IMG/VR virus record: IMGVR_UViG_3300042502_001233
Location: 186,001-250,000 of that record
DNA: 64,000 nt
Reading direction: 5' to 3' (one strand)
Below, one piece after another: positions 1-64,000 of the stretch. The position numbers were made by a program, and so were the translations under genes. The notes beneath the pieces are model-generated. The model was not told where the DNA came from and searched no databases. It saw nothing but the letters and a program-made list of their open reading frames with translations. The number at the start of each line of letters is the position of its first letter. Within the stretch, counting starts at the first letter, position 1.

Positions 1-2
1 TA

Positions 3-1457
3 ACTATTGACACAAAACAATGGGGTAATAAATTGGTTAAACTATTCGAAAAAAATCCTGAATATGGTATCATCGGTGTTGCTGGTAGCAAAAACATGCC
101 AGAGTCTGGTCAATGGTGGGAAAATAGAAGTAAAATGTATGGTCGCGTTCAACACACGCACGAAGGCAAAACTTGGTTATCAAGTTATTCTGAGGACTTA
201 GGTCAAGAACTTGAAGAAATTGTTGTTTGTGATGGTGTTTGGTTTTCTGTTGATAAAAGAAGATTGAAAAAAGAATTTAACGAAGAAGTTGAAGGGTTTC
301 ATTTTTATGATGTAACCTTTGCTTTTGAAAATTACCTACAAGGTGTTAAAGTTGGTGTAACAACTGCTATTAGAATCAATCACCAATCTATCGGTATGAC
401 CAACGAAGCGTGGGAAAAAAACAGAGCCGATTTCGCTGAAGCTTTTCAAGCATTCTTACCAGCAAACGTAAAGAAAACACTTCGAAAAGGGCAAAAACTT
501 AAAGTACTTATTGGTTGTTTAAGTTTTTCAAATTATACTGGTTCTGAGTTATATGTTTTTGAATTGGCAAAACAATTAATCAAACAAGGTTGTGAGGTTT
601 CTGTGTGTTCTAGTATCGGAGAACCTTTGTTATCTGCGGCAAATAAACTAGGGGTTAAAATGTATAGTATACAAGAACCACCTGGGTTTAAGTTAGGTGA
701 TGGTAAATGGATGTTAAAATCACCACAAGGTGATGTAGTCTCACAACCAAACACATTGTACAAAGTACAAGATGTTAATTTTGATGTGATTCACTTAAAC
801 CACAAACCAGTTACGGAACATTTATTGAGATTCTATCCAGAAACACCAGTAATTTGTTCTATACATTCAGAAGTAATATCTTTGGAGGAGCCAGTTATTT
901 CACCTCAAATAAAACAATACATCGCCATTAGACCAGAGATTAAAAAACACATTGTGGATACTTTTGGTGTTGATAAAGATTTGGTTAGTGTTATTTATAA
1001 CCCAATTGATGCTGATAAATTTAAAGTAGTTAACACAACTGAAAAACGAAATAAAAAAAGAATACTTTTTGTTGGTACCATTGATTATCTTAGAAGAAAC
1101 ACAATTCAAGATTTGATAAATGTTACTCGAGAAAACAACCAAGAACTTTGGATTCTTGGGAAGAAAAACGATACGTATTTAGATGAGATAATAACCAACG
1201 AACCACATGTAACATATCATGAACCTACATCTAATGTTGAAAAATTCATTCACCAATGTGATGAAACCGCTGGGATACTTTTAGGTAGAACAACTATTGA
1301 AGGTTGGATGTGTGGAAAATCTGGTTGGATTTACAATGTTGATTCTACTGGGGTTATATTGTCAAAAGCATTACATGAAGTACCTACAGACGTCGATAAA
1401 TTCAACAGCAAAAACATAACAACCCAAATAATTGAAGAATATAAAAAAATATTATAA
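3..1457 (+). CDS. Two-domain glycosyltransferase (N-terminal GT2-like, C-terminal GT4/GT-B); 5' end truncated by the window
   Basis: The frame is open back to position 3. GIIGVAG and FHFYD motifs (GT2-like), then TGSELY and ILFVGTID (GT-B fold). Confidence 0.8.
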   Translation, partial: TIDTKQWGNKLVKLFEKNPEYGIIGVAGSKNMPESGQWWENRSKMYGRVQHTHEGKTWLSSYSEDLGQELEEIVVCDGVWFSVDKRRLKKEFNEEVEGFHFYDVTFAFENYLQGVKVGVTTAIRINHQSIGMTNEAWEKNRADFAEAFQAFLPANVKKTLRKGQKLKVLIGCLSFSNYTGSELYVFELAKQLIKQGCEVSVCSSIGEPLLSAANKLGVKMYSIQEPPGFKLGDGKWMLKSPQGDVVSQPNTLYKVQDVNFDVIHLNHKPVTEHLLRFYPETPVICSIHSEVISLEEPVISPQIKQYIAIRPEIKKHIVDTFGVDKDLVSVIYNPIDADKFKVVNTTEKRNKKRILFVGTIDYLRRNTIQDLINVTRENNQELWILGKKNDTYLDEIITNEPHVTYHEPTSNVEKFIHQCDETAGILLGRTTIEGWMCGKSGWIYNVDSTGVILSKALHEVPTDVDKFNSKNITTQIIEEYKKIL

Positions 1458-2407
1458 TGAATGTAATAGAATGGTTTAGAAGAAAAGTTGCTGTAGTGTC
1501 ATTAGCTTTAAGCAACGTTGAAAAAGGTGCGTTGACGCAGACTGGTGAAGGTTTATCTAGCGATGTAACACATAGTCAAAGACTTAGTCAAGGTCAAGTT
1601 GCTGATTCGTTGATAAATGGCGAGGTGACGCAAGAGGTCTTAAACCTAAAATGGAGAACATACAAAGTTTTAAAAGCTACTGAAGGTCTTACAGCTGAAA
1701 TAGTTGGTTATGATGAAGACGGTATGCCTATTGTTAAAACTCAAAAAAAAAGTAAGAAAAAAGGTCTTAAAAAAGTAAAACTAGATACTGTTGATGATTA
1801 TGTGTTAGAGATGGTTGTCGACAATAGTGAGATTGTATTATCTGGAAGTCAAGCGATGGATAACGAACATATTAGCTTGTTAGATGAGGTTATGTTAAAC
1901 GATGGAGAGATGGGTCAAACAGCTACTCATGGTAGTATTGATTCTGACAAATATTTTATAACGAGTAAAACTGAACGACCTATAAAAATTGGTAGAGACA
2001 CAGTACCAAATTTTTACATAGAAAATTTTGCTAAAAAATTAAATGTTAGAAAAATAAATAAAAATAAAAGACTTTTAGAATTCTATGTTAGTAAATATGT
2101 TAACGAAGACAACAGAACTAGTAGACTATTTATTAGCGCTATAAAAAAAGTTATGAACGGTAACGCACAAAAACAAAGTTTTATAGACCTTAAAGATGTA
2201 GAATTTGTTACTTACAAAAGTTTAGGTGTTGAAGATTATTTAGAGTTTAAATACGATATAGAATCTTTTGATAAAATAATTGAATTTAACGGATTCTATG
2301 TTATAAAATTTGTGGCCAAAGTTACGACTAACGGTAAATATATTTTTGAAGAACATAGAGTAGATGAGTTAGATAAAAAATACGAACAAAAAGCTAGTAA
2401 AAAATGA
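1457..2407 (+). CDS. Hypothetical protein
   Basis: 316-aa ORF coupled to its neighbours by stop/start overlaps; no recognisable motif. Confidence 0.7.
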   Translation: MNVIEWFRRKVAVVSLALSNVEKGALTQTGEGLSSDVTHSQRLSQGQVADSLINGEVTQEVLNLKWRTYKVLKATEGLTAEIVGYDEDGMPIVKTQKKSKKKGLKKVKLDTVDDYVLEMVVDNSEIVLSGSQAMDNEHISLLDEVMLNDGEMGQTATHGSIDSDKYFITSKTERPIKIGRDTVPNFYIENFAKKLNVRKINKNKRLLEFYVSKYVNEDNRTSRLFISAIKKVMNGNAQKQSFIDLKDVEFVTYKSLGVEDYLEFKYDIESFDKIIEFNGFYVIKFVAKVTTNGKYIFEEHRVDELDKKYEQKASKK

Positions 2408-3123
2408 TAGTGATATTAACAACTTTATATAACGCTGAAGATTATATCGGTAAATGTATCAAATCAATAAAAAAACAAAAAAACACCGATTATAAGTGTT
2501 TTATATTAAATGATTTATCCACAGATATGTCAGCAAATATAGCTGAAGAATTAATAAAGGGTGATGATAGGTTTATGTTGATAAATAATTCAGTGAAAAT
2601 GTATCAACCAGGAAATTATAATCAAATAATCAATGGTGACTACGGATTGAAAGATGATGATATTATAGTCGAATTAGATGGCGATGATTGGTTTCCAGAT
2701 GAGCATGTTTTAGATAGAATTTATGAAGCATACTCAGATGGTGAAACTTGGATTACAAATGGTAGTTTTGTTTACTCAAATGGTCAAGCTGGTTTTTCAT
2801 CTAGACAACAAATAAATAATTTGAGGGCGATTAGTTTTACCGCGTCACACCTTAGAACATGGAAAGCTTTTTTATGGAGAAAAATAAAACAGGAAGATTT
2901 AAAAGATGAAAACGGTGAATATTGGAGAGTTGCTGGTGATTTATCTTTTATGTTCCCAATGCTAGAAATGTCTGGTGATGAACATTATAAATTTTTGTCA
3001 GAGACAAATTATGTTTACAATGAACAAAACCCATTAAATGACCACAAAGTCAATATGAGTTCAGTAAATGATATTGTTACAAAATTAAGAAACAAAACAC
3101 CTTACAACAAACTAAATAACTAG
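2404..3123 (+). CDS. GT2 family glycosyltransferase
   Basis: YNAEDYIGKCIKSI, FILNDLSTD and ELDGDD (DxD) motifs. Confidence 0.85.
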   Translation: MIVILTTLYNAEDYIGKCIKSIKKQKNTDYKCFILNDLSTDMSANIAEELIKGDDRFMLINNSVKMYQPGNYNQIINGDYGLKDDDIIVELDGDDWFPDEHVLDRIYEAYSDGETWITNGSFVYSNGQAGFSSRQQINNLRAISFTASHLRTWKAFLWRKIKQEDLKDENGEYWRVAGDLSFMFPMLEMSGDEHYKFLSETNYVYNEQNPLNDHKVNMSSVNDIVTKLRNKTPYNKLNN

Positions 3124-3125
3124 AA

Positions 3126-3926
3126 ATGATTTATACAAATTTAAAAGGTGGGTTAGGAAATATGTTATTTCAAATCGCAGCTACAAAATCTTTTTCAATT
3201 GATTATAATGTAGGTTTTTGTTTTACAAATTTTGATGACCAATTAAATTATTTAAACCGTGATAACCTTTATAATCCATCATTAAAACACGCAAATGAAT
3301 ATAGATTAATTTTTCCAGTGTTTTGTACTGATAGACCAAACCATGGCGTTCAAATAATAAATTTTCCTTTCGAGTACCATGATATCAAATTACCACAAAA
3401 TGATGTTTATATTGATGGGTTTTTTCAAAGTGAAAAATTTTTCAAACATAACAGACAACACATTTTAGAAATGTTTGAAACACCTAGTTTTATTAAAGAA
3501 ATCATAGATGGAAAATACCCATTTATTAAAAATAAAAGAACTAGTTCTTTGCATATTCGAAGAGGTGATTATGTTAAACATGAACAATTTCACCCATTAC
3601 AAAGTTTAGAATATTATAACAACGCAATTCAAATTCTTAAAGAAAAAACAGATTTATTTGTTGTTTTTAGTGATGATATTCCATGGTGTAAAGAAAACTT
3701 AAATATAGATAATATTGTTTACATTGAAAATGAAAAAGATTATATTGAATTGTACTTGATGTCAATGTGTGATAATAATGTTATAGCAAACTCTTCATTT
3801 TCTTGGTGGGGAGCTTGGTTAAACAAAAATGAAAATAAAATAGTAATTGGACCAAAAAAATGGTTTGGTCCTCAAATAAAAAGTGACCCTAAAGATATAA
3901 TTCCAGATAATTGGATAAAACTATAA
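3126..3926 (+). CDS. Alpha-1,2-fucosyltransferase (GT11)
   Basis: GGLGNMLFQ, SLHIRRGDY, VFSDD and NSSFSWWGAWL are GT11 signature motifs. Confidence 0.9.
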   Translation: MIYTNLKGGLGNMLFQIAATKSFSIDYNVGFCFTNFDDQLNYLNRDNLYNPSLKHANEYRLIFPVFCTDRPNHGVQIINFPFEYHDIKLPQNDVYIDGFFQSEKFFKHNRQHILEMFETPSFIKEIIDGKYPFIKNKRTSSLHIRRGDYVKHEQFHPLQSLEYYNNAIQILKEKTDLFVVFSDDIPWCKENLNIDNIVYIENEKDYIELYLMSMCDNNVIANSSFSWWGAWLNKNENKIVIGPKKWFGPQIKSDPKDIIPDNWIKL

Positions 3927-3935
3927 ATTTTTAAT

Positions 3936-4346
3936 ATGGAAAAAATATATTCAAAAGTTGAAGAAGGAAAATTGCTTCACATTATAAACAGATTAGACGA
4001 AATAAATGGTCGTACTGAAGTAGTACCTGAAAATAATTTCATACAATGTGCGACATTGAAAATGGAAAAGGGTAAAACTTTTAAACCTCACAAACACATC
4101 ACAAAAGATAGACATCATCCAGAACAAATCGCCCAAGAATCTTGGGTTGTGATTAAAGGCAGTGTTAAGTGTATTTTTTATGACATCGATGATACTATTA
4201 TTGCGACACCAATTCTTAAAGCTGGTGATGCAAGCTTTACTTTATATGGTGGTCATACTTATGAAATCTTAGAAGAAGATACCATAGTTTATGAATATAA
4301 AACAGGTCCTTATGAAGGACAAGCCTTAGATAAAACTTTTTTATAA
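3936..4346 (+). CDS. Cupin-fold protein (WbuC/sugar isomerase-like)
   Basis: PHKH...QESWVV...GGH...YEYKTGPY cupin metal-binding pattern within a sugar gene cluster. Confidence 0.6.
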   Translation: MEKIYSKVEEGKLLHIINRLDEINGRTEVVPENNFIQCATLKMEKGKTFKPHKHITKDRHHPEQIAQESWVVIKGSVKCIFYDIDDTIIATPILKAGDASFTLYGGHTYEILEEDTIVYEYKTGPYEGQALDKTFL

Positions 4347-4347
4347 T

Positions 4348-5211
4348 ATGAAATTATATTCTATTATCACACCTACAAAACACGGGTGGCATTATGGTTA
4401 TGGTTTTTTTTCTAATTATAGAATATGTTTAGAGGAACTTATTAGTCACCATGAAAATGGTAAACCTGAAATACCTTATATTTCATGGGCTAACACAACA
4501 TGGGTTGAAGATATAAACCCATTTGAAAATAAAGTAGAACCTTCAGATATAAACCCATTTGATTTTTGGTTTGAACAACCAAAAATAAACCCTGAGGATA
4601 TTGTGACTATAAACAATTACCCACCTAGTAATTATGGTACTATAATAGACCACGCACAACATTATTTTGATAATAAAATCGAATTAGAAAGACAACAAAC
4701 AATAGATAGGTTATACATTAAACCAAAACAATATATTTTAGATAAAATCGATGAAATATATGAAAAAGAATTTAAAGGACATGTTGTCTTGGCTGTGATG
4801 GCTAGAGGTACTGAATATAATCTACACCATCCAATGTATGGCGTTTTCGGTGTTGAAGATTATATAAAAGAAATTAGTAAAATATTAGAAAACCATAAAG
4901 AAATAACAAAATTATTTATTGTTAGTGAAGATATGGAATATATAACAGCCCTAGCCAACGCCTTCCCTAATTCTTATTTCATGCCAGACGTATTTAGACG
5001 AACTGACGAAACGATGGAATATATAAACCACGTACATTGTTGGCCAAATGTTAGTAAAAAAAGACCAGACCATTGTAGATTATTAGGAGAAGAAGTAATC
5101 ATCCAAGCTAAATTAATGGGTAAATGTGATTATTTATTTGGTAGACTATCTGGTGTTTTAGCTGGAGCGGTGCTTTGGAATGATAACTTAAAACAAATAT
5201 TTAAAATTTAA
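4348..5211 (+). CDS. NodZ/GT23-like or O-fucosyltransferase-like protein
   Basis: LAVMARGTEY, LFIVSED and MGKCDYLFG resemble GDP-fucose-binding motifs I-III. Confidence 0.5.
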   Translation: MKLYSIITPTKHGWHYGYGFFSNYRICLEELISHHENGKPEIPYISWANTTWVEDINPFENKVEPSDINPFDFWFEQPKINPEDIVTINNYPPSNYGTIIDHAQHYFDNKIELERQQTIDRLYIKPKQYILDKIDEIYEKEFKGHVVLAVMARGTEYNLHHPMYGVFGVEDYIKEISKILENHKEITKLFIVSEDMEYITALANAFPNSYFMPDVFRRTDETMEYINHVHCWPNVSKKRPDHCRLLGEEVIIQAKLMGKCDYLFGRLSGVLAGAVLWNDNLKQIFKI

Positions 5212-5214
5212 CAA

Positions 5215-5796
5215 ATGAATAGAACAGAAATAATACAATTTTTAATTGATAAAATAGGTGGTAAAAAATATCTAGAAATAGGTATGGGTCCAGGTCTTAA
5301 TTTCAACACTATTAAATGCGACTATAAAATAAGTGTTGACCCAAACCCTACAGTTCCAGTAACACATTCAATAACCTCAGATGAATTTTTTAACCAAAAT
5401 AATGAAACTTTTGATGTTATCTTTATTGATGGGTTACATTGGTCAGAACAAGTTTATAAAGACATTGTAAATTCTTTAAACGTACTAAATGACAATGGGT
5501 ATATTATATGTCATGATATAAACCCTCATTCCGAATTCATTCAAAGATACCCACAAGCTATTCGAGAATCAGAATGGACTGGAGATTGTTGGAAAGCGTG
5601 GGTAAGGTTGAAAAGTGAACGAAGTGATTTAAACATGGCTGTTATTGACACTGATTATGGTTGCGGTGTTATAACCAAGGGTAAACAAAAATTAATAACT
5701 GTTAATGAAGAATTAACTTGGGATTTATTAGATAACAATAGAAAAGAGTTGCTTAATTTAATAACAACAGAAGATTTTTTAAAGATACATGGTTAA
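5215..5796 (+). CDS. Class I SAM-dependent methyltransferase
   Basis: YLEIGMG and FDVIFIDGLH motifs. Confidence 0.8.
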   Translation: MNRTEIIQFLIDKIGGKKYLEIGMGPGLNFNTIKCDYKISVDPNPTVPVTHSITSDEFFNQNNETFDVIFIDGLHWSEQVYKDIVNSLNVLNDNGYIICHDINPHSEFIQRYPQAIRESEWTGDCWKAWVRLKSERSDLNMAVIDTDYGCGVITKGKQKLITVNEELTWDLLDNNRKELLNLITTEDFLKIHG

Positions 5797-6319
5797 TATT
5801 ATTGGTGAAGATGTGTATATGGATTCAGATGTAGTAATAAAACACGACAATACTATTGAAGGTTCACACGTAGCTATAGATAAAGGGTTTTATTGTACGA
5901 CTAACATATCAATTGGTGATTATATACATATTGGACCATACGTTACCGTTATTGGTGGTAAAAATTCTAATTTTATCGCCAAAGGTTTTAATAACGTAAT
6001 GGCTGGTGCTAGGATTATATGTGGTTCAGATAGATTTGATGATTCTGGTTTATTTGGCGCCATGATACCTCAAGAATTAAAAGGTAAACAAATTATCAAA
6101 CCTGTAATTATGGAAGAATTTTCAAATATAGGTACTAATGCGATTGTTCTACCTGGTTCTACATTAAGAAAAGGGGTCTTATTAACCGCTGGTAGTTTAT
6201 TGATTGGTGACACAGAAGAATGGGGTGTATATAAAGGTAACCCAGCTGTTTTAATAAAAAAAATAGACGGAACTAAAATAATAGAAAATGCTAAAAAATT
6301 AGGTTATAATGAAATATAA
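5789..6319 (+). CDS. Hexapeptide-repeat (left-handed beta-helix) acyltransferase
   Basis: IGDYIHIGPYVTVIG, IGTNAIVLPG and GVYKGNPA. Confidence 0.75.
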   Translation: MVNIIGEDVYMDSDVVIKHDNTIEGSHVAIDKGFYCTTNISIGDYIHIGPYVTVIGGKNSNFIAKGFNNVMAGARIICGSDRFDDSGLFGAMIPQELKGKQIIKPVIMEEFSNIGTNAIVLPGSTLRKGVLLTAGSLLIGDTEEWGVYKGNPAVLIKKIDGTKIIENAKKLGYNEI

Positions 6320-7136
6320 ATTAGAATTTGTAAAAATAAGCCCAGAACATGAATTTGCTGGTGTTGGGTTTGCTGGTAATATTTTTATTACGTTAAACGC
6401 TTTAACTCATTTAAGTGACGATGATAAGTTATTTGTCGACATGGAAACTAACGAATGTGTGTGTACTGAGGTTGGTGTTGAATTACACGGTACTAAAAAT
6501 TCGTGGGAATATTATTTTGAACAGACAAAAATAGAACCAGAAGAAGAATATAAAACAATAAATAGTCTTATTTCAGCTAACATACATTATGAGAATAGAG
6601 ACGCTTTCATGTATCCGAATAATTTTATTTCACTTAAAAATAAGTTTTATAATTCTTTTAAGTTAAAACCTTATCTAGTAAAACTGTTAGATGATTATTA
6701 TGATGAAAATATAAAAGGAAAAATCACCTTAGGTGTCCAAGTTAGACTAACAGATATGAAACATTATCATAATGTTTCACCAGTATCTAATTACATATCA
6801 AAAATAAAAGAAATTTTATCTGAAAGGCCAGAAATTGAACAAATATTTTTAGCAACTGATGATAGTGAAGTTATTAACATAATTAAAGAAAATGTTAATA
6901 TACCTGTAATTTATTATAAAGATATGTTTAGAGCAGATGCTGCAAACCCTCATCTACACCCTTATGACAGGTTTAAAGCTAAAAGAGAATTACATAGATA
7001 TAAATTAGGTATTGAATGTATACAAGAAATATTCACACTATCTAAATGTGATTATCTATTAAAAGCTGACGTTTCCTCAGTATCAATAATTGCTAGCATA
7101 TTATCAGAAAATATAAAACAAGTATATAAATTATGA
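6309..7136 (+). CDS. Second NodZ/O-fucosyltransferase-like protein
   Basis: LGVQVRLTD, IFLATDD and LSKCDYLL motifs. Confidence 0.55.
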   Translation: MKYKLEFVKISPEHEFAGVGFAGNIFITLNALTHLSDDDKLFVDMETNECVCTEVGVELHGTKNSWEYYFEQTKIEPEEEYKTINSLISANIHYENRDAFMYPNNFISLKNKFYNSFKLKPYLVKLLDDYYDENIKGKITLGVQVRLTDMKHYHNVSPVSNYISKIKEILSERPEIEQIFLATDDSEVINIIKENVNIPVIYYKDMFRADAANPHLHPYDRFKAKRELHRYKLGIECIQEIFTLSKCDYLLKADVSSVSIIASILSENIKQVYKL

Positions 7137-7837
7137 TTTACATTATTGGAGATAGCCACGTATCTGTATTTTCTGGAACAGATACCACACATGATGGACT
7201 TAGACACATTCAACCAGAATTTGGTACTTGCTATACGTTAGAAAAAGGTCAATTAAGACCAGTTATAAATCGATTTGAACAAAAAATACCATATTTTTGT
7301 CCTATAAAAATAGGTTCACATACAGCTTATAATTCATTTAACAAAATAGAAAAGATAGATAGGGTAATTTTAGAATATAATATCACTGATAAAGATTATA
7401 TTGTTCTATGTTTTGGTGAAATTGACATTAGAAACCATGTAGGTTTTCAAGCCCAAAAACAAAACATTTCAATTGAAAAAGCGATTGAAAATTGTGTAGA
7501 CGAATACCTTAAAACTATTTTATATTATAAAGGAAAAAAATTAAACCTCTATGTTTATGGACCGCCAGCATCATCAGTGGGTTGGGCTCATAATTTAGCT
7601 GTAGATTTTGGCGATGTTGTTACTAGAAACAAAATGACATTATATTTTACTGATTATTTAAAAGAAAAACTAAAAGAACATGACATTGAAGTTTTAAGTA
7701 TCGCAAAACAAATGATGAACAATGATGGTACTACAAACCAAAAATATATTATGGATGATATACATCTTTCACAAGAAACTATGCCTTTTTTAATAGAAGA
7801 ATTTAAAGATTTAATATGCAAAACAGATTTAAAATAA
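7133..7837 (+). CDS. SGNH/GDSL hydrolase-like protein
   Basis: IIGDSH near the N terminus, GEID, and DDIHL near the C terminus. Confidence 0.65.
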   Translation: MIYIIGDSHVSVFSGTDTTHDGLRHIQPEFGTCYTLEKGQLRPVINRFEQKIPYFCPIKIGSHTAYNSFNKIEKIDRVILEYNITDKDYIVLCFGEIDIRNHVGFQAQKQNISIEKAIENCVDEYLKTILYYKGKKLNLYVYGPPASSVGWAHNLAVDFGDVVTRNKMTLYFTDYLKEKLKEHDIEVLSIAKQMMNNDGTTNQKYIMDDIHLSQETMPFLIEEFKDLICKTDLK

Positions 7838-8625
7838 ATTTAATTGGTGGTGGTTTTCAACACAGCCCTTCAACTTCTGGTTACGAACCATTATATATTG
7901 AATGGGTTAAAGGGTTACAAACAGAACCTGTATCGATGTATGTTGATTTTGCAATAAAAGGTAACATAAACCCAAACACCACTAATTACGCTTGGTTATG
8001 TGAATCTAGAACAATAAACCCAAGTATTTATGAATTTTGTTTAAACAACACAGAATACCTTAAAGAAAAATTCAAACGTGTGTTCACACATGATTCTGAA
8101 TTAAGCAAAACTTCCGATATTTTTCAACTAGTCCAATGTAGTGGTAAATCTTTTATCAATGAAGGTAAAATATACAACAAAACAAAACTAGTATCCATGG
8201 TAGCATCAAATAAACAGATGTGTGAAGAGCATAGGTATAGACAACAAATGATTCAAAAATTCTCAACCAAATGTGACCATTATGGTTGGGGTTTTAACCC
8301 TACCCCAAACAAATTAATTGCTTTAAAAGATTATTGTTTTTCCATCACTATGGAAAATGCAACATACTCAAATATGTTCACGGAAAAACTAACAGATTGT
8401 TTTATGACTGGTACGATTCCAGTGTATTTTGGTATGCCTAACATAGGTGATTTTTTTAACATGGACGGTATAATAATATTAGATGAAATTTTCAACATAG
8501 AGACCTTGACATTTTCATTATATTTAAGTAAATTAGAAGCGGTAATTGAAAATTTTGAAATTGCAAAAAATATGTTAGTTGCCGAAGATTACATCTTTAA
8601 ACACTTTTTATCCAATGAAATTTGA
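7816..8625 (+). CDS. GT10 (alpha-1,3-fucosyltransferase)-like protein
   Basis: FSITMEN...FTEKLTDCFMTGTIPVYFG matches the GT10 motif. Confidence 0.65.
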   Translation: MQNRFKINLIGGGFQHSPSTSGYEPLYIEWVKGLQTEPVSMYVDFAIKGNINPNTTNYAWLCESRTINPSIYEFCLNNTEYLKEKFKRVFTHDSELSKTSDIFQLVQCSGKSFINEGKIYNKTKLVSMVASNKQMCEEHRYRQQMIQKFSTKCDHYGWGFNPTPNKLIALKDYCFSITMENATYSNMFTEKLTDCFMTGTIPVYFGMPNIGDFFNMDGIIILDEIFNIETLTFSLYLSKLEAVIENFEIAKNMLVAEDYIFKHFLSNEI

Positions 8626-9325
8626 AACAATATATAGTTTAGGTAGTAGATGTCAAAACTCAGAAATATTAAAACATTATGGTTTTAGAGAATTTTCTGG
8701 TTTTTTTGATTTTATGAATACTGCGAAAATAGAAAATATTTTACATATACTAAAAGATGATTTTAAGGAATTGTTAAAACCTGAAAATAATTTTAGTATA
8801 ATTTGTAATCAAACAACTTATGAACCAGAAACTGGTATACCTTTACATTCATCAGTTAGAACTAGTAATAAATATTATAATGAAGACTACACAGGTGTTC
8901 ATAGCGCTATTTTTCCACACCATGATTTAAATTCTGAAAAAGATAGAAAACACTTTGAAACATGTTACAAAAGATTTAAAAATTTAATAAATTTTAACGT
9001 ATTGTTTAATTATACTTTTAATAGTTGGGAAAACAACATAACAACAAAAGATATGGAAACCATGGTCGAGACAATGATTAACGTTCATGGTTTTAAAACT
9101 TTTAAAATATGTTTTATTAGATTAAAGTTTGGTAATAATAATGAATATAAATTAATTCATGATGAAGAAAAATATAATTTATGGGAATTAACTATTTCAC
9201 CTAATAGTTTTACTGGTGGTCGTTTTTTAAACACAAAAGATAATGAAAATTATATAGAAATAATAAAAAATAATGGTATTTGCGATTCGCGAATCACAAA
9301 GGAAAAAATAGATGATTATGAATAA
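8615..9325 (+). CDS. DUF1796 (papain-like peptidase)-like protein
   Basis: The ATG at 8615 overlaps the upstream stop; SLGSRC...LK...FREFSGFFDF pattern. Confidence 0.5.
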   Translation: MKFETIYSLGSRCQNSEILKHYGFREFSGFFDFMNTAKIENILHILKDDFKELLKPENNFSIICNQTTYEPETGIPLHSSVRTSNKYYNEDYTGVHSAIFPHHDLNSEKDRKHFETCYKRFKNLINFNVLFNYTFNSWENNITTKDMETMVETMINVHGFKTFKICFIRLKFGNNNEYKLIHDEEKYNLWELTISPNSFTGGRFLNTKDNENYIEIIKNNGICDSRITKEKIDDYE

Positions 9326-10073
9326 AACCCAACATTACAATCCATGGCCTATAGGTAAGGTGCCAAAAGAATTACAAAGACCTGAATTAGATAGGTTAAA
9401 AGAATTAGGTTATCATTGGGATGACCCTAGAGATGTTGTGTTAATGTTTGAAGAAAAAGTTGCTGCTTTTGCTGGTAGTAAATATGCGGTATCTGTTGAC
9501 TGTTGTTCACACGGTTTGTTCTTATCTTTAGAGTATTTAAAACACACTAAAGAAGTTAAAAAAGATGATATAATAACTATACCAAAAATGACGTATGTGT
9601 CGGCTCCGATGCAAATTATACACGCTGGATTGGGTGTTAAATTTGAAGATTTAGAATGGTCTGGTTTATACCAATTCAAAAGCACTAGAATTTGGGATGC
9701 AGCTGTTAGATGGAACAAAGGTATGTATGTTGGTGACAATGCTTTACAAGTGGTTTCCTTTCAAATAAAAAAGAGGGTACCTATCGGAAAAGGTGGTATC
9801 ATTCTTACTGACGATTTTGAAGCTTATAAATGGCTTAAATTGGCTTCATATGATGGTAGAGACCTAAACACACAATATACTGACGTAAATCACGTGCAAA
9901 TGCTTGGATATCATATGTACATGACACCTGAGGATGCAGCTAGAGGTATAATTCTTATGGATAGCGTCCCAGAATATAATGAAGACACTGGTAACCATAC
10001 AACATATGTTGATGTAAGTAAAATATTTGATAATATTTTTTTAACCATTGACAAAATTAAAAAAAATAACTAA
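9312..10073 (+). CDS. DegT/DnrJ/EryC1/StrS PLP-dependent sugar aminotransferase (short form)
   Basis: FEEKVAAFAGSKYAVSVDCCSHGL, IWDAA and SFQIKK (PLP lysine region). Confidence 0.8.
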   Translation: MIMNKTQHYNPWPIGKVPKELQRPELDRLKELGYHWDDPRDVVLMFEEKVAAFAGSKYAVSVDCCSHGLFLSLEYLKHTKEVKKDDIITIPKMTYVSAPMQIIHAGLGVKFEDLEWSGLYQFKSTRIWDAAVRWNKGMYVGDNALQVVSFQIKKRVPIGKGGIILTDDFEAYKWLKLASYDGRDLNTQYTDVNHVQMLGYHMYMTPEDAARGIILMDSVPEYNEDTGNHTTYVDVSKIFDNIFLTIDKIKKNN

Positions 10074-10088
10074 ATTTAAAATAAAAAA

Positions 10089-11069
10089 ATGGAAAAAAAG
10101 AAAAAAGCTTTTATCACTGGGATTAACGGTCAAGATGGTTCATATTTGGCTGAATATTTATTATCCTTAGATTATGAAGTTCACGGTATAATCAGAAGAA
10201 ATTCAACTGTAGAATCACAACAAAGTAGATTCAGTGAAGAATTAAGACATAAAGTAAATATTCATTATGGTGACTTATTAGACCAAGGTGGTTTAGAAAA
10301 ATTGTTAGACCAAATACAACCAGATGAAATATATAACTTGGCGGCTCAAAGTCATGTTAGAATTAGTTTTGATATCCCACAATTTACAGTACAAACAAAC
10401 GCAATAGGTGTGTTAAACATATTAGAGGCATATAGACGCGCATGCCCAACAGCTAAATTCTATCAAGCAAGTTCTTCAGAAATGTTCGGTAACTCAGTAG
10501 ATGCTGATGGGTTCCAAAGAGAAACAACACAAATGACACCAGTTAGCCCTTATGGTTGTTCTAAGGTATTTGGATATAATATTACTAGAAACTATCGTAA
10601 TGCTTACAAATTACACACATGTAACGGAATTCTTTTCAACCATGAATCACCAAGAAGGGCCTCAAATTTTGTAACCAACAAAGTTGTTAAAACTGCTGTT
10701 GAAATTAAATTAGGTTTAGCGGATAAATTGGTACTAGGTAATATGGATTCGTATAGAGATTGGGGTCATTCAAAAGACTACGTTAGAGCCATGCATTTGA
10801 TTATTAACCATCACACTCCAGATGACTTTGTTGTATCTACAATGACAACGCATTCAGTTAGAGAAATGGTTGAATACGTATTTAAAAAATTAGATTTAGA
10901 TTACACACAATATGTTTCACAAGATTCTAAGTTTCTTAGAGCTGAAGAATTAAAATATTTAAAAGGTGATTCTACAAAAATTAGAGAAACATTAGGTTGG
11001 AAACCAGAATATACATTTGAAACCTTGATGGATGATATGATTAACGGTTGGTTAGAAAAATTAAAATAA
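10089..11069 (+). CDS. gmd: GDP-mannose 4,6-dehydratase
   Basis: FITGINGQDGSYLAEYLL, YNLAAQSHV, YQASSSEMFG, SPYGCSK and RDWGHSKDYV. Confidence 0.97.
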   Translation: MEKKKKAFITGINGQDGSYLAEYLLSLDYEVHGIIRRNSTVESQQSRFSEELRHKVNIHYGDLLDQGGLEKLLDQIQPDEIYNLAAQSHVRISFDIPQFTVQTNAIGVLNILEAYRRACPTAKFYQASSSEMFGNSVDADGFQRETTQMTPVSPYGCSKVFGYNITRNYRNAYKLHTCNGILFNHESPRRASNFVTNKVVKTAVEIKLGLADKLVLGNMDSYRDWGHSKDYVRAMHLIINHHTPDDFVVSTMTTHSVREMVEYVFKKLDLDYTQYVSQDSKFLRAEELKYLKGDSTKIRETLGWKPEYTFETLMDDMINGWLEKLK

Positions 11070-11075
11070 AATAAT

Positions 11076-11112
11076 TATAAATATCCTAGTGTTTGCATTA
11101 GGATATTTATAT
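11076..11112. terminator. Long hairpin (terminator-like) whose 3' arm contains the ATATTTAT motif upstream of phoH
   Basis: TATAAATATCCTAGTG-TTTG-CATTAGGATATTTATA inverted repeat. Confidence 0.55.
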
Positions 11113-11135
11113 TTATAGTATAATCCATTAAATTT

Positions 11136-11996
11136 ATGACTAGAAAAGCTACAACAGTTCCAAAAAGTGGTACCACAAAAACTACTAGAGCTAAAAAATC
11201 AGTTTTACCAAAAGAATCGACAATTAACCTTAAACAAGATTTATTGTCTCAAATCAAAATAGATTTGAAACATAAAAACGAAACTCAAAAAAAGCTAACT
11301 AATTCTATTAAAAATGGCGACGTAACCGTATGTATCGGCCCAGCTGGTACGGGTAAAACTCTTCTTAGTGTTGCTGAAGCTTTATTGTTGCTAAAAACAC
11401 ACCCAGACAAATATCATGACATAAAATTGGTTAAGTCTATAGTCCAACTTAAAGATGAAGACCTAGGTACTTTGCCAGGTGATGAAAAAGATAAACTTAA
11501 ATTCATCATGATGTCTTTCCTTGATGCTTTCTACCAATTAATCGGTGAAGAACTTACAGATAAACTTATAGAGGTTGGGTATATTAAAATGGAAGTTTTT
11601 GGTTCTGTTAGAGGTAGGTCAATCCCAAATTGTATTCTATTGTTTGATGAATTTCAAAACGTAAACGACGGTAACGCAAAAACACTTCTTACAAGATTTT
11701 CTGAAAACACCAAAGTTGTAATCTTAGGTGATACAAATCAAGTAGACCTTAAAAAGAAAGAAGATAGTTCATTGGGTGAGTTGGTTAAAATGATTAAAAT
11801 GTTACCAGATGAAATGGGTGTTAGTGTTATTGAATTTAACGAAAACGAAATTGTTAGACACAGACTGACAAAGTTCTTTGTAAAACTTTTTGAACACCCA
11901 GAATATAAAAAACAAAACAAACCAAATAACCTAAATATTCGAGTGGTCACCAAAAAGAAAACTTTATTAGAAAAACTTTTAGATTTATTTAGATAA
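11136..11996 (+). CDS. phoH: PhoH-like ATPase
   Basis: GPAGTGKT, LGTLPG, RGRS, DEFQN, LLTR and GDTNQVD; IVRH near the C terminus. Confidence 0.9.
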   Translation: MTRKATTVPKSGTTKTTRAKKSVLPKESTINLKQDLLSQIKIDLKHKNETQKKLTNSIKNGDVTVCIGPAGTGKTLLSVAEALLLLKTHPDKYHDIKLVKSIVQLKDEDLGTLPGDEKDKLKFIMMSFLDAFYQLIGEELTDKLIEVGYIKMEVFGSVRGRSIPNCILLFDEFQNVNDGNAKTLLTRFSENTKVVILGDTNQVDLKKKEDSSLGELVKMIKMLPDEMGVSVIEFNENEIVRHRLTKFFVKLFEHPEYKKQNKPNNLNIRVVTKKKTLLEKLLDLFR

Positions 11997-12045
11997 ATTG
12001 TGATTTTTGCTTTACTTATCAATTTTTAATCAGTAAATTGGTTAT

Positions 12046-12675
12046 ATGAAAATAGGAATAAGCATAAATGAGGTTTTAAGGGATTTTATTGGACAGTTCA
12101 TCTACACCTATGACAAGTATATTGTTCCAGAGCTAGAAGCTAATGGGGTAACAGTACCAGACTTAGAGATAGAAGATGTAACCAGTTTCAATTTAATGGA
12201 CCATTTTGAATTTAAAGACATCAACAGATTCAATACGTTTCTATATTTAGAAGCACCTCTAGAAATTTTTGGTCATGCCGACCTGATGTCAGATGGTTTA
12301 ATGAACCATTTTAATAACTTTTTAGTTAACATTAAAGACGACGAAGAACACGAAGTATTTTTGGTTAGTCGTGAAGTTGATAAAAGTATCCCATCTACTT
12401 ATTTTTTCCTTTCTAAAACTGGTTGTAAAGCCGATAAAATACAGTTCTGTTCTAATAATGAAAATGAATGGGATGGAATTGACGTTTTGGTAACTGCTAA
12501 CGTAATAGCTTTGGAAAACAAACCACAGGGTAAAATCAGTATTAAAGTTAAATCACCTTACAATAAAGATGTAAAAGCTGATTACGAAATTGACACACTT
12601 TTAGATTTTATAAATGATGAAGAATTCAGAAATAGAATTTTAAATACAATAATAACAACTTACGAAGAAATTTAA
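12046..12675 (+). CDS. HAD-like 5'(3')-deoxyribonucleotidase-fold protein with a degenerate catalytic motif
   Basis: MKIGISINEVLRDF resembles the IGIDxDEVL motif but lacks the aspartates; PYNKD near the C terminus. Confidence 0.45.
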   Translation: MKIGISINEVLRDFIGQFIYTYDKYIVPELEANGVTVPDLEIEDVTSFNLMDHFEFKDINRFNTFLYLEAPLEIFGHADLMSDGLMNHFNNFLVNIKDDEEHEVFLVSREVDKSIPSTYFFLSKTGCKADKIQFCSNNENEWDGIDVLVTANVIALENKPQGKISIKVKSPYNKDVKADYEIDTLLDFINDEEFRNRILNTIITTYEEI

Positions 12676-12680
12676 AAATT

Positions 12681-13034
12681 ATGATTGATTTTGGCGGAGC
12701 GATTTATTATCTAGATATTGATAGATTTACAGAACTTATCAAAATGGATGACAAACAAGATGACAAAGTTTACGAAACGGTTATCAAAAATTTTAAAGAT
12801 GAAAAAGGAAAACTTCTTACTACTGAAGAATTAACAACATGTAGAGAAAGAGACGTTTTCATCAATACTAACAAATATGAAATGTTCAGATTAATGATAG
12901 AAATTATCTTAGATGACATTGAAGAAGCTGACGATTCGTTAGGTTCAGAAAGAGCTTTATCAAAAGCTTTATTCTCTTACAAATTAGCATTTAATACTCT
13001 ACTACATTACGGAATATTAGTAGAAGTTGAATAA
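12681..13034 (+). CDS. Hypothetical protein
   Basis: 117-aa ORF in operon context. Confidence 0.65.
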   Translation: MIDFGGAIYYLDIDRFTELIKMDDKQDDKVYETVIKNFKDEKGKLLTTEELTTCRERDVFINTNKYEMFRLMIEIILDDIEEADDSLGSERALSKALFSYKLAFNTLLHYGILVEVE

Positions 13035-13056
13035 TAAAATTAAAATAAAAAAACAA

Positions 13057-14205
13057 ATGGAAGAACAAAAAAAACAAATGGATGAACAAATCAATCAATT
13101 AAAATCTGTGATTGATAAATTAGAAACAAAAGATTTTAGTTTGTATTTTTTCACATTGGATACAAAAGGTAACCCTACTGCTGGAATAGCCAACATCTAC
13201 GAACACGTTAAAGTGTTGAACGAATTAGGTTATAAAGCCGCTATCCTTCATGAAAAAAACGATTATAAACTTAGAGGTGATGAAAACGGTAACGGAGTTG
13301 CTGATTGGTTAGGTGAAGAATACGCACAATTACCACACATTTCTATTGAAGGACAAGAATTACAAATTAGCCCAGCTGATTTTATTATCATCCCTGAGAT
13401 TTTCTCAAACATCATGGACCAAGTTAAAGGTTTTCCATGTAAAAAAATCGTATTGTCACAAAGTTACGATTACTTATTAGAATTACTACCTGTTGGTAAA
13501 AGATGGGATATGGATTATGGTTTTATTGATGTGATAACAACTTCTGAAAAACAATCACAATACGTTAAATCATTATTTCCATCTATTAGAACACACGTTG
13601 TTCCAGTATCAATTCCAACATATTTCAAAGATAGTGATAAACCTAAAAAACCTATCGTTGCTGTTCACACTAGAAACCAAGGTGATGCGGCTAAATTAGC
13701 AAAATCATTCTACCTTCAATTTCCAATTTACAAATGGGTTACATTTAAAGAATTAAGAGGGTTGAGTAGAGAAAAATTTGCGGCTCAATTAAGTGAATCA
13801 TGTGTTGCTGTTTGGATTGATGATGTGGCTGGTTTTGGTACTTTTCCGTTGGAAGCCATTGAATGTAACACTCCAGTAATCGGAAAAATGCCTAACATGA
13901 TTCCAGAATGGATGGAGGCTATTGATGAAGAAGGAAACTCATATATTAAGAACAATGGTGTTTGGACAAACACTACACTTAACATTCCAGAACTAATCGC
14001 AACTTATATGAAAGTTTGGTTAGAAGATGCCGTACCACAAGATTTATTGGATAGTATTAAAGATAGTCAAGGTAAATATACACCTGAAAACCAAAAAACA
14101 ACAATGGAAAGTGTTTACGAAAATTTAGTTTATACAAGAACTAACGAACTTAAAATAACTTTAGAGAAATTAGAAGAATCTCTATTAGAAACAACTAACG
14201 CATAA
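13057..14205 (+). CDS. GT4-like glycosyltransferase
   Basis: ATG at 13057 preferred. AGIANIYEHV, DFIIIPE and FGTFPLEAIECNTPVIG (EGFGLP.LEA-like). Confidence 0.6.
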   Translation: MEEQKKQMDEQINQLKSVIDKLETKDFSLYFFTLDTKGNPTAGIANIYEHVKVLNELGYKAAILHEKNDYKLRGDENGNGVADWLGEEYAQLPHISIEGQELQISPADFIIIPEIFSNIMDQVKGFPCKKIVLSQSYDYLLELLPVGKRWDMDYGFIDVITTSEKQSQYVKSLFPSIRTHVVPVSIPTYFKDSDKPKKPIVAVHTRNQGDAAKLAKSFYLQFPIYKWVTFKELRGLSREKFAAQLSESCVAVWIDDVAGFGTFPLEAIECNTPVIGKMPNMIPEWMEAIDEEGNSYIKNNGVWTNTTLNIPELIATYMKVWLEDAVPQDLLDSIKDSQGKYTPENQKTTMESVYENLVYTRTNELKITLEKLEESLLETTNA

Positions 14206-14210
14206 TACAA

Positions 14211-14258
14211 ATGAAAGAAATAAATAATATCTCTGTCATTCTTCCAAATAAAAAATAA
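14211..14258 (+). pseudogene. Orphaned 5' fragment of the GT2 gene (MKEINNISVILPNKK*)
   Basis: The mini-ORF matches the N terminus of the downstream GT2 gene (NISVIIP) and sits just upstream of the endonuclease gene. Confidence 0.6.
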
Positions 14259-14307
14259 GAATTCTGTCTTTTTACCGAAAATAAGATATTTATTATGAAA
14301 GAAAAAT

Positions 14308-15147
14308 ATGGTAATATATAAGACAACAAATTTAGTAAACGGTAAATTTTATATAGGTAAAGATGAAAACAATAACAATAACAATAAATATTTAGGTTCT
14401 GGTAAAATACTTAAATTAGCTTTTGAAAAATATGGAAAAGAAAATTTTAAAAAAGAAATTATTGAATCATGTATCTCAAAAGTCGAATTGGAGGAAAGAG
14501 AAAAATATTGGATTGACAAATTATCAGCAACAACTCTTGGTTATAATATAACTGAAGGTGGTACTGGGGGTCAAACAAAATTTAAAACAATTTATCAATA
14601 TGGTAAAAATGGTGATTTATTAAAAAAATGGGATTCTTCTTCCTTAGTTGAAAAAAAATTAGGTATTGATTCATCAGCAATATTAAAAAATTGTAAAGGT
14701 GTTTTAAAAAGTGCTGGTGGTTACATATGGTCATACGAATCTAATGGGGTAGATAAATACAATGATAATAAATCAATTAGTATTTTACAATATGATATGA
14801 ATGGTGATTTTATCGAATCTTGGGTTTCAATGAGTAAAGCTGAGAAAAATTTAGGGTTAACCAGAGGTAATATTTATAAAGTTATTGACGATAATTCAAA
14901 AACTTCTGGTGGTTATTATTGGGCGTCGAATAAAGGTATAATAGAACAAAAAATAAAAATAAAGTACCCATATAAAACATCTATAGAAGTTTTACAGTGT
15001 GATGTTAATGGGAATATTGTTAAAACATGGAAATCAATAAATGAAGCTGCTAAAGGATTAAAATATTCAGCATCTAGCATTTTATCAGCAATTAAAAATT
15101 TTAAACAATATAAAAACCATTATTGGTATAATAAAAATAATATATAA
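14308..15147 (+). CDS. Free-standing GIY-YIG homing endonuclease with NUMOD1-like repeats
   Basis: VIYKTTNLVNGKFYIGK...YLGSG...YNITEGGTGG, plus three IxQY(D)xxG...W.S repeats. Confidence 0.9.
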   Translation: MVIYKTTNLVNGKFYIGKDENNNNNNKYLGSGKILKLAFEKYGKENFKKEIIESCISKVELEEREKYWIDKLSATTLGYNITEGGTGGQTKFKTIYQYGKNGDLLKKWDSSSLVEKKLGIDSSAILKNCKGVLKSAGGYIWSYESNGVDKYNDNKSISILQYDMNGDFIESWVSMSKAEKNLGLTRGNIYKVIDDNSKTSGGYYWASNKGIIEQKIKIKYPYKTSIEVLQCDVNGNIVKTWKSINEAAKGLKYSASSILSAIKNFKQYKNHYWYNKNNI

Positions 15148-15158
15148 AAAAATTAAAA

Positions 15159-15971
15159 ATGAAAACAAATAAAAAAAATGATAGTAACATAAGCGTTATA
15201 ATCCCAATACACGAATTGGATGACATTACAAAACAATTATTTGCAAACGCTGTTAAAAGTGTTACAGACCAAACAGTTAGACCTGATAGCTTAATCATCG
15301 TAGTACCTAAAGGTAGTGACGTTGTTAAATATGTGAAAGAGTTTGATTATGATAATTACTCAAATTCAGTTACCGTTGTTGAAAATGACGGTGAAACAGA
15401 TTTTTGTTCACAAGTTAATTACGGTGTATCTCAATGTAAAACTGAATGGTTTAGTATTTTAGAATACGATGACGAATACGCTAAGATTTGGTTTAAAAAC
15501 GTTGTAGAATATAAAAACGCGCATACAAACGTTGACTTATTCTTACCAATCATCGTGGACGTTGACGCTAAAGGTTCTTTTGTTGGTTTAACAAACGAAG
15601 CAGTTTGGGCCAACAGTTTTTCAGATGAATTAGGTATTTTAGATAACAACGCGTTGTTAACATATCAAAATTTCAATACTGATGGGATGGTAATTAGAAA
15701 ATCGACCTATGAAGATTTAGGTGGGTTTAAAAGTAATATAAAATTAACATTCGTTTATGAATTTTTACTACGTATGACATTTAAAGATGTTAGAGTTATG
15801 GTTGTACCTAAATTTGGTTACAAACACGTAAACCAAAGAGAAGGTTCTCTATTCTCTTCATACAAACAAACTATCGACCCAGTTGAAGCTAGATATTGGT
15901 TATCAGCAGCTAAAAAGGAATACTATTTTGCAAATGATAGAAAAATAACATACGAAGTTCAAAATGGATAA
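15159..15971 (+). CDS. GT2 family glycosyltransferase
   Basis: ISVIIPIH, KSVTDQT and ILEYDD. Confidence 0.75.
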   Translation: MKTNKKNDSNISVIIPIHELDDITKQLFANAVKSVTDQTVRPDSLIIVVPKGSDVVKYVKEFDYDNYSNSVTVVENDGETDFCSQVNYGVSQCKTEWFSILEYDDEYAKIWFKNVVEYKNAHTNVDLFLPIIVDVDAKGSFVGLTNEAVWANSFSDELGILDNNALLTYQNFNTDGMVIRKSTYEDLGGFKSNIKLTFVYEFLLRMTFKDVRVMVVPKFGYKHVNQREGSLFSSYKQTIDPVEARYWLSAAKKEYYFANDRKITYEVQNG

Positions 15972-16700
15972 ATGGCTACGAAACGAGGACGCAAAAGAAC
16001 AAACGAAATGTATTTTGGTCCAGAAGAAGAAGAAGCTGTTGTAAAATTTTTAGAGTCAACTGACGAATCAGAAAGAAACATCATATTCAACGAGTGGCTT
16101 AAAGCCCCGTTGGATAAGATGATTGAATCAATTATAAGAAGGTACAAATTATATAGAAAGGGTGAAACTTTTGAAGAACTTCATAGTGACACCGTTTCTT
16201 TTTTAATGACAAAGGTTCATAGGTTTGAAGCTGGACGAGGTAAAAAAGCTTATTCATATTTTGGAACCATTAGTAAAAACTATATCTTAGGTTTACTCAT
16301 CAAAGATGAGAAATATCTTAGACAAACTTCATCATATGAAGACATGGCTAATGAATTTGAAGAAAGAGAAGATTTAACGTATGTTATTGATAACGATGGA
16401 TTTGTTATGGATGATTTTATTGTAAAACTAATCGAAGGTATAAAAGAAGAGATGAATGATGAAGATTTACCACCCAAAAAGAAATTAAATGACAACGAGA
16501 AAAAAGTTGGTTTTGCTCTGATTTATATTTTAGAAAATTGGGAAACAGCTTTTGAAACTATGGAAGGTGGGTCAAAATACAATAAAAACTCTGTTTTGGA
16601 AACTATGAGAAACTATACTTTACTATCAACCAAAGATATACGTATAGCTATGAAAAGGTATAAAGACTTGTATGAATTGCTTACAAAACACGGTTTGTAG
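15972..16700 (+). CDS. Phage sigma factor, gp55/sigma70 region-2-like
   Basis: EELHSDTVSFLMTKVHRFEAGRGKKAYSYFGTISKNYIL parallels sigma region 2.2-2.4 (DL.Q....L..A...FD..RG..F.TYA). Confidence 0.6.
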   Translation: MATKRGRKRTNEMYFGPEEEEAVVKFLESTDESERNIIFNEWLKAPLDKMIESIIRRYKLYRKGETFEELHSDTVSFLMTKVHRFEAGRGKKAYSYFGTISKNYILGLLIKDEKYLRQTSSYEDMANEFEEREDLTYVIDNDGFVMDDFIVKLIEGIKEEMNDEDLPPKKKLNDNEKKVGFALIYILENWETAFETMEGGSKYNKNSVLETMRNYTLLSTKDIRIAMKRYKDLYELLTKHGL

Positions 16701-16726
16701 ATATTTATATATAAAAACTAATTATC

Positions 16727-17116
16727 ATGCCTAGAAAAAGAAAACAAGACGTTAAAGTAAACAATACCGAATCATTAGAGGGTCTTATGCAAGAAACTTA
16801 TAACGATGCATGTTTACAAATAAATGATGCTCAAAGAACTATCAATGAGCTTACAGTTAGCGCAGCGCCAGACGGTGTTGATGATTTAACAAAAATAGCT
16901 AAAGAAAAAGGTGGTTTATTAAAAATCAAAGATTCTGCTATCAGAATTAAATTAGAATTGGCTAAACTACAAAGTGATATCATTAAAAATCGTGGAGATG
17001 TTGAAACCGCAGTTTCTGAAAGAAGCAATGGTTTAGCGTCTCTTAATGATTTTAAGTCTATTAGACAAATGATTAAAAACAGTAATAACCCAGAAGAGGA
17101 AGAAGAAACAGATTAA
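16727..17116 (+). CDS. Hypothetical coiled-coil protein
   Basis: 129-aa ORF preceded by ATATTTAT at 16701. Confidence 0.7.
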   Translation: MPRKRKQDVKVNNTESLEGLMQETYNDACLQINDAQRTINELTVSAAPDGVDDLTKIAKEKGGLLKIKDSAIRIKLELAKLQSDIIKNRGDVETAVSERSNGLASLNDFKSIRQMIKNSNNPEEEEETD

Positions 17117-17117
17117 T

Positions 17118-18545
17118 ATGTCATTAGTTGATAAAAAGAAAAAAGTTTTTGGTGAAATAGCTGCTGCTAGAACATTGACAGAAGGAATGCCTAAGTTCAA
17201 ACTTGATTCATCCTTTCCGTCGATTAATAATGGTTCTGACCCGATTGTTTTTTTGGTCGATTTAATTAAATCATTAATCGGTCAGTCAAATTTTGTTAAT
17301 AAAATTTCAAAAATGTTGGTGACAACACTTGACATTATTGAACAAAAATTAAAAATAGTTCTTAAAAAAACATTAAGAGGTATAGTTACTTGCGGTGTTG
17401 ACCCAAGCATACCAGCATTTATGAGGTCTGGTCCAAACACTACTGGCATTGTTATAGAACTTAGTAAAATAGATTTTTTTGAACAATTTAAAACAGACCC
17501 AACAACACCTATTGGTAAACTAATGTACAACGACGTAACACCAACATTGGTTACTAGTAGTGATATGAATACTTTTTTATATGGTGTTATTAGAGATGAA
17601 GGTACTACACGTACATGGCAGAATATTTTGGATTTTACATTTTATTCTATAGGTACAAATGGAAACCCAAACAATTGTCTAGTTATCAAATGCAACCAAA
17701 CATATGACAATAAAAAACTTAACCAATTAAATGATAATTTTATTGATTCTTTGGATTTGTTTGAAGCTAATAATATAATAAACAAAATTATCGATGCTTT
17801 ATTCGGTTCAATTTCTTTTAATTTGAACAAAACTAATAAACAACTTGAGATGGAAGCTCAAATAAATGACGTTATCGATAGGTTATCAAACGCTGATATT
17901 AATAAAGAAATAACTGATGATTATTTCGCGTTTTCAAATGAAGAGATTGCTCAACAACAATACTTAGCAAACGATAGGAAAAATGGTATTATTAGAGTTA
18001 AAACTAGTGTAGAAACTAAAGCCAATATGTCAATTAGTTATTTAGAAACATTGACCAATGATTTAAACGAACCTAGTATTACGTTAGTACAAAAAAGAGA
18101 CATTATAAATACTAGTCTAAATAACATGGCTGATAACCTAAGTAGTCAAATACCTAACAATCAAGATGGTCAAACTGTTAAAATTAGTTTTTTTAAAGAT
18201 TTAATAAAAAATTTAATAAAATCAATTACTAGTGTTTTATTATCACCAAAAATTATAATTATTTTTTTAATTAATTTTAAAATAATTTTCGGGGTTGCAT
18301 CAACATTTAAAGACCCTATTGATTTTATAAAGAAAAATAGAGCACTATTTAATGTTGTAACTAAAGAAATTACAAACATTATCGTTCAATACCTTATGAC
18401 TATCGCTATGAAAGAAATAAGTAAATTAGCTGGTAATGCAGCTGTTATTAAATCAAAAGAAAAGGTTGACAATAAAAAACAACAATTGATAAGCTTATTA
18501 GGGGTCTCACAAGACGCTATTAGAAAAATTAAAGGGTTAATATAA
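17118..18545 (+). CDS. Hypothetical protein (possible virion/baseplate component)
   Basis: 475-aa ORF in an operon with the gp5-like gene. Confidence 0.6.
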   Translation: MSLVDKKKKVFGEIAAARTLTEGMPKFKLDSSFPSINNGSDPIVFLVDLIKSLIGQSNFVNKISKMLVTTLDIIEQKLKIVLKKTLRGIVTCGVDPSIPAFMRSGPNTTGIVIELSKIDFFEQFKTDPTTPIGKLMYNDVTPTLVTSSDMNTFLYGVIRDEGTTRTWQNILDFTFYSIGTNGNPNNCLVIKCNQTYDNKKLNQLNDNFIDSLDLFEANNIINKIIDALFGSISFNLNKTNKQLEMEAQINDVIDRLSNADINKEITDDYFAFSNEEIAQQQYLANDRKNGIIRVKTSVETKANMSISYLETLTNDLNEPSITLVQKRDIINTSLNNMADNLSSQIPNNQDGQTVKISFFKDLIKNLIKSITSVLLSPKIIIIFLINFKIIFGVASTFKDPIDFIKKNRALFNVVTKEITNIIVQYLMTIAMKEISKLAGNAAVIKSKEKVDNKKQQLISLLGVSQDAIRKIKGLI

Positions 18546-19039
18546 TGAGTGGATTAAACAACTTAGCGGGTCAAGGTGGTAATACACTAAACCAAAGTAA
18601 AGAAAAATTTTCAGAACTTAAAAAAAATACTGAAAACGTGTTTGATTTTTCAAACATATCTGGAATTCTAAATACAATTTTATCTTTGTTTAAAATCCCA
18701 GATACACCTGTAGAACCACTACCACCACCACTTATTATGATAGGTGCACCACTAAGACCAGGAATGTCATCCAAAGCCGTAGCTTCTAGAATTATAAGTA
18801 GACAATCCGAAGCTGGCTTGCCAGTTGGTGATGTTTTTGCTGATGGAAATAATACTAGCGAAGCTATGTTAGCTATACAAATTGATGAGATTATAAATAC
18901 TTTGTTGACTGAATCAGTGGTTAACGTTGTTATACCACCTGGAATTGCGATAACAGCGGTAGGTGCTAACTTAGGTGGACCTATCGTAGTGCAAGGATTT
19001 ACAACAACTATGGGTATTGGTAATGGAATAATGAGATAA
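18545..19039 (+). CDS. Hypothetical protein (possible baseplate component)
   Basis: 164-aa ORF with a Gly-rich C terminus. Confidence 0.6.
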   Translation: MSGLNNLAGQGGNTLNQSKEKFSELKKNTENVFDFSNISGILNTILSLFKIPDTPVEPLPPPLIMIGAPLRPGMSSKAVASRIISRQSEAGLPVGDVFADGNNTSEAMLAIQIDEIINTLLTESVVNVVIPPGIAITAVGANLGGPIVVQGFTTTMGIGNGIMR

Positions 19040-19052
19040 TTAAAATAATATT

Positions 19053-19235
19053 ATGTACGAAGAATTAGAATCAAAATCAAATAATGAAATATTATTTCTT
19101 ATAAAACAATATGAAGCCGACCACGAAGCTATAAAACTTAAAATGTTGCAAGACTATGATAAACTAGTTGAAATTGAAAAAAGATTTGACGTAGCTAATA
19201 AACTAATAGTAAAAAGACTTAAAGGAGAACAATAA
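19053..19235 (+). CDS. Small coiled-coil hypothetical protein
   Basis: 60-aa ORF coupled to the next gene. Confidence 0.55.
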   Translation: MYEELESKSNNEILFLIKQYEADHEAIKLKMLQDYDKLVEIEKRFDVANKLIVKRLKGEQ

Positions 19236-20257
19236 TGTTAAATAACAAACATACTAGAGGTGAAAAAAGCCAATACGATACTTATAAAACATTTAATTAT
19301 TTAAAATATGGTGAAGTAATGTCCGTTAACGACCCAAGTAGTTTGGGGCGTATAAAAGTATGGATTAAAGGTTCTGTAAGTAATGGTGGTGATGATGAAA
19401 TAGTAAATAGTGGTGTCAATTATGATAAACTACCATGGTGCCATCCTTTATTACCTAAACATTTATCAATTCAACCAAAAGTTGGTGAAGGTGTTTGGGT
19501 TTTTGTTTTTAGCAAAGAAAAGGAAAGTGGTGATAGAATGTTTATCGGACCTATCATTTCACAATTAAATAAACTAGATTTCGATAGTGCTAAAACAACT
19601 GCGTTATCTGGATATAATTTTGGTCCAATAAAACCAACTATAAATATTACAAACAAAGGTGGTGCTATTGCAATACCAGAATTAATTGGTGTTTTTCCTA
19701 ATCCTGAAGATGTATCAATTCAAGGTAGGTACAATACTGATATCACACAAAAAAAGAATGAAATAGTTCTTAGAGCTGGTAAATTTGTTGAAGCACCAAT
19801 ATTTAACCCTAGTGAAAACCCATACCCTTTTGTTTTTAATACCGCAACGCAAGGATTTATTCAAATTAAAAATAATGCTGTATTAGAAACAACAAACGTA
19901 GACCAAACACTAGTTAACAATAAAATTGGGACTATTACCAATATAGTGTCAAACAAAATAAATCTTATCACACATGGTGGTTCACCAACTTTCGAAGTTA
20001 CTAACCAACAAAACCTGATTAGTGATAAAGAAATGTCAAGAATTCTTTCTCAAGCTCACCAACTACCTTTTGGTGATATATTACTACAATATTTAAAATT
20101 GTTAAAAGAAGCTTTTCTAAATCACGTACACAATGGACATGGTAATAAAGCTACTGATTTAACTATTGAAGGAAATAAACAAGCAATAAAAGTTTTCCTA
20201 GATAAAGCCAAAGAATTAGAAGATTCGATGTTATCTAAAAACATTCGTATTAATTAA
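19235..20257 (+). CDS. Baseplate central spike, gp5/VgrG-like (OB-fold N terminus)
   Basis: GEVMSVNDPSSLGRIKV...LPWC...PKVGEGVWV; C-terminal HVH metal-binding spike-tip motif. Confidence 0.75.
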   Translation: MLNNKHTRGEKSQYDTYKTFNYLKYGEVMSVNDPSSLGRIKVWIKGSVSNGGDDEIVNSGVNYDKLPWCHPLLPKHLSIQPKVGEGVWVFVFSKEKESGDRMFIGPIISQLNKLDFDSAKTTALSGYNFGPIKPTINITNKGGAIAIPELIGVFPNPEDVSIQGRYNTDITQKKNEIVLRAGKFVEAPIFNPSENPYPFVFNTATQGFIQIKNNAVLETTNVDQTLVNNKIGTITNIVSNKINLITHGGSPTFEVTNQQNLISDKEMSRILSQAHQLPFGDILLQYLKLLKEAFLNHVHNGHGNKATDLTIEGNKQAIKVFLDKAKELEDSMLSKNIRIN

Positions 20258-20299
20258 GCTTATTACTGTTTTTGTGATATTTATAATAAAAACAAAACC

Positions 20300-21706
20300 A
20301 TGGTAATACGTACATATTTCGATAAAAACAACACAATAGTTAGTAACTCAATTGTCAACACTGGGCTAAACCCAGTGGCCGAGTTATTTTATGGTGGTGC
20401 TGACGGTGCTGAAAAATATAGTAGGTTTTTATTTTACTTTGATGAGACTAGAATTAAGAATTTATACACTGGCGGCACGTATACAGACCTAACTAAACTA
20501 AAACACACTCTTAGACTAACAAACACAGCATCATTCGATAAAGGTCTTTTAAATGGCACGATGGAAGCCAAGGATAGAGCTTCATCATTTGATTTGATTC
20601 TATTTGAAATAAATCAGGATTGGGATAACGGTGTTGGTTATGATTATGAAGTTCCTATAATTGTAAGTGGTGATTATTTTTATTCTAGTGACCCATCAAA
20701 TTGGACAGCACCTAAAACTGGTGAAGCTTGGGCTAATGGTACAGGCGTTTACTCTGGTTCACCTTCAGGTATTACCATAACAACACAACATTTTGATAAA
20801 GGTAATGAAAACATAGAAATGGATATTACCGACTATGTTAATGGATTGTTAACTGGGGATACAAACTATGGTTTAGGTATCGCATATGCTAGAGGTTATG
20901 AACAATTAAATACTTCGGCTCTTCAATATGTTGGCTTCTTTACCAACAACACACAAACTTTCTACGAACCGTTTGTTGAAACAATCTACGATAACCACAT
21001 TAAAGACGATAGGAACAACTTTTTCCTAGATAAACATAACAAACTATATCTTTACGTAAATCTTGCGGGAAATCCATCTAATTTGGATTCTATACCTAGT
21101 GTAGACGTTTACGATGAAAATGGTGTTATATTTTCATCATATACATCTTCAGATGTAACACACGTTACGTTAGGTGTTTATTCTATAGATATCATAGTAC
21201 CAACAACCGAGTCAAACGAAAATACAATGTACAATGATGTTTGGAAAGGTGTGGTGATAAACGGTGTTACAAGACCAAATATTAGTTTAGATTTTGTAAT
21301 GAGACCATCTATGGAATATTACAATATTGGAAACAACGATATGTTACCTAAAAAAATTGCTGTATCTATTGGTGGTATCAGAAACCAAGAAAAGATAAAA
21401 CGTGGGGATGTTCGTAAGGGTATCGTATCAGCTAGAATACCTTACACTGTAGAACAAACACAAACCATCGACAACCTTCAATATAGACTATATGTAAAAG
21501 AAGGTGTTAGAGAGTTAACAGTGATTGATTTCCAACCAGTTGAAATGGCAAATAATTACTACTATTTCTTGTTAGATACAGCTAGCCTTATCCCTAACAC
21601 TTATTATTTAGATGTACTTGCAACATCAAATTTAGAGGTTACAACAATTAAAAGCGTGGTTCAATTTGATATTGTAAACCAAGTTGAATTAAGAAAAGGC
21701 CAGTAA
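20300..21706 (+). CDS. Putative virion structural protein
   Basis: 468-aa, rich in beta-forming residues, Thr, Asn and Tyr; preceded by ATATTTAT at 20277. Confidence 0.55.
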   Translation: MVIRTYFDKNNTIVSNSIVNTGLNPVAELFYGGADGAEKYSRFLFYFDETRIKNLYTGGTYTDLTKLKHTLRLTNTASFDKGLLNGTMEAKDRASSFDLILFEINQDWDNGVGYDYEVPIIVSGDYFYSSDPSNWTAPKTGEAWANGTGVYSGSPSGITITTQHFDKGNENIEMDITDYVNGLLTGDTNYGLGIAYARGYEQLNTSALQYVGFFTNNTQTFYEPFVETIYDNHIKDDRNNFFLDKHNKLYLYVNLAGNPSNLDSIPSVDVYDENGVIFSSYTSSDVTHVTLGVYSIDIIVPTTESNENTMYNDVWKGVVINGVTRPNISLDFVMRPSMEYYNIGNNDMLPKKIAVSIGGIRNQEKIKRGDVRKGIVSARIPYTVEQTQTIDNLQYRLYVKEGVRELTVIDFQPVEMANNYYYFLLDTASLIPNTYYLDVLATSNLEVTTIKSVVQFDIVNQVELRKGQ

Positions 21707-21707
21707 T

Positions 21708-22448
21708 ATGAAAAGTTTTATAAAACAAAGACTCAGAGAACAATTAGTTGAGAGTATGCCAAATGAACTTATTGGTAATATAACAATTAATATTCCGTTT
21801 AACAAATTAGTGTTAGATAAATTAAATTTAGAATGGGCTATTAGAAACATAAAAGAAAAACGACCATCCAGAAGCACCAATAAACCAATGCAAGTAGCGG
21901 TTAGCCATGACAACAAATATTATTTATTAGATGGTTACCATAGACTAATAGAAGCTGTGTTAAACGGTGAAACTAGTACTAAAGGTATTGGGTTAAATAA
22001 ATCTTATGAAGAACTTAAAAAAATGAATAAAATTGGTGTTGGTTGTGCTGGTGGTTCTGGTGATGAATTTTGTAATAACTTTAAAACCGTTGGTTCTATT
22101 GATATGATTAAAAATGAGTTTAAACAAAACAATTTATCTGAGCAAATGATTGATGGACAAAACATGAATGGCACTATGCAAAATAGTTGCAACACAATGA
22201 CTATTAATAGTTACGATGAAGCTTTGAGTAGGGTAGAAGCATCGCTTAAAGGTGTTAGTCCAGAAACAAGACAACAAGTTATGCAAAAAATTCACGTTCC
22301 GTTGGAAAATCTTAAACAAGAAGAACAAAAATTAAACCGTGAAGAAAAATCACAACACATGACTGGTGATTCAATGCCAGACCAAGTAGACACCTATTGG
22401 CACCAGATTCAATCAACTTTGTGTGAATTGGGACCAGATTTTGAATAA
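21708..22448 (+). CDS. ParB/Srx-like nuclease-domain protein with the N-terminal MKxxIKxxLRE tag
   Basis: YYLLDGYHRL motif; N terminus MKSFIKQRLRE. Confidence 0.6.
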   Translation: MKSFIKQRLREQLVESMPNELIGNITINIPFNKLVLDKLNLEWAIRNIKEKRPSRSTNKPMQVAVSHDNKYYLLDGYHRLIEAVLNGETSTKGIGLNKSYEELKKMNKIGVGCAGGSGDEFCNNFKTVGSIDMIKNEFKQNNLSEQMIDGQNMNGTMQNSCNTMTINSYDEALSRVEASLKGVSPETRQQVMQKIHVPLENLKQEEQKLNREEKSQHMTGDSMPDQVDTYWHQIQSTLCELGPDFE

Positions 22449-22450
22449 CT

Positions 22451-22897
22451 ATGAAACGATTAATAAAACATTTATTACGAGAAGCGATGTTGGAGCCTAT
22501 CTTAAATGATAATTTTCACCAATGGTTTGATGGTAGTCAAGTTGTTGATGACAATGGTAACCCACTTGTGTGTTACCATGGTACCAGTAAAAGTTTTTCT
22601 ACTTTTAATCGTAAACATTCAGCACAAGGTGTGTTTTGGTTTACTAGTGATAAAAACAAAATAATCGCTGGAGAAGCTGGTGCCGCATCTAGAGATGCGA
22701 TTATCCCAGTATTTTTATCAGCTAAAAACTTAGCTGGATGGAGCGAATATGGAAAACTAGGATTAGGTCAAATACAAGGTAGAGGTTACGATGGTGTTAA
22801 ATTAGATGATGATTACATTATTTTTGAACCAACTCAAATAAAATCTATTAACAACAAAGGTGAATGGAGCTCAAACAATAAAAATATTTTTAAATAA
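22451..22897 (+). CDS. ADP-ribosyltransferase-like (ART-PolyVal type) protein with the N-terminal tag
   Basis: WFDGSQVVDDNGNPLVCYHGT...FWFTS...GYDGV...YIIFEPTQIKS; N terminus MKRLIKHLLRE. Confidence 0.65.
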   Translation: MKRLIKHLLREAMLEPILNDNFHQWFDGSQVVDDNGNPLVCYHGTSKSFSTFNRKHSAQGVFWFTSDKNKIIAGEAGAASRDAIIPVFLSAKNLAGWSEYGKLGLGQIQGRGYDGVKLDDDYIIFEPTQIKSINNKGEWSSNNKNIFK

Positions 22898-22948
22898 TAT
22901 TTACATTTAAAATAGTTTTTATTATATTTATGATTATACGTTAACTCC

Positions 22949-23007
22949 GTATTGGTTTTGAGTCAGAAATGGCTTCAGAGTTGTCTAGGCAACAAAGAAA
23001 TTAGTAC
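22949..23007 (+). ncRNA. Candidate structured 5' leader (three-way junction)
   Basis: Closing stem GUAUUGGUU/AAUUAGUAC, a GAAA-capped hairpin GAGUCA/UGGCUU and a CUAG-capped hairpin GUUGU/GCAAC. Confidence 0.35.
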
Positions 23008-23039
23008 AATAATAACAATAAATTAAAAGTTAATTAAAC

Positions 23040-24026
23040 ATGAAAAACTTAAATTATGTGGTACCAAAAATGCCAACAGCTAATTTGGCTGTAAACAAAA
23101 GTAGAGTTAAGCTCTACAACAAGCAAGGCGATTTGCCAACTTATTACTTACAAAAAAAGCAAGAGTTCCAGATTGAACTTTTCAATCCAACTACGGACAC
23201 TGTACTTGCTAAAATTACACTTAACGGAAATGTTATCTCACAAGGTGGTCTTGTTTTAAATCCTGGCCAAAGAGTATTCCTTGACAGATACTTAGACGTT
23301 GCCAAAAAATTCTTATTTGATACTTACGAAGTAGCTAACACACAAGAAGTTAAAGAAGCTATTGTAAACAACGGTGACTTCAAAGTAGAATTCTATAGAG
23401 AATCAAAACCAAGACCTAGAAATCCAATAATAACTCTTGGTGGTCTTGGCAAAAGAAGCGTTTTTGGTGGACCAAATTATGACCAAGGGATTATTCGTTA
23501 CGACAGTACAAACACTGGTGGTTACGTTTACAATTCAGGCACTGCACCTAACACACCGTTGTGTAATACATTCACAACGTCTACTAATGCTGTTGGTGGG
23601 TTATATTCAACAACTGGTTTGTTAAGTGGTGATATTTCAAACACCGTTTCAACTAGCGCATTCTATAGTTCAAACGTAAATTATAGCGACACCTTAAACG
23701 GTGAAGTTACAATGGATTGTATGTCGACTGAAAAAAGTGTTGAAACACCTAAAGATTTAACTAGAAGCAAAGGTTTAAAAGCTAAAAAATCTAAATCAAT
23801 TGAAACTGGTAGAGTTGAACAAGGTTCACATTCTGACCAAAAATTCAAAACTGTTGATAAAGATTTTGAATGGTTCGCATTCCATACTGTAGAAGCAAAA
23901 TTACTCCCAATATCTCAAAAAATAAACACAGCTGAAGATATCAACGTAAAAAGATATTGTACAAACTGTGGTGCCAAACTAAGTAAAGGACAAAAGTTCT
24001 GTGCTAACTGCGGCACAAAAGCTTAA
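23040..24026 (+). CDS. Hypothetical protein with a C-terminal double zinc ribbon
   Basis: CTNCG...FCANCG at the C terminus. Confidence 0.75.
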   Translation: MKNLNYVVPKMPTANLAVNKSRVKLYNKQGDLPTYYLQKKQEFQIELFNPTTDTVLAKITLNGNVISQGGLVLNPGQRVFLDRYLDVAKKFLFDTYEVANTQEVKEAIVNNGDFKVEFYRESKPRPRNPIITLGGLGKRSVFGGPNYDQGIIRYDSTNTGGYVYNSGTAPNTPLCNTFTTSTNAVGGLYSTTGLLSGDISNTVSTSAFYSSNVNYSDTLNGEVTMDCMSTEKSVETPKDLTRSKGLKAKKSKSIETGRVEQGSHSDQKFKTVDKDFEWFAFHTVEAKLLPISQKINTAEDINVKRYCTNCGAKLSKGQKFCANCGTKA

Positions 24027-24055
24027 AAAAAAAATAATTAATGTTAACGTATATA

Positions 24056-24086
24056 AAAACCCTAGATTTCTCTAGGGTTTTTTTTT
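24056..24086 (+). terminator. Rho-independent terminator (probably bidirectional)
   Basis: AAAACCCTAGA-TTTC-TCTAGGGTTTT followed by a T run, between convergent genes. Confidence 0.85.
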
Positions 24087-24312
24087 ATTTTATTAATTTA
24101 TTTAATTGGTTTATTATTTCATTTGATTGGGTATCCCATTTTATTATAATATCAACACCATTTGATTTTTTTGGATGGTCAGATATACGTACTGGTATGC
24201 CATTAAATGTAAAATAAATAGAATTTGTTGAAATAGATGCGTTAAAATCATCCATTTTACCTTTATTATTTAACCATTTTGTTGTTTTATTTATTTTATG
24301 ATTAGTTAACAT
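24085..24312 (-). CDS. Hypothetical protein
   Basis: 75-aa ORF containing VRISDH. Confidence 0.55.
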   Translation of the reverse strand: MLTNHKINKTTKWLNNKGKMDDFNASISTNSIYFTFNGIPVRISDHPKKSNGVDIIIKWDTQSNEIINQLNKLIK

Positions 24313-24423
24313 GTTCTTAAAACTATTATAACTATATGAACCTTTATTTTTTTTTTGTAATTTATAAAAAATCTTGGTTTTTCTGTTAAATCATAGTGTG
24401 TAGAAACATTCCTTACAGATAAA

Positions 24424-24525
24424 TTAGGGAAATATTTTTTTACCTTCAATATATAACGGGTCATTTAAAATTTCATTATCGTTTGTTAGATTTTCTCTAA
24501 GTAATTTTTTTATCAATCTTTTCAT
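24424..24525 (-). pseudogene. 33-aa mini-ORF or gene remnant carrying the N-terminal tag (MKRLIKKLLRENL...)
   Basis: Translated by hand; starts 1 nt after the upstream stop and ends early after an A7 run. Confidence 0.5.
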
Positions 24526-24526
24526 A

Positions 24527-25306
24527 TTATCCATATACTACTTCACCCATAACACACAATTGTAAAAATATATCAGCATCGTTAGCATCATATTGCTCGT
24601 CAAGTATATTTTCCCAAACATCTGGGTAATCTTTTTTAACTATTGTTATTGCTTCAAGAATTGAATTCATATCTACAGTACCTAACAATCCTTTATCAGA
24701 ATGTGTTTCAGTGTAATCATCTTCATCATATTCTTCTTCAGCATCATAAAATTGAACATAACCACCTTTAAGGATATATTCACCAATGGCTTCAGATACT
24801 GGCTGACCCATTTCCTTGGCTTTATAACGAACTTCTTTTGGTAAATGCTTTATGTGGTACCAATAATTTGAACCACCCTCTAACGCGTCTACAAATAGGT
24901 TTATAATATCTTCTTTCCCAAAGGTTCTAGATTCTCTAGCTTTAAGTTTTTCTTCTTCGTATTTTTTATTGTTCAAATATTGTGTTGAAACTCTATTAAA
25001 AATATCTTCTCTATTAATATTCTCCCAATTTTTAACATATTTTTCTAATGTATGTATTCTATCTTCTTTTTCTTTCTTTATATTAAGAATATAATCCGTT
25101 GGAACACCTTCAAGTTTACCACTAGCCATTGCAGTCAATATAGAATCCAAAACTTTATGCGTTGTTTCTAACTCATCTTTTAATTTTTCTTGTTGTTCTT
25201 TGGCTTGAATCATTTCTCGATTAACAATTTGGTTTATCTGGTCCAAATCTTCAGGTGTTAACCCTTCTAACCCTTCTCTAAGTAATTTTTTTATATATTC
25301 TTTCAT
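24527..25306 (-). CDS. Hypothetical protein with the N-terminal tag
   Basis: MKEYIKKLLRE start; ATATTTAT 4 nt upstream. Confidence 0.75.
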   Translation of the reverse strand: MKEYIKKLLREGLEGLTPEDLDQINQIVNREMIQAKEQQEKLKDELETTHKVLDSILTAMASGKLEGVPTDYILNIKKEKEDRIHTLEKYVKNWENINREDIFNRVSTQYLNNKKYEEEKLKARESRTFGKEDIINLFVDALEGGSNYWYHIKHLPKEVRYKAKEMGQPVSEAIGEYILKGGYVQFYDAEEEYDEDDYTETHSDKGLLGTVDMNSILEAITIVKKDYPDVWENILDEQYDANDADIFLQLCVMGEVVYG

Positions 25307-25326
25307 ATCTATAAATATCCTATAAC

Positions 25327-26010
25327 TTATAAAAGTTTCGTACCTTTACTTAAATTATCTGGACCCCATAACGGTTGAAGATTGCTTAATTTCCAACACT
25401 CTTTAAACCCAATATCATCAGTACTCTCAAATTGAAAACTATTCATCGGTATCTTATGGTCAACATGCCATTCACCATAATTATCCCATGTCATTCCAAT
25501 AGCGAATAATGCTTCTAAATGTATCATTAATTCTTCTATTGAATAACCTAATAAATCAAAAGTTTTATTGGTTTTCTTAACACCACGTTCTTTTAATAAT
25601 TGCCATACAGCGGTTCTAGTTCTAACACCTAATCGGTATTTAGGGTCTTCAGCACGTCTTTTACGTTCATAGTCTCTAGCGTATTTATTTACGTGTTCAC
25701 GATTATTTTCTCGCCAATTAGTGTGATATTCACGTAAACCATCTCTATTACTTTTAGACCATTTTTTATTATATTCACTTATTTTTTCTTTATTTTTTTT
25801 AATGTATTTTTTGTTAGCCACGGATTTACCACCTATATTTCTCCTACCAGATGGACCGATGTTCACTCCATTTTCTTTAAGTGTTCTTAATATTATTGTT
25901 TTATGAAAACCCATACGTTCACTAATAGTTGTAGAACCTAATAATTCATCATTATACATTTTTAAACATTCTAAAATTTGTTCTTGTGTTAATTCTATTT
26001 TTTTGCTCAT
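25327..26010 (-). CDS. HNH endonuclease (probable homing endonuclease)
   Basis: MTWDNYGEWHVDHKIP...CWKLSNLQPLW...NLSK; ATG at 26010 follows a TTG-N20-TATATTTG promoter. Confidence 0.85.
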   Translation of the reverse strand: MSKKIELTQEQILECLKMYNDELLGSTTISERMGFHKTIILRTLKENGVNIGPSGRRNIGGKSVANKKYIKKNKEKISEYNKKWSKSNRDGLREYHTNWRENNREHVNKYARDYERKRRAEDPKYRLGVRTRTAVWQLLKERGVKKTNKTFDLLGYSIEELMIHLEALFAIGMTWDNYGEWHVDHKIPMNSFQFESTDDIGFKECWKLSNLQPLWGPDNLSKGTKLL

Positions 26011-26070
26011 TTTCTTATAATTTATACAAATATATAAATAATAGATTATAAAGTCAAGGATATAACGCAA

Positions 26071-26096
26071 AAAAGGTGGAAATAAATCCACCTTTT
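26071..26096 (-). terminator. Terminator after the major capsid gene
   Basis: AAAAGGTGGA-AATAAA-TCCACCTTTT. Confidence 0.8.
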
Positions 26097-26118
26097 AAGT
26101 TTATATTATTAAGAGTGA

Positions 26119-28008
26119 TTATCTCAACTCATTAATATTGAATGTTTGTACACCATCCACTCTTAAATGTCCGTAGAAACGGTTGTTAACAGTTTTTTTC
26201 GCGTAACGAGTCATGATACCTTTCACTGGAGCAAAGTTGAATGGGTTATACATTGTAGGTGTCAATTGTAATGGCACGTATGGAGCATAGATGTATCCAG
26301 TGTCTAACAATGATTTACCTTTGTGACCAATGATGATAGAGTAAGATGGTGCATAAGGGTCACGGTACACTTGGTAACGTCCACTTAAAGAACCGATTCT
26401 TTCAATACCCATGTTGTATTGGTCTTGCTCTGGGTTAGCGTCACTTACGTGGAAGTATTCTAAGTCATCAAAGATAGCTGAGATTTCTGAAGATACTACG
26501 ATAAAGTTAGCACCACCTCTAAGAGTTGATTTATGGATTTGAGCAGAGATTTGGTTTAATTTAGTAATTAAAGTTTGGTTCCACTCTTTTTGTGTGTATG
26601 GTGCAGCAGCATTACCTGTAGCTTTTCTCCATCCGTTGTAGTCCCAACGCAATTGCCATGCAGCAGCTTTACGTAAGTCTCTAAGGATTTCACGGTCGAT
26701 TTCAGCAGCAACTTGCTCAGAAAGCATTGCAGTTAATTCAGCTTCAGCGTCGATGTTGTGGAATGCACTAACGTCTTGCGCTAACTCTGGAGACCATGTA
26801 GCTCTTAATTTTCTTTCTTCAACTGATACTACAACTTCATCTAATCTGAAAGATACTTCTCCCATTTCAGTTTCAAGTTCTAATGTAGCGTATTCAGCCC
26901 AAGTTACAACTAAACCAGCACCACCTAAAGCACTTGTACTAGTGATAGCAGATACAGTAGTAGCGGAAGCACCTACATAACCATCGTATGTTGCAGTACC
27001 TACAGCAGCAGCACCTGTACCAGCAGTTGAACCAGCTGGGTGAGTCAAGTCTAACTCAATGTACATAACACCGTTTGGTGTAGTTAATATTGGGTAACCA
27101 CTAGCGTTAGTGTTTTTAGTTTGAACAATACCACTACCGTATTTTTGAGTTACAAGACGGAATGGAACTTCACCACCAGCAGCGATAATTTGGTTACCAT
27201 CACGGTCTAAAATAGCGTTAGTAGAAACAACTTTCAACGAAGCCAAGAATGACTCAGTATCCATATTGTTACCATCAGGACCAGTTAATACTTCTCTACC
27301 AGCAGCAGAACCAGCACCACCTGTGAAACCTGAAATAGACAATAAAGCATTTCTTACAGAACCATCAGCAGCTGTTGGGTAACTATTTGATGGAGTTGCA
27401 GTAGTAAATTCACCATTAGTTCCTAAAGTTTGACCGTTAGCGTTAGTAATACTATAAGATACAATTGTAAGAGTACCTTTTGAGTTATCGAATAAACCAT
27501 CATTGTAGAAAATATCATACAAGTTTTTAGCCATCCAAGGAGTCATTGTACAAGTACTAGTAGCAGTTTTAACACATGAAGGAATACCATCATACCCCAT
27601 TGAAGTGTGAGCAGAGAAAGTAGGTCCATCACCGTTGTAGTAATCACCACCTTGACCAGCAGCGTTTACACGCTCTGAAGTTAAAGGTACGAAGAAGAAC
27701 AATTTACCGATTGGCATGTTCATAGCTTGTACTGATACAACGTCATTAGCTAATAATTTTGAGAAAACTCTACGTACAATTGGGAATACTACAGTTTCAA
27801 AAGAACCTGAGCTACCAGCAGTAGTTGATTCAGTCAATAATGAAGACGCTTGGTTTTCATATAATTGAGCGATGTTTTCTTTAACGTGGCCTCTAAGACC
27901 ATCTAGGAATCCTAATGAATCCCATTTTTGTTGAGTCTCTAAACGGATAGCCTTCATGTGGTTTAATCCGATGTTACCAACTTGTCCAGATGTTAATAAA
28001 TGTGACAT
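26119..28008 (-). CDS. gp23: Major capsid protein, T4 gp23-like
   Basis: PIVRRVF...VQAMNMPIGKLF, RKLRATWSPELAQD...IDAEAEL, EIDREI, YAPYVPL and GIMTRYA; LLTE|S maturation-site-like motif. Confidence 0.97.
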   Translation of the reverse strand: MSHLLTSGQVGNIGLNHMKAIRLETQQKWDSLGFLDGLRGHVKENIAQLYENQASSLLTESTTAGSSGSFETVVFPIVRRVFSKLLANDVVSVQAMNMPIGKLFFFVPLTSERVNAAGQGGDYYNGDGPTFSAHTSMGYDGIPSCVKTATSTCTMTPWMAKNLYDIFYNDGLFDNSKGTLTIVSYSITNANGQTLGTNGEFTTATPSNSYPTAADGSVRNALLSISGFTGGAGSAAGREVLTGPDGNNMDTESFLASLKVVSTNAILDRDGNQIIAAGGEVPFRLVTQKYGSGIVQTKNTNASGYPILTTPNGVMYIELDLTHPAGSTAGTGAAAVGTATYDGYVGASATTVSAITSTSALGGAGLVVTWAEYATLELETEMGEVSFRLDEVVVSVEERKLRATWSPELAQDVSAFHNIDAEAELTAMLSEQVAAEIDREILRDLRKAAAWQLRWDYNGWRKATGNAAAPYTQKEWNQTLITKLNQISAQIHKSTLRGGANFIVVSSEISAIFDDLEYFHVSDANPEQDQYNMGIERIGSLSGRYQVYRDPYAPSYSIIIGHKGKSLLDTGYIYAPYVPLQLTPTMYNPFNFAPVKGIMTRYAKKTVNNRFYGHLRVDGVQTFNINELR

Positions 28009-28041
28009 AATTTGTTTTTTTATTTTTTTATTGGGTTATTG

Positions 28042-29391
28042 TTATCTTTTTTCAACTCTGTGAATTAAATCCATAATTCTTTTAGTTGAAGGGTCAACAT
28101 ACGCAGTGCTTTCGTTCAATTGTTTTGAAGTACTTGTAGTTGCCTCTTTTATAATTTTGTTTTCTACTGATTCTGAAATTGGTTTTCTTGATTCCAATTC
28201 GTTAGCAATAGTTTTGTAAAGTCTTTTTGACTCTTTAAGGTTTGTTACTTCTTCATCAAATCTTTTGATGATAGTTTGTTTCTCACCTTTTGTTGTAGAG
28301 TGTTCCATAAACAATCTAGTTACATATGTTAAATTGCTGTTGAATACTACAGTTTCTACTAATTTTGTTCTAAATTCTTTAAGAGCTACTCTGAATTCTT
28401 GATTCTCAGCTTTAAGTTTAGTTGCTTCAGTTAATAAACTGTTATATTTTTTAGCTGTTTCAGAAACTATCTGTTTTGCTTTGTTTACTGTTTCATCGAT
28501 TTTTTTACCGTCTACAGATTTTTTACCGTATCCTAAGTGAGAAGAACCGTGTCTTCTTTGACCTTGATGACCAGCATAACCATTAACGTTACCGATGTTT
28601 TCTTCCAATTCTTCCTCTTCTTCGTCCAATTCTTCCTCTTCGTTCAAATTTTCTTCTTCATCAGATTCCTCTTCAGTTTCTTCACCTTCTTCGTCTTCGT
28701 CATCACCTTCTACATCATCACCTTCTTCGTCATCTAATTCGATTTCGTAGTCCATGTCTTCACCTTCTTCGTCTTCTTCTTCACCACCCATTTCAGCTGG
28801 TTCTAAATCTAACTCTTCTTCACCACCCATTTCAGCTGGTTCTAAATCTAACTCTTCATCATCACCCATTTCTGGTTCTGAAGATGGAGCTTGACCGTCA
28901 AGTTTAACAACATATTCTCCTGGTTCTGTAATGTTTAAGTGAAGTTCATCACCTACAATTTCAATTTCGTCTTCGCCACTTAATTTTTTGTAAATTGCGA
29001 TTACTTCATCGTCTGGTGCTCCAACCATATCGATTTCATCTGATGCGTCTATATCATCCATTCCTATACCACCCATGTCGTCACCCATGTCGTCACCCAT
29101 GTCAGTATCAGGTTCTAAACCACCTTCTACATCACCCATGTCGTCGCCCATTTCGCCACCAAGGTCTTGGTTATCGATATCATCTCCACCTAATGTTTCA
29201 ACGTCGTCACCCATTTCGGTGTCAACATCTTCTTCGTCGTAAATCTCTTCTTTTAGAGATTCTTTCACAACACCATTAATTTCTTCTTTCGCAACCGAAC
29301 GAAGTATTTCTTTGGTATTGGCATTAAGAGCATTCTGAATATTGTTAATATCCAAAAGTGCTTCTTCAAGTATAGATTTTTTATCTGCCAT
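28042..29391 (-). CDS. Prohead core/scaffold protein (gp22-like position), highly acidic
   Basis: Lies between the protease and MCP genes; D/E-rich middle, coiled-coil C terminus and many L/I-x-E sites. Confidence 0.75.
   Translation of the reverse strand: MADKKSILEEALLDINNIQNALNANTKEILRSVAKEEINGVVKESLKEEIYDEEDVDTEMGDDVETLGGDDIDNQDLGGEMGDDMGDVEGGLEPDTDMGDDMGDDMGGIGMDDIDASDEIDMVGAPDDEVIAIYKKLSGEDEIEIVGDELHLNITEPGEYVVKLDGQAPSSEPEMGDDEELDLEPAEMGGEEELDLEPAEMGGEEEDEEGEDMDYEIELDDEEGDDVEGDDEDEEGEETEEESDEEENLNEEEELDEEEEELEENIGNVNGYAGHQGQRRHGSSHLGYGKKSVDGKKIDETVNKAKQIVSETAKKYNSLLTEATKLKAENQEFRVALKEFRTKLVETVVFNSNLTYVTRLFMEHSTTKGEKQTIIKRFDEEVTNLKESKRLYKTIANELESRKPISESVENKIIKEATTSTSKQLNESTAYVDPSTKRIMDLIHRVEKR
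28781..28858. repeat. Near-perfect 39-bp tandem duplication within the scaffold gene
   Basis: Encodes EELDLEPAEMGG(E) twice. Confidence 0.85.
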
Positions 29392-29511
29392 TTTATCTTT
29401 TTTTATATGTTTTTTTTTTATTAGATAAACAATAAGATGTTTTTCATTTGTTAATAAATATGTGTGGTTTTACCAAAAATCACTTTTTTGATAAAAAATT
29501 ATTATTTTTAT

Positions 29512-30237
29512 TTAGCCATTTAAAAAATTATCCAATTTATCATTCAGTGATTCAGTCATAAGTGGCTTCTTAATCTCGGTATTTTCCACATATGGTCGCG
29601 CTTCTTCATGATTTTTAAAAATCCAAGCGTCTGGTGTTGAAGGTGCTGTAACAACATCCCAACAAATAATTTCGAAGTCATCTTGTACAATTTGTTCTCC
29701 ATTTTTACCTTCTTTTAACGAACCAACTCCTCTGGAAGACACACCAATTTTTATTCTGTTTCTTAATAGATTAGCTACTTCATCACCTTTGGTAGATACA
29801 ATTCCCAAATTAATAAACCCAGGTGTCATTAGAATCTCCATCTTACCCATAAGTGTTTTACCTTCCCACCATGTTTCTACAATGTTGTGGGAAATTCTAT
29901 CACCAGCAATAATAGAAGACTCAGGGTGGTCTAATTCACCCACAGCTCTACGCTCACGTATGGCTTCTTGATATATTTGATTTTGTTTTTTTAAAATTGA
30001 TTCTGGGTAAATTCTACCGTTACGATTAAGTACATCGTATTTTTGTAGTACCACATAGACAATTAACGGTTCAACTATTGCTAGTTTGCTGCCTGTGTCT
30101 AATTTCTTTATTTCGTTTATGAATGCTTGGTTTCTTGGTTCATCAGGGTTGATGTACCCAGCGTCTTGTTCAATTAGACCACCCCAACCAGTTTCTCCAC
30201 GTTTTAATACTTTGAAGTCTTTATAATTTATATCCAT
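29512..30237 (-). CDS. gp21: Prohead maturation protease, T4 gp21-like
   Basis: NRNGRIYP, AVGELDHP, IGVSSRGVGS and WDVVTAPS. Confidence 0.95.
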   Translation of the reverse strand: MDINYKDFKVLKRGETGWGGLIEQDAGYINPDEPRNQAFINEIKKLDTGSKLAIVEPLIVYVVLQKYDVLNRNGRIYPESILKKQNQIYQEAIRERRAVGELDHPESSIIAGDRISHNIVETWWEGKTLMGKMEILMTPGFINLGIVSTKGDEVANLLRNRIKIGVSSRGVGSLKEGKNGEQIVQDDFEIICWDVVTAPSTPDAWIFKNHEEARPYVENTEIKKPLMTESLNDKLDNFLNG

Positions 30238-30275
30238 AATTTGCTAGCTTATAGATATAAATATATTACAATAAC

Positions 30276-30302
30276 AAAAAAACCCCAGTATTACTACTGG
30301 GG
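30276..30302 (-). terminator. Rho-independent terminator
   Basis: CCCCAGTA-TTAC-TACTGGGG next to an A7 run (U7 on the minus strand). Confidence 0.8.
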
Positions 30303-30307
30303 CTTAA

Positions 30308-30754
30308 TTATATTTTCTTTTTATGATATTTAAAATTTTTATCTAACTCAAAAACTTTATTAATTAACATCGATGTAACATCATTTAGCGAAGTTTTTGT
30401 TTTGTCAGATATGATTGAAATCTCTTCAGTTTGAAACAATGTTATTTCACAACTCATAAAACTACGTTTTCCGTATTTTATACCAGATTCTCTGATATCC
30501 AAATCAACAATTGTGTTGTTTTTTAAAAAATCATATTTTTCGTTTAAATTAAAATAATTAAACAAATCTTGTTTTAATTTTTTATTTATGTCTTTAATTA
30601 TTCTAGAGTAATTAACATCCTCATCTTGGGTTAATGGTTCAGCCCACGCTGAAATGTTTATATAAAACGATTTTGGGTGTTTATTATCCACACAACCATA
30701 AATTATATTGTAGTTATTATGGTCGTCATTTTTGAATTGTTTTCCTGTTTTCAT
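30308..30754 (-). CDS. Hypothetical protein
   Basis: 148-aa ORF with a host-type promoter at 30774-30804. Confidence 0.7.
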   Translation of the reverse strand: MKTGKQFKNDDHNNYNIIYGCVDNKHPKSFYINISAWAEPLTQDEDVNYSRIIKDINKKLKQDLFNYFNLNEKYDFLKNNTIVDLDIRESGIKYGKRSFMSCEITLFQTEEISIISDKTKTSLNDVTSMLINKVFELDKNFKYHKKKI

Positions 30755-30809
30755 ATTCTGGTAATTTAATATACAAATATAATTAATTTCCAGGAATTAG
30801 TCAACACAT

Positions 30810-31151
30810 TTAACGACCCATTTTACCCCAAATTGAAATACCAATTCCGACAATAATTTGGATAAACGACATAATAGCTATAGCAGCTACCCAACGATTT
30901 TTTTGACGATACAATTCATCTTTGGCCTCCTTCATTTGGCTAGGTGACCAAACGTCGTTTACTTTGGCTATCCACCCTGTGTTAGCTTCAACATTTCTTT
31001 CAATGTTTTTTACATCGTTTAACTTAAGATTCATTTCGTTAAGTTTTTTATCAATATCGGTACGCATTTTTTCTTGAGTTTCAGCCAAACGTTCTAATTC
31101 TTTTAGAACTAATTTACTATAGTCTCCCCATGTATCTTTACTTTCAGCCAT
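30810..31151 (-). CDS. Coiled-coil protein with a C-terminal transmembrane helix
   Basis: WVAAIAIMSFIQIIVGIGISIW is a hydrophobic segment. Confidence 0.65.
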   Translation of the reverse strand: MAESKDTWGDYSKLVLKELERLAETQEKMRTDIDKKLNEMNLKLNDVKNIERNVEANTGWIAKVNDVWSPSQMKEAKDELYRQKNRWVAAIAIMSFIQIIVGIGISIWGKMGR

Positions 31152-31155
31152 TTTT

Positions 31156-31389
31156 TTATAAAATTTTAATATTATTTAATATTGTCTTTATTGTTGCACA
31201 CATATTTTCGTAACATTTCATTTTTGATTTAGGGGTTTTAGAACCTTCAATCTCAACAACACCTTTTTCTACAACATTTTTTAAATGTTTAATTATTTTT
31301 TTATATTCTACTTCTGATTCTTCACGACCACATATTTGGTCCGTTAATTCTCTTAATTTTAAAATATTTTCACTTGGAACACTTTTCAT
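31156..31389 (-). CDS. Hypothetical protein
   Basis: 77-aa ORF. Confidence 0.55.
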   Translation of the reverse strand: MKSVPSENILKLRELTDQICGREESEVEYKKIIKHLKNVVEKGVVEIEGSKTPKSKMKCYENMCATIKTILNNIKIL

Positions 31390-31411
31390 GATTTTTATTT
31401 ATTAATCAATG

Positions 31412-32176
31412 TTATATTAGACTATTTTTTAATTCTAATAGTTTAGAAATATTTTTGTTAAAATTTTCATTGATTTCAAATTTGTCATTTAAAAGTTTAT
31501 CTTTAACTCGCAATAATCTATCTTTTGTTTCTAAATTAGAATCCGTTAATTTAACATTAATCATATCGATACATTCTCTTACAACACCAGTATAAACCTC
31601 TTCCTTTTTAGTGTTATCCGAATCAATTAAAACTTTTAATACTTTTTTTTCAGTCTCACTTAGAGAAGCATATTTTTCATTATACTTATCAACCATGATT
31701 GTTGATAACATACTGTTAGGTAAATCAAACGATTCGTTAACATTTTTTTCTTTTTTGTTTTTCATGTGGTTTATAATATAAGCAGTTGCTTCTACTATAG
31801 CGTCAATATTTTTAGCTGTTTTCTTTGTAAAAATAAGCTTAGTGATATTTTCATGTAACACAATATTATCATCAGTAGATTCTGTTTCAAAAATAATTGG
31901 GTCAGCCAATTTAAAATTAGCTTCCATAATATCTTTTTTAGAGAATTTTTGTAACAAAGCTATGTTTTCTTGAAGGAATAAATTAGCTTTTAATTCATTT
32001 TCTTCAATCTTGTTTTCTATGTTGTCATAAACCAAAAATTGAGTTTTTAATATCTCATTTTCTTTGATTGTTTTAACGTAATGTTTGAAAAGGTTTTTGT
32101 TTTCTTCTTTGTTAGAAACAATACCTTCAACCATTAATTCGTTAAATTTGTTTTTTATTTTACCAAAATTTTGCAT
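31412..32176 (-). CDS. Hypothetical head-module protein (between portal and protease)
   Basis: ATG at 32176 follows ATATTTAT at 32193-32200; the position matches the T4 prohead-core genes. Confidence 0.65.
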   Translation of the reverse strand: MQNFGKIKNKFNELMVEGIVSNKEENKNLFKHYVKTIKENEILKTQFLVYDNIENKIEENELKANLFLQENIALLQKFSKKDIMEANFKLADPIIFETESTDDNIVLHENITKLIFTKKTAKNIDAIVEATAYIINHMKNKKEKNVNESFDLPNSMLSTIMVDKYNEKYASLSETEKKVLKVLIDSDNTKKEEVYTGVVRECIDMINVKLTDSNLETKDRLLRVKDKLLNDKFEINENFNKNISKLLELKNSLI

Positions 32177-32221
32177 AGGTTTATTTTTATTAATAAATAT
32201 AACTAATCGATACAAAAAACG

Positions 32222-34303
32222 TTATTCATCTAACATTTTATTTATGTCTTTTATCATAGAATCGATATCGTTATTTATTTTAATTGTTTTGTCGTAAATT
32301 TTAACGTTTTCATCTACAACGTTTGCATCACTATTAACTGACTCAATTAATTTATTGACAAATCTACCTTGATATTTGGTACTTCTATCTTCTAATTTTT
32401 TAGCAAGTTGTGTTTTACGTTCTGTCAATAAGTTATCAGCTTTCTTTAGCATCTCTGTTAACTCAGCTTCAGCTTCAGTTCCAGCTTCAGCACCAGCTTC
32501 AGCACCAGCTTCAGTTCCAGTTTCACCACCAGCTTCAGTTCCAGCTTCAGCACCAGCTTCAGCTCCAGCTTCAGCGCCAGCTTCAGCACCACCAGCTTCT
32601 CCAGAGAAATCTAAGTCTTCACCGCCTAGACCACCGCCACCGAATGAACCACCTAGGCCGCCTCCACCGCCACCGCCACCAGCGGCACCACCTTCACCTT
32701 CAGCTCCACCACCGCTACCACCAGCTAGCGCTGCTTGATAATCACCATAGATTCTATCAACTGTGTCAAACATACCAGTATGTTTAATAATACTAGCAGT
32801 ATTAGCTAATTCAGCCGCAGCGGCTTTCTCCATACGTTGTTCAAGTAAATCTTGTTTGATTTCATCATCAGCCCAACCCATGATTTCTCTATGAGCTCTA
32901 GTCCATGACATAGCAGCCAATCCATTTCCAATGTCTGAGGTAGCATCTTTAAGTAAAGCAACTTTAGCAGCCAAATGTTCAACTTTAAGCATTTCAGCTT
33001 GTGTTGATGGGTTGTTAAGTGTAAGTGTAAAGTTATCCAAATCTTCTTCAAAACCTAAGATATACAAGTGTATGATAGCAATCTTGTTAAGTTCTTGAAG
33101 CATTGATTGTTGAATACGGTTAATCGTTCTAGAAAAACGAATATCTTGTAGTGCTAGGTTTTTACCATCACCAGCAGTTTCTTCAAAACCTAAGAATGGT
33201 TTTGGAACACGTAACGCAGTAAATAAGTTTCTTTGCAAATATTCAATATCAGCAATTTGGTCCAAATTAGATGCACCAGGTAAAGTCTCAATCGGATTAG
33301 GTGCGTCTTCACTTCTAACAGGGATAAAGAAATCTTGGTCGTTAGATAATTGATTGTATCTTAAATCTATTTGACCAGTTTGTGGGTCAACAATTGGCAT
33401 ACGTTTAAACCTGTCAGCGATTTCATTTACGTATTGTGCAACGTCAGCGTCGTCAATGTTACCTACATATATTTTATAAACACGTCTTTCTGGCGCCCTT
33501 GTAACACGATATACAAGCATTGAATCTTCAGATAAGATAAGTTGTTTCCAAATACGTCTAGCTTTTTCTAGTACAGATGTACCGTAAGGTAAACGTCTAT
33601 CATCACCCAACAAACGGAAGTGAGCAATTTGCCATGAGTTGAATTCGATATCACGACCTCTCCAATAAAACTTTACTCTGTCTTTATCGTTTTCATCGCT
33701 AGATGCTTGCTCTCTACCACTAACCAAATCATACAATCCAGCTTCCCTACGTTCCATTTCGTAGTTAGGCATTTGTTTGGCACCAAGAACACCTTGTTTA
33801 TCGCTGATATTTAAGTATATGAAATTATCTCCATATTTACAAGTGTTTCTAGTCCACATTGGTAAAGTTGTGTGTAAATCCAAACGGTTGAAGAATAAAT
33901 CTTCTATAATACCTTTAACACGTTTACTATCAGAATAAATGTTAAGCACTCTACCGTTGTTATTTACAGTTGTAGATTCTTCCATCATAACATCCAAAGC
34001 GGCTGCGATAGTTGGGTAAAACTCCATAGCTTCAAAATCTGAATATGAACCAACACGCGTTGTTTCATAATTGATAGATTGTTGAAACATACCATTTTCT
34101 ACTTTTTTCCAAACTTGACCTAAGTATTTGTTTTGTTGAGCTTGAAGTTTTGCTGTTTCGTATTCTTCTTTACTTGTTGTTTTTAATAACTCACCATTGC
34201 CAACATTATAACGTTGTGTTGGTTGTTTTTGAGTTGGTTGTGTGTAATTAGGGTCAAGTACTCTACCTAACCTTTGAAATATTGTTAAATTTTCTTTTGC
34301 CAT
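32222..34303 (-). CDS. gp20: Portal protein, T4 gp20-like, with a low-complexity C-terminal extension
   Basis: VYRVTRAPERRVYKIYVG, DFFIPVRS, IETLPGASNL, ALRVPK and DIRFSRTINRIQ. Confidence 0.95.
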   Translation of the reverse strand: MAKENLTIFQRLGRVLDPNYTQPTQKQPTQRYNVGNGELLKTTSKEEYETAKLQAQQNKYLGQVWKKVENGMFQQSINYETTRVGSYSDFEAMEFYPTIAAALDVMMEESTTVNNNGRVLNIYSDSKRVKGIIEDLFFNRLDLHTTLPMWTRNTCKYGDNFIYLNISDKQGVLGAKQMPNYEMERREAGLYDLVSGREQASSDENDKDRVKFYWRGRDIEFNSWQIAHFRLLGDDRRLPYGTSVLEKARRIWKQLILSEDSMLVYRVTRAPERRVYKIYVGNIDDADVAQYVNEIADRFKRMPIVDPQTGQIDLRYNQLSNDQDFFIPVRSEDAPNPIETLPGASNLDQIADIEYLQRNLFTALRVPKPFLGFEETAGDGKNLALQDIRFSRTINRIQQSMLQELNKIAIIHLYILGFEEDLDNFTLTLNNPSTQAEMLKVEHLAAKVALLKDATSDIGNGLAAMSWTRAHREIMGWADDEIKQDLLEQRMEKAAAAELANTASIIKHTGMFDTVDRIYGDYQAALAGGSGGGAEGEGGAAGGGGGGGGLGGSFGGGGLGGEDLDFSGEAGGAEAGAEAGAEAGAEAGTEAGGETGTEAGAEAGAEAGTEAEAELTEMLKKADNLLTERKTQLAKKLEDRSTKYQGRFVNKLIESVNSDANVVDENVKIYDKTIKINNDIDSMIKDINKMLDE
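32465..32730 (-). repeat. Gly-rich tract and (GAEA/GTEA)n coding repeat in the portal tail
   Basis: Repeated CCAGCTTCAGCA-type 12-mers on the + strand. Confidence 0.85.
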
Positions 34304-34353
34304 AGCATTATCTTTTTCTTTAATTATAATAAAAATTTTGTGGAATTAAATAG

Positions 34354-34593
34354 TTATTCTACATAATCACAAGCAACATAAGCAACACGTAGTTGCTCGC
34401 TGTTAGCCAAAACAATGTTATACGAATATGTCGATATCCAATCTTGACCTTGTGTGTTAGGACGAGCATCACAAAAATAATTTCGTCTATTATTTACAGC
34501 TGGTTTTCTTTCGAAATTATTTGGTGTTGGCGACCATTTATATAAATTAGGTCCCACACCTTTACGTATAAATACTTTTTTACCTAAACCCAT
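34354..34593 (-). CDS. Small hypothetical protein
   Basis: 79-aa ORF directly after terL. Confidence 0.55.
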   Translation of the reverse strand: MGLGKKVFIRKGVGPNLYKWSPTPNNFERKPAVNNRRNYFCDARPNTQGQDWISTYSYNIVLANSEQLRVAYVACDYVE

Positions 34594-34595
34594 GA

Positions 34596-37595
34596 TTATC
34601 TTCTATTATTTAAGTTTCCAAACAGCCACATATGTTCACCTCTAGGGTCTTGAACATTTCTATATGCTCTATGTTCTGGATTTATTTTTTTTGTTACCTC
34701 ACCAGTTGCTGGGTTAGTTACTTTAGTTGTTGTTTGAGTATTTGATGAACCACCCAACCAACTATTTAAAATTGCTTTATTTTGTTTTTCTAATCTTTCT
34801 AAATTTTTAAACGAATGTTCAACAACCCACAAAGCCATACCCAACGACATAAGCAAATCATCATGATACCCTTCCATGTGGTCTGGTCTACCATTTTTAT
34901 AAACAAATGTTTTCATTTCTGATGTAAGTCTGCTTGAACGAATTTTAACACCGTTGGTTCTAATTTTATATTCTAAATTAGAAATCATAGGTAGACGAAC
35001 GTTGGTTGCGTGAAATCCTGGGATTTTGTTATCTTTGTTGAAATGTGTCAACTCTCTTTGTCTAGCAGAAAGAATTTTACCGTTGGCATTATCGTAATGC
35101 AAACGTTTGTAATCAAATTCTAACAATTTCAATACTGTAGACACACCCATACCACCAGTAACATCGACTACGGTATATGCTTTGTATAAATTACCGTATT
35201 CTTCGACGATTTGAGCCAATAAATCTGGTTGTATCTTACCTTGGTATTCCATCACCTCTTCCATTGTTGTAAAATCGATTACAACGATTGTAGAAGCATC
35301 TTCACCATCACCCCTAGATACGTCACAATTATGTGTTGTAATGTGATGACACATAAATGTATGTGTCTCACATTCAAAATTGTAAACGTTACCAGTATAT
35401 TTTGATTTATCTATATTTTTAATCCTAAAATAAATAAAATCTTTATTTTCATCAAAATGACATGATTTTATTGTTCTATCATTAATTACACTAAATTGGT
35501 TAAAATTAAACTTATTAAGTTTAGGGTCTAAAGCATCATTATTTAATAATTTTAGTAAATCTAAACTATCCTGATTAGCTAGTGTTAAATTATACGTTTC
35601 TTTTTGGTAAGTTATTTTACCACAAATTATTGATTCTTTAGCGTCTCTTAATTTATTCAAACACGATATAACCCCAAGTGAAAAAATGATATCTTGAATT
35701 GATTCTAATAATTCTAAATTAACACTAACAAAAGAAATTTTAGAATTAACTTTATTTTTTTTAATAGTTTTAACCCAACACCCATCACTGTCAAAATAAC
35801 CTTTTATTAATTCTATTTTATTTTCTTTAGAAATATATTTAACCCATTCAGATATTTTTTTACCATTAGAATACTGACCAAAATTTTCAATTAAAAAACC
35901 ATATAACTCTTTTGAATTAAAAACAATTTCATATGTTGTATCTTTTTCTATTATGGTTGGTTTTCTTTCAAATAATCGCCCAACTATTTCATATAATTTA
36001 TCAACATAGTACGTTTCATTTTTATTAAAACATACTGATATAGAATAATCATAGTTATTATAATGACCAACCCAACCATCTCCTAACCACATACCAATAA
36101 ACCACCAAAAATCTTTATCATTTAAAGGGTTTTTTAACCAAAAATCTTCTCTTCCATTAAAATTATCACCCCATACGTCTTTAATTTCTATTTCTTTTTT
36201 ATATATGTTAGGAACTTTAATCCAATCATCAATTTTAATATCACTAACTTTTTTGTATTGAAAATCTAAATCCCAATATCTTTCATTAAATTTATACTTT
36301 TTATGTTTTTTATTATAGTTTCTAATTAATTTAGAATCACTAACTAAAATAGGGTGTTCTTTAGTAAACTTGGTTTTTCTAAAGGTATTATCAACAGTAA
36401 TTTCATAGATATCTTCATTAACAACAGGGTAAATTTGTTTATTGATTATTTTAACGTAATCACCATTTTCAGATATTAAGTTATCATTACTTGAAACATC
36501 TTGAATATTAATCAAACCTCTATTAGTCAAGACTTTTTCGTCTGGCGGTAAACAACCCATAATGTATTGATGACCTTCTTGTGGTTCTTCCCAAATCCAA
36601 ATTTCATTCTCAGCACCCAAAGTATATTTAGGTTCCATAACGTTATTTTTATTTTGAAAATCAATATGTTCTTCAGCAATAACGTTACCACCAGACCCAA
36701 TGAACGATACATCTAACTCTTGCGCAATCATTTTGGCATCGTTGTTCATACCCAAACACATTTCTTCATACCATGATGATGTTGGTTTCCAACCATCATT
36801 TAACATTCTCTCATATGATTCATATGTGAATTCATATTCAATTTCTACATGGTCTTCTTTTAACCACCTAAGGTCTTTGTTGTAACGCAAATCCTCATAC
36901 CATTTCATTTCAATAATATTGAAGTTGTTCTTTTTCTTTTTGGCTTGGTCATAAGTTTTGTAGTATAACGCATCCATACCTTTTGGTGTTGAAATAAGAG
37001 TAGCTTTACCCCCAGTACCTAACGCTGTAAGAGCAGCACCAAATACTTCGGCACCATTGTCAATATACGCAGCCTCATCCATTACAAGATAAGTCGGTGT
37101 AAAACCACGCAATGCATCCTTAGATGTTGCAACCGCTTTAACACGGCTACCGTTAGGAAGTCTGATTTCTTTTTTAGAGTCAGTAATAAAGATTGATTTA
37201 GCTTCAGCCTTAGCGTTACCATAGTATTCGGCACCCCATACCCATCTAGGTAATTGACCCAAAAAATCTTTAATTTTTGCTAGGAACTCAAAAGCTAACT
37301 CTTGTTTGTTCGCGATGATAAGAACCGCCTCTGGGTTGTCCTCATCGGCCCACCCAACTTTTATTGCCATATATGCTGCTGTTGTAGTAGACACACCAGC
37401 TTGTCTAGGTTTAGTAACTAAATTAAACCTGTGTTTATCGTATGCTTGTATAATTTCCTTTTGTCTAGGAAATAGTTTGAAAGGTACAAAACCTTCTTGC
37501 GTTTTGTCAAATGTTTCCAAATACGTTTCAATGGCGTAAACTGGATTCATTAGACACTTTGTATATTCTTTAAATATTTCTTGTGTTGTCAACAT
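34596..37595 (-). CDS. terL: Terminase large subunit (gp17-like) with an in-frame intein
   Basis: KPRQAGVST (Walker A), LVMDEAAY (Walker B), G|CDVSRG nuclease motif and HDDLLM. Confidence 0.95.
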   Translation of the reverse strand: MLTTQEIFKEYTKCLMNPVYAIETYLETFDKTQEGFVPFKLFPRQKEIIQAYDKHRFNLVTKPRQAGVSTTTAAYMAIKVGWADEDNPEAVLIIANKQELAFEFLAKIKDFLGQLPRWVWGAEYYGNAKAEAKSIFITDSKKEIRLPNGSRVKAVATSKDALRGFTPTYLVMDEAAYIDNGAEVFGAALTALGTGGKATLISTPKGMDALYYKTYDQAKKKKNNFNIIEMKWYEDLRYNKDLRWLKEDHVEIEYEFTYESYERMLNDGWKPTSSWYEEMCLGMNNDAKMIAQELDVSFIGSGGNVIAEEHIDFQNKNNVMEPKYTLGAENEIWIWEEPQEGHQYIMGCLPPDEKVLTNRGLINIQDVSSNDNLISENGDYVKIINKQIYPVVNEDIYEITVDNTFRKTKFTKEHPILVSDSKLIRNYNKKHKKYKFNERYWDLDFQYKKVSDIKIDDWIKVPNIYKKEIEIKDVWGDNFNGREDFWLKNPLNDKDFWWFIGMWLGDGWVGHYNNYDYSISVCFNKNETYYVDKLYEIVGRLFERKPTIIEKDTTYEIVFNSKELYGFLIENFGQYSNGKKISEWVKYISKENKIELIKGYFDSDGCWVKTIKKNKVNSKISFVSVNLELLESIQDIIFSLGVISCLNKLRDAKESIICGKITYQKETYNLTLANQDSLDLLKLLNNDALDPKLNKFNFNQFSVINDRTIKSCHFDENKDFIYFRIKNIDKSKYTGNVYNFECETHTFMCHHITTHNCDVSRGDGEDASTIVVIDFTTMEEVMEYQGKIQPDLLAQIVEEYGNLYKAYTVVDVTGGMGVSTVLKLLEFDYKRLHYDNANGKILSARQRELTHFNKDNKIPGFHATNVRLPMISNLEYKIRTNGVKIRSSRLTSEMKTFVYKNGRPDHMEGYHDDLLMSLGMALWVVEHSFKNLERLEKQNKAILNSWLGGSSNTQTTTKVTNPATGEVTKKINPEHRAYRNVQDPRGEHMWLFGNLNNRR
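35328..36554 (-). mobile_element. Intein (409 aa) with a LAGLIDADG homing endonuclease
   Basis: Starts CLPPDEKVLT and ends THN followed by Cys+1; FIGMWLGDG and IKGYFDSDG LAGLIDADG blocks. Confidence 0.93.
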
Positions 37596-37654
37596 AATAT
37601 TCTAATTTACTAATAAATATGCTGAAATCAAGGAAAATAGCTTATTATAAATAA

Positions 37655-37678
37655 TAAAGGGCCCAAACAGGCCCTTTA
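37655..37678 (-). terminator. Terminator-like hairpin
   Basis: TAAAGGGCC-CAAACA-GGCCCTTTA. Confidence 0.7.
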
Positions 37679-37699
37679 TAAATTAATATGTGTATATTT

Positions 37700-38974
37700 T
37701 TAGAACATCTCGTCTATTCCGAATACATCGTCGTCGTCATCTTCTTCACCACCCATACCTAATAGTTCGTCAATACCGAATACTTCTTTTTCTGTCGAAT
37801 TAATTTCAGTCATAGCTTCATTAAATTCTTCTTCGTTTAATTCGCTTTTAACTTTTTTGGCTATTTCTTTAACAACTTTTTTACCTTCTTCAGTACCAGC
37901 CATTATCTCTCTCATTCTAACGTTAAATTCTCTAACTGGTAACGAAACTAATTCAGTGTATATATGATGCTTGTTACCAAAATCTTCAGAATCTATAGCG
38001 TCTGTAAATCTTTCCCACAATGCTGGTCCTAATCTCATATCCCATGGCTCAGCGGCCAAGAAATCAGCTTTATCAACAACATATTTACCAATCTTTTTAT
38101 CTTTTGGTAAACCATGTCCAGATAACAATTCCATAACACCTTTTACCAATTCATGAATAAGAACTGGGAAAACCATAGCTTCAGCTTCAATAATAGCTTT
38201 AGGGTTATCTTTGGTTGGGAATGTTACTCTAACAACACCACCGTTAACACCGTTTTCCATATTAGGAATTACGTAGTACATGTAATCAGCAGCGGCCATA
38301 AGCTTTGTATATCTGTTCACCAATTTAGGGTCCATGTTAGTTAACTCATCATCAACGTTATGGAACATGTGACTACATTTTTTAGCAGCACCTTGAATCA
38401 TCGCGTTAAGAAATCTACGCTTGTAAACTTCTTCCTTAGCGTTGACTATCGCATCATGATTTTCAAATGTCATATCAGTCGATTTAGGTGTTGGATTCTT
38501 TTTAGTACCTTCCATGTTTATCCTAGGTGTAATAGTAGCTTTGATTTCTACTATGTCGTCTGGCATGTCATATTCTTCACGAATCATTTCCTCAGCCAAT
38601 TTCTCCAACTCTTTGATGTGTTTTGATTCCATTGACATTGTTTCATGAAGCAATGGCATCATTTCCATCATTACTCTTTGATTATCAATTGAATCCGAAT
38701 CAAATGCTCTTTTGTATCTATTAACAACTTCACTAAAACGTTTACCCATAATTTTTTGTTCAAAATGGTTTTCATCACCTTCTGGGATTATTGGATGTAC
38801 ACCCAATGAATGTTTACGTTCAGCCAAGTCTTTTTCTAGTTGAGGATGCATTCTTTCGGAAATACCGTCTAAGTAAACTAACCCTTCATTAAGGGTTGGT
38901 TTAACTTCTTTCTTCTCTCCAATTATTTTGGAGTTCTGCAATGCTTTTTCAGCTATTTTTCTGTAATCGCTCAT
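37700..38974 (-). CDS. Hypothetical protein (head/packaging region)
   Basis: 424-aa ORF with an acidic C terminus. Confidence 0.75.
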   Translation of the reverse strand: MSDYRKIAEKALQNSKIIGEKKEVKPTLNEGLVYLDGISERMHPQLEKDLAERKHSLGVHPIIPEGDENHFEQKIMGKRFSEVVNRYKRAFDSDSIDNQRVMMEMMPLLHETMSMESKHIKELEKLAEEMIREEYDMPDDIVEIKATITPRINMEGTKKNPTPKSTDMTFENHDAIVNAKEEVYKRRFLNAMIQGAAKKCSHMFHNVDDELTNMDPKLVNRYTKLMAAADYMYYVIPNMENGVNGGVVRVTFPTKDNPKAIIEAEAMVFPVLIHELVKGVMELLSGHGLPKDKKIGKYVVDKADFLAAEPWDMRLGPALWERFTDAIDSEDFGNKHHIYTELVSLPVREFNVRMREIMAGTEEGKKVVKEIAKKVKSELNEEEFNEAMTEINSTEKEVFGIDELLGMGGEEDDDDDVFGIDEMF

Positions 38975-40011
38975 TACTTAATATCTTTAATTTTTATTGT
39001 TTTTACTACTTTTCTATTTTCACTAATTGGCGCCAAATCTTGTTCTGGTGGCATTTGATTACCTTGTGCTTGACCAGTTTGTGGTTGTTGTTGCTGTTGT
39101 GTACTAGTTTTAGCCAAATCTTTAATTCCAGTAACCAAATTACCTAAACCAGCTCTTGGAACACCAATAAGTTCAGCAAATGCAGCAATAACTTCTCTTT
39201 GTGCTACTTTGTTCTTTTTTATCGTATCTATAACTATAGGTGGAATTCTTTTAGAAATCATAACCATAAGCTTTTTAGCTTTAGCATGCATATCCTCATC
39301 AGTCTCTTGACCAGTAGGTGTTACTTCATTTAATCCTTGTTTTTGACTACCACCAAAAACTTTGCTATGAAAAAATTTTTTAAACTCTGATAAACCCATA
39401 TATTTTTCATTGTCAGACATTGGGTATTTTGCCAAGTCTTGAATGTTTTGGAATTTTTTAAATTTACCAGTTGTCTCGTCAACTATGAAGTGTTTATAAT
39501 CACCCAATCTCAATGAATCTGGGTTATCACCTTTAGGTTGTTCACTTGGTTTAGTTTCAGGTTTAACTTCTTTTTTTTCCGCTATAGAAGCTTCCATTGT
39601 TTCACGCATTGGCTTAGCAATAGTTTTCTCAAAATGGTCAACTGGGTGAATTATATTTTCACCAGATTCATTTAAATCATCAAAACAATACACACCTAAA
39701 ACTACTTTTTTCTGCGGTGTAATACCTCTAACCATTTGATATTGTTTACCACCTATGTTAAATGGTTGTGAAATTTTATTTTTTTCATCTTTAACGTTAG
39801 ACAAGTATTTTATAGTTGCTTGGTCTTGTGGTTCAATGACAGCTTCAGCTTCTTCACCAACTACATTAACATTAACACCTTTCATTTTAGACAATGACGG
39901 CCCAACTTTTGGTAAATCTTTAGCTGATACGGTTAGATTAGCACCAGAACCACCAGAAGTGCTAGATGTAGTTAAACTAGTGTCGTATTCTTTTAATTTA
40001 TTTTTGCTCAT
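38974..40011 (-). CDS. Hypothetical protein (possible head-associated)
   Basis: 345-aa ORF with several L-x-E sites. Confidence 0.7.
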   Translation of the reverse strand: MSKNKLKEYDTSLTTSSTSGGSGANLTVSAKDLPKVGPSLSKMKGVNVNVVGEEAEAVIEPQDQATIKYLSNVKDEKNKISQPFNIGGKQYQMVRGITPQKKVVLGVYCFDDLNESGENIIHPVDHFEKTIAKPMRETMEASIAEKKEVKPETKPSEQPKGDNPDSLRLGDYKHFIVDETTGKFKKFQNIQDLAKYPMSDNEKYMGLSEFKKFFHSKVFGGSQKQGLNEVTPTGQETDEDMHAKAKKLMVMISKRIPPIVIDTIKKNKVAQREVIAAFAELIGVPRAGLGNLVTGIKDLAKTSTQQQQQPQTGQAQGNQMPPEQDLAPISENRKVVKTIKIKDIK

Positions 40012-40408
40012 GTGTTTTAATATTATAATTCAATATTAGGTCTTTTTCATATAATTTTTCTTCAACGTCACCTATAGGTTCGCCAAATCTAAAACATAGC
40101 CTTGTCTCTGGGTAAGCATCGTATGCGTTTATATTTTCCCAAGCCAAAGCTATAACACCGTCAACAGCGTCCCAAACAGCAAACGTATCACTGTTTTGAA
40201 CAACATCCAAATTCAAATCTGATTCAAGTCTTCCAACTTTTTTTATGAATTTATCATGTGGTGCTTCTGGTCTCCCAGACGCTGGGAATGTATCCCATTC
40301 TTCACCGTCAATGTCTTTTGTGGTATCAGAAAAAATAAACTCGTAGATAAAGTTACCTTTGTAATCTTTACCTACTCTGTTTACATATATCAAATACATT
40401 TTATTCAT
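39998..40408 (-). CDS. Hypothetical protein
   Basis: 136-aa ORF. Confidence 0.7.
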   Translation of the reverse strand: MNKMYLIYVNRVGKDYKGNFIYEFIFSDTTKDIDGEEWDTFPASGRPEAPHDKFIKKVGRLESDLNLDVVQNSDTFAVWDAVDGVIALAWENINAYDAYPETRLCFRFGEPIGDVEEKLYEKDLILNYNIKTHEQK

Positions 40409-42204
40409 TATTTTTTAGCTTTTGGGTCTGGTTGAGTTTCAATTTCTGGCAAGAATGTTTTTTGTCTTCTTGTCGGTTGAACTGGTTGAGTTTCCGCTGG
40501 TTTTGTTTTTGGACCAGCTGGTAATGTTTGTGGTTCTGCGTTGTTCATATTATCTTGATTTAAACTTTCGTGTAATTTATTTAACAATGTTGTTTTGTCA
40601 AATATACTAAATTTATTTGGATTTATCAAGTTTTCTTCAACTATTTTAGAAACTGGTTTCTTAGACCACATTTTACATGACCAATATTTAGGTTTTGTTC
40701 TGTCTTTAGCTTGAGCACATTTATGTCTAGCTCTAAAAGATTTTCTTCTTTTTGGGTCATCTCTTTTAATTTCCATATTAGGGTCACCAAAATTAACTTT
40801 GACTATATTACCTTTTTTGTTTCTAACATAAACTTTAAATTTTTTAACGTCACCTTTCATTGGTTTACCTAATGGTTTCCCATCATATTTTCCTTCAGCC
40901 ACCATACGTTCAACATTACCATATTCATCTTCATAACCACCTTCAGTATCACCATCATAAGCGTTTAATGTGTTAGCTAGGAAATGGTAAACTTCTTCCA
41001 TATCATCATTAGCTGTTGCGATGTGGTCCAAGGCCCAACCGTGTCCGTTTGAAAGTATCCTATCTACCATAGAGTTATCCATTTCTAACAATTCACCAGA
41101 TGCATGTGCAATGGTTTTAAGGCTAGACCAAAACATATAATTGTTTGTTTCACCCATATCACCTTCCATCATGTTACCAGTTTCCATATTTCCTTCCAAG
41201 AAATGATAAACTTCTTCAATATCATCTTTTGATGTGATAACGTGTTCTAGAGCCCATTGATGACCATCAGCAATTAAATTATCAACACCTAACTTATCCA
41301 TATTCAACATTTCTATAGCGTCATCATGAATACCTTTAAGGTTTAACCAAAACATATAGTTGTTTGACTCACCTTCATTTTCTTCAGTTAATTTATCCCA
41401 TTGTTTTTTATCTGGATAGTCTTCATCGCCTGGTTTTGCTGGTGACTCACCTCTTTCTTTTTTAGCACGAATGTTGGCCCATAAACCTTCTGATTCTTCA
41501 TTAACTGGAACACAATTAGGGACTTCTTTACCGTTTTTTTCTTTCATCCCAACTTGTTTGTATCCTTTCCAACAAGCTTCAGTTAGTCTATTTTCTTCCA
41601 TAAACTCTGGACTATCTTCAGGTGCGAAAATGCTCATTCTTTTTGGGTTTTCCAAAAAGAAATCTTCATTCTCATAAATTTGGTAACTGTTTTCTCCAAG
41701 GTCTTCTTCATCTGATGAAAAGTCAAAATCATCATCACCAGCAGCCCCGTCATCGGGTCCACCTTGAGTATCGTCTCCAAAATCGGTGCTATCCTGATTA
41801 TCCGAACCAGAATCTTGTGCGTCATCTTTACCAGCGCTATTAATTTTCTTAATTATATCTTTTCTGTCGTTTTCATCCATTTCAGATGTGTGAGTAGCAG
41901 ATATCACCGAGTTTATTGCAAACTTCTCTAAATCAAAATCTGGTTGACCAGATTCATCGGAATAGCTTCTTAATGACTGACCTAATTTACCACTCAATTG
42001 TTCAATGAATTTCTTTGGGTCTGTTTCTTCATCAGCGTCAACACCCGCATCAAATGGTTCTTTGTCAAATGGTGCATCGTCTGCTGGAGCAGCTTCTTCC
42101 TCACCACCAAAATCACCAAAACCAGCGTCATCAGCTGGTTCTGTCATGGGTTCAGCTGGAGCGGGTGCAGGCGCAGCGGGTGCTGCTGGTGCAGGTTTAT
42201 CCAA
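40408..42204 (-). CDS. Large acidic multi-module protein, probably the -1 frameshift extension of the upstream ORF
   Basis: The only start is a TTG with no obvious initiation context, while the frame stays open up to the A10 run (KKTLNEAKKYTLKLDKPAP). Contains a duplicated NNYMFW...GHxWALxH module. Confidence 0.7.
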   Translation of the reverse strand: MDKPAPAAPAAPAPAPAEPMTEPADDAGFGDFGGEEEAAPADDAPFDKEPFDAGVDADEETDPKKFIEQLSGKLGQSLRSYSDESGQPDFDLEKFAINSVISATHTSEMDENDRKDIIKKINSAGKDDAQDSGSDNQDSTDFGDDTQGGPDDGAAGDDDFDFSSDEEDLGENSYQIYENEDFFLENPKRMSIFAPEDSPEFMEENRLTEACWKGYKQVGMKEKNGKEVPNCVPVNEESEGLWANIRAKKERGESPAKPGDEDYPDKKQWDKLTEENEGESNNYMFWLNLKGIHDDAIEMLNMDKLGVDNLIADGHQWALEHVITSKDDIEEVYHFLEGNMETGNMMEGDMGETNNYMFWSSLKTIAHASGELLEMDNSMVDRILSNGHGWALDHIATANDDMEEVYHFLANTLNAYDGDTEGGYEDEYGNVERMVAEGKYDGKPLGKPMKGDVKKFKVYVRNKKGNIVKVNFGDPNMEIKRDDPKRRKSFRARHKCAQAKDRTKPKYWSCKMWSKKPVSKIVEENLINPNKFSIFDKTTLLNKLHESLNQDNMNNAEPQTLPAGPKTKPAETQPVQPTRRQKTFLPEIETQPDPKAKK

Positions 42205-42230
42205 CTTTAATGTATATTTTTTAGCTTCGT

Positions 42231-43466
42231 TTAAAGTTTTTTTTTTAAATCAGCTATAGCTTCTTTTATTTCTTCAAGAGTTAATGCTTCATCCATAGCG
42301 TCATTTTTAGTCGCACCAGCGATTTTATCAGCGTATGTGATTTTATCTTTAGGTTCAGCCAAAGCAGCAAATTCTTTATCTTCATCTGACATTTCTTCAT
42401 TAATATCTGGATATTGTTTGTTGAAATAATCTCTAGCTTTATCCATACCAGTAGACAATTTTTGAGAAATAACATTTTTAAAATCTCTACCAGCATCACC
42501 TAATAATTGAAGTAATTCAGCAGCAGACATATTGTCTAATCTATTCATCAATTCATCATTCGACATGTTATCATCATTTACCATGTTACCTTCTCCGTAC
42601 ATGTCTTCTTCCATGTAACTTTCGTCATACATGTCTTCTTCCATATAACTTTCGTCATTTCTTAATTTAGAAAAATCATCCCCATCAAGTTTGCCGTTAC
42701 GATTCATATCAAGTTTATATTGGTTTCCACGCAATTCTTCATCAACTGGTATCTCCAATTCGCTTGGTGGGTTTGGTATTTGGTCTTCAGCATCGGTTCT
42801 ATAAAAATCATTACCGTTATCTTCTATCATTTTGTCAATGTATTGTTCTTCTTCAGACATTTCCATATCATCACCAAACATACCTTCATCAACAAATCCG
42901 TTACCTGACATTTCAGCAAATCCAGCCCAACCTTCATCAATTTTTTTAACTTTTTCAAATTCTTTTGCTGTTTTACCTTTAGCAACATTGTCACCAAATC
43001 CGTCTTCCTCAGAACCTTCTTTAGCTTCTTGTTTTAACTCAGAACCTTTTTTGTCTACAATGTGTTTAGATGCAAAGTTTTCTTCGTTCAACAAATCATC
43101 GTCTTCAAATACGTTGATGTTACTATCTGTACCATAAGCTTCTGCCAAAGATTTAAACGTTAAGTTTAAATGTTTAGTTGCTTTAGCGTATGATGGATAA
43201 GCTTCTTTCTTTTTGTTTTGCAAACCACCAATGTATTTAAAATCTTCAGTTACAAGTTTTGAAGTTTTATCTGATACTTTGATGTAATATTCGTGATTTT
43301 CTCTAACAATAGCATAAGCTTTACCGTCAGGACCCATTTTAGTCAATTCAATAACTGAACGAGAAACATTTTCGTTGATAGGTGTAATACCCATAAGTTG
43401 CTTCATACGTTCATTGATTTCGTTTCCTTTTAAACCAACTGGGTTAATTTTAAAATCTTTTTTCAT
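42231..43466 (-). CDS. Acidic hypothetical protein ending at a slippery site
   Basis: Ends GAT TTA AAA AAA AAA CTT TAA; internal DESYMEEDMY duplication. Confidence 0.75.
   Translation of the reverse strand: MKKDFKINPVGLKGNEINERMKQLMGITPINENVSRSVIELTKMGPDGKAYAIVRENHEYYIKVSDKTSKLVTEDFKYIGGLQNKKKEAYPSYAKATKHLNLTFKSLAEAYGTDSNINVFEDDDLLNEENFASKHIVDKKGSELKQEAKEGSEEDGFGDNVAKGKTAKEFEKVKKIDEGWAGFAEMSGNGFVDEGMFGDDMEMSEEEQYIDKMIEDNGNDFYRTDAEDQIPNPPSELEIPVDEELRGNQYKLDMNRNGKLDGDDFSKLRNDESYMEEDMYDESYMEEDMYGEGNMVNDDNMSNDELMNRLDNMSAAELLQLLGDAGRDFKNVISQKLSTGMDKARDYFNKQYPDINEEMSDEDKEFAALAEPKDKITYADKIAGATKNDAMDEALTLEEIKEAIADLKKKL
42237..42246 (-). other. A10 putative -1 frameshift/transcriptional slippage site
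   Basis: T TTA AAA and A AAA AAA heptamers two codons before the stop; the -1 frame is open for about 610 codons. Confidence 0.6.
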
Positions 43467-43489
43467 ATTTTTAATTTTATTTGTTTTTA

Positions 43490-43732
43490 TTATAATTGAG
43501 TCGACCCTTGATAAACATCTTGGTTAGTACCTAATAACCAACAACCAGACCCACCACTAACAGTTTTAACCCAAACACTTATATTTGATGAACTAGCTAC
43601 GCTTATATTTACACCGTTTACGGTTATATTACAACCAGTGCTACCACCATATATTTCAGTATATGTGTGTGCTGTTAAATTAGCTGTTTGTGCTGACACA
43701 ATAACGTCATGTATGTTTGAAAAATTTGCCAT
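43490..43732 (-). CDS. Small hypothetical protein (possible virion protein)
   Basis: 80-aa ORF after ATATTTAT at 43749-43756. Confidence 0.6.
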   Translation of the reverse strand: MANFSNIHDVIVSAQTANLTAHTYTEIYGGSTGCNITVNGVNISVASSSNISVWVKTVSGGSGCWLLGTNQDVYQGSTQL

Positions 43733-43766
43733 ATTCTTATGTTTCTTAATAAATATTCATAAAAAC

Positions 43767-43793
43767 AAAAAAAGCTCTGTAATAGAGCTTTTT
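43767..43793 (-). terminator. Terminator after the thyA operon
   Basis: AAAAGCTCT-GTAAT-AGAGCTTTT. Confidence 0.75.
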
Positions 43794-43795
43794 AT

Positions 43796-43918
43796 TTAAT
43801 TTTTAAAACTAAATACCATTAACAAGACAAAACCTATTGCGATTATGACTTGACCCAACAATACCCAACCACTATATTTTAAATCTTTTAGTAATTTTCC
43901 ATATTCATCATGCTTCAT
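43796..43918 (-). CDS. 40-aa single-pass membrane protein
   Basis: Translated by hand as MKHDEYGKLLKDLKYSGWVLLGQVIIAIGFVLLMVFSFKN; overlaps the upstream stop. Confidence 0.45.
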   Translation of the reverse strand: MKHDEYGKLLKDLKYSGWVLLGQVIIAIGFVLLMVFSFKN

Positions 43919-44111
43919 CTTTTTTTATACCTAAGGTTGCGTTTTTATATATTTTTAGTTGGTCTGAAAGATAATGTCTAACATCACCACCATCACAAAG
44001 GACGACACACCAAATGTCATTTTCAAATTGACCACCGTTGGTCACATATATTGCGTAACCTTCTTTGTTACCTTCTACAATTACTGGTATTGGATTTTGG
44101 AACTCTAACAT
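43908..44111 (-). CDS. Small hypothetical protein
   Basis: 67-aa ORF directly after thyA. Confidence 0.6.
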   Translation of the reverse strand: MLEFQNPIPVIVEGNKEGYAIYVTNGGQFENDIWCVVLCDGGDVRHYLSDQLKIYKNATLGIKKDEA

Positions 44112-44114
44112 AAT

Positions 44115-44562
44115 TTAGTTGCTTAAAGGTGCTTTAATTGTTGAGTGTGATTGGTAATTTTCTAGTTCAAATTGAGCTATACTCAGGTAATCTATGTCAA
44201 TTCCTGTTATAGGGCAAGGGTTGAATTTAAGTGTTGGTAACGGAAAAGGTTCTCTCGTTCTTTCAGGAACACTTCCTTGGTGTCTACCAGATAAAAATAT
44301 ATGTTTATGTGAATCAGATGTTAACTTATTATATGTATCCATCGCATATTCATTTTCTTTATTACCCCATAATTCAAATCTTTCATTTAATATTAATTCT
44401 CTACCAATCTGTTCTTTTGCTTGTTCAATATGGTTTGAATATAAATGAACATCACCCAAATTCCCAATCAATTGGTCAGGAACCATATTAACTGATTTTG
44501 CTATTATTTCTAATAACAATCCATAAGAAGCAATGTTAAATGGTAACCCTAAAAACGTATCT
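44115..44562 (-). CDS. thyA: Thymidylate synthase C-terminal chain, exon 2
   Basis: After splicing it reads (V)DTFLGLPFNIASYG...GDVHLYSNH...IKAPLSN. Confidence 0.92.
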
Positions 44563-45577
44563 CATTATATTCATATAAGGTCGTTAATCTTACACAGTTC
44601 TCTTATGAACTTCTTTATGTTTCCATAAAGATTAGACTATATCACAACCCAAATATTTGGGTTTTCATCTTTTCCACTCACTTGAGTGTACTCCCTGTCG
44701 GGATAGTCGTTAGGCATTTATTTATATTGATAATCTGGGTAATTAATACTTTTAATTCTGTTTAAAATTGTTGCTGGTTTAACATTGAAAACTCTAGCAC
44801 ATTCTGATAAAGATTTAAACTCTTCATCGTTAACGATTACTATTTTTTCTTGGTTACCATTATATTTCCCAGTTCTTTTCTCACTTAAAATTTTTTTGGT
44901 TTCTTGTGAATGTTGTTTATTAAAAAATGGGTTATTTTCACCACTTCTATCTAAACATTTTATACATTTTTTTGTCACACTATCTATTCTAGAACCACAT
45001 TCACAAAAAGTTTTACCACCTTTCCAATTAGGATTATCACTTTTAAATCTTGGTTCTTGTTTAGGTGCCTTTCTAAGGTTTTCAATCGCTTTTTTGATTA
45101 TATTAACTTTATTTGGGTGGTTAGATATTAAATCACCACCACTAGCACTTTTCGAAACATTGTATAGTTCATTAAAAGATATTGAATCTAATAATTCTTG
45201 TTCTTTATCTTTATAATTTTCACATTCTAAAATAATTTCTAATTTAAAATTATCTTCACCGTATTTATTAAACGCTCTTTGTAAATGAATACAATGGTGT
45301 TTATTTTTTCTAAGTTCGTTAAAATGTTTTAAAGTTCTTTTTTTTATTTCTTTAGTACTACCTAAATAGTATTTGTTCGTTTCTAAATTAATAATTTTAT
45401 AAATGTATCCCATAATGTTTTTATTATAAATATGTAGATAAATTAAAAAGTAACCCTAAAACGGTATCATCATAAATTTTAGCACGGGATTGTCTACAAC
45501 ATAACTTGTTTAGGTGTTCCCCGTTTAGATGAATTTTTCGAAACATATTACTATGTTAAGCCGCAGATTTTTCGTTT
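44563..45577 (-). mobile_element. Group I self-splicing intron (1015 nt) in thyA
   Basis: The 5' exon ends CCGU and pairs with IGS GCGG (U-G wobble). IGS AUCU pairs with 3' exon AGAU (P10). P3 UUCAUCU/AGAUGAA, R element AACGACUA, S element GAUAUAGUC and a terminal G are all present. Splicing restores RSVDTFLGLPFN in frame. Confidence 0.92.
44718..45413 (-). CDS. Intron-encoded GIY-YIG endonuclease (I-TevI-like architecture)
   Basis: YIYKIINLETNKYYLGST, a CECG...CIKC zinc finger, NUMOD3-like NPFFNKQHSQETK and a C-terminal HTH; has its own ATATTTAT motif at 45426-45433. Confidence 0.9.
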   Translation of the reverse strand: MGYIYKIINLETNKYYLGSTKEIKKRTLKHFNELRKNKHHCIHLQRAFNKYGEDNFKLEIILECENYKDKEQELLDSISFNELYNVSKSASGGDLISNHPNKVNIIKKAIENLRKAPKQEPRFKSDNPNWKGGKTFCECGSRIDSVTKKCIKCLDRSGENNPFFNKQHSQETKKILSEKRTGKYNGNQEKIVIVNDEEFKSLSECARVFNVKPATILNRIKSINYPDYQYK

Positions 45578-45999
45578 ACGGAACGTTGACTCCACATTAA
45601 AGAGATTGTTCTGGTTGGAATCCCAGTTAAATCATTACCTTCCATATTTACTGAATCGTAACCATATTTTTTCCAATATAAATCTTCTCTTTCTTTTTGA
45701 CTCAACTCTCTTGTATAAACTTGAAAATCTGTGTGACAAGGTGGTAGCACCATATCTTTAAGTTTATGTGGTTGCCAAGCAGAAACTCTAAGTCTTCTAG
45801 AATCTGGGTTATTTTTTAACCCATCTATTAATTCAGTTATTTGGTCAACACCTTCAAAGTTACGCCAACCAGAACCATAAATAGGTCCTAAATCACCAAA
45901 ACGTTTAGAAAAGTCCTCATCGTTTTTAATTCGTTCAATAAATTCTTCCTGACTCAACGGTCTACCAGATTCATGTAAATCTTCTTTTTTTACTTTCAT
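45578..45999 (-). CDS. thyA: Thymidylate synthase C-terminal chain, exon 1
   Basis: [20 protein letters not shown] (catalytic Cys) and WSQRSV. Confidence 0.9.
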
Positions 46000-46331
46000 T
46001 CTTTTTTATTTTTATTTATGTTATTTAATTTCTCACATTCTTTTAGATACGCTTTATAAGCATCTCCATTCCAAATGTTACAGTCATTCTTTAAAAGATA
46101 TTCTATTGAAGTATCACCTCGTAAGAACCAAAGAAGTTCTGTTACGATTGTTTTAAATGGCATCTTTTTGGTTGTAAGTAAAGGAAACCCATCTTTCATA
46201 TCGTGACGTATTTGTCTTCCGAATACTGAGATTGTTCCTGTACCAGTACGGTCAGATTTAGGGGTGCCGTTATCAAGAATGTCTTGAAGAAGTTCCGTGT
46301 AATCTTTGTCTAACTTGTTTATAAATCCCAT
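45996..46331 (-). CDS. thyA: Thymidylate synthase N-terminal fragment (separate ORF)
   Basis: [23 protein letters not shown] and NIW; ends in a TGA that overlaps the ATG of the next part (ATGA). Confidence 0.9.
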
Positions 46332-46355
46332 AGGCTTTTTCTTTTACGTTTTATT

Positions 46356-46508
46356 TTATCTAGTAGTAACTGTAGTATCAGCGCTATCATTTGTATCTTC
46401 TTCTTCATCTTTTATTTCTGTAATGTGTTGATACCACAATGGGTTTGGTAATCCACTATAATGGTCCCATAACCCATCATCAATAAGATTTACTTTATTT
46501 TTCGTCAT
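46356..46508 (-). CDS. 50-aa hypothetical protein
   Basis: Translated by hand as MTKNKVNLIDDGLWDHYSGLPNPLWY... Confidence 0.5.
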   Translation of the reverse strand: MTKNKVNLIDDGLWDHYSGLPNPLWYQHITEIKDEEEDTNDSADTTVTTR

Positions 46509-46713
46509 TGAAATATTTGTTAATAATTTCCAATCTATCTTCAGCGTCAGCTAAAAGGCGTAGTGATTCTGTAGCATCTGCTAAAAAATCGTTAGCAGTG
46601 TGGTCACCAATACCTACACCTTGGTTTTCTAATAAGTCTAAAGACATTAATGCTTTTTCTTTATCAGCTAGCGCTTGCGCTTTTAATGCTGATATTACTC
46701 TTGTTTTTCCCAT
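46495..46713 (-). CDS. Small hypothetical protein
   Basis: 72-aa helical ORF containing GIGDH. Confidence 0.65.
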   Translation of the reverse strand: MGKTRVISALKAQALADKEKALMSLDLLENQGVGIGDHTANDFLADATESLRLLADAEDRLEIINKYFNDEK

Positions 46714-46722
46714 GTTTTTAAT

Positions 46723-47001
46723 TTATTCGTCTTTTTGTAATTTTAAATATTCGTCTATTTGTTCTAAACTTGGTTTAGCGTTTTCGTGTTCTTTGGTAAA
46801 GTTGTAGGTTTTACCGTAGCTAGTTGTAATTTCTTTTGTACCTTCAAAAAACTCAATAAGTTCTTTTTTGGTACATGACTCAACAACATGTCCTTGGTCA
46901 TCAATAATTAGGAAAATGTTACCTGTTGGAATATGATACGCTTTAAGCACATCACCTTCAAAATTTAACAACCCTAATCGTTTGTAGTCTTTGTTTTTCA
47001 T
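46723..47001 (-). CDS. Hypothetical protein
   Basis: 92-aa ORF. Confidence 0.6.
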   Translation of the reverse strand: MKNKDYKRLGLLNFEGDVLKAYHIPTGNIFLIIDDQGHVVESCTKKELIEFFEGTKEITTSYGKTYNFTKEHENAKPSLEQIDEYLKLQKDE

Positions 47002-47423
47002 TATCTTCTAATTAAAATGTATTTGTAATTTTTTTGTGGTATTTCAACTTCTGGTTCAGAAACTTTTCTAACAGACTCATAAACCTTTTGGTTAAAATGA
47101 TAGTTGGTCAGTTTTACTTGAGCCATGCGTACATATTCACCATCTGGACCCCTATGCACTAGATAACCATCAATTGTTGGGTAAAAATAAACCATACCAC
47201 CTTTACATCTAGTGTTTTCAACCAAATCTCTATAGTTACCTCTAAATGTTTTGGTGTTAATAGGTTTAGTATTCATTACAACTTTACTGTGTTCATGAAA
47301 ATCTATTGGACTATAAATTTTATGTTCATCCATTTCAATATGCATAAACATTGGCATATCAACAACACCAATAAAAGGACATCCTTCGACGTCCTTTACT
47401 GTTGTTTTATTTGTAATTAACAT
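47001..47423 (-). CDS. Hypothetical protein
   Basis: 140-aa ORF. Confidence 0.6.
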   Translation of the reverse strand: MLITNKTTVKDVEGCPFIGVVDMPMFMHIEMDEHKIYSPIDFHEHSKVVMNTKPINTKTFRGNYRDLVENTRCKGGMVYFYPTIDGYLVHRGPDGEYVRMAQVKLTNYHFNQKVYESVRKVSEPEVEIPQKNYKYILIRR

Positions 47424-47425
47424 AA

Positions 47426-47893
47426 TTAGTCAGTTACCACACTGGCACCAGCAGAAGCTGTTATGTTCTCGTAATCACCCATGGTTGATTTTAGCTTGGT
47501 GTACAATGCTGGGTCTATACTATCAGTTGTTTCATAGTAAGCAATTACAGCTTGCATCTTTGCAATCATTTCTTTGGTGTAATGATTTACTTTGATTTGT
47601 TTGTCAGCGTCTTTTAACTCGTTAACTTCTTTGATGATAGCTGCTGTGTCAACCTTGTCTAATTTTTGAAAATCATATTTTTTGATATGAGAATTGAAAA
47701 TAACACCTTGACTGTCTGCTATTTCAAATCTGGTGTAATCTGTCTCAGAAACATTAGGGTACTTGTACTGCCCACCGTTGTTAAAAATAATAACCAAATC
47801 TTTGGTTTGAGTGTTGTAGGTTGAAGCGCAAATATTAGAAGATGCGTAGATTGCTTTAACCAAATTGTCTTTTGTTTGTTTTTTTAAAATCAT
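47426..47893 (-). CDS. KTSC-domain protein
   Basis: SSNI...YNTQTKDLVIIFNNGGQYKYPNV...ADSQGVIFNSHIK is a KTSC pattern. Confidence 0.8.
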   Translation of the reverse strand: MILKKQTKDNLVKAIYASSNICASTYNTQTKDLVIIFNNGGQYKYPNVSETDYTRFEIADSQGVIFNSHIKKYDFQKLDKVDTAAIIKEVNELKDADKQIKVNHYTKEMIAKMQAVIAYYETTDSIDPALYTKLKSTMGDYENITASAGASVVTD

Positions 47894-47914
47894 TCTTTTT
47901 GTATTAATAAAATG

Positions 47915-48151
47915 TTATTGTGCGTGTGTTTTATAGGAAACAATATCTTTCATTGGATATATTTTCCCAGTGCTAGTTAGCGAATTGTTGATGTCATCTC
48001 GTTCATCAACTATTACGATGATATAATCACCAGTAATCATAAGACCACAATCCAAATATTCTAATCTTGTGACTGAAGGTAAACCCTTGGTAATTACCGA
48101 ATCTTTAAGCAGAAGTTCAACTTTGCTAAATTTAGGTGCTGTATTTGTCAT
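47915..48151 (-). CDS. Hypothetical protein
   Basis: ATG at 48151 lies downstream of a host-type promoter. Confidence 0.6.
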   Translation of the reverse strand: MTNTAPKFSKVELLLKDSVITKGLPSVTRLEYLDCGLMITGDYIIVIVDERDDINNSLTSTGKIYPMKDIVSYKTHAQ

Positions 48152-48169
48152 GTCATTATATAGTTTGTA

Positions 48170-48233
48170 CAAATATACGAATATTTATCTAATAAATCAA
48201 TATTGCATTATTAAAAATAAATTAGTATCTTTG
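48170..48233. promoter_or_regulatory. Divergent Bacteroidota-type promoters
   Basis: Minus strand: TTG(48200-48198)-N20-TATATTTG(48177-48170). Plus strand: TTG(48203-48205)-N20-TATCTTTG(48226-48233). Confidence 0.75.
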
Positions 48234-48259
48234 CTAAAAATAAAATTAACCCGTTTACT

Positions 48260-50068
48260 ATGAACAGAGAAATTTATCCTAAAGTTAAAATAATTATGAA
48301 TCAAGCTATCAAAGAAGCTAAAAGTTTCGATGATACTAAAATAAGACCTGAACATATTATCCTATCAATGATGATTGATAATGATAATGAATGTACTAGG
48401 CTTTTAAATCAAATGAAAGTAGATACCTTTGACTTATATGATAAAGTCTCTGATTATTTAAGACAAAGCGATTTAACCCCAAGAGTTGCAAACACAAGTA
48501 GAAAAACGTTACCATTTTCAGATGAAACAAAAGCAATTATCAAAAGCCTTGATAAAGAATGTGAAAAGTTAAATCATAATATGATTGATACAACACATGT
48601 TATGCTAGGTATTTTAGCAGCAAAGCTACCGATAAATGAATTGTTATCTAAAAGTGGTATAACGTATAACCGTTTTAAAAAAACATTAAAAGATATGGAA
48701 AATTACGATGTAAAAAACAGTGCATTTAGTGGTGATGACCACGAAGAAAACGACAGTTTTAGAAAAAAACCTAACAGACCAAACGACTCTAAATCAAAAA
48801 CACCAGTGTTGGATAACTTCTGTAGAGACGTATCCAAAGCTGTAGAAAAAGGAGAAATAGACCCAGTGGTTGGTCGTGAAGTTGAAATCAAAAGAGTTTC
48901 ACAAATACTTTCACGTAGAAAGAAAAATAACCCAGTACTTATCGGAGAACCAGGCGTTGGTAAAACAGCCATCGTAGAAGGACTCGCACAGCTTATCTAT
49001 GAAGGTAACGCACCTAGAACACTTACTGGTAAAAAAATATTTACCTTGGATTTGGCTAGTATCGTTGCTGGTACAAAATATAGAGGTCAGTTTGAAGAAC
49101 GAATGAAAGCCGTGTTGGAAGAATGTAAAGCCAACCCAGATATTGTGTTATTTATTGACGAGTTACACACAATTGTTGGTGCTGGGAATTCCTCAGGTTC
49201 GTTAGATGCTAGTAACATCTTTAAACCAGCTTTGGCCAGAGGTGAAATACAAATCATCGGAGCAACAACACTAGATGAATACCGCGAAAACATTGAAAAA
49301 GATGGTGCGCTTACTAGACGTTTCCAACAAGTTCTTGTTGAGGAACCTACTCTAGAGCAAACCAAAACTATTTTGATGAATATCAAAGAAAAATACGAAA
49401 AACATCACAGAGTAAAATATACTGAAGAAGCTATTGACGAGTGTGTTAAACTATCTTCTAGATACATAATGGATAGAGCTATGCCAGACAAAGCCATCGA
49501 TGTATTGGATGAAGCTGGCGCCACCACAAACGTTAGTGTTGAAAAACCAGAAAATGTCAAGACTTTAGAATCTCAAATTAGTGAAATCCAAGTTCAAAAA
49601 AATGAAGTTGTTAAAAAACAACAATACGAAGAGGCGGCCAAGTTAAGAGATAAAGAAAAAGAATTAGATGACAAATTAAAAGAAGCCAACGCTAAATGGC
49701 AAGAAGAATTAGAATCTAATATTACGGAAGTTGGTGTTGACTTGATTTCAGAAGTTGTTTCTATGATGACTGGAATCCCACTTAATAAAATTTCAACACA
49801 AGAAACCAAAAAATTACTTAACATGGACAAAGCTCTTATGGGTAAAGTTATCGGTCAAGACGTAGCTGTATCTAAAGTAGTTAAAGCCATCAAACGTAAC
49901 CGTATCGGTATCAAAGATAAAAACAAACCAGTTGGTTCGTTCATCTTCTTAGGTCCTACTGGAGTTGGTAAATGTATTTGTGGTGATACAGAAATAATAG
50001 TCAGAAATAAAGTAACTGGTGAGATTAAAATTATTAACATAAAAAATATCGTACCCGACACCAATTAG
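48260..50068 (+). CDS. clpC: ClpC-type AAA+ unfoldase, N-terminal half fused to a split-intein N fragment
   Basis: Clp N-domain, [15 protein letters not shown], a UVR-like M-domain ([11 protein letters not shown]), then FLGPTGVGK|CICGDT... Confidence 0.93.
49973..50065 (+). mobile_element. Split intein N fragment (31 aa)
   Basis: [31 protein letters not shown], an intein block A beginning with Cys1 right after the Walker A lysine. Confidence 0.85.
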
Positions 50069-50114
50069 TCCGAACTTTTTAAAACTTCATGATATTTATT
50101 ATAAAATAGATATT

Positions 50115-51335
50115 ATGAAAATAAAAACGAGTAAAGGTATTAAAGAAATAAATGAAGTTTTTACAGATTTGGAAAGTTTAAAAAACCAAGTCTTAAAATT
50201 AGATAAAAACATACGCTACGATAACGAAACAATTAAAAAAGAAATAGAATCACTGATGGTTAAATTAAAAGAACAAGAAGGTGTTGTTTCATTATCGTTG
50301 ATGCGTGGTTGGTTGGTGAAAAATTACGGTTTTAAAACTAAGAAATGGGGTAATATAGAGTATTTCATTGAACGTGGTTGGAATGATAAAGACGCTTTGA
50401 TTGAGTTGGATAAACGTAATAAAGAATTAAAACAAAGGAACCGTTTATGTGAAGAGTATTGGATTAATAAAGGTTACACTAAAGAAGAAGCTATTAACGA
50501 AATTTCTAAACAACAACAAAAATCATCTAAATGTGTTAAAACTTATCATGGTAAATCTAAAAAAATGTTAGCTGATAAAGGTTACACCGAAGAAGAAATA
50601 AAACGTATTTGTTTAACACCAACAAATTCTGAATTCTGGGTTAATAAGGGGTATTCTGAAAATGAGGCAAAAGATATTATTAGTAAAAACCAAACTGAAG
50701 CTGCGAAACAAGTTGATTTTGAAAAAAGACTAATACCATCAAATATTGAGTATTGGGTTGAGAAAGGTTTTAATTATCAACAAGCTAAACTAAAAGTAAC
50801 TGAACAACAAACAACTTTTAGTTTAGCTATATGTATTCAAAAATATGGTGAAGAAGAAGGTAAAAAAAGATTTACTGAAAGACAAAATAAATGGTTAAAT
50901 TCATTATTAACTAATGGTAATATGGTTATTGGATATTCTAAAATATCTCAAGATTTGTTCTATAAAATTTTAGAAATATATGATATTAGTGATAAAGATA
51001 AGGTTTATTTCGCAACACACAATAGTGAGTTCAAATTAGGTAAAAAAGAAGGTGGTGTTTGGTTATATGATTTTACCGATATTAAAAATAAAAAAATAAT
51101 TGAGTTTCATGGTGATATGTTCCATGGAAACCCAAATAAATATAAAGCTGGTGATTATCCACACCCATTTAGGAAAAATATAACCGCACAAGAAATGTGG
51201 AATAAGGATAAAAGTAAATTAGATGTTGCCTTAGAAGAAGGTTTTGATGTGTTGGTTATATGGGATTCAGAATATAGATGGGGAAACAAACAAGAAATAA
51301 TAAATAAATGTGTTTCTTTTCTAAATAAAAAGTAG
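50115..51335 (+). CDS. Vsr/DUF559-like (PD-(D/E)xK) putative homing endonuclease with repeated (Y/F)WxxKGY...EEA modules
   Basis: C-terminal YDF...IIEFHGDMFHG...DKSK...EEGFDVLVIWDSE; located between the intein halves. Confidence 0.75.
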   Translation: MKIKTSKGIKEINEVFTDLESLKNQVLKLDKNIRYDNETIKKEIESLMVKLKEQEGVVSLSLMRGWLVKNYGFKTKKWGNIEYFIERGWNDKDALIELDKRNKELKQRNRLCEEYWINKGYTKEEAINEISKQQQKSSKCVKTYHGKSKKMLADKGYTEEEIKRICLTPTNSEFWVNKGYSENEAKDIISKNQTEAAKQVDFEKRLIPSNIEYWVEKGFNYQQAKLKVTEQQTTFSLAICIQKYGEEEGKKRFTERQNKWLNSLLTNGNMVIGYSKISQDLFYKILEIYDISDKDKVYFATHNSEFKLGKKEGGVWLYDFTDIKNKKIIEFHGDMFHGNPNKYKAGDYPHPFRKNITAQEMWNKDKSKLDVALEEGFDVLVIWDSEYRWGNKQEIINKCVSFLNKK

Positions 51336-51346
51336 TATATTTGTAT

Positions 51347-51724
51347 ATGAAAATAAAATTTAATATAAAACTATATAAGATAAAAATTATACTGTATATT
51401 TCAGATGATTTAATTAGTGTGGCTGACAAGATTAAGAAAAACCACAAAGTAAAACTATATAAATTATCGAATAAAGAAATAAAAAAAATAGATGGTTGTG
51501 TTATTGGTCAATTTATGGAAAATGATAATTTACTTTATGTTTTGATTCAATCTAAAAATGGTAAGGTATGTATTAACACACTAACACACGAAATTTATCA
51601 TTTAACTAGTAAAATAATGAAACATAATGATTTTGATTTTTATCATTCTGACGAACCATTTGCAAGATTAAATGCTTTTTTAAATAAAAAAATTATTAAA
51701 AATAAAAAAATTAAATTAATATGA
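51347..51724 (+). CDS. Small HExxH (zincin-like) protein nested in the fractured clpC
   Basis: NTLTHEIYHLT...DEPFARL; TATATTTG promoter element at 51336-51343. Confidence 0.55.
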   Translation: MKIKFNIKLYKIKIILYISDDLISVADKIKKNHKVKLYKLSNKEIKKIDGCVIGQFMENDNLLYVLIQSKNGKVCINTLTHEIYHLTSKIMKHNDFDFYHSDEPFARLNAFLNKKIIKNKKIKLI

Positions 51725-51924
51725 ATGAAATTAATGCTGGTTGTTATAAATTAACAACAACTAAAAAAACCACAAATGGTTTGAAAACACAAGAATATAT
51801 TGTTTTAATTAGTGGTTATAAACCCTTCTTAAAGATGGAATCGTTCTGGTCAATAAAAGATAATTGTTTTGTTAGTTCAGATATTCTCAGAGCTGTAGAA
51901 ACTAAATACGAAAAAATTAATTAA
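51721..51924 (+). CDS. Small hypothetical protein nested in the fractured clpC
   Basis: 67-aa ORF overlapping the upstream stop. Confidence 0.55.
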   Translation: MNEINAGCYKLTTTKKTTNGLKTQEYIVLISGYKPFLKMESFWSIKDNCFVSSDILRAVETKYEKIN

Positions 51925-51931
51925 TAAAAAT

Positions 51932-53593
51932 ATGGAAGATTTAAAAAAATTCATGGATGACACTGTTAAATGTGAAATTCTAAAATACGCTAGTTATGAC
52001 GATAAAAATGGTGGTATTGCTAAACCAGAATATAAATTTACTGTTCTAATCAGAACGCTAAATTTTGAAAATAAAACTAATAATGATATAAAATTAATTA
52101 TTGATGAGGCTGGTTTGTTATTAAATTACGATAATTGTCATGTTTCAATGTTTTCTATCGGTAAACTAAACGGAGAAGTTTTTTCAGTTAATGAAACTGA
52201 TGATGACTTTGCTGTCTTAGATAAACATTTAAGTGATGGTAAAACAATTGTTTTATATTCTGCTAAAATTGATACTGGAAAAGTGTATTACAGATATTCT
52301 TTGGTTAAAGATAAACCATTAAATAGAATGGAAGAAATTAAAAAAAGAGTTGATAAATCAGATAATGTTTTATTATTTGATAAACACGAATTAGAGTCTT
52401 TAAAAAAGATTACTAAAACAACCAAAATATCTGATTATGAAGTTTTAACTGATGATGGTTTTGTTGACATAGAGGCATTACACGAAACAATACCGTATGA
52501 AGTATATCATCTAAAATTAAAAGACGGTAAAGAACTTAAATGTGCTGATAATCATATTGTATTCGTTAGTGAATACCATGAAACTACTTTTGAACCAATT
52601 GGTTTAACCGAAATATTTGTTAAAAATTTAGAAATAGGTTCGTTTGTTATGGTGTCTGATGATAACGGTAATCTAACAGAATCTGAAGTTGTTGAACTTA
52701 CGAATTTAGGTTATGAAGAAGTAATGTATGACCTTGAACTAAAAGAAGGTTCCAATAGACGATATTATACCAATGGTATTTTATCACATAATACGATGTT
52801 GGCTAAATTGTTAGCAGAAGAAGTATTTGGTGATGCTGATTCATTGTTTAGAATCGATATGTCTGAGTATATGGAGAAATTCTCTGTGTCGAGATTGGTT
52901 GGTCCACCTCCTGGATATGTTGGGTATGAACAAGGTGGTCAATTGACTGAGAAAGTTCGTAGAAAACCACACTGTGTTGTTTTGTTTGATGAGATTGAAA
53001 AAGCTCATGAAGATGTATTCAACTTGTTATTACAAATGCTAGATGAAGGTCATTTGACTGACGGATTAGGTCGTAAAGTTAATTTCAAAAATGCTCTTAT
53101 TATCATGACATCTAACATTGGTGTTAAAGAAGCAAACTCATTTGGTAAGACAATGGGTCTTGAGACACCAAACGGAATGTTAAATGAAGAAAACAAAGCG
53201 CGCGCTATTATCGAAAAAGCTCTTAAAAAGAAATTCAAACCAGAGTTCTTAAACCGTATCGATGAAGCAATTATCTTCAACAGCCTTAAACGCGAAGACA
53301 TCCACGAAATCATCAACGTTGAGTTTGAAAAACTTAGAAAAAGAGTTGTTGAAATGGGTTACGATTTAACCATTGAACAAGCAGCGTTAGATTTCTTGGC
53401 AGAACATGGATACGATGAAGAATACGGAGCTAGACCTCTTACCAGAACACTTCAACATTATGTAGAAGATACGGTGGCTGATGAAATTTTGGCTGACCAT
53501 ATTGTCGAAGGACAAACCATCAATATCGTTTATGATAAAGATAACGATACATTGATTGTAAAACAACCAAAAACACCCAAACCAAAAAAATAA
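51932..53593 (+). CDS. clpC: Split-intein C fragment fused to the C-terminal half of ClpC
   Basis: ...YYTNGILSHN|TMLAKLL..., RIDMSEYMEK, GPPPGYVGYEQGGQLTE, LFDEIEKAH, TSNIG, PEFLNRID and YGARPL. Confidence 0.93.
   Translation: MEDLKKFMDDTVKCEILKYASYDDKNGGIAKPEYKFTVLIRTLNFENKTNNDIKLIIDEAGLLLNYDNCHVSMFSIGKLNGEVFSVNETDDDFAVLDKHLSDGKTIVLYSAKIDTGKVYYRYSLVKDKPLNRMEEIKKRVDKSDNVLLFDKHELESLKKITKTTKISDYEVLTDDGFVDIEALHETIPYEVYHLKLKDGKELKCADNHIVFVSEYHETTFEPIGLTEIFVKNLEIGSFVMVSDDNGNLTESEVVELTNLGYEEVMYDLELKEGSNRRYYTNGILSHNTMLAKLLAEEVFGDADSLFRIDMSEYMEKFSVSRLVGPPPGYVGYEQGGQLTEKVRRKPHCVVLFDEIEKAHEDVFNLLLQMLDEGHLTDGLGRKVNFKNALIIMTSNIGVKEANSFGKTMGLETPNGMLNEENKARAIIEKALKKKFKPEFLNRIDEAIIFNSLKREDIHEIINVEFEKLRKRVVEMGYDLTIEQAALDFLAEHGYDEEYGARPLTRTLQHYVEDTVADEILADHIVEGQTINIVYDKDNDTLIVKQPKTPKPKK
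52328..52792 (+). mobile_element. Split intein C fragment (about 155 aa from the internal Met133)
   Basis: VLTDDGF, ELKCADNHIVF (block B, with a CxxH variant of TxxH), MYDLEL (block F) and SHN|T (block G). Confidence 0.85.
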
Positions 53594-53596
53594 TAT

Positions 53597-53621
53597 AAAA
53601 CCCACGAAAGTGGGTTTTTTT
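53597..53621 (+). terminator. Rho-independent terminator after clpC
   Basis: AAAACCCAC-GAAA-GTGGGTTTTTTT. Confidence 0.88.
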
Positions 53622-53643
53622 GTTTTAGAGAATATTTATTGTT

Positions 53644-54180
53644 ATGAAACAAATGATAAAACAATTATTGCGAGAAGCCATTGATAAAACAATCACATGT
53701 AAAAAATGTGATTGGCATTGGAAAGAGTCTGAATCAGACAAAAAAGATTTGTACGTTTGTCATAAATGTGGTCATGATAACACACCAAAAAAAGAAAATA
53801 TTAACGAACGTTTGCTAACCAAACATAAAGAAGATATTTTGGATGTTGCTGATTTTGTTAATTTTGCTAAAAAATATTTAGATATTGATGATGATATTAA
53901 AGTTGAATTGGCTTTTGAAAGAACACCAGACCTTAGAACAACCGCATATTACAACAACGGTGAAAAACGTATGAAGATATATGTTAAAAATAGAGCTATT
54001 ATAGACGTATGTCGTTCAATTGCTCATGAATTAACACACCACAAACAAAATCTAGAAGGAAGAATAACAGATGCCAGTAAAGATGGTCAAGACGGTAGTG
54101 ACATAGAAAATGAAGCTAACTCAGTTGCTGGAGTTATAATAAGAAAATGGGGTCGTATACATCCTGAAATTTATGAATAA
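53644..54180 (+). CDS. Tagged protein with a zinc ribbon and an HExxH metallopeptidase-like domain
   Basis: MKQMIKQLLRE; CKKC...CHKC; SIAHELTHHKQ...ENEAN. Confidence 0.7.
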   Translation: MKQMIKQLLREAIDKTITCKKCDWHWKESESDKKDLYVCHKCGHDNTPKKENINERLLTKHKEDILDVADFVNFAKKYLDIDDDIKVELAFERTPDLRTTAYYNNGEKRMKIYVKNRAIIDVCRSIAHELTHHKQNLEGRITDASKDGQDGSDIENEANSVAGVIIRKWGRIHPEIYE

Positions 54181-55024
54181 TACAAGAACACTACTAAGAG
54201 AAGAAATTGCCTTAAACGATAGAAAATTGCTATTGAATGAGCACTCTATGTCATTGATACAAAATAGCGAGTATATAAAACATGTTTTGGGTATTCAGAC
54301 ACCATTGTTTGAGTATTATTCTTTTGAACTTAGAAAACAAATAATTGACGAAGCTTTATCAATACAAGGTGTTTTACAATCAGCTAACAGCTATTTAGTT
54401 GGTCAGATTGAAAAAGGTAAAGAATATGTTGTAAAAGCTATTGATACCGTTAAATCAACTAAAGATATTGTAATATTATTTAAAAATTTAATTTTATCAC
54501 CAGAAAATATGGTTAAAGCCAATAGAGGGTTAAATAAAATATGTACAGATTTAACAAATGATGCTCAATCTGTAATTACCTATATAACTGAAAAATTACC
54601 TAATATAGTTAACTTTACCGAAGGAATGGTAAATATGTTAAACAAATTAAAAAGAATTGTAACTGACGAAATAAACGGTAACGGTTGGACAGGTTTTCTA
54701 GCTAAATTTGGTCTTGCATGTTTAATGACTTACATTAAAATAAATGTATTTGATAAAATACTTAAATTAGGTATTCAGTTTATTAAAGATGGTGCAGTAC
54801 TTTTCACAGGGGTTCAAGGGTTGCTTCAATTGTTTAAAAATTTTAAAGAAACAATAATTCAAAATGGTGATATAAAACAAATAATAAATTGGATAACCAA
54901 CATAGGTAAAGAAGCCGCATCATTAAATTTAAGTTTAGCGTTTGATATAATGGTAGCAGTAACAACCGTTTGCACAGCTTTGTTAGCCGTTATTAATTTC
55001 AAATTTGATTTGAGAAAACAATAA
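54173..55024 (+). CDS. Hypothetical protein with a tag-like N terminus
   Basis: MNNTRTLLREEI...LLLNE. Confidence 0.65.
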   Translation: MNNTRTLLREEIALNDRKLLLNEHSMSLIQNSEYIKHVLGIQTPLFEYYSFELRKQIIDEALSIQGVLQSANSYLVGQIEKGKEYVVKAIDTVKSTKDIVILFKNLILSPENMVKANRGLNKICTDLTNDAQSVITYITEKLPNIVNFTEGMVNMLNKLKRIVTDEINGNGWTGFLAKFGLACLMTYIKINVFDKILKLGIQFIKDGAVLFTGVQGLLQLFKNFKETIIQNGDIKQIINWITNIGKEAASLNLSLAFDIMVAVTTVCTALLAVINFKFDLRKQ

Positions 55025-55036
55025 AATAAATATATT

Positions 55037-55345
55037 ATGAAAAATACAATCAAAGGTGGTAAAGCAGATAAAATGACACCACAAGACATCGCAAATAAAT
55101 TCAAAGTATCAGTTTCTGATATTGAAGCTCAATTAAAAAAAGGTATTGAGGTTGAGTTAGAACATACTGATAATAAAGAAAAAGCTAGAGAAATAGCTAT
55201 GGACCATTTGTCAGAATTTCCAGATTACTACGATAGACTTGAAAAAATGGAAAATAACCCTTCTAAAGAATTTAAAACAACTGAAATAAACGAGAACAAC
55301 AAAATATTAATTAAACGTCTCATAAAAGAGAATTTAAACAAATAA
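55037..55345 (+). CDS. DUF5661-like small phage protein
   Basis: LKKGIEVELEHT...AREIAMDHL.E.PDYY..L..ME; C-terminal KILIKRLIKE. Confidence 0.7.
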   Translation: MKNTIKGGKADKMTPQDIANKFKVSVSDIEAQLKKGIEVELEHTDNKEKAREIAMDHLSEFPDYYDRLEKMENNPSKEFKTTEINENNKILIKRLIKENLNK

Positions 55346-55350
55346 AAAAC

Positions 55351-55779
55351 CTATAATGGGTCATCTTTTTTACCAATATATTCATAACTAAAACACAACC
55401 TTTTATTATCGTAAACATGGTCTTTGTATGTGTTGGCAGAACTTACATCTTTTCTTAATTTTTTATTTTTGCTGGTAGGTTTCCAAAGTGGTGAATTCTC
55501 CCAGAAAGCACCCAATCTAGGGTGAGCAGTCCTTGAAAAATATCTGTAACCTTGGTCAATATGATGCTGTGCGATAGCAGTAGAAAATCTAACACCAATA
55601 CCCATCCCTTGAAAATCTGGTAATACAACATTCCTGTGTCCTCTCCATGCATTTTTTAAAGTACCGCTAGGCATTGATATACTAGCGAAAAAACTAACTA
55701 CTTGGTCACCCCAAACACCAATGTAGCATCTAGAAGCTTTGTTTACGTTTCCGTCTAAATAGTGATGGTCTTTAAACAT
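55351..55779 (-). CDS. GNAT acetyltransferase domain (frame open upstream to the T9 run at 55842)
   Basis: FKDHHYL, RNVVLPDFQGMGIG (acetyl-CoA binding) and RTAHP. Confidence 0.8.
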   Translation of the reverse strand: MFKDHHYLDGNVNKASRCYIGVWGDQVVSFFASISMPSGTLKNAWRGHRNVVLPDFQGMGIGVRFSTAIAQHHIDQGYRYFSRTAHPRLGAFWENSPLWKPTSKNKKLRKDVSSANTYKDHVYDNKRLCFSYEYIGKKDDPL

Positions 55780-56444
55780 TCGCCAACTATCATTTGTTGT
55801 GCGATATATTTTGAGAGTGATTTCTGGTCGGACAAAAAAAAACCGTGAAGTAATTCACCTGTATCTGTATTGATAACCCAATCTGGTTCTAACCAATCTA
55901 TAATATCAGAATGACATGTGGATATAACCACATTCTCCAAACCGTTTTTATCTATATATCTTGACAAAGCAACACTGGCCGCTTTAGCCACGTTTCTATC
56001 AACCACACTGGTGTATTCATCAATAACACAATTGGATTTTAATTTACGAGCTAAATCAGCTCTAAACTTCTCACCGTTAGACAACACATGGTAAGGTTTA
56101 TACCAAGAAGGTATTGTGTTTAAACCAACAGCGGTTAGTTTATTTATACCATCATCTGGTGATTCAAAATGCGATACTATGGATTTGTTTGGGTCCCATG
56201 TTGGTGTTTCTTCAACACCAAAATTTTTAAGAAGTGTTGATTTACCAGAACCACTGGAACCAACGATTACACCCAACTTGAATTTTGTTGGTAATTTGGT
56301 TGGAACTTTCCACGGGTAAAATTTTGAGATTCCATCGAATTTACAATCAAACGCTGTTTCACTGGCTTCAATATATTCGTCACGGTCCACACTTGAAGTA
56401 AGAGGTGTGGTTTCTCTTTTTAATTTTTGTATTAATTTTTCCAT
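55755..56444 (-). CDS. ABC-type ATPase domain, joined to GNAT by a -1 frameshift
   Basis: GSSGSGKST, LSNGEKFRA, IDEYTS and STCH; the tail after GFF looks like out-of-frame translation. Confidence 0.85.
   Translation of the reverse strand: MEKLIQKLKRETTPLTSSVDRDEYIEASETAFDCKFDGISKFYPWKVPTKLPTKFKLGVIVGSSGSGKSTLLKNFGVEETPTWDPNKSIVSHFESPDDGINKLTAVGLNTIPSWYKPYHVLSNGEKFRADLARKLKSNCVIDEYTSVVDRNVAKAASVALSRYIDKNGLENVVISTCHSDIIDWLEPDWVINTDTGELLHGFFLSDQKSLSKYIAQQMIVGECLKTITI
55834..55842 (-). other. U9 putative -1 frameshift/slippage site
   Basis: CAC GGT TTT TTT TTG; the -1 frame reads ...VRPEITLKIYRTTNDSWRMFKDHHYL. Confidence 0.65.
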
Positions 56445-56490
56445 GATTTGAAACATTTATAAATAAATATCTCGTTATCATAAAAAAATA

Positions 56491-56526
56491 AAAGACTAAG
56501 GTGATTATTCAATCACCTTAGTCTTT
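56491..56526. terminator. 16-bp perfect hairpin (terminator-like)
   Basis: AAAGACTAAGGTGATT-ATTC-AATCACCTTAGTCTTT. Confidence 0.75.
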
Positions 56527-56545
56527 AATATTTTCTAGTTCGAAA

Positions 56546-56755
56546 TTACTTTCTACCTTCAGTTAATTGTACCAATTTTTTCTCTAATGCAGCAATTCTG
56601 TTTTCAAATAGAGAGTTAGCTTTTTTACTTTTCTGAGCTTGCTCATTAAGCCATTCTTGTTTTTTTACTGCAACTGCTTCATTTACAATGTTGTCGATTA
56701 AATCAACAAGGTGAGATTCTTTGATTTTAACTGTTTTTTTAGTTAAGTTTGACAT
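56546..56755 (-). CDS. Small protein with a KIKESxLVxLI...VNE motif (possible head-associated)
   Basis: 69-aa ORF after an ATATTTAT motif. Confidence 0.6.
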   Translation of the reverse strand: MSNLTKKTVKIKESHLVDLIDNIVNEAVAVKKQEWLNEQAQKSKKANSLFENRIAALEKKLVQLTEGRK

Positions 56756-56822
56756 GTCTTTAAGTTTTTATTAAAATCTTATTTATAAATAAATATATCA
56801 AACATACCAAAAAAACCAATTT

Positions 56823-56978
56823 TTATCTAATAAAAATATCTACATCGTAAATTTCTAATAACGCTTCAGTTTTTAAATTTTTAATTTTAGCAAATAATTC
56901 AGCGGCCTCAATCAAAGTTTTGGCTGAAACCGTATTAATTGTCTCACCATCTTTTGTTTTTAATGCAAATTTTTTCAT
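56823..56978 (-). CDS. 51-aa hypothetical protein
   Basis: Translated by hand as MKKFALKTKDGETINTV...; host-type promoter at 56993-57023. Confidence 0.55.
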   Translation of the reverse strand: MKKFALKTKDGETINTVSAKTLIEAAELFAKIKNLKTEALLEIYDVDIFIR

Positions 56979-57164
56979 AGGTTAATTTTTTACAAATATA
57001 CTTATAAATATTTAAAAAAGCAATAAAAATTTTAATTTATCAAACCTTTTATTTTATTTAACACTTATAGGTTTTTATATCATTCCCTTGGATTATGACC
57101 CTAGAGCGTTTACAACTTTTGGTAGGGTGGTTAAATAACTTACTTTAAAATTATTACTCATATG

Positions 57165-57695
57165 TTAACATTTTCTATCAGCAGCCGTTGAAGCAGCCCA
57201 TGCTTCAGGTTTTATTTTGAAATCGTAACCCATACCTAAAATGTAACCAACAGCAGATTGTAACGCTTTATTAGAATCGTGTCTTGGGTCTGGGTTGATA
57301 TCCGCGTGAATCTCCAATGGAATTTCATATACATCTAACAACTCAGCGATTTTAGTGGCAACCTCGATAGATTTACCTACCTCGAATACCATTCTCTCGT
57401 TAACCAATTCCTTGTCTCTTTTTCTACCGTCAGAATCTTTTTTCATGAAATCATGGTTGTAAGTAGCTGATACTATCATACCACCACGACCCCAAATAAC
57501 GCCACCACCCAAATCTTCAGTTGCGGTAATAAGAATTACCGTAGCAAACTTATAAAGCGTGCCTTTGATTTTTTGTGAGTCAGTACCAATAGATACTTTA
57601 AGTGTACGGTTTTTTTCCATTTGTTCATCGAACAAATTTTGTAAATAATCCACTAAATCTTCTTCAATTACCTTGTTGTTTCTAATCCATTTCAT
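57165..57695 (-). CDS. RNase H-like YkuK/DUF458 family protein
   Basis: VSIGTDSQ...EVGKSIEVA...EIHADIN...KPEAWAASTAAD. Confidence 0.8.
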   Translation of the reverse strand: MKWIRNNKVIEEDLVDYLQNLFDEQMEKNRTLKVSIGTDSQKIKGTLYKFATVILITATEDLGGGVIWGRGGMIVSATYNHDFMKKDSDGRKRDKELVNERMVFEVGKSIEVATKIAELLDVYEIPLEIHADINPDPRHDSNKALQSAVGYILGMGYDFKIKPEAWAASTAADRKC

Positions 57696-57724
57696 AACAT
57701 TTGTTTTTTTGTGTTATATGTAAT

Positions 57725-57751
57725 AAAAAAGGCTCCCACAACAGGAGCCTT
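57725..57751 (-). terminator. Terminator-like hairpin
   Basis: AAGGCTCC-CACAACA-GGAGCCTT with an adjacent A run. Confidence 0.75.
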
Positions 57752-57757
57752 ATATTT

Positions 57758-59167
57758 TTAATTAAAATTGGTTGTTGGTAACAACTCCTTTAATTTGTTA
57801 TACTTTGTTTCTCCTATATCTTCTACATTAACGACAATTCTAAATAACGACCCACCATTACTTTTATCAAGCATGGTTATTTCTTCTGGAATCTCAATAT
57901 CTTTGTTGCCTTTGATGTTTAAAAACTCTAAATTTTTTAAATAACCTATTTCTTTAGGTAACACTTTAAGTTGGTTGTTGGTCAATGCCAACATATTCAA
58001 CGTAGCTAAATTACCTATAGACGGATGTATTTCACCCAATTTTGCGTTGGTGATTATAAGTTGGTCTAGTTTTTTAAACTTAGAAATATTAGGTAACTTT
58101 CTAATCTCTTTGTTCATAAACCTAATCGTAGGCAACTTATCATCCAACAACTCAAATAAACTCTCTGCAAAACCAAATTGCATCAAGTAATCTAAGTATT
58201 TGTTCGAATCAATACCACCTTTATATCCCTTGGCCATTTCCAACAACTCGTCATGGAAATAGTTAGTGATACCTTCACTCTCACTAATCACATTTTCAAA
58301 AATGCTAACGTTCTGTCCATTTTGTCTGTCTTTTAACTGATTGGTTTCAAAATGAATCTGAAATAACTCCTTGGTTTTACCCTCAAAAAACTGATTAGGA
58401 ATTATGATATAAATATCTGATTTCTTCCCGTTAGGTTTTCTATGTCCGTTAGTATATGATTTAAACATACCATTTCCTTCTCTGGCGGTACACCAGTTTG
58501 CGAAATTCGCAAACACTACACTAGCTTCAGTTGTTTTAGGGATATACAGCGTAAACTTTCTATCTCTAACTGGAATAACAGCTTGACCAGCGTCAACAAA
58601 TTTTTGTAACGTTCGCTCAATCGCTGAACTATCTTTTTCAATAAACGGGTCAACAGCGTCAAACAACTGAGACAAAGATTTATATTGATTAATATTTGTT
58701 GGGTCTGTTATTCCTTTAAGGCTATAACTGGCCAAACATAAATCTTTGAATTTTCGTTTTCTTTTGTTATCCTCAAACAAAGTCAAATATTTGTTGGCTT
58801 GTGGTAAATCTTCACTTACAAAACGAACCGCCATATCTCTTGAATTAGGTTTATCGCTCTTTAACAAACGAGAAAATAAATTCAACATCCATTGCAAATA
58901 GATTTTATTTTCAGTTGGGTCAGCAGCTATCATTTCACTAAATACTTTAGAACAAACACTAATTTTTTTAAGAGTTCTTTCTTTTTCGTTACCTTTGCTA
59001 GAAACAATTGCTAATAATCCATAACCGTTTGATACAATGTCAGCATCATAACCTTCAGAGTTAATCGCTGCAAGTTTTGCATCTACTAATACTTCTTCAG
59101 TAGATTCGAACACATCGAATAGTTCCGCTAAAAATACAATTCTATCTGTAATACTGTTTTTTTTCAT
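57758..59167 (-). CDS. Leucine-rich-repeat protein with an N-terminal DPT...YLQW / NWCT domain
   Basis: LxxLxLxxNxLxxLPxxIxxLxxL repeats at the C terminus; host-type promoter at 59184-59214. Confidence 0.8.
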   Translation of the reverse strand: MKKNSITDRIVFLAELFDVFESTEEVLVDAKLAAINSEGYDADIVSNGYGLLAIVSSKGNEKERTLKKISVCSKVFSEMIAADPTENKIYLQWMLNLFSRLLKSDKPNSRDMAVRFVSEDLPQANKYLTLFEDNKRKRKFKDLCLASYSLKGITDPTNINQYKSLSQLFDAVDPFIEKDSSAIERTLQKFVDAGQAVIPVRDRKFTLYIPKTTEASVVFANFANWCTAREGNGMFKSYTNGHRKPNGKKSDIYIIIPNQFFEGKTKELFQIHFETNQLKDRQNGQNVSIFENVISESEGITNYFHDELLEMAKGYKGGIDSNKYLDYLMQFGFAESLFELLDDKLPTIRFMNKEIRKLPNISKFKKLDQLIITNAKLGEIHPSIGNLATLNMLALTNNQLKVLPKEIGYLKNLEFLNIKGNKDIEIPEEITMLDKSNGGSLFRIVVNVEDIGETKYNKLKELLPTTNFN

Positions 59168-59220
59168 AAACTTGTTTTATGGACAAAGATACAAAAATAA
59201 AATGAATAAGGCAATAGGTT

Positions 59221-59559
59221 TTATAAGAATCTTTTAAAAAAATCTTCTTCTAAGTACTCTTCAAGTCTTTTTTTTAAAAACCAAACAACCCCATCTAAAT
59301 TGTCTGACTCTCTGTTAGCTATATCTAAAATCACTTCATTTGGATTCTCACCATCTGTAATCCTATATTTAATTTCTTGTAAAACGTTTTTCCCACCTTG
59401 CTTGACTAAATTTTCTACTATTAAATTATATGTATCCCATCTCATTTCTTCATCCTCATTTAACGTATCTAACATGCAATTTATGTGTTTGTAATACGCT
59501 TTATCTAAGGTTGTTTTTCTTGTTTTATTATCTTTTAAAAGAAATTTTTTAACATCCAT
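59221..59559 (-). CDS. Hypothetical protein (paralog-like to 59685..60005)
   Basis: EIKYRITDGENPNEVILDI. Confidence 0.65.
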   Translation of the reverse strand: MDVKKFLLKDNKTRKTTLDKAYYKHINCMLDTLNEDEEMRWDTYNLIVENLVKQGGKNVLQEIKYRITDGENPNEVILDIANRESDNLDGVVWFLKKRLEEYLEEDFFKRFL

Positions 59560-59684
59560 AATCAGTAAATTTTAATCAATCGTTATTTAATGATAAATAT
59601 CGCGAATCGTCAGATTGGACATTAAATTTTAACTAACAAGTGTTTGATTTACTGGTAATCAGATATATAACGATAAAAAAATAT

Positions 59685-60005
59685 TTACAAATTTTTTATC
59701 TTTTCATAAAGTCTTTGAAGCTCAGGTGATTTATCTTTGATGTCAGATATGACTTCAATACAGACATCGTTAGGGTTAGAATTATCGGTTAGTTTATATT
59801 GTAATTCTTTAACCTTAAGCATGTTTTTTAAGCTGTTTTTAAGTTCTAAAATGACTTGGTTATAAGTTACCCAAGCTTGTCTTATTTTAGTCGTTCCTGA
59901 AACCAAATTTTCAATCAATACGTCTTCATACTTATGTTCTAAGTACGAATCAAAGTTCCCATAGTTTTCTCTTAGAACTTTACGTATTTTTTTCTTCAGG
60001 TCCAT
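59685..60005 (-). CDS. Hypothetical protein with the N-terminal tag
   Basis: MDLKKKIRKVLRE; ELQYKLTDNSNPNDVCIEV. Confidence 0.65.
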   Translation of the reverse strand: MDLKKKIRKVLRENYGNFDSYLEHKYEDVLIENLVSGTTKIRQAWVTYNQVILELKNSLKNMLKVKELQYKLTDNSNPNDVCIEVISDIKDKSPELQRLYEKIKNL

Positions 60006-60012
60006 ACAGCAT

Positions 60013-60351
60013 TTATTTAAGCGGTACGTTTTTAGATAACATAAAGTTGTCGGTTATTGTCCCATCAACCCAATCTCTGATTACTTGTTGAGTGAATTCT
60101 TCACCCATATTGTATTTGTTTTTCATATACTCATACAATGCTCTTGGAGATATAAGCTCTTCATCTAAATTTAGTTTAAACATTGGCATAGCATCGTATT
60201 CACCACCTTCGCGAACATAGTTTTCAGTTGGCGTGTAGTTTGCGTCCAAATCTTCTTTCATCCTTCTAACCATACTAGTGAACGCGGTTTCCACCAAACG
60301 TTGCTGTAGTCTGTTGTATTGTGCTTCTGTTATAATTAATTTTGTACTCAT
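60013..60351 (-). CDS. Hypothetical protein with an IITEAQY...LVE N terminus
   Basis: 112-aa ORF directly after an ATATTTAT motif. Confidence 0.65.
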   Translation of the reverse strand: MSTKLIITEAQYNRLQQRLVETAFTSMVRRMKEDLDANYTPTENYVREGGEYDAMPMFKLNLDEELISPRALYEYMKNKYNMGEEFTQQVIRDWVDGTITDNFMLSKNVPLK

Positions 60352-60372
60352 AACTATAAATATCTAACTAAT

Positions 60373-60400
60373 AAAAAAAGGCCCACAATGTGGACCTTTT
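60373..60400 (-). terminator. Terminator after thioredoxin
   Basis: AAAAGGCCCACAATGTGGACCTTTT imperfect hairpin. Confidence 0.65.
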
Positions 60401-60424
60401 CTTTCTAAAAACCTAAAATAATAC

Positions 60425-60745
60425 TTAATTTAACAAAGCATTAATTGCTGTTTCATAATTTCCTTTAGGTTCCACACCCACTTTTCTTTCCACTACTTCT
60501 CCGTTTTTGAAAATAAGAACCGTTGGAATACCTCTAACAGCATATTTTACCGCCAATTCCTGATTTTCTTCAACGTTAACTTTTGCTATCGTAACATCTT
60601 TACCTTCATATTCTTTAGCTAATGTATCTATTACTGGTACCAACATTCTACACGGACCACACCATGGTGCCCAGAAATCTAATACTGTTACTGATTTTTC
60701 CTTTAAAACATCTTCGATGTTTGTGCCATTTACTTCTAATGCCAT
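60425..60745 (-). CDS. trxA: Thioredoxin
   Basis: DFWAPWCGPCR, KVNVE and RGIPT. Confidence 0.95.
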   Translation of the reverse strand: MALEVNGTNIEDVLKEKSVTVLDFWAPWCGPCRMLVPVIDTLAKEYEGKDVTIAKVNVEENQELAVKYAVRGIPTVLIFKNGEVVERKVGVEPKGNYETAINALLN

Positions 60746-60805
60746 TTACTTAATTTTTTTTTATTGTTATAATTATAAATATACTAAACATAACCCAAAA
60801 TATCA

Positions 60806-61057
60806 ATGTCTGATACCAGAATTATTTATAGATTTTTAACCAACGAGTTTCCAAACGACCATCCAATTGTTTATCTCTATGTATGTGGTCAAGAACGAAG
60901 CCAAACAGCTGCCACTAACAAAGGTTTAGCACTATTGAAAGATATTTTCTGCCCACCTTATACCGTTGTTTACCTAAAAGAACTTCTAATTGAATATCTA
61001 GATATTAAAAAAGAAGAATATAAAAAAGGTATTATACAAGTTAAACCATTGTACTAA
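60806..61057 (+). CDS. Hypothetical protein
   Basis: 83-aa ORF. Confidence 0.55.
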   Translation: MSDTRIIYRFLTNEFPNDHPIVYLYVCGQERSQTAATNKGLALLKDIFCPPYTVVYLKELLIEYLDIKKEEYKKGIIQVKPLY

Positions 61058-61359
61058 TTGAACGCCATAGGAAAATACTCTAACATCTGCTTAACATACA
61101 ACTCAAAATCCATAATTCTATCCGAACCAAAAAATTCATTTATGTACCTAAAACCAGTGTTGTCATCCAACCCATATATCAAATCTAAAATATCTAACAG
61201 TTTCAACAAATCACCATTCTCACGACTACTTAAATCACCACTGGTCATAGATAAATGAAATGTTCTACAATAGTTCGTATATGTTGAGAAATTACTTTTT
61301 TTAAATAACTTAATCGATTCTTCACATATGGTCAAATAAATATAATTATCCAATCTCAC
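61054..61359 (-). CDS. Hypothetical protein
   Basis: 101-aa ORF with a host-type promoter at 61376-61406. Confidence 0.55.
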   Translation of the reverse strand: MRLDNYIYLTICEESIKLFKKSNFSTYTNYCRTFHLSMTSGDLSSRENGDLLKLLDILDLIYGLDDNTGFRYINEFFGSDRIMDFELYVKQMLEYFPMAFN

Positions 61360-61425
61360 TTCAATTTATTTTTTGCAAAGATACGAATAATTATCCAATC
61401 TACAAATATTTATAGTAAAAAAAAT

Positions 61426-61671
61426 ATGTTAACACAAAAAGATAAAGACATGGCGCTAAACTTTCTCAAAACAAATTATCCAGTTATGAGAATGAAAGAT
61501 AGAGATAGATTTAAACGCGCAATCGTTACTGATGGTGGTTTTATATTCTATCTTAACGATAAAAACGTCTACAAAAAAATTAAAGTACATCTTAACTATT
61601 CATTAAAAATTGTTTTCGATATGGAATATCAAACCGCTGAAAATCTTTTGGATGAATATTTTGGGTTGTAA
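61426..61671 (+). CDS. Hypothetical protein
   Basis: 81-aa ORF after ATATTTAT at 61406. Confidence 0.6.
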   Translation: MLTQKDKDMALNFLKTNYPVMRMKDRDRFKRAIVTDGGFIFYLNDKNVYKKIKVHLNYSLKIVFDMEYQTAENLLDEYFGL

Positions 61672-61709
61672 CCACTTGACTGTTTGAGTTTAATTTAGTA
61701 TATTTATAC

Positions 61710-62162
61710 ATGGCAAATTTAAACTTTAAAACAGACCTAATTTTAGGTAACGAAGGCGAACAAAGTCTTGTTGAATACCTGACTACCAAAGGATTATCTT
61801 TTGTTGATTCCAACGATGATAATCGTTACGACATTAAAATGTTAAAAAATAATAAAGAAGTAACCTACGAAGTTAAAACTGACGTAAAATGTGCACCACT
61901 ATTCGACACTGGAAACATATTTGTTGAATTCGAATCAAGAGGTAAAGCATCAGGTATAAGCGTTACACAAGCCGAATGGTTTGTAACTTATTTCCTGTAC
62001 TTGGATGAACTATGGTTCATCAAATCAGACATACTTAAAAATCTTATCGAAACCAACGATTTCCCAAAGTTTTATAACGCTGGAGATATTGGAAGCGAAA
62101 CACACGGTTACCTAATAAAAAGAAAAGATTACAAACAATACTTTCATGTGTGCAAAATCTAA
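61710..62162 (+). CDS. PD-(D/E)xK restriction-fold nuclease-like protein
   Basis: YDIKM...YEVKTD...TGNIFVEFESRGK.SGISVT.AEW. Confidence 0.65.
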   Translation: MANLNFKTDLILGNEGEQSLVEYLTTKGLSFVDSNDDNRYDIKMLKNNKEVTYEVKTDVKCAPLFDTGNIFVEFESRGKASGISVTQAEWFVTYFLYLDELWFIKSDILKNLIETNDFPKFYNAGDIGSETHGYLIKRKDYKQYFHVCKI

Positions 62163-62781
62163 ACCAAAATTACTAGTAGAACTAGTTCCGACAACTTGCC
62201 ACTATAGCAACGTAAGAAGTACCCTAACAACCGAACAATGGGACAAGATTAGAAAATTATCATACGAGGCCGCTGGTAATGTGTGTGAAATATGTGGTGA
62301 CACTGGTAAGAAACAAGGATACAGACACAACGTAGAATGTCACGAAATATGGGAATACGATGACGAAAATCATATTCAAAAACTTGCTGGTCTTATTAGC
62401 TTATGTCCAACATGTCATAGTGTGAAACACATCGGCCGAGCAATAGCCATCGGAAAAGAAAAAATTTGTTTTGCACAATTGGCAAAAGTTAACAAATGGA
62501 CCCCAGAACAAATCCAAGAACACATCGTAGAGTCATTTAAACTACATAAGACGCGCTCAAAATATAAATGGGGGTTAGACCTTAGTTTGCTATCAGAAGA
62601 GCCCTATAACATCAAATTAAAAGAAACTGGGGAAAGAATCTTCGAAGTTAAAAAATACAAAAAAGTAAAAAAGAAAAAGGACCCAAACGCACCAAAGAAA
62701 ATACACCCAAAAGCCAAAATAGCTGCGATTCTTAAACCCAAGAAACCCACCAACAAAAGACCACCAAAAAAAACGGACTAA
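62146..62781 (+). CDS. HNH endonuclease-like protein with a basic tail
   Basis: WDKIRK...CEICG...CHEIW...LCPTCHSVKH. Confidence 0.75.
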   Translation: MCAKSKPKLLVELVPTTCHYSNVRSTLTTEQWDKIRKLSYEAAGNVCEICGDTGKKQGYRHNVECHEIWEYDDENHIQKLAGLISLCPTCHSVKHIGRAIAIGKEKICFAQLAKVNKWTPEQIQEHIVESFKLHKTRSKYKWGLDLSLLSEEPYNIKLKETGERIFEVKKYKKVKKKKDPNAPKKIHPKAKIAAILKPKKPTNKRPPKKTD

Positions 62782-63077
62782 TTATTAGTCCCTTTTCTTA
62801 ATTTTTCAATAAGCTCTTTCATCTTGACATCATCAGCTAACATACCTTTGAATTTTTCAGTACGGTCACCAGTTTCAGAATCCCACGCAACATTGCAGTT
62901 AGGACATTGATAATGAACCTTTTGACCAAAACTCCATGAATCACCATCGGAACTTTCAAGTCGTACTAGTTTACTAGTTGGGTTGTTATCTCTATTTAAA
63001 CCACCATCCCAATCATGGTCACACTCAGGACACTTGCCACAAAAATTTGTTTTGTCAATCAAATAATTTTCTTTCAT
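62778..63077 (-). CDS. Zinc-ribbon protein
   Basis: CPEC...CPNC; ATG at 63077 follows TTG-N19-TATATTTG. Confidence 0.6.
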   Translation of the reverse strand: MKENYLIDKTNFCGKCPECDHDWDGGLNRDNNPTSKLVRLESSDGDSWSFGQKVHYQCPNCNVAWDSETGDRTEKFKGMLADDVKMKELIEKLRKGTNN

Positions 63078-63143
63078 ATATTGCTTTTTGTCAAATATAC
63101 AAATTTTAATCAAAAAAGCAAATATTTATAATAAAAATTAAGA

Positions 63144-64000
63144 ATGAAATTATTTTTGCGCAAAAATATCATTATAGAAAATTATTCAAAACCAGCTACA
63201 ACTCAATTGGATGAAATCGATGAAATAGCCAAAGCTCTTCCAGCAACTATCAACAGCGAAATCAAAATACCACAAGATGTAATCAACAGTTTTGAAATTA
63301 AATCTACACTAAACTCTGAATTCTGGACCGATGAAAAATTAAACCCAGACATCAGAGAAACCCTATTGACAATAGCGACAGACTTCTTTGAAGGTCTTGA
63401 GTTACCATCAAACGTAAAAATCAAAGACATAGTCTTTACTGGCAGCCTAGCCAACTACAATTGGTCAAAATTCTCTGACGTGGATTTACACATAGTACTA
63501 GATTTCGGACAAATAGAAGGTAATGATGAATTAATACAAAAATTCTTCGACGCTCAAAAAAACCTATGGAATCTTAAACACAATATCATAATCCATAAAT
63601 TCCCAGTGGAGATATACGCACAAGACTCTAAAAGCAAATTACACGCTACAGCAGTCTATAGTATTAAAAATGACAAGTGGATATTAAAACCATCAAAAGA
63701 AGAGCTTAGAATCAATAAAAACGTTATTAGAAACAAAGCGCTAAAGTTTGTTGCAAAGCTAAAAGAAATCAGAAAAGATTACAACAATCAAGATTATGCA
63801 GCAGCTATCGAAAAAGCAGAAGCTCTAGGTAAAAAAATTAAAAACTATAGAACCAGTGGTCTAGAAGGTGGTGGAGAATACTCAATGGAAAACCTAGTGT
63901 TTAAAGTATTGAGAAGAAGTCCGTTTATGGAAATACTTAACGACTATAAAGCCAAAGCATATGACGCTGAACAATCACTAGAAGAAGATATGATGCTATA
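63144..64000 (+). CDS. Pol-beta superfamily nucleotidyltransferase (runs to the window end)
   Basis: Translated by hand and open from 63144: FTGSLANYNWSKFSDVDLHI (GS...DxD) and PVEIYAQD. Confidence 0.8.
   Translation, partial: MKLFLRKNIIIENYSKPATTQLDEIDEIAKALPATINSEIKIPQDVINSFEIKSTLNSEFWTDEKLNPDIRETLLTIATDFFEGLELPSNVKIKDIVFTGSLANYNWSKFSDVDLHIVLDFGQIEGNDELIQKFFDAQKNLWNLKHNIIIHKFPVEIYAQDSKSKLHATAVYSIKNDKWILKPSKEELRINKNVIRNKALKFVAKLKEIRKDYNNQDYAAAIEKAEALGKKIKNYRTSGLEGGGEYSMENLVFKVLRRSPFMEILNDYKAKAYDAEQSLEEDMML

What the first reader, a model, noticed from the sequence alone, without database searches (positions are those of the whole stretch)
45578..46331. Naturally split thymidylate synthase (two chains), in addition to the intron
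ThyA is broken between NIW and GDLGPIYG, exactly in the variable small-domain insert. The N part (111 aa) ends in an AT-rich tail ([11 protein letters not shown]) that resembles this genome's intergenic A-rich leaders, and its TGA overlaps the ATG of the C part (ATGA coupling, -1 frame). All catalytic residues are retained: Arg in DRTG, RR, Cys in PPCH, RS, and Asn in PFN. This points to real gene fission with the enzyme assembling from 111-aa and 289-aa chains, although a rare -1 slip at AAA AAA G is possible. A two-piece, intron-containing ThyA would be unusual.
Basis: partly seen in the sequence, partly recalled or inferred. Interest (0 to 1): 0.7.

Follow-up and report, generated by a model that had tools for sequence, protein, structure and literature searches.

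The report
Naturally two-piece phage thymidylate synthase
A 362-kb freshwater phage encodes thymidylate synthase as two separately translated pieces, the second also interrupted by a self-splicing intron; the same break occurs in many related uncultured phages, usually with a mobile endonuclease gene between the halves, so it is a real, selected gene-in-pieces, not an error or a dead gene.

Summary
thyA lies on the minus strand as an N cistron (46331-45996, 111 aa) and a C cistron (starts 45999). They overlap by ATGA, and the C frame is -1 relative to N. The C cistron carries a 1015-nt group I intron (45577-44563) that encodes an I-TevI-like endonuclease. Splicing gives a 289-aa chain.

The break is real. 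Contigs from three sequencing runs cross it without any difference, and six other assemblies of diverged phages carry the identical junction.

A search with the 111-aa piece found thousands of short relatives. Of the best 120, 114 are 102-116 aa, and those aligned share the tail AYLKECEKL. In 12 sequenced relatives, a free-standing homing-endonuclease-type ORF of 0.6-1.0 kb separates the halves, so two polypeptides are obligatory there.

Both halves are under purifying selection (N part dN/dS median 0.10; C part pN/pS 0.06-0.25). A complex model of the closest intron-free pair passes its controls (0.86 against 0.00).

The window's endonuclease-free junction belongs to a ~1.45-kb cassette (junction, C exon 1, intron) that is 92-100% identical among otherwise diverged phages. 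I infer that it spread by intron homing.

A frameshift is unnecessary and poorly supported. I file this as a new member (ThyA) of the known class of endonuclease-fragmented phage genes.

The parts
45996..46331 (-). thyA-N cistron: 111 aa plus TGA. It holds the N-terminal third of ThyA, including the DRTGTGT arginine and the ELLWFL glutamate.
   Evidence: ORF list. Pfam PF00303, 1e-31, profile positions 1-93. NCBIfam TIGR03284, 127.6 bits. The identical 111-aa protein is on record on 9 contigs.
45999..46040 (-). N-terminal piece's tail, [14 protein letters not shown]. Its 3' part also serves as the A-rich leader of the C cistron.
   Evidence: The 20 nt upstream of the C start are 80% A, against a leader median of 52.5% and an internal coding mean of 38%. 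The tail is identical in L008, L031, L091 and L092.
45996..45999 (-). ATGA overlap: the stop of N and the start of C, with the C frame at -1. An in-frame TAA lies 9 nt upstream of the ATG in the C frame (46008-46006).
   Evidence: Read directly from the sequence. At least two clear ATGA-coupled gene pairs occur elsewhere in the window.
45578..45999 (-). thyA-C exon 1, from [14 protein letters not shown] to SQRS plus the first two bases of a Val codon. It holds [13 protein letters not shown] and LPPCH.
   Evidence: pN/pS over the first 97 codons among endonuclease-free split forms is 0.06-0.25.
44563..45577 (-). Group I intron, 1015 nt. The 5' exon ends in U (45578) and the intron ends in G (44563).
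   Evidence: Exon joining restores QRS-V-DTFLGLPFN, colinear with intron-free relatives. The intron matches T-even td genes and Twort introns by blastn.
44613..44740 (-). 3' catalytic core of the group I intron, including GAUAUAGUC.
   Evidence: Rfam RF00028, 32.1 bits (gathering 50), E 7.4e-7, model positions 159-253. Found only when this 201-nt stretch was searched alone. The whole-region scan missed it.
44718..45413 (-). Intron-encoded I-TevI-like GIY-YIG homing endonuclease, 231 aa.
   Evidence: Pfam I-TevI_ZnF 1.8e-10, GIY-YIG 8.9e-8, NUMOD3 6.1e-7.
44115..44562 (-). thyA-C exon 2, from (V)DTFLGLPFN to IKAPLSN plus TAA.
44557..46023 (.). Horizontally shared cassette of about 1.45 kb: N tail and junction, C exon 1, the intron with its endonuclease, and the first bases of exon 2.
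   Evidence: The cassette is 92-100% identical to L031, L091 and L092. The N core is 72-87% identical, exon 2 is 77-90% and the flanks about 50%.
45619..45723 (-). Hypervariable patch inside the cassette (second ThyA insert, after YTREL).
   Evidence: 36-59% identity with indels against L031, L091 and L092. Many length-variant joints occur here in lake metagenomes.

Best explanation
The phage's thymidylate synthase gene is a genuine gene-in-pieces.

**How it is expressed.** One mRNA carries two cistrons. ThyA-N (111 aa) ends at a TGA that overlaps the ATG of ThyA-C. The A-rich end of the N cistron serves as the leader for starting or restarting translation at that ATG. The C cistron is completed by self-splicing of a group I intron, giving 289 aa.

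**How it works.** The two chains assemble non-covalently into an ordinary ThyA fold. The cut lies in the surface small-domain insert, where the N tail helix packs on the C head helix. The assembled unit presumably dimerises like other ThyA enzymes.

**Where it came from.** The cut is inherited from a lineage in which a free-standing homing endonuclease gene sits between the halves. The window's endonuclease-free ATGA junction is a derived, compact version. It is physically part of a ~1.45-kb cassette that spread among diverged phages, most likely by homing of the I-TevI-like intron with co-conversion of the upstream exon.

**Shown:** the anatomy, reproducibility of the DNA, distribution of the split, selection on both halves, and the mosaic cassette.

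**Inferred:** translational coupling, assembly and activity, homing as the means of spread, and endonuclease loss as the origin of the compact junction.
For: - **DNA is reproducible.** Three runs give colinear, identical contigs across the junction. The same ATGA junction is in L008, L031, L091, L092, L093 and L094, from other assemblies.
- **The split is widespread.** 4654 short relatives were found. Of the best 120, 114 are 102-116 aa, some on contigs up to 344 kb, and the N pieces aligned share the tail AYLKECEKL.
- **Separate translation is forced in relatives.** Twelve relatives have gaps of 609-1008 nt holding GIY-YIG/NUMOD1, HNH/NUMOD3 or DUF7487 ORFs. Only about 40 nt is non-coding and the ORF overlaps the C start, so there is no room for an intron.
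- **Selection acts on both halves.** N part dN/dS has a median of 0.10 and a maximum of 0.21 among 15 split forms. The C part's first 97 codons have pN/pS 0.06-0.25 among endonuclease-free forms.
- **Catalytic motifs are complete**, and NCBIfam thymidylate synthase equivalog models match.
- **Complex model of the syntenic L087 pair.** ipSAE is 0.86 against a best control of 0.00. That mark was reached by 51 of 78 solved complexes and 2 of 108 mismatched pairs. The runs agree in at least 97% of contacts, and the partner's pLDDT is 89. N tail residues 87-102 touch C head residues 5-45.
- **Mosaic cassette**.
- **Association with the intron.** The intron is present in 5 of 5 readable endonuclease-free forms and in 0 of 9 readable endonuclease-bearing forms.
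- **Coupling is normal here.** ATGA coupling and A-rich leaders are ordinary in this genome.
- **Precedents.** Aeh1 nrdA/mobE, T4 39/60, and gene 43 of phages 25 and 44RR (PMC2988022, PMC3045599).
Against: - No enzyme assay and no protein evidence exist.
- No RNA from this phage was found. RNA runs held only ~96% relatives, and one contig crosses the 5' splice site unspliced, which may be DNA.
- The complex score may reflect the model's memory of the ThyA fold, and it was obtained on a relative's pair (91% identical N part), not the window's.
- A selfish cassette could spread even if it damaged thyA.
- With the insert columns removed, the tree of the catalytic core scatters the split forms (8 changes). 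A single clade is only narrowly not rejected (p-AU 0.066). Single origin therefore rests on the shared tail and head, not on the tree.
- Only contigs, not raw reads, were seen at the junction, and the tool masks 45992-46027 as low complexity.
Confidence: 0.8

Rival explanations
1. A programmed -1 ribosomal frameshift, or transcriptional slippage, on the A run (AAT AAA AAA GAA TGA) fuses N and C into one ~400-aa chain. The split would then be only apparent.
For: A six-A run followed by G sits just before the stop. A -1 shift there gives ...NKNKK-R-MKVKK... in frame with C. The junction nucleotides are identical in all endonuclease-free forms.
Against: - The zero-frame codons are AAA AAA GAA, so the classical A AAA AAG heptamer is out of phase.
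- An in-frame TAA 9 nt upstream of the ATG leaves only a two-codon window.
- No downstream structure is detectable (121 nt, z = +0.40).
- Six A's are short for polymerase slippage (my own knowledge).
- Junction identity is explained by the whole 1.45-kb cassette being near-identical, synonymous sites included.
- Relatives with 0.6-1.0 kb between the halves cannot frameshift, yet keep both halves under selection.
- The C piece keeps its own ATG and an A-rich leader.
Confidence: 0.06
2. The gene is a broken pseudogene. thyA was inactivated by a mobile-element scar, the fragments are not (or no longer) functional, and the phage relies on the host enzyme.
For: Selfish homing could spread a damaging cassette. 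There is no expression or activity evidence for this phage. The region is full of mobile DNA.
Against: - Purifying selection acts on both halves, including within the cassette after it arose.
- All catalytic motifs are intact.
- Both ORFs and the intron are intact in at least five diverged genomes.
- The split state persists across more than 100 protein clusters.
- The tail and head are conserved.
Confidence: 0.08
3. A sequencing or assembly artefact: a one-base homopolymer error in the A run.
For: The break lies in a low-complexity A-rich stretch. The reads tool masks 45992-46027.
Against: Identical colinear contigs come from three Illumina-type runs filed under three different studies. The same junction is present in six other assemblies of phages whose N parts differ by 13-28% at the nucleotide level. 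The tail is a conserved protein sequence in over 100 clusters.
Confidence: 0.02
4. The two chains form a ThyA-fold enzyme with a different chemistry, such as a dUMP hydroxymethylase for a modified base. The split is real, but the product is not thymidylate synthase.
For: Phage ThyA homologues include hydroxymethylases (my own knowledge). The whole clade, unsplit members included, has IW-x-GD-A-Y instead of the usual IWDEW.
Against: Asn in LPFN, the Cys-His pair, the DVHLY motif and a ThyA-like C-terminus (IKAPLSN) are all present. NCBIfam thymidylate synthase equivalog TIGR03284 is passed by the unsplit relative (309.6 bits against a cut-off of 108.35) and by each piece.
Confidence: 0.04

Closest known systems
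Aeromonas phage Aeh1 nrdA-a/nrdA-b, split by the free-standing HNH endonuclease gene mobE (PMC2988022; Crona et al. 2010, PMC3045599)
   Same: A nucleotide-metabolism enzyme that is contiguous in relatives is cut into two independently translated polypeptides at a mobile-endonuclease site. No RNA or protein splicing occurs at the cut. The fragments carry tail and head extensions and reassemble.
   Different: The enzyme here is ThyA, for which I found no report. The window itself has no endonuclease between the halves. The tail and head are largely the enzyme's own small-domain helices rather than foreign sequence. Activity is untested here, whereas it was shown for Aeh1.
[quoted passage not shown]
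   Same: One split site exists in two states among relatives, with and without an endonuclease gene between the halves. This matches the pattern seen for thyA site 1.
   Different: In the window the halves overlap (ATGA) instead of being spaced. The endonuclease-free state is tied to an intron-borne cassette.
Phage T4 td: thymidylate synthase interrupted by a group I intron encoding I-TevI
   Same: The host gene is the same, the endonuclease is I-TevI-like (GIY-YIG plus zinc finger plus NUMOD3), and a group I core is present.
   Different: By my recollection of the T4 sequence, the window's insertion site (after QRS-V, before DTFLGLPFN) is about 5 codons upstream of T4's. This was not checked here. 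The T4 gene is not additionally split into two cistrons.
[quoted passage not shown] 2009, PMC2677866)
   Same: A phage enzyme gene broken in two with a homing endonuclease gene in the gap. The window's own ClpB-like gene looks like this type.
   Different: The ThyA break has no intein motifs. There is no Cys/Ser at the start of an N-intein and no His-Asn at the C junction. The pieces must stay non-covalent.
dnaX-type programmed -1 frameshifting (A AAA AAG)
   Same: An A run followed by G lies at a -1 frame junction.
   Different: The heptamer is out of phase, there is no stimulatory structure, and the signal is absent in relatives whose halves are far apart.

Membership tests
Thymidylate synthase ThyA (PF00303 / TIGR03284) | The profile match covers the family model across the pieces. 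| tested here: met
   N part matches profile positions 1-93, exon 1 matches 82-155 and exon 2 matches 185-235, each above the Pfam cut-off. TIGR03284 gives 127.6 bits for the N part alone, against a cut-off of 108.35.
Thymidylate synthase ThyA (PF00303 / TIGR03284) | Catalytic Cys (PPCH), the four dUMP-phosphate arginines (DRTG, RR, QRS), Asn of PFN, Asp after RS, and the His/Tyr of DVHLY. | tested here: met
   All were read in the translations. The Asp and Asn are only in frame after intron removal.
Thymidylate synthase ThyA (PF00303 / TIGR03284) | Converts dUMP plus methylene-tetrahydrofolate to dTMP. | not testable with these tools
   Needs an enzyme assay or complementation.
Endonuclease-fragmented gene-in-pieces (Aeh1 nrdA type) | The gene is contiguous in relatives and cut here into two ORFs, each with its own start and stop. 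| tested here: met
   64 of the 79 related loci classified are unsplit, including Flavobacterium phage immuto. The window has two ORFs.
Endonuclease-fragmented gene-in-pieces (Aeh1 nrdA type) | A free-standing homing endonuclease gene lies between the halves. | tested here: not met
   It is absent in the window (4-nt overlap). It is present at the same site in 12 relatives, as GIY-YIG/NUMOD1, HNH/NUMOD3 or DUF7487 ORFs. The window is therefore a derived, or possibly ancestral, endonuclease-free state of this kind.
Endonuclease-fragmented gene-in-pieces (Aeh1 nrdA type) | No RNA or protein splicing element at the cut. | tested here: met
   The ORFs overlap, leaving no room for an intron. In relatives only about 40 nt is non-coding. 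No intein motifs flank the cut.
Endonuclease-fragmented gene-in-pieces (Aeh1 nrdA type) | The fragments assemble into an active enzyme. | tested here: inconclusive
   The complex model of the L087 pair scores 0.86 against a best control of 0.00. That mark was reached by 51 of 78 solved complexes and 2 of 108 mismatches; the runs agree in at least 97% of contacts and the partner's pLDDT is 89. This is a prediction on a relative only, and activity is untested.
Programmed -1 ribosomal frameshift site | A slippery heptamer X XXY YYZ in the zero frame. | tested here: not met
   The zero-frame codons are AAA AAA GAA, so A AAA AAG is one base out of phase.
Programmed -1 ribosomal frameshift site | A downstream stimulatory structure, and conservation of the overlap among relatives. 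| tested here: not met
   The fold z-score is +0.40. Twelve relatives have the halves 0.6-1.0 kb apart.
Group I intron with a homing endonuclease (T4 td type) | A group I catalytic core. | tested here: inconclusive
   RF00028 scores 32.1 bits, below the gathering score of 50, but with E 7.4e-7 for the 3' half including GAUAUAGUC. The full-region scan was negative. The intron also matches td genes and Twort introns by blastn.
Group I intron with a homing endonuclease (T4 td type) | Removal restores the host reading frame, with U before the 5' splice site and G as the last intron base. | tested here: met
   Joining ...TCC GT at 45578 to A GAT ACG at 44562 gives QRS-V-DTFLGLPFN, colinear with intron-free relatives.
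Group I intron with a homing endonuclease (T4 td type) | The spliced RNA is observed. | not testable with these tools
   No RNA run holds this phage. RNA contigs of a ~96% relative show no spliced joint.
Split intein | An N-intein starting with Cys/Ser after the N extein, and a C-intein ending in His-Asn before Cys/Ser/Thr. | tested here: not met
   The N piece ends ...NKNKKE and the C piece starts MKVKKED. The ClpB-like gene nearby does have these motifs.

The most novel reading that the evidence does not exclude
The homing-endonuclease cassettes that break thyA may carry their own 'velcro'.

The tail (…[AL]Y-x-x-YLK…) and the head (…[ST]-[KQ]-E-E-F-[IL]-x-K-[IL]-[KR]-T-[DN]…) are copies of the two small-domain helices that flank site 1. 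Relatives have the gene broken at two further sites: after GWRNW (L032, L059), and just before MVLPPCH (L019, L055, L057, L038). Each of these carries a second copy of the tail and head motifs next to an endonuclease gene.

Co-converted flanks of the original site may therefore have become a portable interaction module. It would let the element cut the enzyme at new places without killing it, and it would turn unsplit genes into split ones as it spreads.
Probability: 0.35. Interest if true: 0.8.

Novelty: new member of a known kind. Interest (0 to 1): 0.6.

Why it matters
- **A new substrate for a known process.** Thymidylate synthase is one of the best-studied enzymes and a drug target. A widespread natural two-chain form shows that its fold tolerates a backbone break in the small-domain insert, and it gives a ready-made natural split-enzyme pair.
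- **Annotation.** More than 100 clusters of 'thymidylate synthase' proteins of ~105 aa in public databases are real half-genes, not truncations.
- **Mobile-DNA biology.** The locus holds several states of one site side by side: unsplit, split with three kinds of endonuclease-type ORF, and split without one but linked to an intron cassette. Two further split sites reuse the same tail and head motifs. This makes Crona et al.'s proposal directly testable: that tails inherited with a mobile endonuclease neutralise gene fragmentation.

Tried and rejected
- **Rfam scan of the whole region** (43800-46500, E up to 0.1) found nothing. The 5' intron stretch alone gave only noise. Only the 3' stretch gave the group I hit.
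- **RNA evidence.** Two searches for runs and one lay of four runs, three RNA libraries and one of unrecorded kind, found only ~96% relatives and no spliced joint. They say nothing about the junction, which the tool masks as low complexity. Nothing can be concluded about expression or splicing.
- **Cultured phages.** Neither blastn nor tblastn against 50,697 phage records found a split form. Matches to the N piece stop at residue 96.
- **Literature.** Four full-text searches found no report of a split ThyA. Papers checked for one had none.
- **Tree of the catalytic core without the insert columns** is unresolved: 8 changes, p-AU 0.066 for one clade. The earlier tidy result (1 change, support 62) leaned on the trait's own columns, so I do not claim a single origin from trees.
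- **Deletion 'scar'.** I tried to read the window's junction as a deletion scar of a GIY-YIG gene by comparing it with L010 and L088. There are suggestive A-rich similarities, but the sequence is too low in complexity to decide.
- **The DUF7487 ORF of L087** is not related to the 406-aa ORF inside the window's ClpB gene.
- **Split intein at the ThyA cut** was rejected because the motifs are absent.
- **Sequencing error** was rejected.
Full report
**Where the window lies.** The window is bases 186001-250000 of a 362,018-bp virus record rated complete. The DNA is held by lake-water metagenome runs. It is AT-rich (31% G+C). Its nearest cultured relatives for this gene are the Flavobacterium phages vB_FspM_immuto, whose thyA is a single 423-aa ORF with no intron.

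**The observation.** The minus strand carries an ORF at 46331-45996 (111 aa) and an ORF starting at 45999.

- The first ends ...AAT AAA AAA GAA TGA. The second begins at the ATG formed by the last A of GAA and the TG of the stop. The two therefore share ATGA, and the second frame is -1 relative to the first.
- Pfam Thymidylat_synt covers profile positions 1-93 in the first ORF, 82-155 in the second, and 185-235 in a third ORF at 44519-44115.
- Against solved structures, the first piece aligns to residues 4-101 of a long-form ThyA chain (4dq1_A) and the second to residues 128-214. In the 264-aa chains the cut is at about residue 82/83.
- The catalytic motifs are all present.

**The intron.**

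- Exon 1 ends at T45578 (...CAA CGT TCC GT) and exon 2 begins at A44562 (A GAT ACG TTT TTA GGG TTA CCA TTT AAC). This restores QRS-V-DTFLGLPFN, exactly colinear with the immuto enzyme.
- The intervening 1015 nt end in G and hold a 231-aa ORF with I-TevI zinc-finger, GIY-YIG and NUMOD3 domains.
- They resemble T-even td genes and Twort introns by blastn.
- They contain a group I 3' core: RF00028, 32.1 bits, E 7.4e-7. This is below the curated cut-off and was seen only when the 201-nt stretch was searched alone (negative scans).

**Is the break real in DNA?**

- Logan contigs from runs X1, X2 and X3 (three different studies) cross 45996-45999 colinearly with no difference and no gap. One is a 1624-nt contig at depth 22.
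- The identical junction occurs in six other assemblies of related but diverged phages: L008, L031, L091 (a syntenic 344-kb contig), L092, L093 and L094.
- A homopolymer error is therefore excluded for practical purposes. Raw reads were not available, and the tool masks 45992-46027.

**Is the break shared?** This was the decisive result.

- A search that admits only proteins of 61-194 aa returned 4654 relatives of the 111-aa piece. Of the best 120, 114 are 102-116 aa. Several lie on contigs of 100-344 kb, and the short N pieces I aligned share a conserved tail, AYLKECEKL followed by a few polar residues.
- Of the 80 closest loci in IMG/VR, 64 of those classified are unsplit and 10 are split at this site. 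With loci fetched later, there are 12 split loci with a large gap and 5 or more with the ATGA overlap.
- In the large-gap forms the halves are 609-1008 nt apart. The gap holds one ORF of three different kinds: about 240-270 aa with GIY-YIG and NUMOD1, 216 aa with HNH and NUMOD3, or 323 aa DUF7487.
- Only about 40 nt is non-coding, and the inserted ORF usually abuts or overlaps the start of the C half. That leaves no room for a group I core. In those phages the enzyme must be made as two polypeptides.
- L087, whose N piece is 91% identical to the window's and which shares its gene order (ClpB-like, KTSC and others), has the DUF7487 ORF in the gap.

**Selection.**

- Among 15 split forms, the N piece has pairwise dN/dS with a median of 0.10 and a maximum of 0.21, with dS mostly 0.7 to above 2.
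- Within the endonuclease-free forms alone, the first 97 codons of the C piece show pN/pS 0.06-0.25. For example, the window against L031 has 13 synonymous and 9 non-synonymous differences, and against L091 it has 10 and 3.
- Both frames are therefore being read and constrained in the ATGA-coupled state.

**Assembly.**

- The window's own C chain cannot be handed to the complex tool unaltered because of the intron. I used the intron-free pair of L087 instead.
- The score was 0.86 in all three runs, against a best control of 0.00. That mark was reached by 51 of 78 solved complexes and 2 of 108 mismatched pairs. The runs agree in at least 97% of contacts, and the partner's pLDDT is 89.
- About 265 contacts are predicted. 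The N piece is an integral part of the fold, and its tail (residues 87-102) touches the C head (residues 5-45).
- The pass may come from the model's memory of ThyA structures. It shows that the pieces are compatible with one fold, not that they bind.

**Translation.**

- The 20 nt before the C start are 80% A. Leaders of 60 ORFs in the window have a median of 52.5% A, internal coding 20-mers average 38%, and only 0.4% reach 75%.
- At least two clear ATGA-coupled gene pairs occur elsewhere in the window.
- Termination-reinitiation on an A-rich leader fits what I know of Bacteroidota-type translation starts. This is my own knowledge and was not tested here.

**The frameshift alternative.**

- A -1 shift on the A run would fuse the chains.
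- However, the zero-frame codons are AAA AAA GAA, so the A AAA AAG heptamer is out of phase.
- A TAA in the C frame 9 nt before the ATG leaves a two-codon window.
- The 121 nt downstream fold no better than shuffles (z = +0.40).
- The conservation of the junction is explained by the next point.
- I give this alternative about 6%.

**A travelling cassette.**

- I aligned the window with L031, L091 and L092. The N core is 72-87% identical at the nucleotide level and the flanking genes about 50%.
- From about 46023 (the start of the tail) through C exon 1, the intron and its endonuclease gene, to about 44557 (five bases into exon 2), identity is 92-100%. The exception is a hypervariable patch at 45723-45619. 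Identity then falls to 77-90%.
- All five endonuclease-free forms that can be read carry this intron. None of the nine readable endonuclease-bearing forms does.
- The simplest reading is that the I-TevI-like intron homes into related thyA genes and co-converts about 445 bp of upstream exon, up to and including the compact junction. The endonuclease-free split state would then spread with the intron, and could replace a resident endonuclease gene or an unsplit linker.
- The asymmetry fits a cut in the upstream exon, as for I-TevI (my own knowledge). This step is inference.
- Whether the compact junction arose by deletion of an endonuclease gene could not be settled, because the sequence is too A-rich to read a scar.

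**Origin of the split.**

- A tree that kept some insert columns placed all split forms on one side of a branch (support 62), with the endonuclease-free forms nested among the endonuclease-bearing ones.
- With the insert removed, the core tree is unresolved and needs 8 changes. One clade is narrowly not rejected (p-AU 0.066).
- Given the mosaicism, I think the split region itself moves between thyA backgrounds. I claim common descent only for the tail and head, not for the whole genes.

**Further split sites.** This goes beyond the finding.

- Relatives show two more cuts.
  - After GWRNW: L032 and L059, with an HNH-type gene in L032 that is 56% identical over 94 aa to the site-1 HNH gene of L022.
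  - Just before MVLPPCH: L019, L055, L057 and L038, with GIY-YIG/NUMOD3/I-TevI-DNA-binding genes in L055 and L057.
- Their N pieces end in ...DELY-x-DYLK..., and their C pieces begin with ...[ST]KEEFLEKLKTD.... These are second copies of the motifs that flank site 1.
- The head of L032 aligns residue for residue with the site-1 head of L022 and then jumps 33 residues.
- This suggests that the cassette carried site-1 flanks to new sites, where they may act as interaction tails. Crona et al. proposed this for the Aeh1 NrdA tails (PMC3045599). I rate it 0.35.

**Comparison with what is known.**

- Genes split by free-standing homing endonucleases and reassembled without splicing are documented for Aeh1 nrdA (active enzyme, essential tails), T4 topoisomerase genes 39/60, and DNA polymerase gene 43 of phages 25 and 44RR. 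The last includes an endonuclease-free state (PMC2988022, PMC3045599).
- I found no report of a split ThyA in four full-text searches and none among 50,697 deposited phage genomes.
- The finding is therefore a new member of a known kind. It is real, widespread and unannotated, and its biochemistry is untested.

Noticed in passing
window 48260-53593 (+): The ClpB-like ATPase gene is in two ORFs. The first (48260-50068) ends ...GPTGVGK|[10 protein letters not shown]... plus about 30 aa. The second (51932-53593) has a sub-threshold Intein_splicing match at residues 132-287 and ...GILSHN|TMLAKLL running straight into the AAA_2 domain. Two ORFs lie between them: 50115-51335 (406 aa) and 51341-51724 (127 aa). 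Neither has a Pfam hit, though the first looks Vsr-like by eye. This looks like a split intein at the second Walker A site, a 'fractured gene' in the sense of Dassa et al. 2009 (PMC2677866). Relatives L087, L088 and L091 have one 834-838-aa ORF.
   Followed up: partly
L032:659-2858; L059:3501-3977; L019:3492-5169; L055:3498-5951; L057:3504-5872; L038: Relatives have two further split sites in thyA: after GWRNW and before MVLPPCH. Each has an endonuclease gene or a small ORF in the gap, and each has second copies of the site-1 tail (ELY-x-DYLK) and head (KEEFLEKLKTD) motifs.
   Followed up: partly
window 45619-45723 (-): A hypervariable patch (the ThyA insert after YTREL) sits inside an otherwise 92-100% identical cassette. 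It is 36-59% identical, with indels, between the window and L031, L091 and L092. Many length-variant joints (skips of 68-98 nt) occur here in lake metagenome contigs. It lies 40-145 nt upstream of the intron insertion site. The cause is unknown.
   Followed up: no
L032:316-666; L092:1336-1710; L015 ~2308-2500; L029 ~1738: Small ORFs beside thyA in relatives are made only of ThyA insert-like segments, with no catalytic core. L032's 116-aa ORF matches immuto ThyA residues 86-138 (E 6e-8) and 215-278 (E 0.004). Neither L032:316-666 nor L092:1336-1710 has a Pfam hit. None was seen in the window. Their function is unknown.
   Followed up: partly
window 44563-45577 (-): The intron sits after QRS-V. 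By my recollection that is about 5 codons upstream of the T4 td site, although the endonuclease is I-TevI-like. In L031 the intron endonuclease ORF is shortened to 149 aa and lacks the GIY-YIG N-terminus.
   Followed up: no
window 44000-46400: Method note: the Rfam group I model missed this ORF-bearing intron when the 2.7-kb region was scanned. It found the 3' core only when a 201-nt stretch was searched alone.
   Followed up: yes

Follow-up and report, generated by a model that had tools for sequence, protein, structure and literature searches.

In fractured genes, as described by Dassa et al. in 2009 (PMC2677866), a split intein interrupts a conserved enzyme gene in a phage context, and the two halves are separated by a Vsr-like endonuclease ORF that is free-standing and has an upstream element of its own; alleles without the intein also exist. 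Natural split inteins with an IntN of 15–37 aa are already established (PMC13014065). The AceL-TerL, GOS-TerL and Cat inteins (PDB 6dsl; PMC11766414, PMC13014065) interrupt terminases and combine Cys1 and a Cys at position +1 with an IntN of 25–37 aa; AceL-TerL and GOS-TerL are split at S2, after helix α1. VidaL and PolB16 OarG (PDB 6vgv; PMC10189870), which are also naturally split and metagenomic, are broken earlier, after strand β2 (S1), leaving an IntN of only 15–16 aa (PMC13014065). I-Bth0305I of the EDxHD family (PDB 3r3p; PMC3239194) joins an N-terminal helical DNA-binding-type region to a C-terminal Vsr-fold nuclease with a D...E..G...H core; its gene lies within a group I intron, and the protein carries NUMOD motifs. 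Inteins at DnaB site b, MCM site a and RFC-S site a (PMC4760082) are contiguous, reside in replication proteins and are inserted inside Walker A, which itself supplies their Ser, Thr or Cys nucleophile. ClpP is the only Clp-system intein host mentioned in that source, and in the literature searched we came across no report of an intein in a Clp ATPase.

Here we analyse a locus on a 64,000-nt stretch of IMG/VR virus record IMGVR_UViG_3300042502_001233 (positions 186,001–250,000; hereafter the window, in which all coordinates are given). We consider it very likely that the clpC-like gene of a T4-like jumbo phage was invaded at its second P-loop by a mobile cassette of a split intein and an endonuclease. 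The locus comprises the following features:

48181–48188, plus strand: ATATTTAT motif, candidate phage promoter element, 72 nt upstream of the N gene start
48260–50068, plus strand: N gene, 602 aa, ending in FLGPTGVGK followed by CICGDTEI...PDTN and a stop codon
48260–49972, plus strand: N-extein, 571 aa (Pfam Clp_N, AAA, AAA_lid_9 and UVR)
49973–50068, plus strand: IntN, 31 aa and stop codon; Cys1 codon at 49973–49975, directly after the Walker A Lys
50092–50099, plus strand: ATATTTAT motif, 15 nt ahead of the start codon (50115) of the endonuclease gene
50115–51335, plus strand: free-standing gene for a predicted homing endonuclease of 406 aa, with helical repeats at the N terminus and a C-terminal Vsr-like nuclease (residues ~290–406)
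51341–51724, plus strand: passenger ORF, 127 aa, with an HExxH motif; TTG start, first ATG at 51347; phrog_1365 match (E = 8.7e-8)
51721–51924, plus strand: ORF of 67 aa, uncertain as a gene
51932–53593, plus strand: C gene, 553 aa, containing YYTNGILSHN and then TMLAKLL
51932–52321, plus strand: orphan domain, 130 aa, first part of the C ORF, in frame and N-terminal to IntC
52322–52792, plus strand: IntC, ~155 aa; block B His at 52553–52555, terminal His-Asn with the Asn at 52790–52792
52793–53593, plus strand: C-extein, 266 aa and stop codon; Thr+1 at 52793–52795, D2 Walker B, MGL loop at 53153–53161 and D2-small domain
53597–53618, plus strand: terminator-like hairpin just 3′ of the C gene; 9-bp stem, 4 of its pairs GC, plus a T run (consensus match only)

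Translation of the ORFs confirmed the coordinates that the original prediction had given for both genes, together with the GPTGVGK end and 31-aa IntN of the N gene and the NGILSHN/T junction of the C gene. The N-extein runs from a Clp N-domain through an intact D1 AAA+ module (GEPGVGKT), a lid and a short UVR-type middle motif to the start of D2, whereas the C gene matches Pfam AAA_2 (residues 287–445) and ClpB_D2-small. The predicted joined protein has the N-domain, two AAA+ modules and D2 ClpP-docking tripeptide of a ClpC-type unfoldase, and its middle region is the short UVR-type motif rather than the long ClpB-type coiled coil. The nearest solved relatives of the C-extein are the ClpC proteins of Staphylococcus aureus and Bacillus subtilis (E ~1e-77); in this comparison Thr+1 falls opposite Thr552, and MGL takes the place of the AGF tripeptide in the D2 loop of S. 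aureus ClpC, in agreement with its proposed reading as a ClpP-docking-type loop. The tripeptide is mostly MGF in relatives. All NCBIfam equivalog matches fell under their cut-offs, so we use the label ClpC-like and make no orthologue call. The predicted joined length of 571 + 266 = 837 aa was borne out, and the uninterrupted protein of the related locus L024 has 831 aa. No ClpP-family match was found among the ORFs scanned, which were part of those in the window, itself a section of a 362-kb contig; the window's Peptidase_S77 ORF is a T4-type prohead protease.

Comparative evidence lends good support to the reading that a split intein with Cys1, Thr+1 and an IntN of 31 aa breaks this gene in two at its D2 Walker A. 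A stop codon follows IntN, IntC lies in a separate ORF, and together they make up one complete Hint domain. The class 1 catalytic set is complete in the window copy (Cys1, block B His, block F Asp, block G His-Asn and Thr+1), and these residues equal the family consensus, although block B has Ala in place of the usual Thr. Cys stands at position 1 in all 18 distinct IntN sequences recovered; those of relatives are 28–36 aa long. Matches to the part of the C gene that bears the intein number 722 among database proteins, far more than coincidence would explain, and the best 120 C-half relatives are nearly invariant over blocks B, F and G and Thr+1 (KCADNH in 119, MYDLEL in 120 and HN/T in 118). 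Although 287 aa precede Thr+1 in the C ORF, only residues ~131–287 belong to the intein, with an IntC core of ~125–155 aa. Most relatives start their C half near 52322 (median of 158 residues ahead of Thr+1 among the best 120), and their usual start Met corresponds to 52328 in the window copy.

Comparison with solved inteins places the family in a known lineage. A family profile matched the Cat IntC (6dsl_B, E = 3.7e-8; the alignment begins at the start of the minimal IntC), gp41-1 (3.3e-6) and VidaL (6e-5). IntN as a lone query gave no match in the PDB, and Pfam Intein_splicing matched C gene residues 132–287 below threshold (E = 2.7e-5; score 24.5 bits, cut-off 35.8). An AlphaFold2 model of the contiguous intein of locus L014 was of low confidence (pLDDT 66) and weakest over the splice junctions; with this model, the top 50 Foldseek matches were all of Hint fold, being inteins apart from one bacterial intein-like and two hedgehog domains, and VidaL came first. 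In the model the split maps within or behind the first helix (residues 28–45, where pLDDT is only 53–65), a position that may correspond to the S2 break of AceL-TerL and GOS-TerL. The motifs K-C-(A/S)-D-N-H and Y-Y-T-N-G-I-x-S-H are common to the family and Cat. Unlike these terminase inteins, the clpC intein has Thr at +1, and its IntC is ~155 aa rather than the 104 aa of Cat, with an optional leader of ~25 aa and, in the window copy, the additional 130-aa domain. It also differs in host from VidaL and PolB16, the latter of which lacks the catalytic cysteine. The original prediction stressed rarity on two grounds: the unusual protein-quality-control host stands, but the shortness of IntN was overstated, as a 31-aa IntN lies within the established range.

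The split-intein reading is further backed by alleles at the same site. Many close relatives, including L024, L025, L027 and L029, to which the window N part is up to 81% identical, carry an uninterrupted clpC reading FLGPTGVGK/TLLAKL; the flanks of occupied alleles join to this sequence, which defines the insertion site as GVGK/T. Locus L014 has the same intein at the same site as a single ORF (173 aa) with which the window IntN and IntC are colinear, and the two are therefore the two ends of one Hint domain. Intermediate forms lack the endonuclease: L020 is split with overlapping genes, and L021 is split as well. Fractured clpC loci elsewhere in metagenomes, for which the original prediction had proposed a search, were found on ~20 independent contigs from differing samples and sources, including one NCBI assembly. 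This recurrence argues against misassembly, despite the metagenomic origin of the contig. Removal of the insert at the RNA level, as a group I or II intron, has a possible parallel in the window, where the thyA gene contains a GIY-YIG endonuclease ORF that breaks it up and shows similarity to the DNA of group I introns from other phages; at clpC, however, intein blocks stand in frame at both junctions, exactly at the Walker A break, and an Rfam scan of 43500–54000 found no intron family even at E ≤ 1. We consider either explanation extremely improbable.

The gap between the halves measures 1,863 nt, with 27–86 stops per frame and three ORFs of 406, 127 and 67 aa. The original prediction had described ~1.9 kb with stops in every frame and three genes, but missed the homing endonuclease nature of the first. 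The 406-aa protein matches phrog_22677 and has 568 homologues, one of which (72% identical) was named a 'very short patch repair' endonuclease by JGI. The window protein itself gave no direct sequence match in Pfam or the PDB, 3r3p included; 6 of 12 family members match Pfam DUF559 and MTES_1575 REase (~1e-4). Its AlphaFold2 model has a mean pLDDT of 82.7, exceeding 90 over most of residues 321–400, and the best Foldseek matches were to Escherichia coli Vsr (1vsr and 1cw0) and to the catalytic domain of I-Bth0305I (3r3p; target TM 0.63), with probabilities of 0.95–1.00 but E values of 0.03–0.27 for the full-length query. D319, E330, G333 and H337, corresponding to the D...E..G...H core, are invariant in the family alignment. 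We predict that the protein is a Vsr-like (I-Bth0305I-type) homing endonuclease. In contrast to I-Bth0305I, it is free-standing between intein halves and carries, in its helical N-terminal region, four copies of a different ~20-aa helical repeat. Its gene occupies the gap in 16 of 20 distinct occupied loci, evolves under constraint (dN/dS = 0.18–0.26) and has its own upstream element. Because the gap holds such a gene, the locus has the layout of a classic fractured gene, here with a ClpC-type unfoldase as host, a split near the N end of the intein and additional passenger ORFs in the gap, one of them fused to IntC. L023 has a homologue of the 127-aa ORF in the corresponding place, with 89% identity (dN/dS = 0.17), whereas the 67-aa ORF had no Pfam or PHROG match and was found by tblastn in 103 loci only on the window's own contig.

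The original prediction recognized IntC and Thr+1 in the C half but missed an unrelated 130-aa domain ahead of them. This orphan domain is common to P0002–P0018 and P0057 (57–88% identity) and has no Pfam or PHROG match; among 1.84 billion representatives it has only eight relatives, all free-standing proteins of 52–248 aa (five of 127–248 aa), and the two that we looked up lie in phage contexts without clpC. The fusion could slow or block splicing in the window copy; as a counterpoint, the internal Met at 52328 is kept, and relatives without that Met retain the fusion under selection (dN/dS of the domain, 0.29–0.33). The fusion and the extra ORFs suggest an ageing insertion and raise the question of a decaying relic, in which the intein no longer splices and the N half, with its N-domain and intact D1, acts alone or the gene is dead. 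We judge this very unlikely, given the complete, consensus catalytic residues, the lack of a frameshift or internal stop in either half, and dN/dS values of 0.07–0.25 for the exteins and both intein halves of the window against several relatives (IntN, 0.07–0.25; IntC, 0.08–0.19).

The original prediction further proposed a timing switch, in which a host-type promoter would serve the N half and internal promoters the C half. This claim finds no support: the window has 37 sigma-70-like matches, a chance-level count given 32.7 ± 6.6 in shuffles. The sole enriched upstream motif of the phage is ATATTTAT (35 occurrences in the window versus 14.8 ± 3.9 in shuffles), which shares the orientation of the genes and sits shortly before their starts, making it a candidate promoter element. 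A regulatory role of the split, in which D2 activity would be timed or gated by making the halves from different promoters at different stages, or splicing would depend on the 130-aa domain, nevertheless has some points in its favour. Since the intein breaks the D2 Walker A, an intact D2 nucleotide site requires both halves; a separate ATATTTAT stands before the endonuclease gene, the first in the downstream block; and ~30% of the best 120 C-half relatives have some N-terminal extension on IntC. On the other hand, the N gene and the downstream block are headed by motifs of one and the same class, with none before the C gene itself, and no terminator-like site was found from the N gene stop to the C gene, the sole other such site inside the locus lying on the minus strand within the N gene (49921–49942). 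Moreover, an uninterrupted gene suffices for close relatives, so the split is dispensable, and a regulatory role seems unlikely.

The distribution of the cassette (IntN, endonuclease and IntC), which also speaks against a regulatory role, fits a selfish element, as does its young age. Cassette DNA is 79–96% identical between phages whose exteins are only 59–76% identical, and dS is 0.1–0.9 for the cassette versus 1.3 to >3 for the exteins. The cassette is patchily distributed, being present in only 6 of 80 loci chosen by extein similarity alone. We looked for a co-conversion tract in the extein flanks and detected none.

We propose that the cassette, made up of a free-standing gene for a Vsr-like endonuclease and a class 1 intein from the 'atypically split' lineage of AceL-TerL and GOS-TerL, inserted between GPTGVGK and T of the second AAA+ module, where, as in other P-loop inteins, Walker A itself would supply the nucleophile. 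A split after the first ~30 intein residues would have produced two genes, one for the N-domain, D1, middle motif, D2 start and IntN, the other for IntC and the remaining D2. IntN would dock on a partly folded IntC to complete the Hint fold; a thioester at Cys1 would be attacked by Thr+1 and resolved by cyclisation of Asn287, releasing a ClpC-type unfoldase of 837 aa, its Walker A made whole again, that may work with ClpP. The endonuclease would cut intein-free clpC in co-infecting phages, into which the whole cassette would then be copied. In the window copy, the gap probably gathered passenger genes, and the orphan domain may have become fused to IntC by loss of its stop codon; it would leave with the excised intein.

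New here are the Clp ATPase host, the passenger domain fused to IntC and, for an intein of this lineage, Thr at +1. As far as can be read from DNA and protein sequences, the clpC split intein is a real and widespread case of a known kind of selfish element that is predicted to splice, its host gene being novel in the literature searched.

The window belongs to a 362-kb viral contig, IMGVR_UViG_3300042502_001233, and has a GC content of ~30%. Its gp20-type portal, gp23-type capsid protein, T4-type terminase and prohead protease identify the phage, at the sequence level, as T4-like; the nearest cultured phage by capsid protein is a Flavobacterium phage (38% identity). The clpC locus consists of the following features.

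Features of the clpC locus (window coordinates, strand, description)
48260-50068, +, N gene, ORF of 602 aa (571-aa N-extein and 31-aa IntN)
50115-51335, +, endonuclease gene, ORF of 406 aa
51341-51724, +, ORF of 127 aa with a phrog_1365 match
51721-51924, +, ORF of 67 aa, ORF only
51932-53593, +, C gene, ORF of 553 aa (130-aa domain, IntC and 266-aa C-extein)
53597-53618, +, terminator-like hairpin, consensus-type match

The N gene encodes, in order, Clp_N, a complete first AAA+ module (D1), AAA_lid_9, a UVR-type middle motif and the start of the Walker A motif of the second module (D2). ClpC homology ends at GPTGVGK and is followed by 31 residues, beginning with Cys, and a stop codon. The 3′ part of the C gene (AAA_2 and ClpB_D2-small) begins exactly at the Walker A Thr, directly after ...NGILSHN. 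The gap between the halves spans 1863 nt with 27-86 stops per frame, as expected from the claim that every frame is closed. ORFs and domain matches confirm the original prediction of a fractured clpC, with its coordinates, quoted sequences and arithmetic all correct. It had also placed three genes in the gap: those of 406 and 127 aa are borne out by homologues, whereas the 67-aa ORF found no support. A phrog_1365 match, an 89%-identical copy in the related metagenomic clpC locus L023 (other L-prefixed handles denote further such loci) and a dN/dS of 0.17 mark the 127-aa ORF as a real gene.

For a survey of empty sites, 80 loci were fetched solely by C-extein similarity. Most carry one uninterrupted clpC reading ...FLGPTGVGK|TLLAKL..., the same sequence that is restored when the flanks of occupied alleles are joined; in the closest uninterrupted alleles (L024, L025, L027 and L029) the N part is 81% identical to that of the window. 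In L014 the same element occupies the same site within a single ORF as a contiguous 173-aa mini-intein (L014:7920-8438), whose N-terminal ~29 residues align colinearly with the window IntN and whose remainder aligns with C-ORF residues ~132-287. Every recovered IntN starts with Cys1. In the 120 relatives that best match the C half, KCADNH (block B) is present in 119, MYDLEL (block F) in all 120, and HN|T (block G with the +1 residue) in 118. Both intein parts are under constraint equal to that of the exteins, with dN/dS against five or six relatives of 0.07-0.25 for IntN and 0.08-0.19 for IntC.

Whole-domain analyses relied on ORFs that are contiguous in nature (L014 and L024), and the short IntN rows, which MAFFT misplaced onto block B, were excluded from the alignment used for folding. 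Against solved inteins, the family profile matched the 'Cat' IntC (E 3.7e-8), gp41-1 (3.3e-6) and VidaL (6e-5), and the single L014 sequence as query ranked its matches in the same way; IntN alone had no significant match in the PDB. Confidence in the AlphaFold model of the L014 intein was low (mean pLDDT 66, poorest at both splice junctions), yet its 50 best PDB matches in Foldseek are without exception inteins or Hint domains of bacterial intein-like or hedgehog type, VidaL ranking first. Together, these results make it very probable that clpC is split by a trans-splicing intein. Removal of the insert by RNA splicing was considered and rejected: Rfam scans were empty at the gathering score across the window and at E <= 1 across 43500-54000.

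By analogy with known class 1 intein chemistry and the AceL/Cat lineage (PMC11766414), the predicted first step is folding of the short IntN onto a partly folded IntC; Cys1 would form a thioester open to attack by Thr+1, the first C-extein residue, and Asn cyclisation would then release a protein of 837 aa in which GPTGVGKT is whole again. Cys1 and Thr+1 are a known working pair, as in Mxe GyrA (table in PMC11766414). Before splicing, the Walker A Lys lies in the N half, whereas the Thr of that motif, along with Walker B and the remainder of D2, lies in the C half, so D2 is incomplete in either half, and D1 is intact within the N half. The product is predicted to be ClpC-like: its best solved relatives are the ClpC proteins of S. 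aureus and B. subtilis (E about 1e-77), whose AGF ClpP-docking tripeptide aligns with MGL in the window and MGF in most relatives. All its NCBIfam matches fall below the curated cut-offs, and we therefore do not call it an orthologue.

The 406-aa protein encoded in the gap has 568 database homologues, one of which, 72% identical, is annotated by JGI as a very-short-patch-repair endonuclease. Direct searches with the window sequence matched nothing in Pfam, NCBIfam or the PDB, so its assignment required a family alignment and a structure model. Six of 12 aligned family members match the Pfam DUF559 and MTES_1575 restriction-endonuclease-like models, and D319, E330, G333 and H337 are invariant in the alignment. 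The structure model (pLDDT 82.7, exceeding 90 across most of residues 321-400) has E. coli Vsr (1vsr, 1cw0) and the I-Bth0305I catalytic domain (3r3p) among its best matches, at Foldseek probabilities of 0.95-1.00 and with weak E-values, the latter because a 406-aa query is compared with domains of ~100-150 aa. Alignment and model thus place the protein in the Vsr-like ('EDxHD') homing endonuclease family. This family was first predicted from loci of exactly such a layout (PMC2677866), and I-Bth0305I was later proved active (PMC3239194). With a Vsr-like endonuclease gene in its gap, the locus is a textbook 'fractured gene'.

This endonuclease gene lies between the halves in 16 of 20 distinct occupied loci. 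Between the compared phages, the DNA of IntN, endonuclease and IntC is 79-96% identical (dS 0.1-0.9), and the exteins of the same phage pairs are 59-76% identical, with dS from 1.3 to saturation. Of the 80 loci fetched by C-extein similarity, only 6 carry the cassette of split intein and endonuclease gene. From these comparisons the cassette looks mobile; no co-conversion tracts were seen in the extein flanks.

The window C ORF has 287 residues ahead of Thr+1, compared with ~158 in most relatives, whose IntC start Met corresponds to window position 52328. Residues 1-130 form a separate domain that matches nothing in Pfam or PHROG and is under constraint (dN/dS 0.29-0.33). Its relatives number only eight in 1.84 billion representative proteins; all are free-standing (52-248 aa), the longer ones stop just where the fusion starts, and the two whose genomic context was checked come from phage regions that have no clpC. 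The sequences thus indicate that in the window lineage a gene for this domain, located in the gap, lost its stop codon. In some fusion-bearing relatives, L021 and L023 among them, the former IntC start lacks a Met, which makes the fusion obligatory there, whereas the internal Met is retained in the window, where both fused and unfused IntC may be made. Shine-Dalgarno sequences are rare in this phage (8 of 52 starts) and are therefore uninformative for choosing between 51932 and 52328 as the C-gene start. Around 30% of the 120 best relatives have some N-terminal extension, of several unrelated kinds, and a ~25-aa leader before the IntC core is optional among relatives. HExxH motifs occur in the 127-aa ORF (51341-51724, +; HEIYH) and in the ORF at 53644-54180 (+; HELTH), which has weak matches to putative metallopeptidase families; both may encode small metallopeptidase-like proteins adjoining the unfoldase gene.

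The original prediction further proposed a timing switch, with a host-type promoter on the N half and internal promoters for the C half. Neither part held up: sigma-70-like sites are no commoner than in shuffled sequence (37 versus 32.7 +/- 6.6), and nothing points to different timing of the halves. The T4 late-promoter motif TATAAATA is absent from 47800-53800. The octamer ATATTTAT is enriched in the window (35 sites versus 14.8 +/- 3.9 expected), co-oriented with genes and found roughly 5-100 nt 5′ of many start codons, and may be a promoter element of the phage. Its copies around the locus are listed below; none precedes the C gene.

Copies of ATATTTAT around the clpC locus (window position, location)
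48181, before the N gene
50092, before the endonuclease gene
53632, before the gene after the locus

The stretch from the N-gene stop codon to the C gene has no terminator-like site. On the simplest reading, the C half shares a transcript with the endonuclease block or is reached by read-through. Close relatives have an unsplit gene, so the split is not needed.

Inteins of the same lineage are also found at the D1 P-loop (GEPGVGK|T), in no fewer than a dozen relatives. The D1-site copy is contiguous in L016 and L026, split with no endonuclease gene in L010 and L013, and split with an accompanying endonuclease gene in L019 and L033. D1-site occupancy was read by eye from the loci; the automatic count is too low because tblastn matches overlap the junction. 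In three loci (L010:4041-9236, L013:3538-9203 and L019:5666-12564), ClpC is encoded by three genes with two split inteins, at the D1 and D2 Walker A motifs, and in L019 each split intein has a separate endonuclease gene. Correct assembly of a three-gene ClpC would require two intein pairs that do not cross-react, and such paralogous inteins at two sites of one protein are candidate orthogonal pairs. A different split intein, starting CVLGDT, is inserted after GEPG, two residues earlier in the D1 P-loop, in L067:4583-7780 and L077:3592-7819, the latter with an unrelated 382-aa ORF in its D1-site gap. At the D2 site, the intein is split without an endonuclease in L020:7894-8378, where the genes overlap by 16 nt, and in L021:6079-9989, where a 240-aa extension is fused to IntC. 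The genes 3′ of clpC in the window (53644-59167) are partly syntenic with L021:10008-15299 (NCBI metagenome assembly GCA_040403575.1), sharing an ABC_tran-like ORF and a leucine-rich-repeat protein of 469-475 aa, which makes L021 a genuine genomic relative without the endonuclease gene.

Five states thus coexist in the clade: empty, contiguous mini-intein, split without endonuclease, split with endonuclease, and split with endonuclease and fused passengers. A joint reading would make the lineage more than a one-site parasite: its two pairs would have co-evolved naturally to be mutually orthogonal, the gap would serve as a landing pad whose passenger genes become fused to IntC, and the 130-aa domain of the window copy could cage or delay fragment association, rendering D2 ATPase assembly conditional. 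We consider this combination improbable; if it were true, the 130-aa domain would be set free within the excised intein.

The window holds two further mobile insertions, in the terminase and thyA genes. Within the large terminase gene (34596-37595, -; 999 aa) lies a contiguous intein that includes a LAGLIDADG endonuclease domain and is unrelated to the clpC intein (Pfam matches Terminase_6N, Intein_splicing and LAGLIDADG_3). The thymidylate synthase gene (thyA; 44115-46331, -) is in three ORF pieces (45996-46331, 45556-45999 and 44115-44519), with a GIY-YIG/I-TevI-type endonuclease ORF (44718-45413) between the last two. A 77-nt stretch there (44569-44645) is 88.6% identical to a sequence that carries a group I intron annotation in Staphylococcus phages; Rfam gave no intron for the thyA region, even at E <= 1, in the scan of 43500-54000.

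The layout of the clpC locus matches that of the fractured genes in PMC2677866, all 26 of which lie in DNA synthesis or repair enzymes, with Clp or chaperone never mentioned; here, by contrast, the host gene is clpC. Insertion at P-loops is a known habit of inteins (PMC4760082). By sequence, the window intein is related to the atypically split AceL/GOS-TerL group, of which Cat is an engineered consensus (PMC11766414, PMC13014065), and it may, judging from a low-confidence region of the model, share the group's split position after the first helix. Split inteins with so short an IntN (15-37 aa) are already known from nature (PMC13014065, PMC10189870), which leaves the claim of an unusual split intein more modest in novelty than first put. 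Its Clp host does stand out: the full-text literature searched, whose coverage excludes most subscription journals, yielded no account of inteins in ClpA, ClpB, ClpC or ClpX.

Split inteins with a short N fragment are prized for protein semisynthesis and labelling, and few characterised natural ones have a fragment short enough to synthesise (AceL-TerL, GOS-TerL, VidaL and PolB16). The present family would add several hundred natural variants with Cys1/Thr+1 chemistry in a new extein context. The five coexisting states make the 2009 model of gene fracturing directly testable, and the clpC locus would extend the reach of inteins beyond replication and packaging genes to the proteostasis genes of phages.

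Follow-up and report, generated by a model that had tools for sequence, protein, structure and literature searches.

In a 64,000-nucleotide stretch of a giant lake-water phage (positions 186,001 to 250,000 of the IMG/VR record IMGVR_UViG_3300042502_001233, hereafter the window), the minus strand carries an ORF for an ABC-type ATPase that overlaps a second frame encoding a GNAT acetyltransferase domain. The ATPase ORF (0 frame) extends from an ATG at 56444 to a TAG at 55757-55755 and encodes 229 aa; an alternative upstream ATG is present at 56456. It contains the Walker A motif GSSGSGKST (56261-56235), the signature LSNGEK (56084-56067), the Walker B motif VIDEYT (56027-56010) and the H-loop TCHSD (55919-55905), and it matched Pfam ABC_tran with E=2e-5 (25.6 bits against a cut-off of 25). 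The GNAT frame (-1 frame) is closed by a TGA at 55857-55855, which fixes the earliest point at which a shift can occur, four codons upstream of a run of exactly nine T's (T9; 55842-55834 on the minus strand, A9 on the plus strand). From the run the -1 frame (55351-55842) stays open until the stop at 55353-55351, reading FFFVRPEITLKIYRTTNDSWRMFKDHHYL into a GNAT domain with the acyl-CoA pyrophosphate-binding loop QGMGIG at 55611-55594. The 0-frame codons across the run are CAC GGT TTT TTT TTG TCC, which form two overlapping in-frame heptamers, T_TTT_TTT (55842-55836) and T_TTT_TTG (55839-55833). Only a -1 shift, or one extra U, at this run joins the two frames, giving 203 + 161 = 364 aa, as the first-pass annotation had proposed.

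The two ORFs map to adjoining halves of a single phage family profile of unknown function, phrog_11143 (357 positions): the ATPase ORF matched positions 11-194 (E=9e-60) and the -1 frame positions 200-353 (E=3e-39), while the fused relative L027 matched positions 9-354 (E=9e-109). Acetyltransf_1 scored 17.8 bits in the window, below the cut-off of 20.7, but 27.6-30.6 bits in the fused relatives L022 and L027. In the AlphaFold model of the fused relative (pLDDT 91.5) the N domain is predicted to fold like ABC transporter nucleotide-binding domains, with MalK, Wzt, HrtA and similar proteins as top hits, and the C-terminal part gave fold matches to the GNATs 1y9k and 2ae6; a sequence search of solved structures with the fused relative gave no hit. 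After GFF the 0 frame runs on for 26 codons (LSDQKS...KTITI*), which match nothing in distant relatives, and its stop arises from the HHYL codons of the other frame. The AlphaFold model of the 229-aa product, built from a shallow alignment, assigned this tail a pLDDT below 50, giving no structural support for a folded tail.

The T9 run is not an assembly slip, since contigs of three independent lake DNA runs (X3, X4 and X6) covered it with 0 differences and 0 gaps. Exactly nine T's were present in 26 of 26 distinct T-run relatives found by protein search, at 60-82% protein identity, even though the flanking codons vary freely at synonymous sites. The same length was found in 57 of 58 viral contigs and in 101 of 102 metagenome contigs, the latter with 90 distinct flanks; the remaining contig of each set has T10 and is fused in frame, and no T7, T8 or T11 allele was found. 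The split clade is monophyletic (99/95) and nested among relatives fused in frame, with tip-to-tip distances of several tenths of a substitution per site. Two basal lineages of this clade (the L032 group and L105) replace T9 with A_AAT_TTT in the correct frame (GGA AAT TTT, with only 4-5 T's) and still need -1. Neither of the observations that the first-pass annotation considered incompatible with its reading was made: the contigs show T9 rather than T10, and close homologues keep both the split and the slippery run instead of being uniformly fused.

The region read in two frames (55755-55833) encodes the 0-frame tail and, in the -1 frame, VRPEITLKIYRTTNDSWRMFKDHHYL, the first strand and helix of the GNAT fold. 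Simple counts of synonymous and nonsynonymous changes in this overlap did not favour either frame. However, synonymous diversity falls from about 0.48 to 0.21 exactly between the slip site and the 0-frame stop (0.47 upstream and 0.49 downstream), the lowest 26-codon block elsewhere being 0.416. With amino-acid composition controlled the expected value is 0.445, and 0 of 5000 resamples were as low. These data indicate that both frames are constrained.

Together, these results led us to propose, with a probability of about 0.8, that this is one gene with two products, generated by programmed -1 recoding at the U9 run. Standard decoding would give the 229-aa ATPase with its short tail, whereas in a fraction of events the reading frame would move back by one at GGU UUU UUU UUG, producing a 364-aa ATPase-GNAT fusion, the ancestral architecture of the family. 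Slippage would set the ratio of ATPase alone to fusion, as suggested in the first-pass annotation. We infer that ABC domains, which act as dimers, would form mixed dimers carrying fewer GNAT than ATPase domains.

Which machine slips is unresolved, and in the absence of RNA evidence we lean only slightly to RNA-polymerase slippage as the main route in this phage; the only metatranscriptome contig near the site (run X22) belongs to a relative of about 92% identity and ends at 55819, before the run. In this tentative view one extra U is added on the nine-T template and ordinary translation of U10 transcripts makes the fusion, a ribosomal -1 slip on the same heptamers being a lesser or back-up route. 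Bacterial RNA polymerase slips efficiently in vivo on runs of nine A or T, while U_UUU_UUU is a weak ribosomal shift site in E. coli (PMC5009743). Moreover, all nine T's are constrained, including the Gly third base and the ninth T, although a single heptamer needs only seven to eight, and the two T10 lineages keep the alternative-frame tail open and alike, a tail that a -1 slip from T10 cannot reach. Programmed ribosomal frameshifting as the main or only route, giving a low, fixed share of the fusion, is only somewhat less likely. Every split lineage of the clade has a canonical X_XXY_YYZ heptamer in the 0 frame inside the narrow permitted interval (19-73 nt across lineages), against a background of about 1.3% per codon, and polymerase slippage does not explain the A_AAT_TTT lineages. 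Homologues in firmicute phages also need -1 at the same domain junction without long homopolymers, two of them at A_AAA_AAG (Enterococcus phage 9184) or A_AAG_GGC (Oenococcus phage unk162). With ribosomal frameshifting, one mechanism would cover the whole family. On the other hand, no stimulatory element was found: RNAalifold on 30 sequences (-30 to +130 around the site) gave a consensus energy of -1.25 kcal/mol with no compensatory pairs, the single-sequence fold was not better than shuffles (z-score -1.4), a possible pairing of GGUUUUU with the downstream AAAGACC is not kept in the A_AAT_TTT lineages, and the upstream GGN GAR codons vary freely, leaving no conserved Shine-Dalgarno-like sequence.

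Explanations without recoding appear unlikely. Phase variation of the DNA between T9 (ATPase only) and T10 (fusion) would account for the T10 alleles, which occur in two lineages nested inside the T9 clade; however, the near uniformity of T9 is not the scatter of a hypervariable tract, the three independent samples of this phage all gave T9, the GNAT half is under purifying selection in T9 lineages (synonymous diversity of 0.49 with the protein conserved), and the A_AAT_TTT lineages cannot phase-vary yet are still split. It is similarly doubtful that the GNAT is a separate protein, associated non-covalently with the ATPase, and started at the first ATG of its frame (55779-55777, the Met of WRMF), perhaps by translational coupling to the ATPase stop 20 nt downstream. 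This codon (TTG in one lineage) is kept in 28 of 28 clade members, annotators of related phages call two genes, and the relatives L100 and L101 have an in-frame TAA between the domains. Even so, the 19 codons between the run and that ATG encode, in the -1 frame, residues invariant across the whole family, namely Arg-Pro (55830-55825), Trp and the beta-1 strand pattern. There is no ATG, GTG or TTG between the TGA and the Arg-Pro codons, and no usable Shine-Dalgarno spacing is visible. In the model of L022 a strand at 212-216 is followed by a helix at 218-223, with the Met at 223, implying that a GNAT begun there would lack strand beta-1 and the start of helix alpha-1. Least likely is a homopolymer miscall of a true T10 or a recently broken gene. 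Although homopolymers are classic error sites and single-base indels the commonest way genes break, independent assemblies agree, about 90 distinct related sequences share T9, both halves are intact and conserved across the clade, and in 80 genome loci the family is almost never frameshifted outside it.

The arrangement recalls Shigella mxiE, in which one extra U in some transcripts at a run of about nine T's probably fuses two overlapping frames into a longer, active protein, the unshifted product being short (PMC5009743); mxiE, however, is a bacterial regulator, and here some relatives have replaced the run with a short ribosomal-type heptamer and the overlap shows dual-frame constraint. In dnaX an ATPase gene also gives two products in a set ratio that share the N-terminal ATPase and differ at the C-terminus, through a -1 ribosomal frameshift at A_AAA_AAG in E. 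coli or RNA-polymerase slippage on a run of nine in Thermus thermophilus (PMC5009743). The T9 and A_AAT_TTT/A_AAA_AAG lineages suggest a comparable use of either route, but in dnaX recoding makes the shorter product and here the longer one. The phage tail assembly chaperone G/GT frameshift likewise uses a slippery heptamer without a strong stimulator to make a C-terminal extension in a fixed minority, and is conserved across very divergent phages; it concerns an assembly chaperone rather than an enzyme, and many members of the present family are simply fused in frame. Well-supported recoding sites in phages outside the tail-chaperone genes are few, and our literature searches and two recoding surveys gave no description of this frameshift, which is not proof that none exists. 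The occurrence of T9, T10 and A_AAT_TTT alleles within one clade offers a natural comparison of the two mechanisms. In many deposited phage genomes the family is split into 'ABC transporter' plus 'hypothetical protein' or 'acetyltransferase', records that recognition of the fusion corrects.

With respect to function, the same two-domain architecture, in the same family, has been predicted to acylate a DNA base (Iyer et al. 2013, PMC3763556, as cited in PMC7824862, which names Tenacibaculum phage pT24). The nucleic-acid-modifying role proposed in the first-pass annotation agrees with this prediction, and we infer that the enzyme may use ATP and an acyl-CoA to acylate a nucleic-acid base. That work appears to describe the architecture and a predicted role, not a frameshift; pT24 is a hit at 38-40% identity and its gene carries an in-frame TGA instead. 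This TGA and the TAA of L100/L101 were the only internal in-frame stops, most others called being alignments that ran past natural ends. The comparison with TmcA made in the first-pass annotation is an analogy only, and that with Mom is unresolved. TmcA couples an NTPase to a GNAT that acetylates a nucleic-acid base, but its NTPase is a helicase-type domain accompanied by dedicated tRNA-binding domains, and Pfam scans of both window ORFs (E up to 1) and of four fused relatives listed only ABC_tran, generic AAA families and Acetyltransf_1/7. PMC7824862 treats Mom and the ABC plus GNAT system as separate.

A more speculative possibility is that the boundary between the ATPase and GNAT domains is a recurrent, selected recoding site in this phage family. 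Unrelated groups (freshwater jumbo phages; Enterococcus, Oenococcus, Streptococcus and Thomasclavelia phages) would each have split the ancestral fusion by -1, expressing it through different slippery sequences, with ribosomal heptamers and polymerase-slippage runs interchanging within a single clade. The unshifted product would carry a short tail that is itself under selection, and the frameshift would set the subunit ratio of a mixed ATPase/ATPase-GNAT complex that acylates phage DNA.

Firmicute-phage homologues have a ParB/Srx-like gene just upstream, but this genome has no ParB_N match and the neighbours here (DUF5661, an RNaseH-like protein and an LRR protein) are uninformative. Of 41 runs of nine or more A/T, only the T9 site and an A10 run on the minus strand at 42246-42237 of the window bridge two long ORFs. 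The latter, noted in the first-pass annotation as a second homopolymer site, likewise needs -1 and is conserved in a relative of 73% identity, in line with polymerase slippage. Other runs of nine A/T lie in frame inside ORFs of this genome, so such runs are not reserved for recoding, and an A10 at genome position 143672 is just an A-rich leader before a start codon.

Bases 186001-250000 of a 362,018-base virus record from IMG/VR (31% G+C) belong to a jumbo phage whose sequence recurs in many lake-water metagenomes. On the minus strand, an ORF running from the ATG at 56444 (another ATG lies at 56456) to the TAG at 55757-55755 encodes 229 residues and carries all the ABC ATPase motifs, namely GSSGSGKST, LSNGEK, VIDEYT and TCHSD. 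At codons 201-204 this ORF reads GGT TTT TTT TTG, the T run being exactly nine nucleotides long (55842-55834). The -1 frame is closed by a TGA four codons before the run; it then stays open for 163 codons to the stop at 55353-55351, reading FFFVRPEITLKIYRTTNDSWRMFKDHHYL and on into a GNAT domain with the QGMGIG acyl-CoA loop. A -1 shift, or one extra T, gives 203 + 161 = 364 residues, in agreement with the fusion of about 364 residues proposed in the first-pass annotation. The first canonical start in the GNAT frame is the Met of WRMF, located 19 codons after the run.

Contigs from three independent DNA metagenome runs (X3, 55509-56245; X4, 54800-56515; X6, 55736-56440) covered the T9 run with no difference and no gap, although minority alleles could not be seen because these runs were examined as assemblies. 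The metatranscriptome contig near the site belongs to a relative and ends at 55819. Of note, the same lake samples contained short contigs (runs X3, X6 and the run designated X22; 55820-55934 and 55598-55822) of relatives 85-92% identical to this gene, implying that several strains or species of this phage group coexist.

Both ORFs matched the same PHROG family, phrog_11143, the ATPase at profile positions 11-194 and the -1 frame at positions 200-353. A tblastn search against deposited phages found both halves side by side in about 60 genomes, most of them in one frame, as in Aeromonas PX29, Vibrio VmeM-32, Nonlabens P12024S, Gordonia Jace and Burkholderia phiE255 gp29. Among 80 loci from bacterial and archaeal assemblies, 79 showed no frameshift between the domains. 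The single -1 case, a 71%-identical copy with the T9 site on a 103-kb contig labelled MAG Methanobacterium sp. (PLXT01000052.1; locus L141), groups inside the jumbo-phage clade, and this contig is probably phage DNA binned with an archaeon. An AlphaFold model of the closest naturally fused relative (locus L022, 362 aa, 80% identical in the ATPase part) had a mean pLDDT of 91.5; its N half matched ABC transporter nucleotide-binding domains and its C half matched small GNATs. In that model the segment between the slip site and the Met forms a strand (212-216) and a helix (218-223), and therefore a GNAT started at the Met would lack its first strand.

A protein-based scan of IMG/VR gave 45 loci. 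Among relatives of 60-82% identity, 26 distinct sequences keep exactly GGT TTT TTT TTG and need -1, while the neighbouring codons vary freely at third positions. Two lineages (L022; L027/L028) have T10 and are fused in frame. Two others (L032/33/36/108; L105) have GGA AAT TTT followed by T or A; their T run is only 4-5 nucleotides long, yet they still need -1. In these lineages A_AAT_TTT is a canonical X_XXY_YYZ heptamer in the correct frame, and it sits inside a permitted window of about 22-46 nt between the -1-frame stop and the invariant Arg-Pro codons. A DNA pattern allowing T7 to T11 found 58 viral contigs, 57 with T9 and one with T10, and 102 metagenome contigs, 101 with T9 and one with T10, and no T7, T8 or T11 appeared; the two collections overlap in origin, so the counts are not additive. 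In distant fused relatives the equivalent residues form a variable linker (RGSLH, RSVQR, GLVRR and others) before an invariant Arg-Pro, indicating that the protein sequence of the family does not demand Gly-Phe-Phe-Phe.

A maximum-likelihood tree of 47 sequences, from which the junction residues were left out, placed all split sequences (27 T9, 2 A_AAT_TTT and 2 T10) in one clade with 99/95 support, nested among in-frame fused relatives. The T10 forms lie deep inside the T9 clade, whereas the A_AAT_TTT forms lie near its base. The need for -1 therefore arose once and has been kept through substantial divergence, with at least one exchange of slippery sequence.

To explore the constraint acting on the two frames, we counted for each codon column the share of sequence pairs with the same amino acid but different codons. 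This share was 0.47 across the ATPase, 0.10 at the slip codons, 0.21 over codons +1 to +26 (from the run to the 0-frame stop) and 0.49 afterwards, the recovery beginning right after the 0-frame stop; no other 26-codon block fell below 0.416. Resampling columns of matching amino acids from the rest of the gene gave an expectation of 0.445, and none of 5000 draws was as low as 0.205. This is the signature of a second constraint on the overlap, either selection on the 26-residue tail of the unshifted product or an RNA element; however, no conserved RNA structure was found, and the tail was not confidently folded in a model. Within the overlap, the -1 frame keeps the invariant residues of the family (Arg and Pro in 28 of 28 sequences, and Trp in 28 of 28). 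It has no start codon of its own, so it must be reached from the ATPase frame.

All five firmicute-phage loci that we inspected also need -1 at the same domain junction; the deposited genomes annotate the family as two genes ("ABC transporter" plus "hypothetical" or "GNAT"). Enterococcus phage 9184 has A_AAA_AAG, the only in-frame heptamer in its 211-codon ORF, and Oenococcus phage unk162 has A_AAG_GGC, whereas Streptococcus phages phiGBSVK-E1 and MismyG share the non-canonical G_GTT_TTT and Thomasclavelia phage TR-TP1 has only a G5 run. In-frame heptamers occur at about 1.3% per codon in these genes; finding them in three of six independent split lineages is suggestive rather than decisive. 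One GC-rich contig (L046) is split by -1 with no slippery sequence, and another (L049) is +1 inside the ATPase and looks broken. In loci L092 and L099 about 627 nt lie between the ATPase and GNAT halves, which are also in different frames; this may be an inserted small gene or mobile element. Tenacibaculum phage pT24 has an in-frame TGA (about 2636-2638) inside the GNAT domain, at a position that is Gly, Ala or Ser in relatives, and loci L100/L101 have an in-frame TAA between the two domains; these could be nonsense mutations, readthrough or sequencing errors.

Slippage of the RNA polymerase and -1 frameshifting by the ribosome would give the same protein. In favor of polymerase slippage, all nine T's are constrained although one heptamer needs fewer, and the T10 lineages keep the alternative-frame tail, which a ribosomal -1 slip from T10 could not reach. 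Furthermore, runs of nine A or T cause efficient slippage by bacterial RNA polymerase, whereas U_UUU_UUU is a weak ribosomal site in E. coli (PMC5009743). The same genome also has a second -1 junction at an A10 run on the minus strand (42237-42246), between ORFs 43466..42231 and 42204..40408. There, the 411-aa ORF ends two codons after TTA AAA AAA AAA, while the -1 frame opens just before the run and continues FKKKTLNEAKKYTLKLDKPAPAAP... for about 600 codons of an acidic, low-complexity protein. The run and both frames are kept in a relative of 73% identity (L131/L132), with synonymous changes nearby, and this is the only other run of nine or more A/T in the 362-kb genome that bridges two long ORFs. 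On the other hand, the A_AAT_TTT lineages and the firmicute heptamers have no long run, and ribosomal frameshifting as a single mechanism would then cover the family. Taken together, these data lead us to favor, only tentatively (a probability of about 0.45), polymerase slippage as the main route in this phage, with the ribosome as a possible and only somewhat less likely alternative. Both programmed -1 recoding and the ABC+GNAT architecture are already known; we found no description of recoding in this family in the literature searched.

Regarding function, a comparative review of jumbo phages states that a GNAT coupled to an ABC ATPase was predicted to carry out an uncharacterised acyl modification of a DNA base, and names Tenacibaculum phage pT24 (PMC7824862), which is a homologue here. 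The genomic context in small phages fits nucleic-acid metabolism. A ParB/Srx-like gene, sometimes annotated as a DNA modification methylase, lies just upstream in the Streptococcus and Oenococcus phages, and DNA polymerase and exonuclease genes are neighbours in the Thomasclavelia and Enterococcus phages. In Streptococcus phage MismyG the ParB/Srx-like gene overlaps the start of the ATPase gene and an ASCH-domain gene lies just downstream of the GNAT (401-922 and 2017-2385, respectively), a possible functional neighbourhood for a nucleic-acid acyl mark. Even though the first-pass annotation had likened this kind of architecture to TmcA, the protein is not a TmcA member, as no helicase-type or tRNA-binding domains were found. 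Since ABC domains act as dimers, we infer that a mix of ATPase-alone and fusion would give complexes with fewer GNAT than ATPase domains. No ParB_N gene was detected in this genome and the neighbours of the ATPase-GNAT gene were uninformative. At 51932-53593, on the plus strand, we identified a ClpB-like AAA+ protein (AAA_2 and ClpB_D2-small domains) with a weak intein-splicing match at residues 132-287, ahead of the ATPase core.
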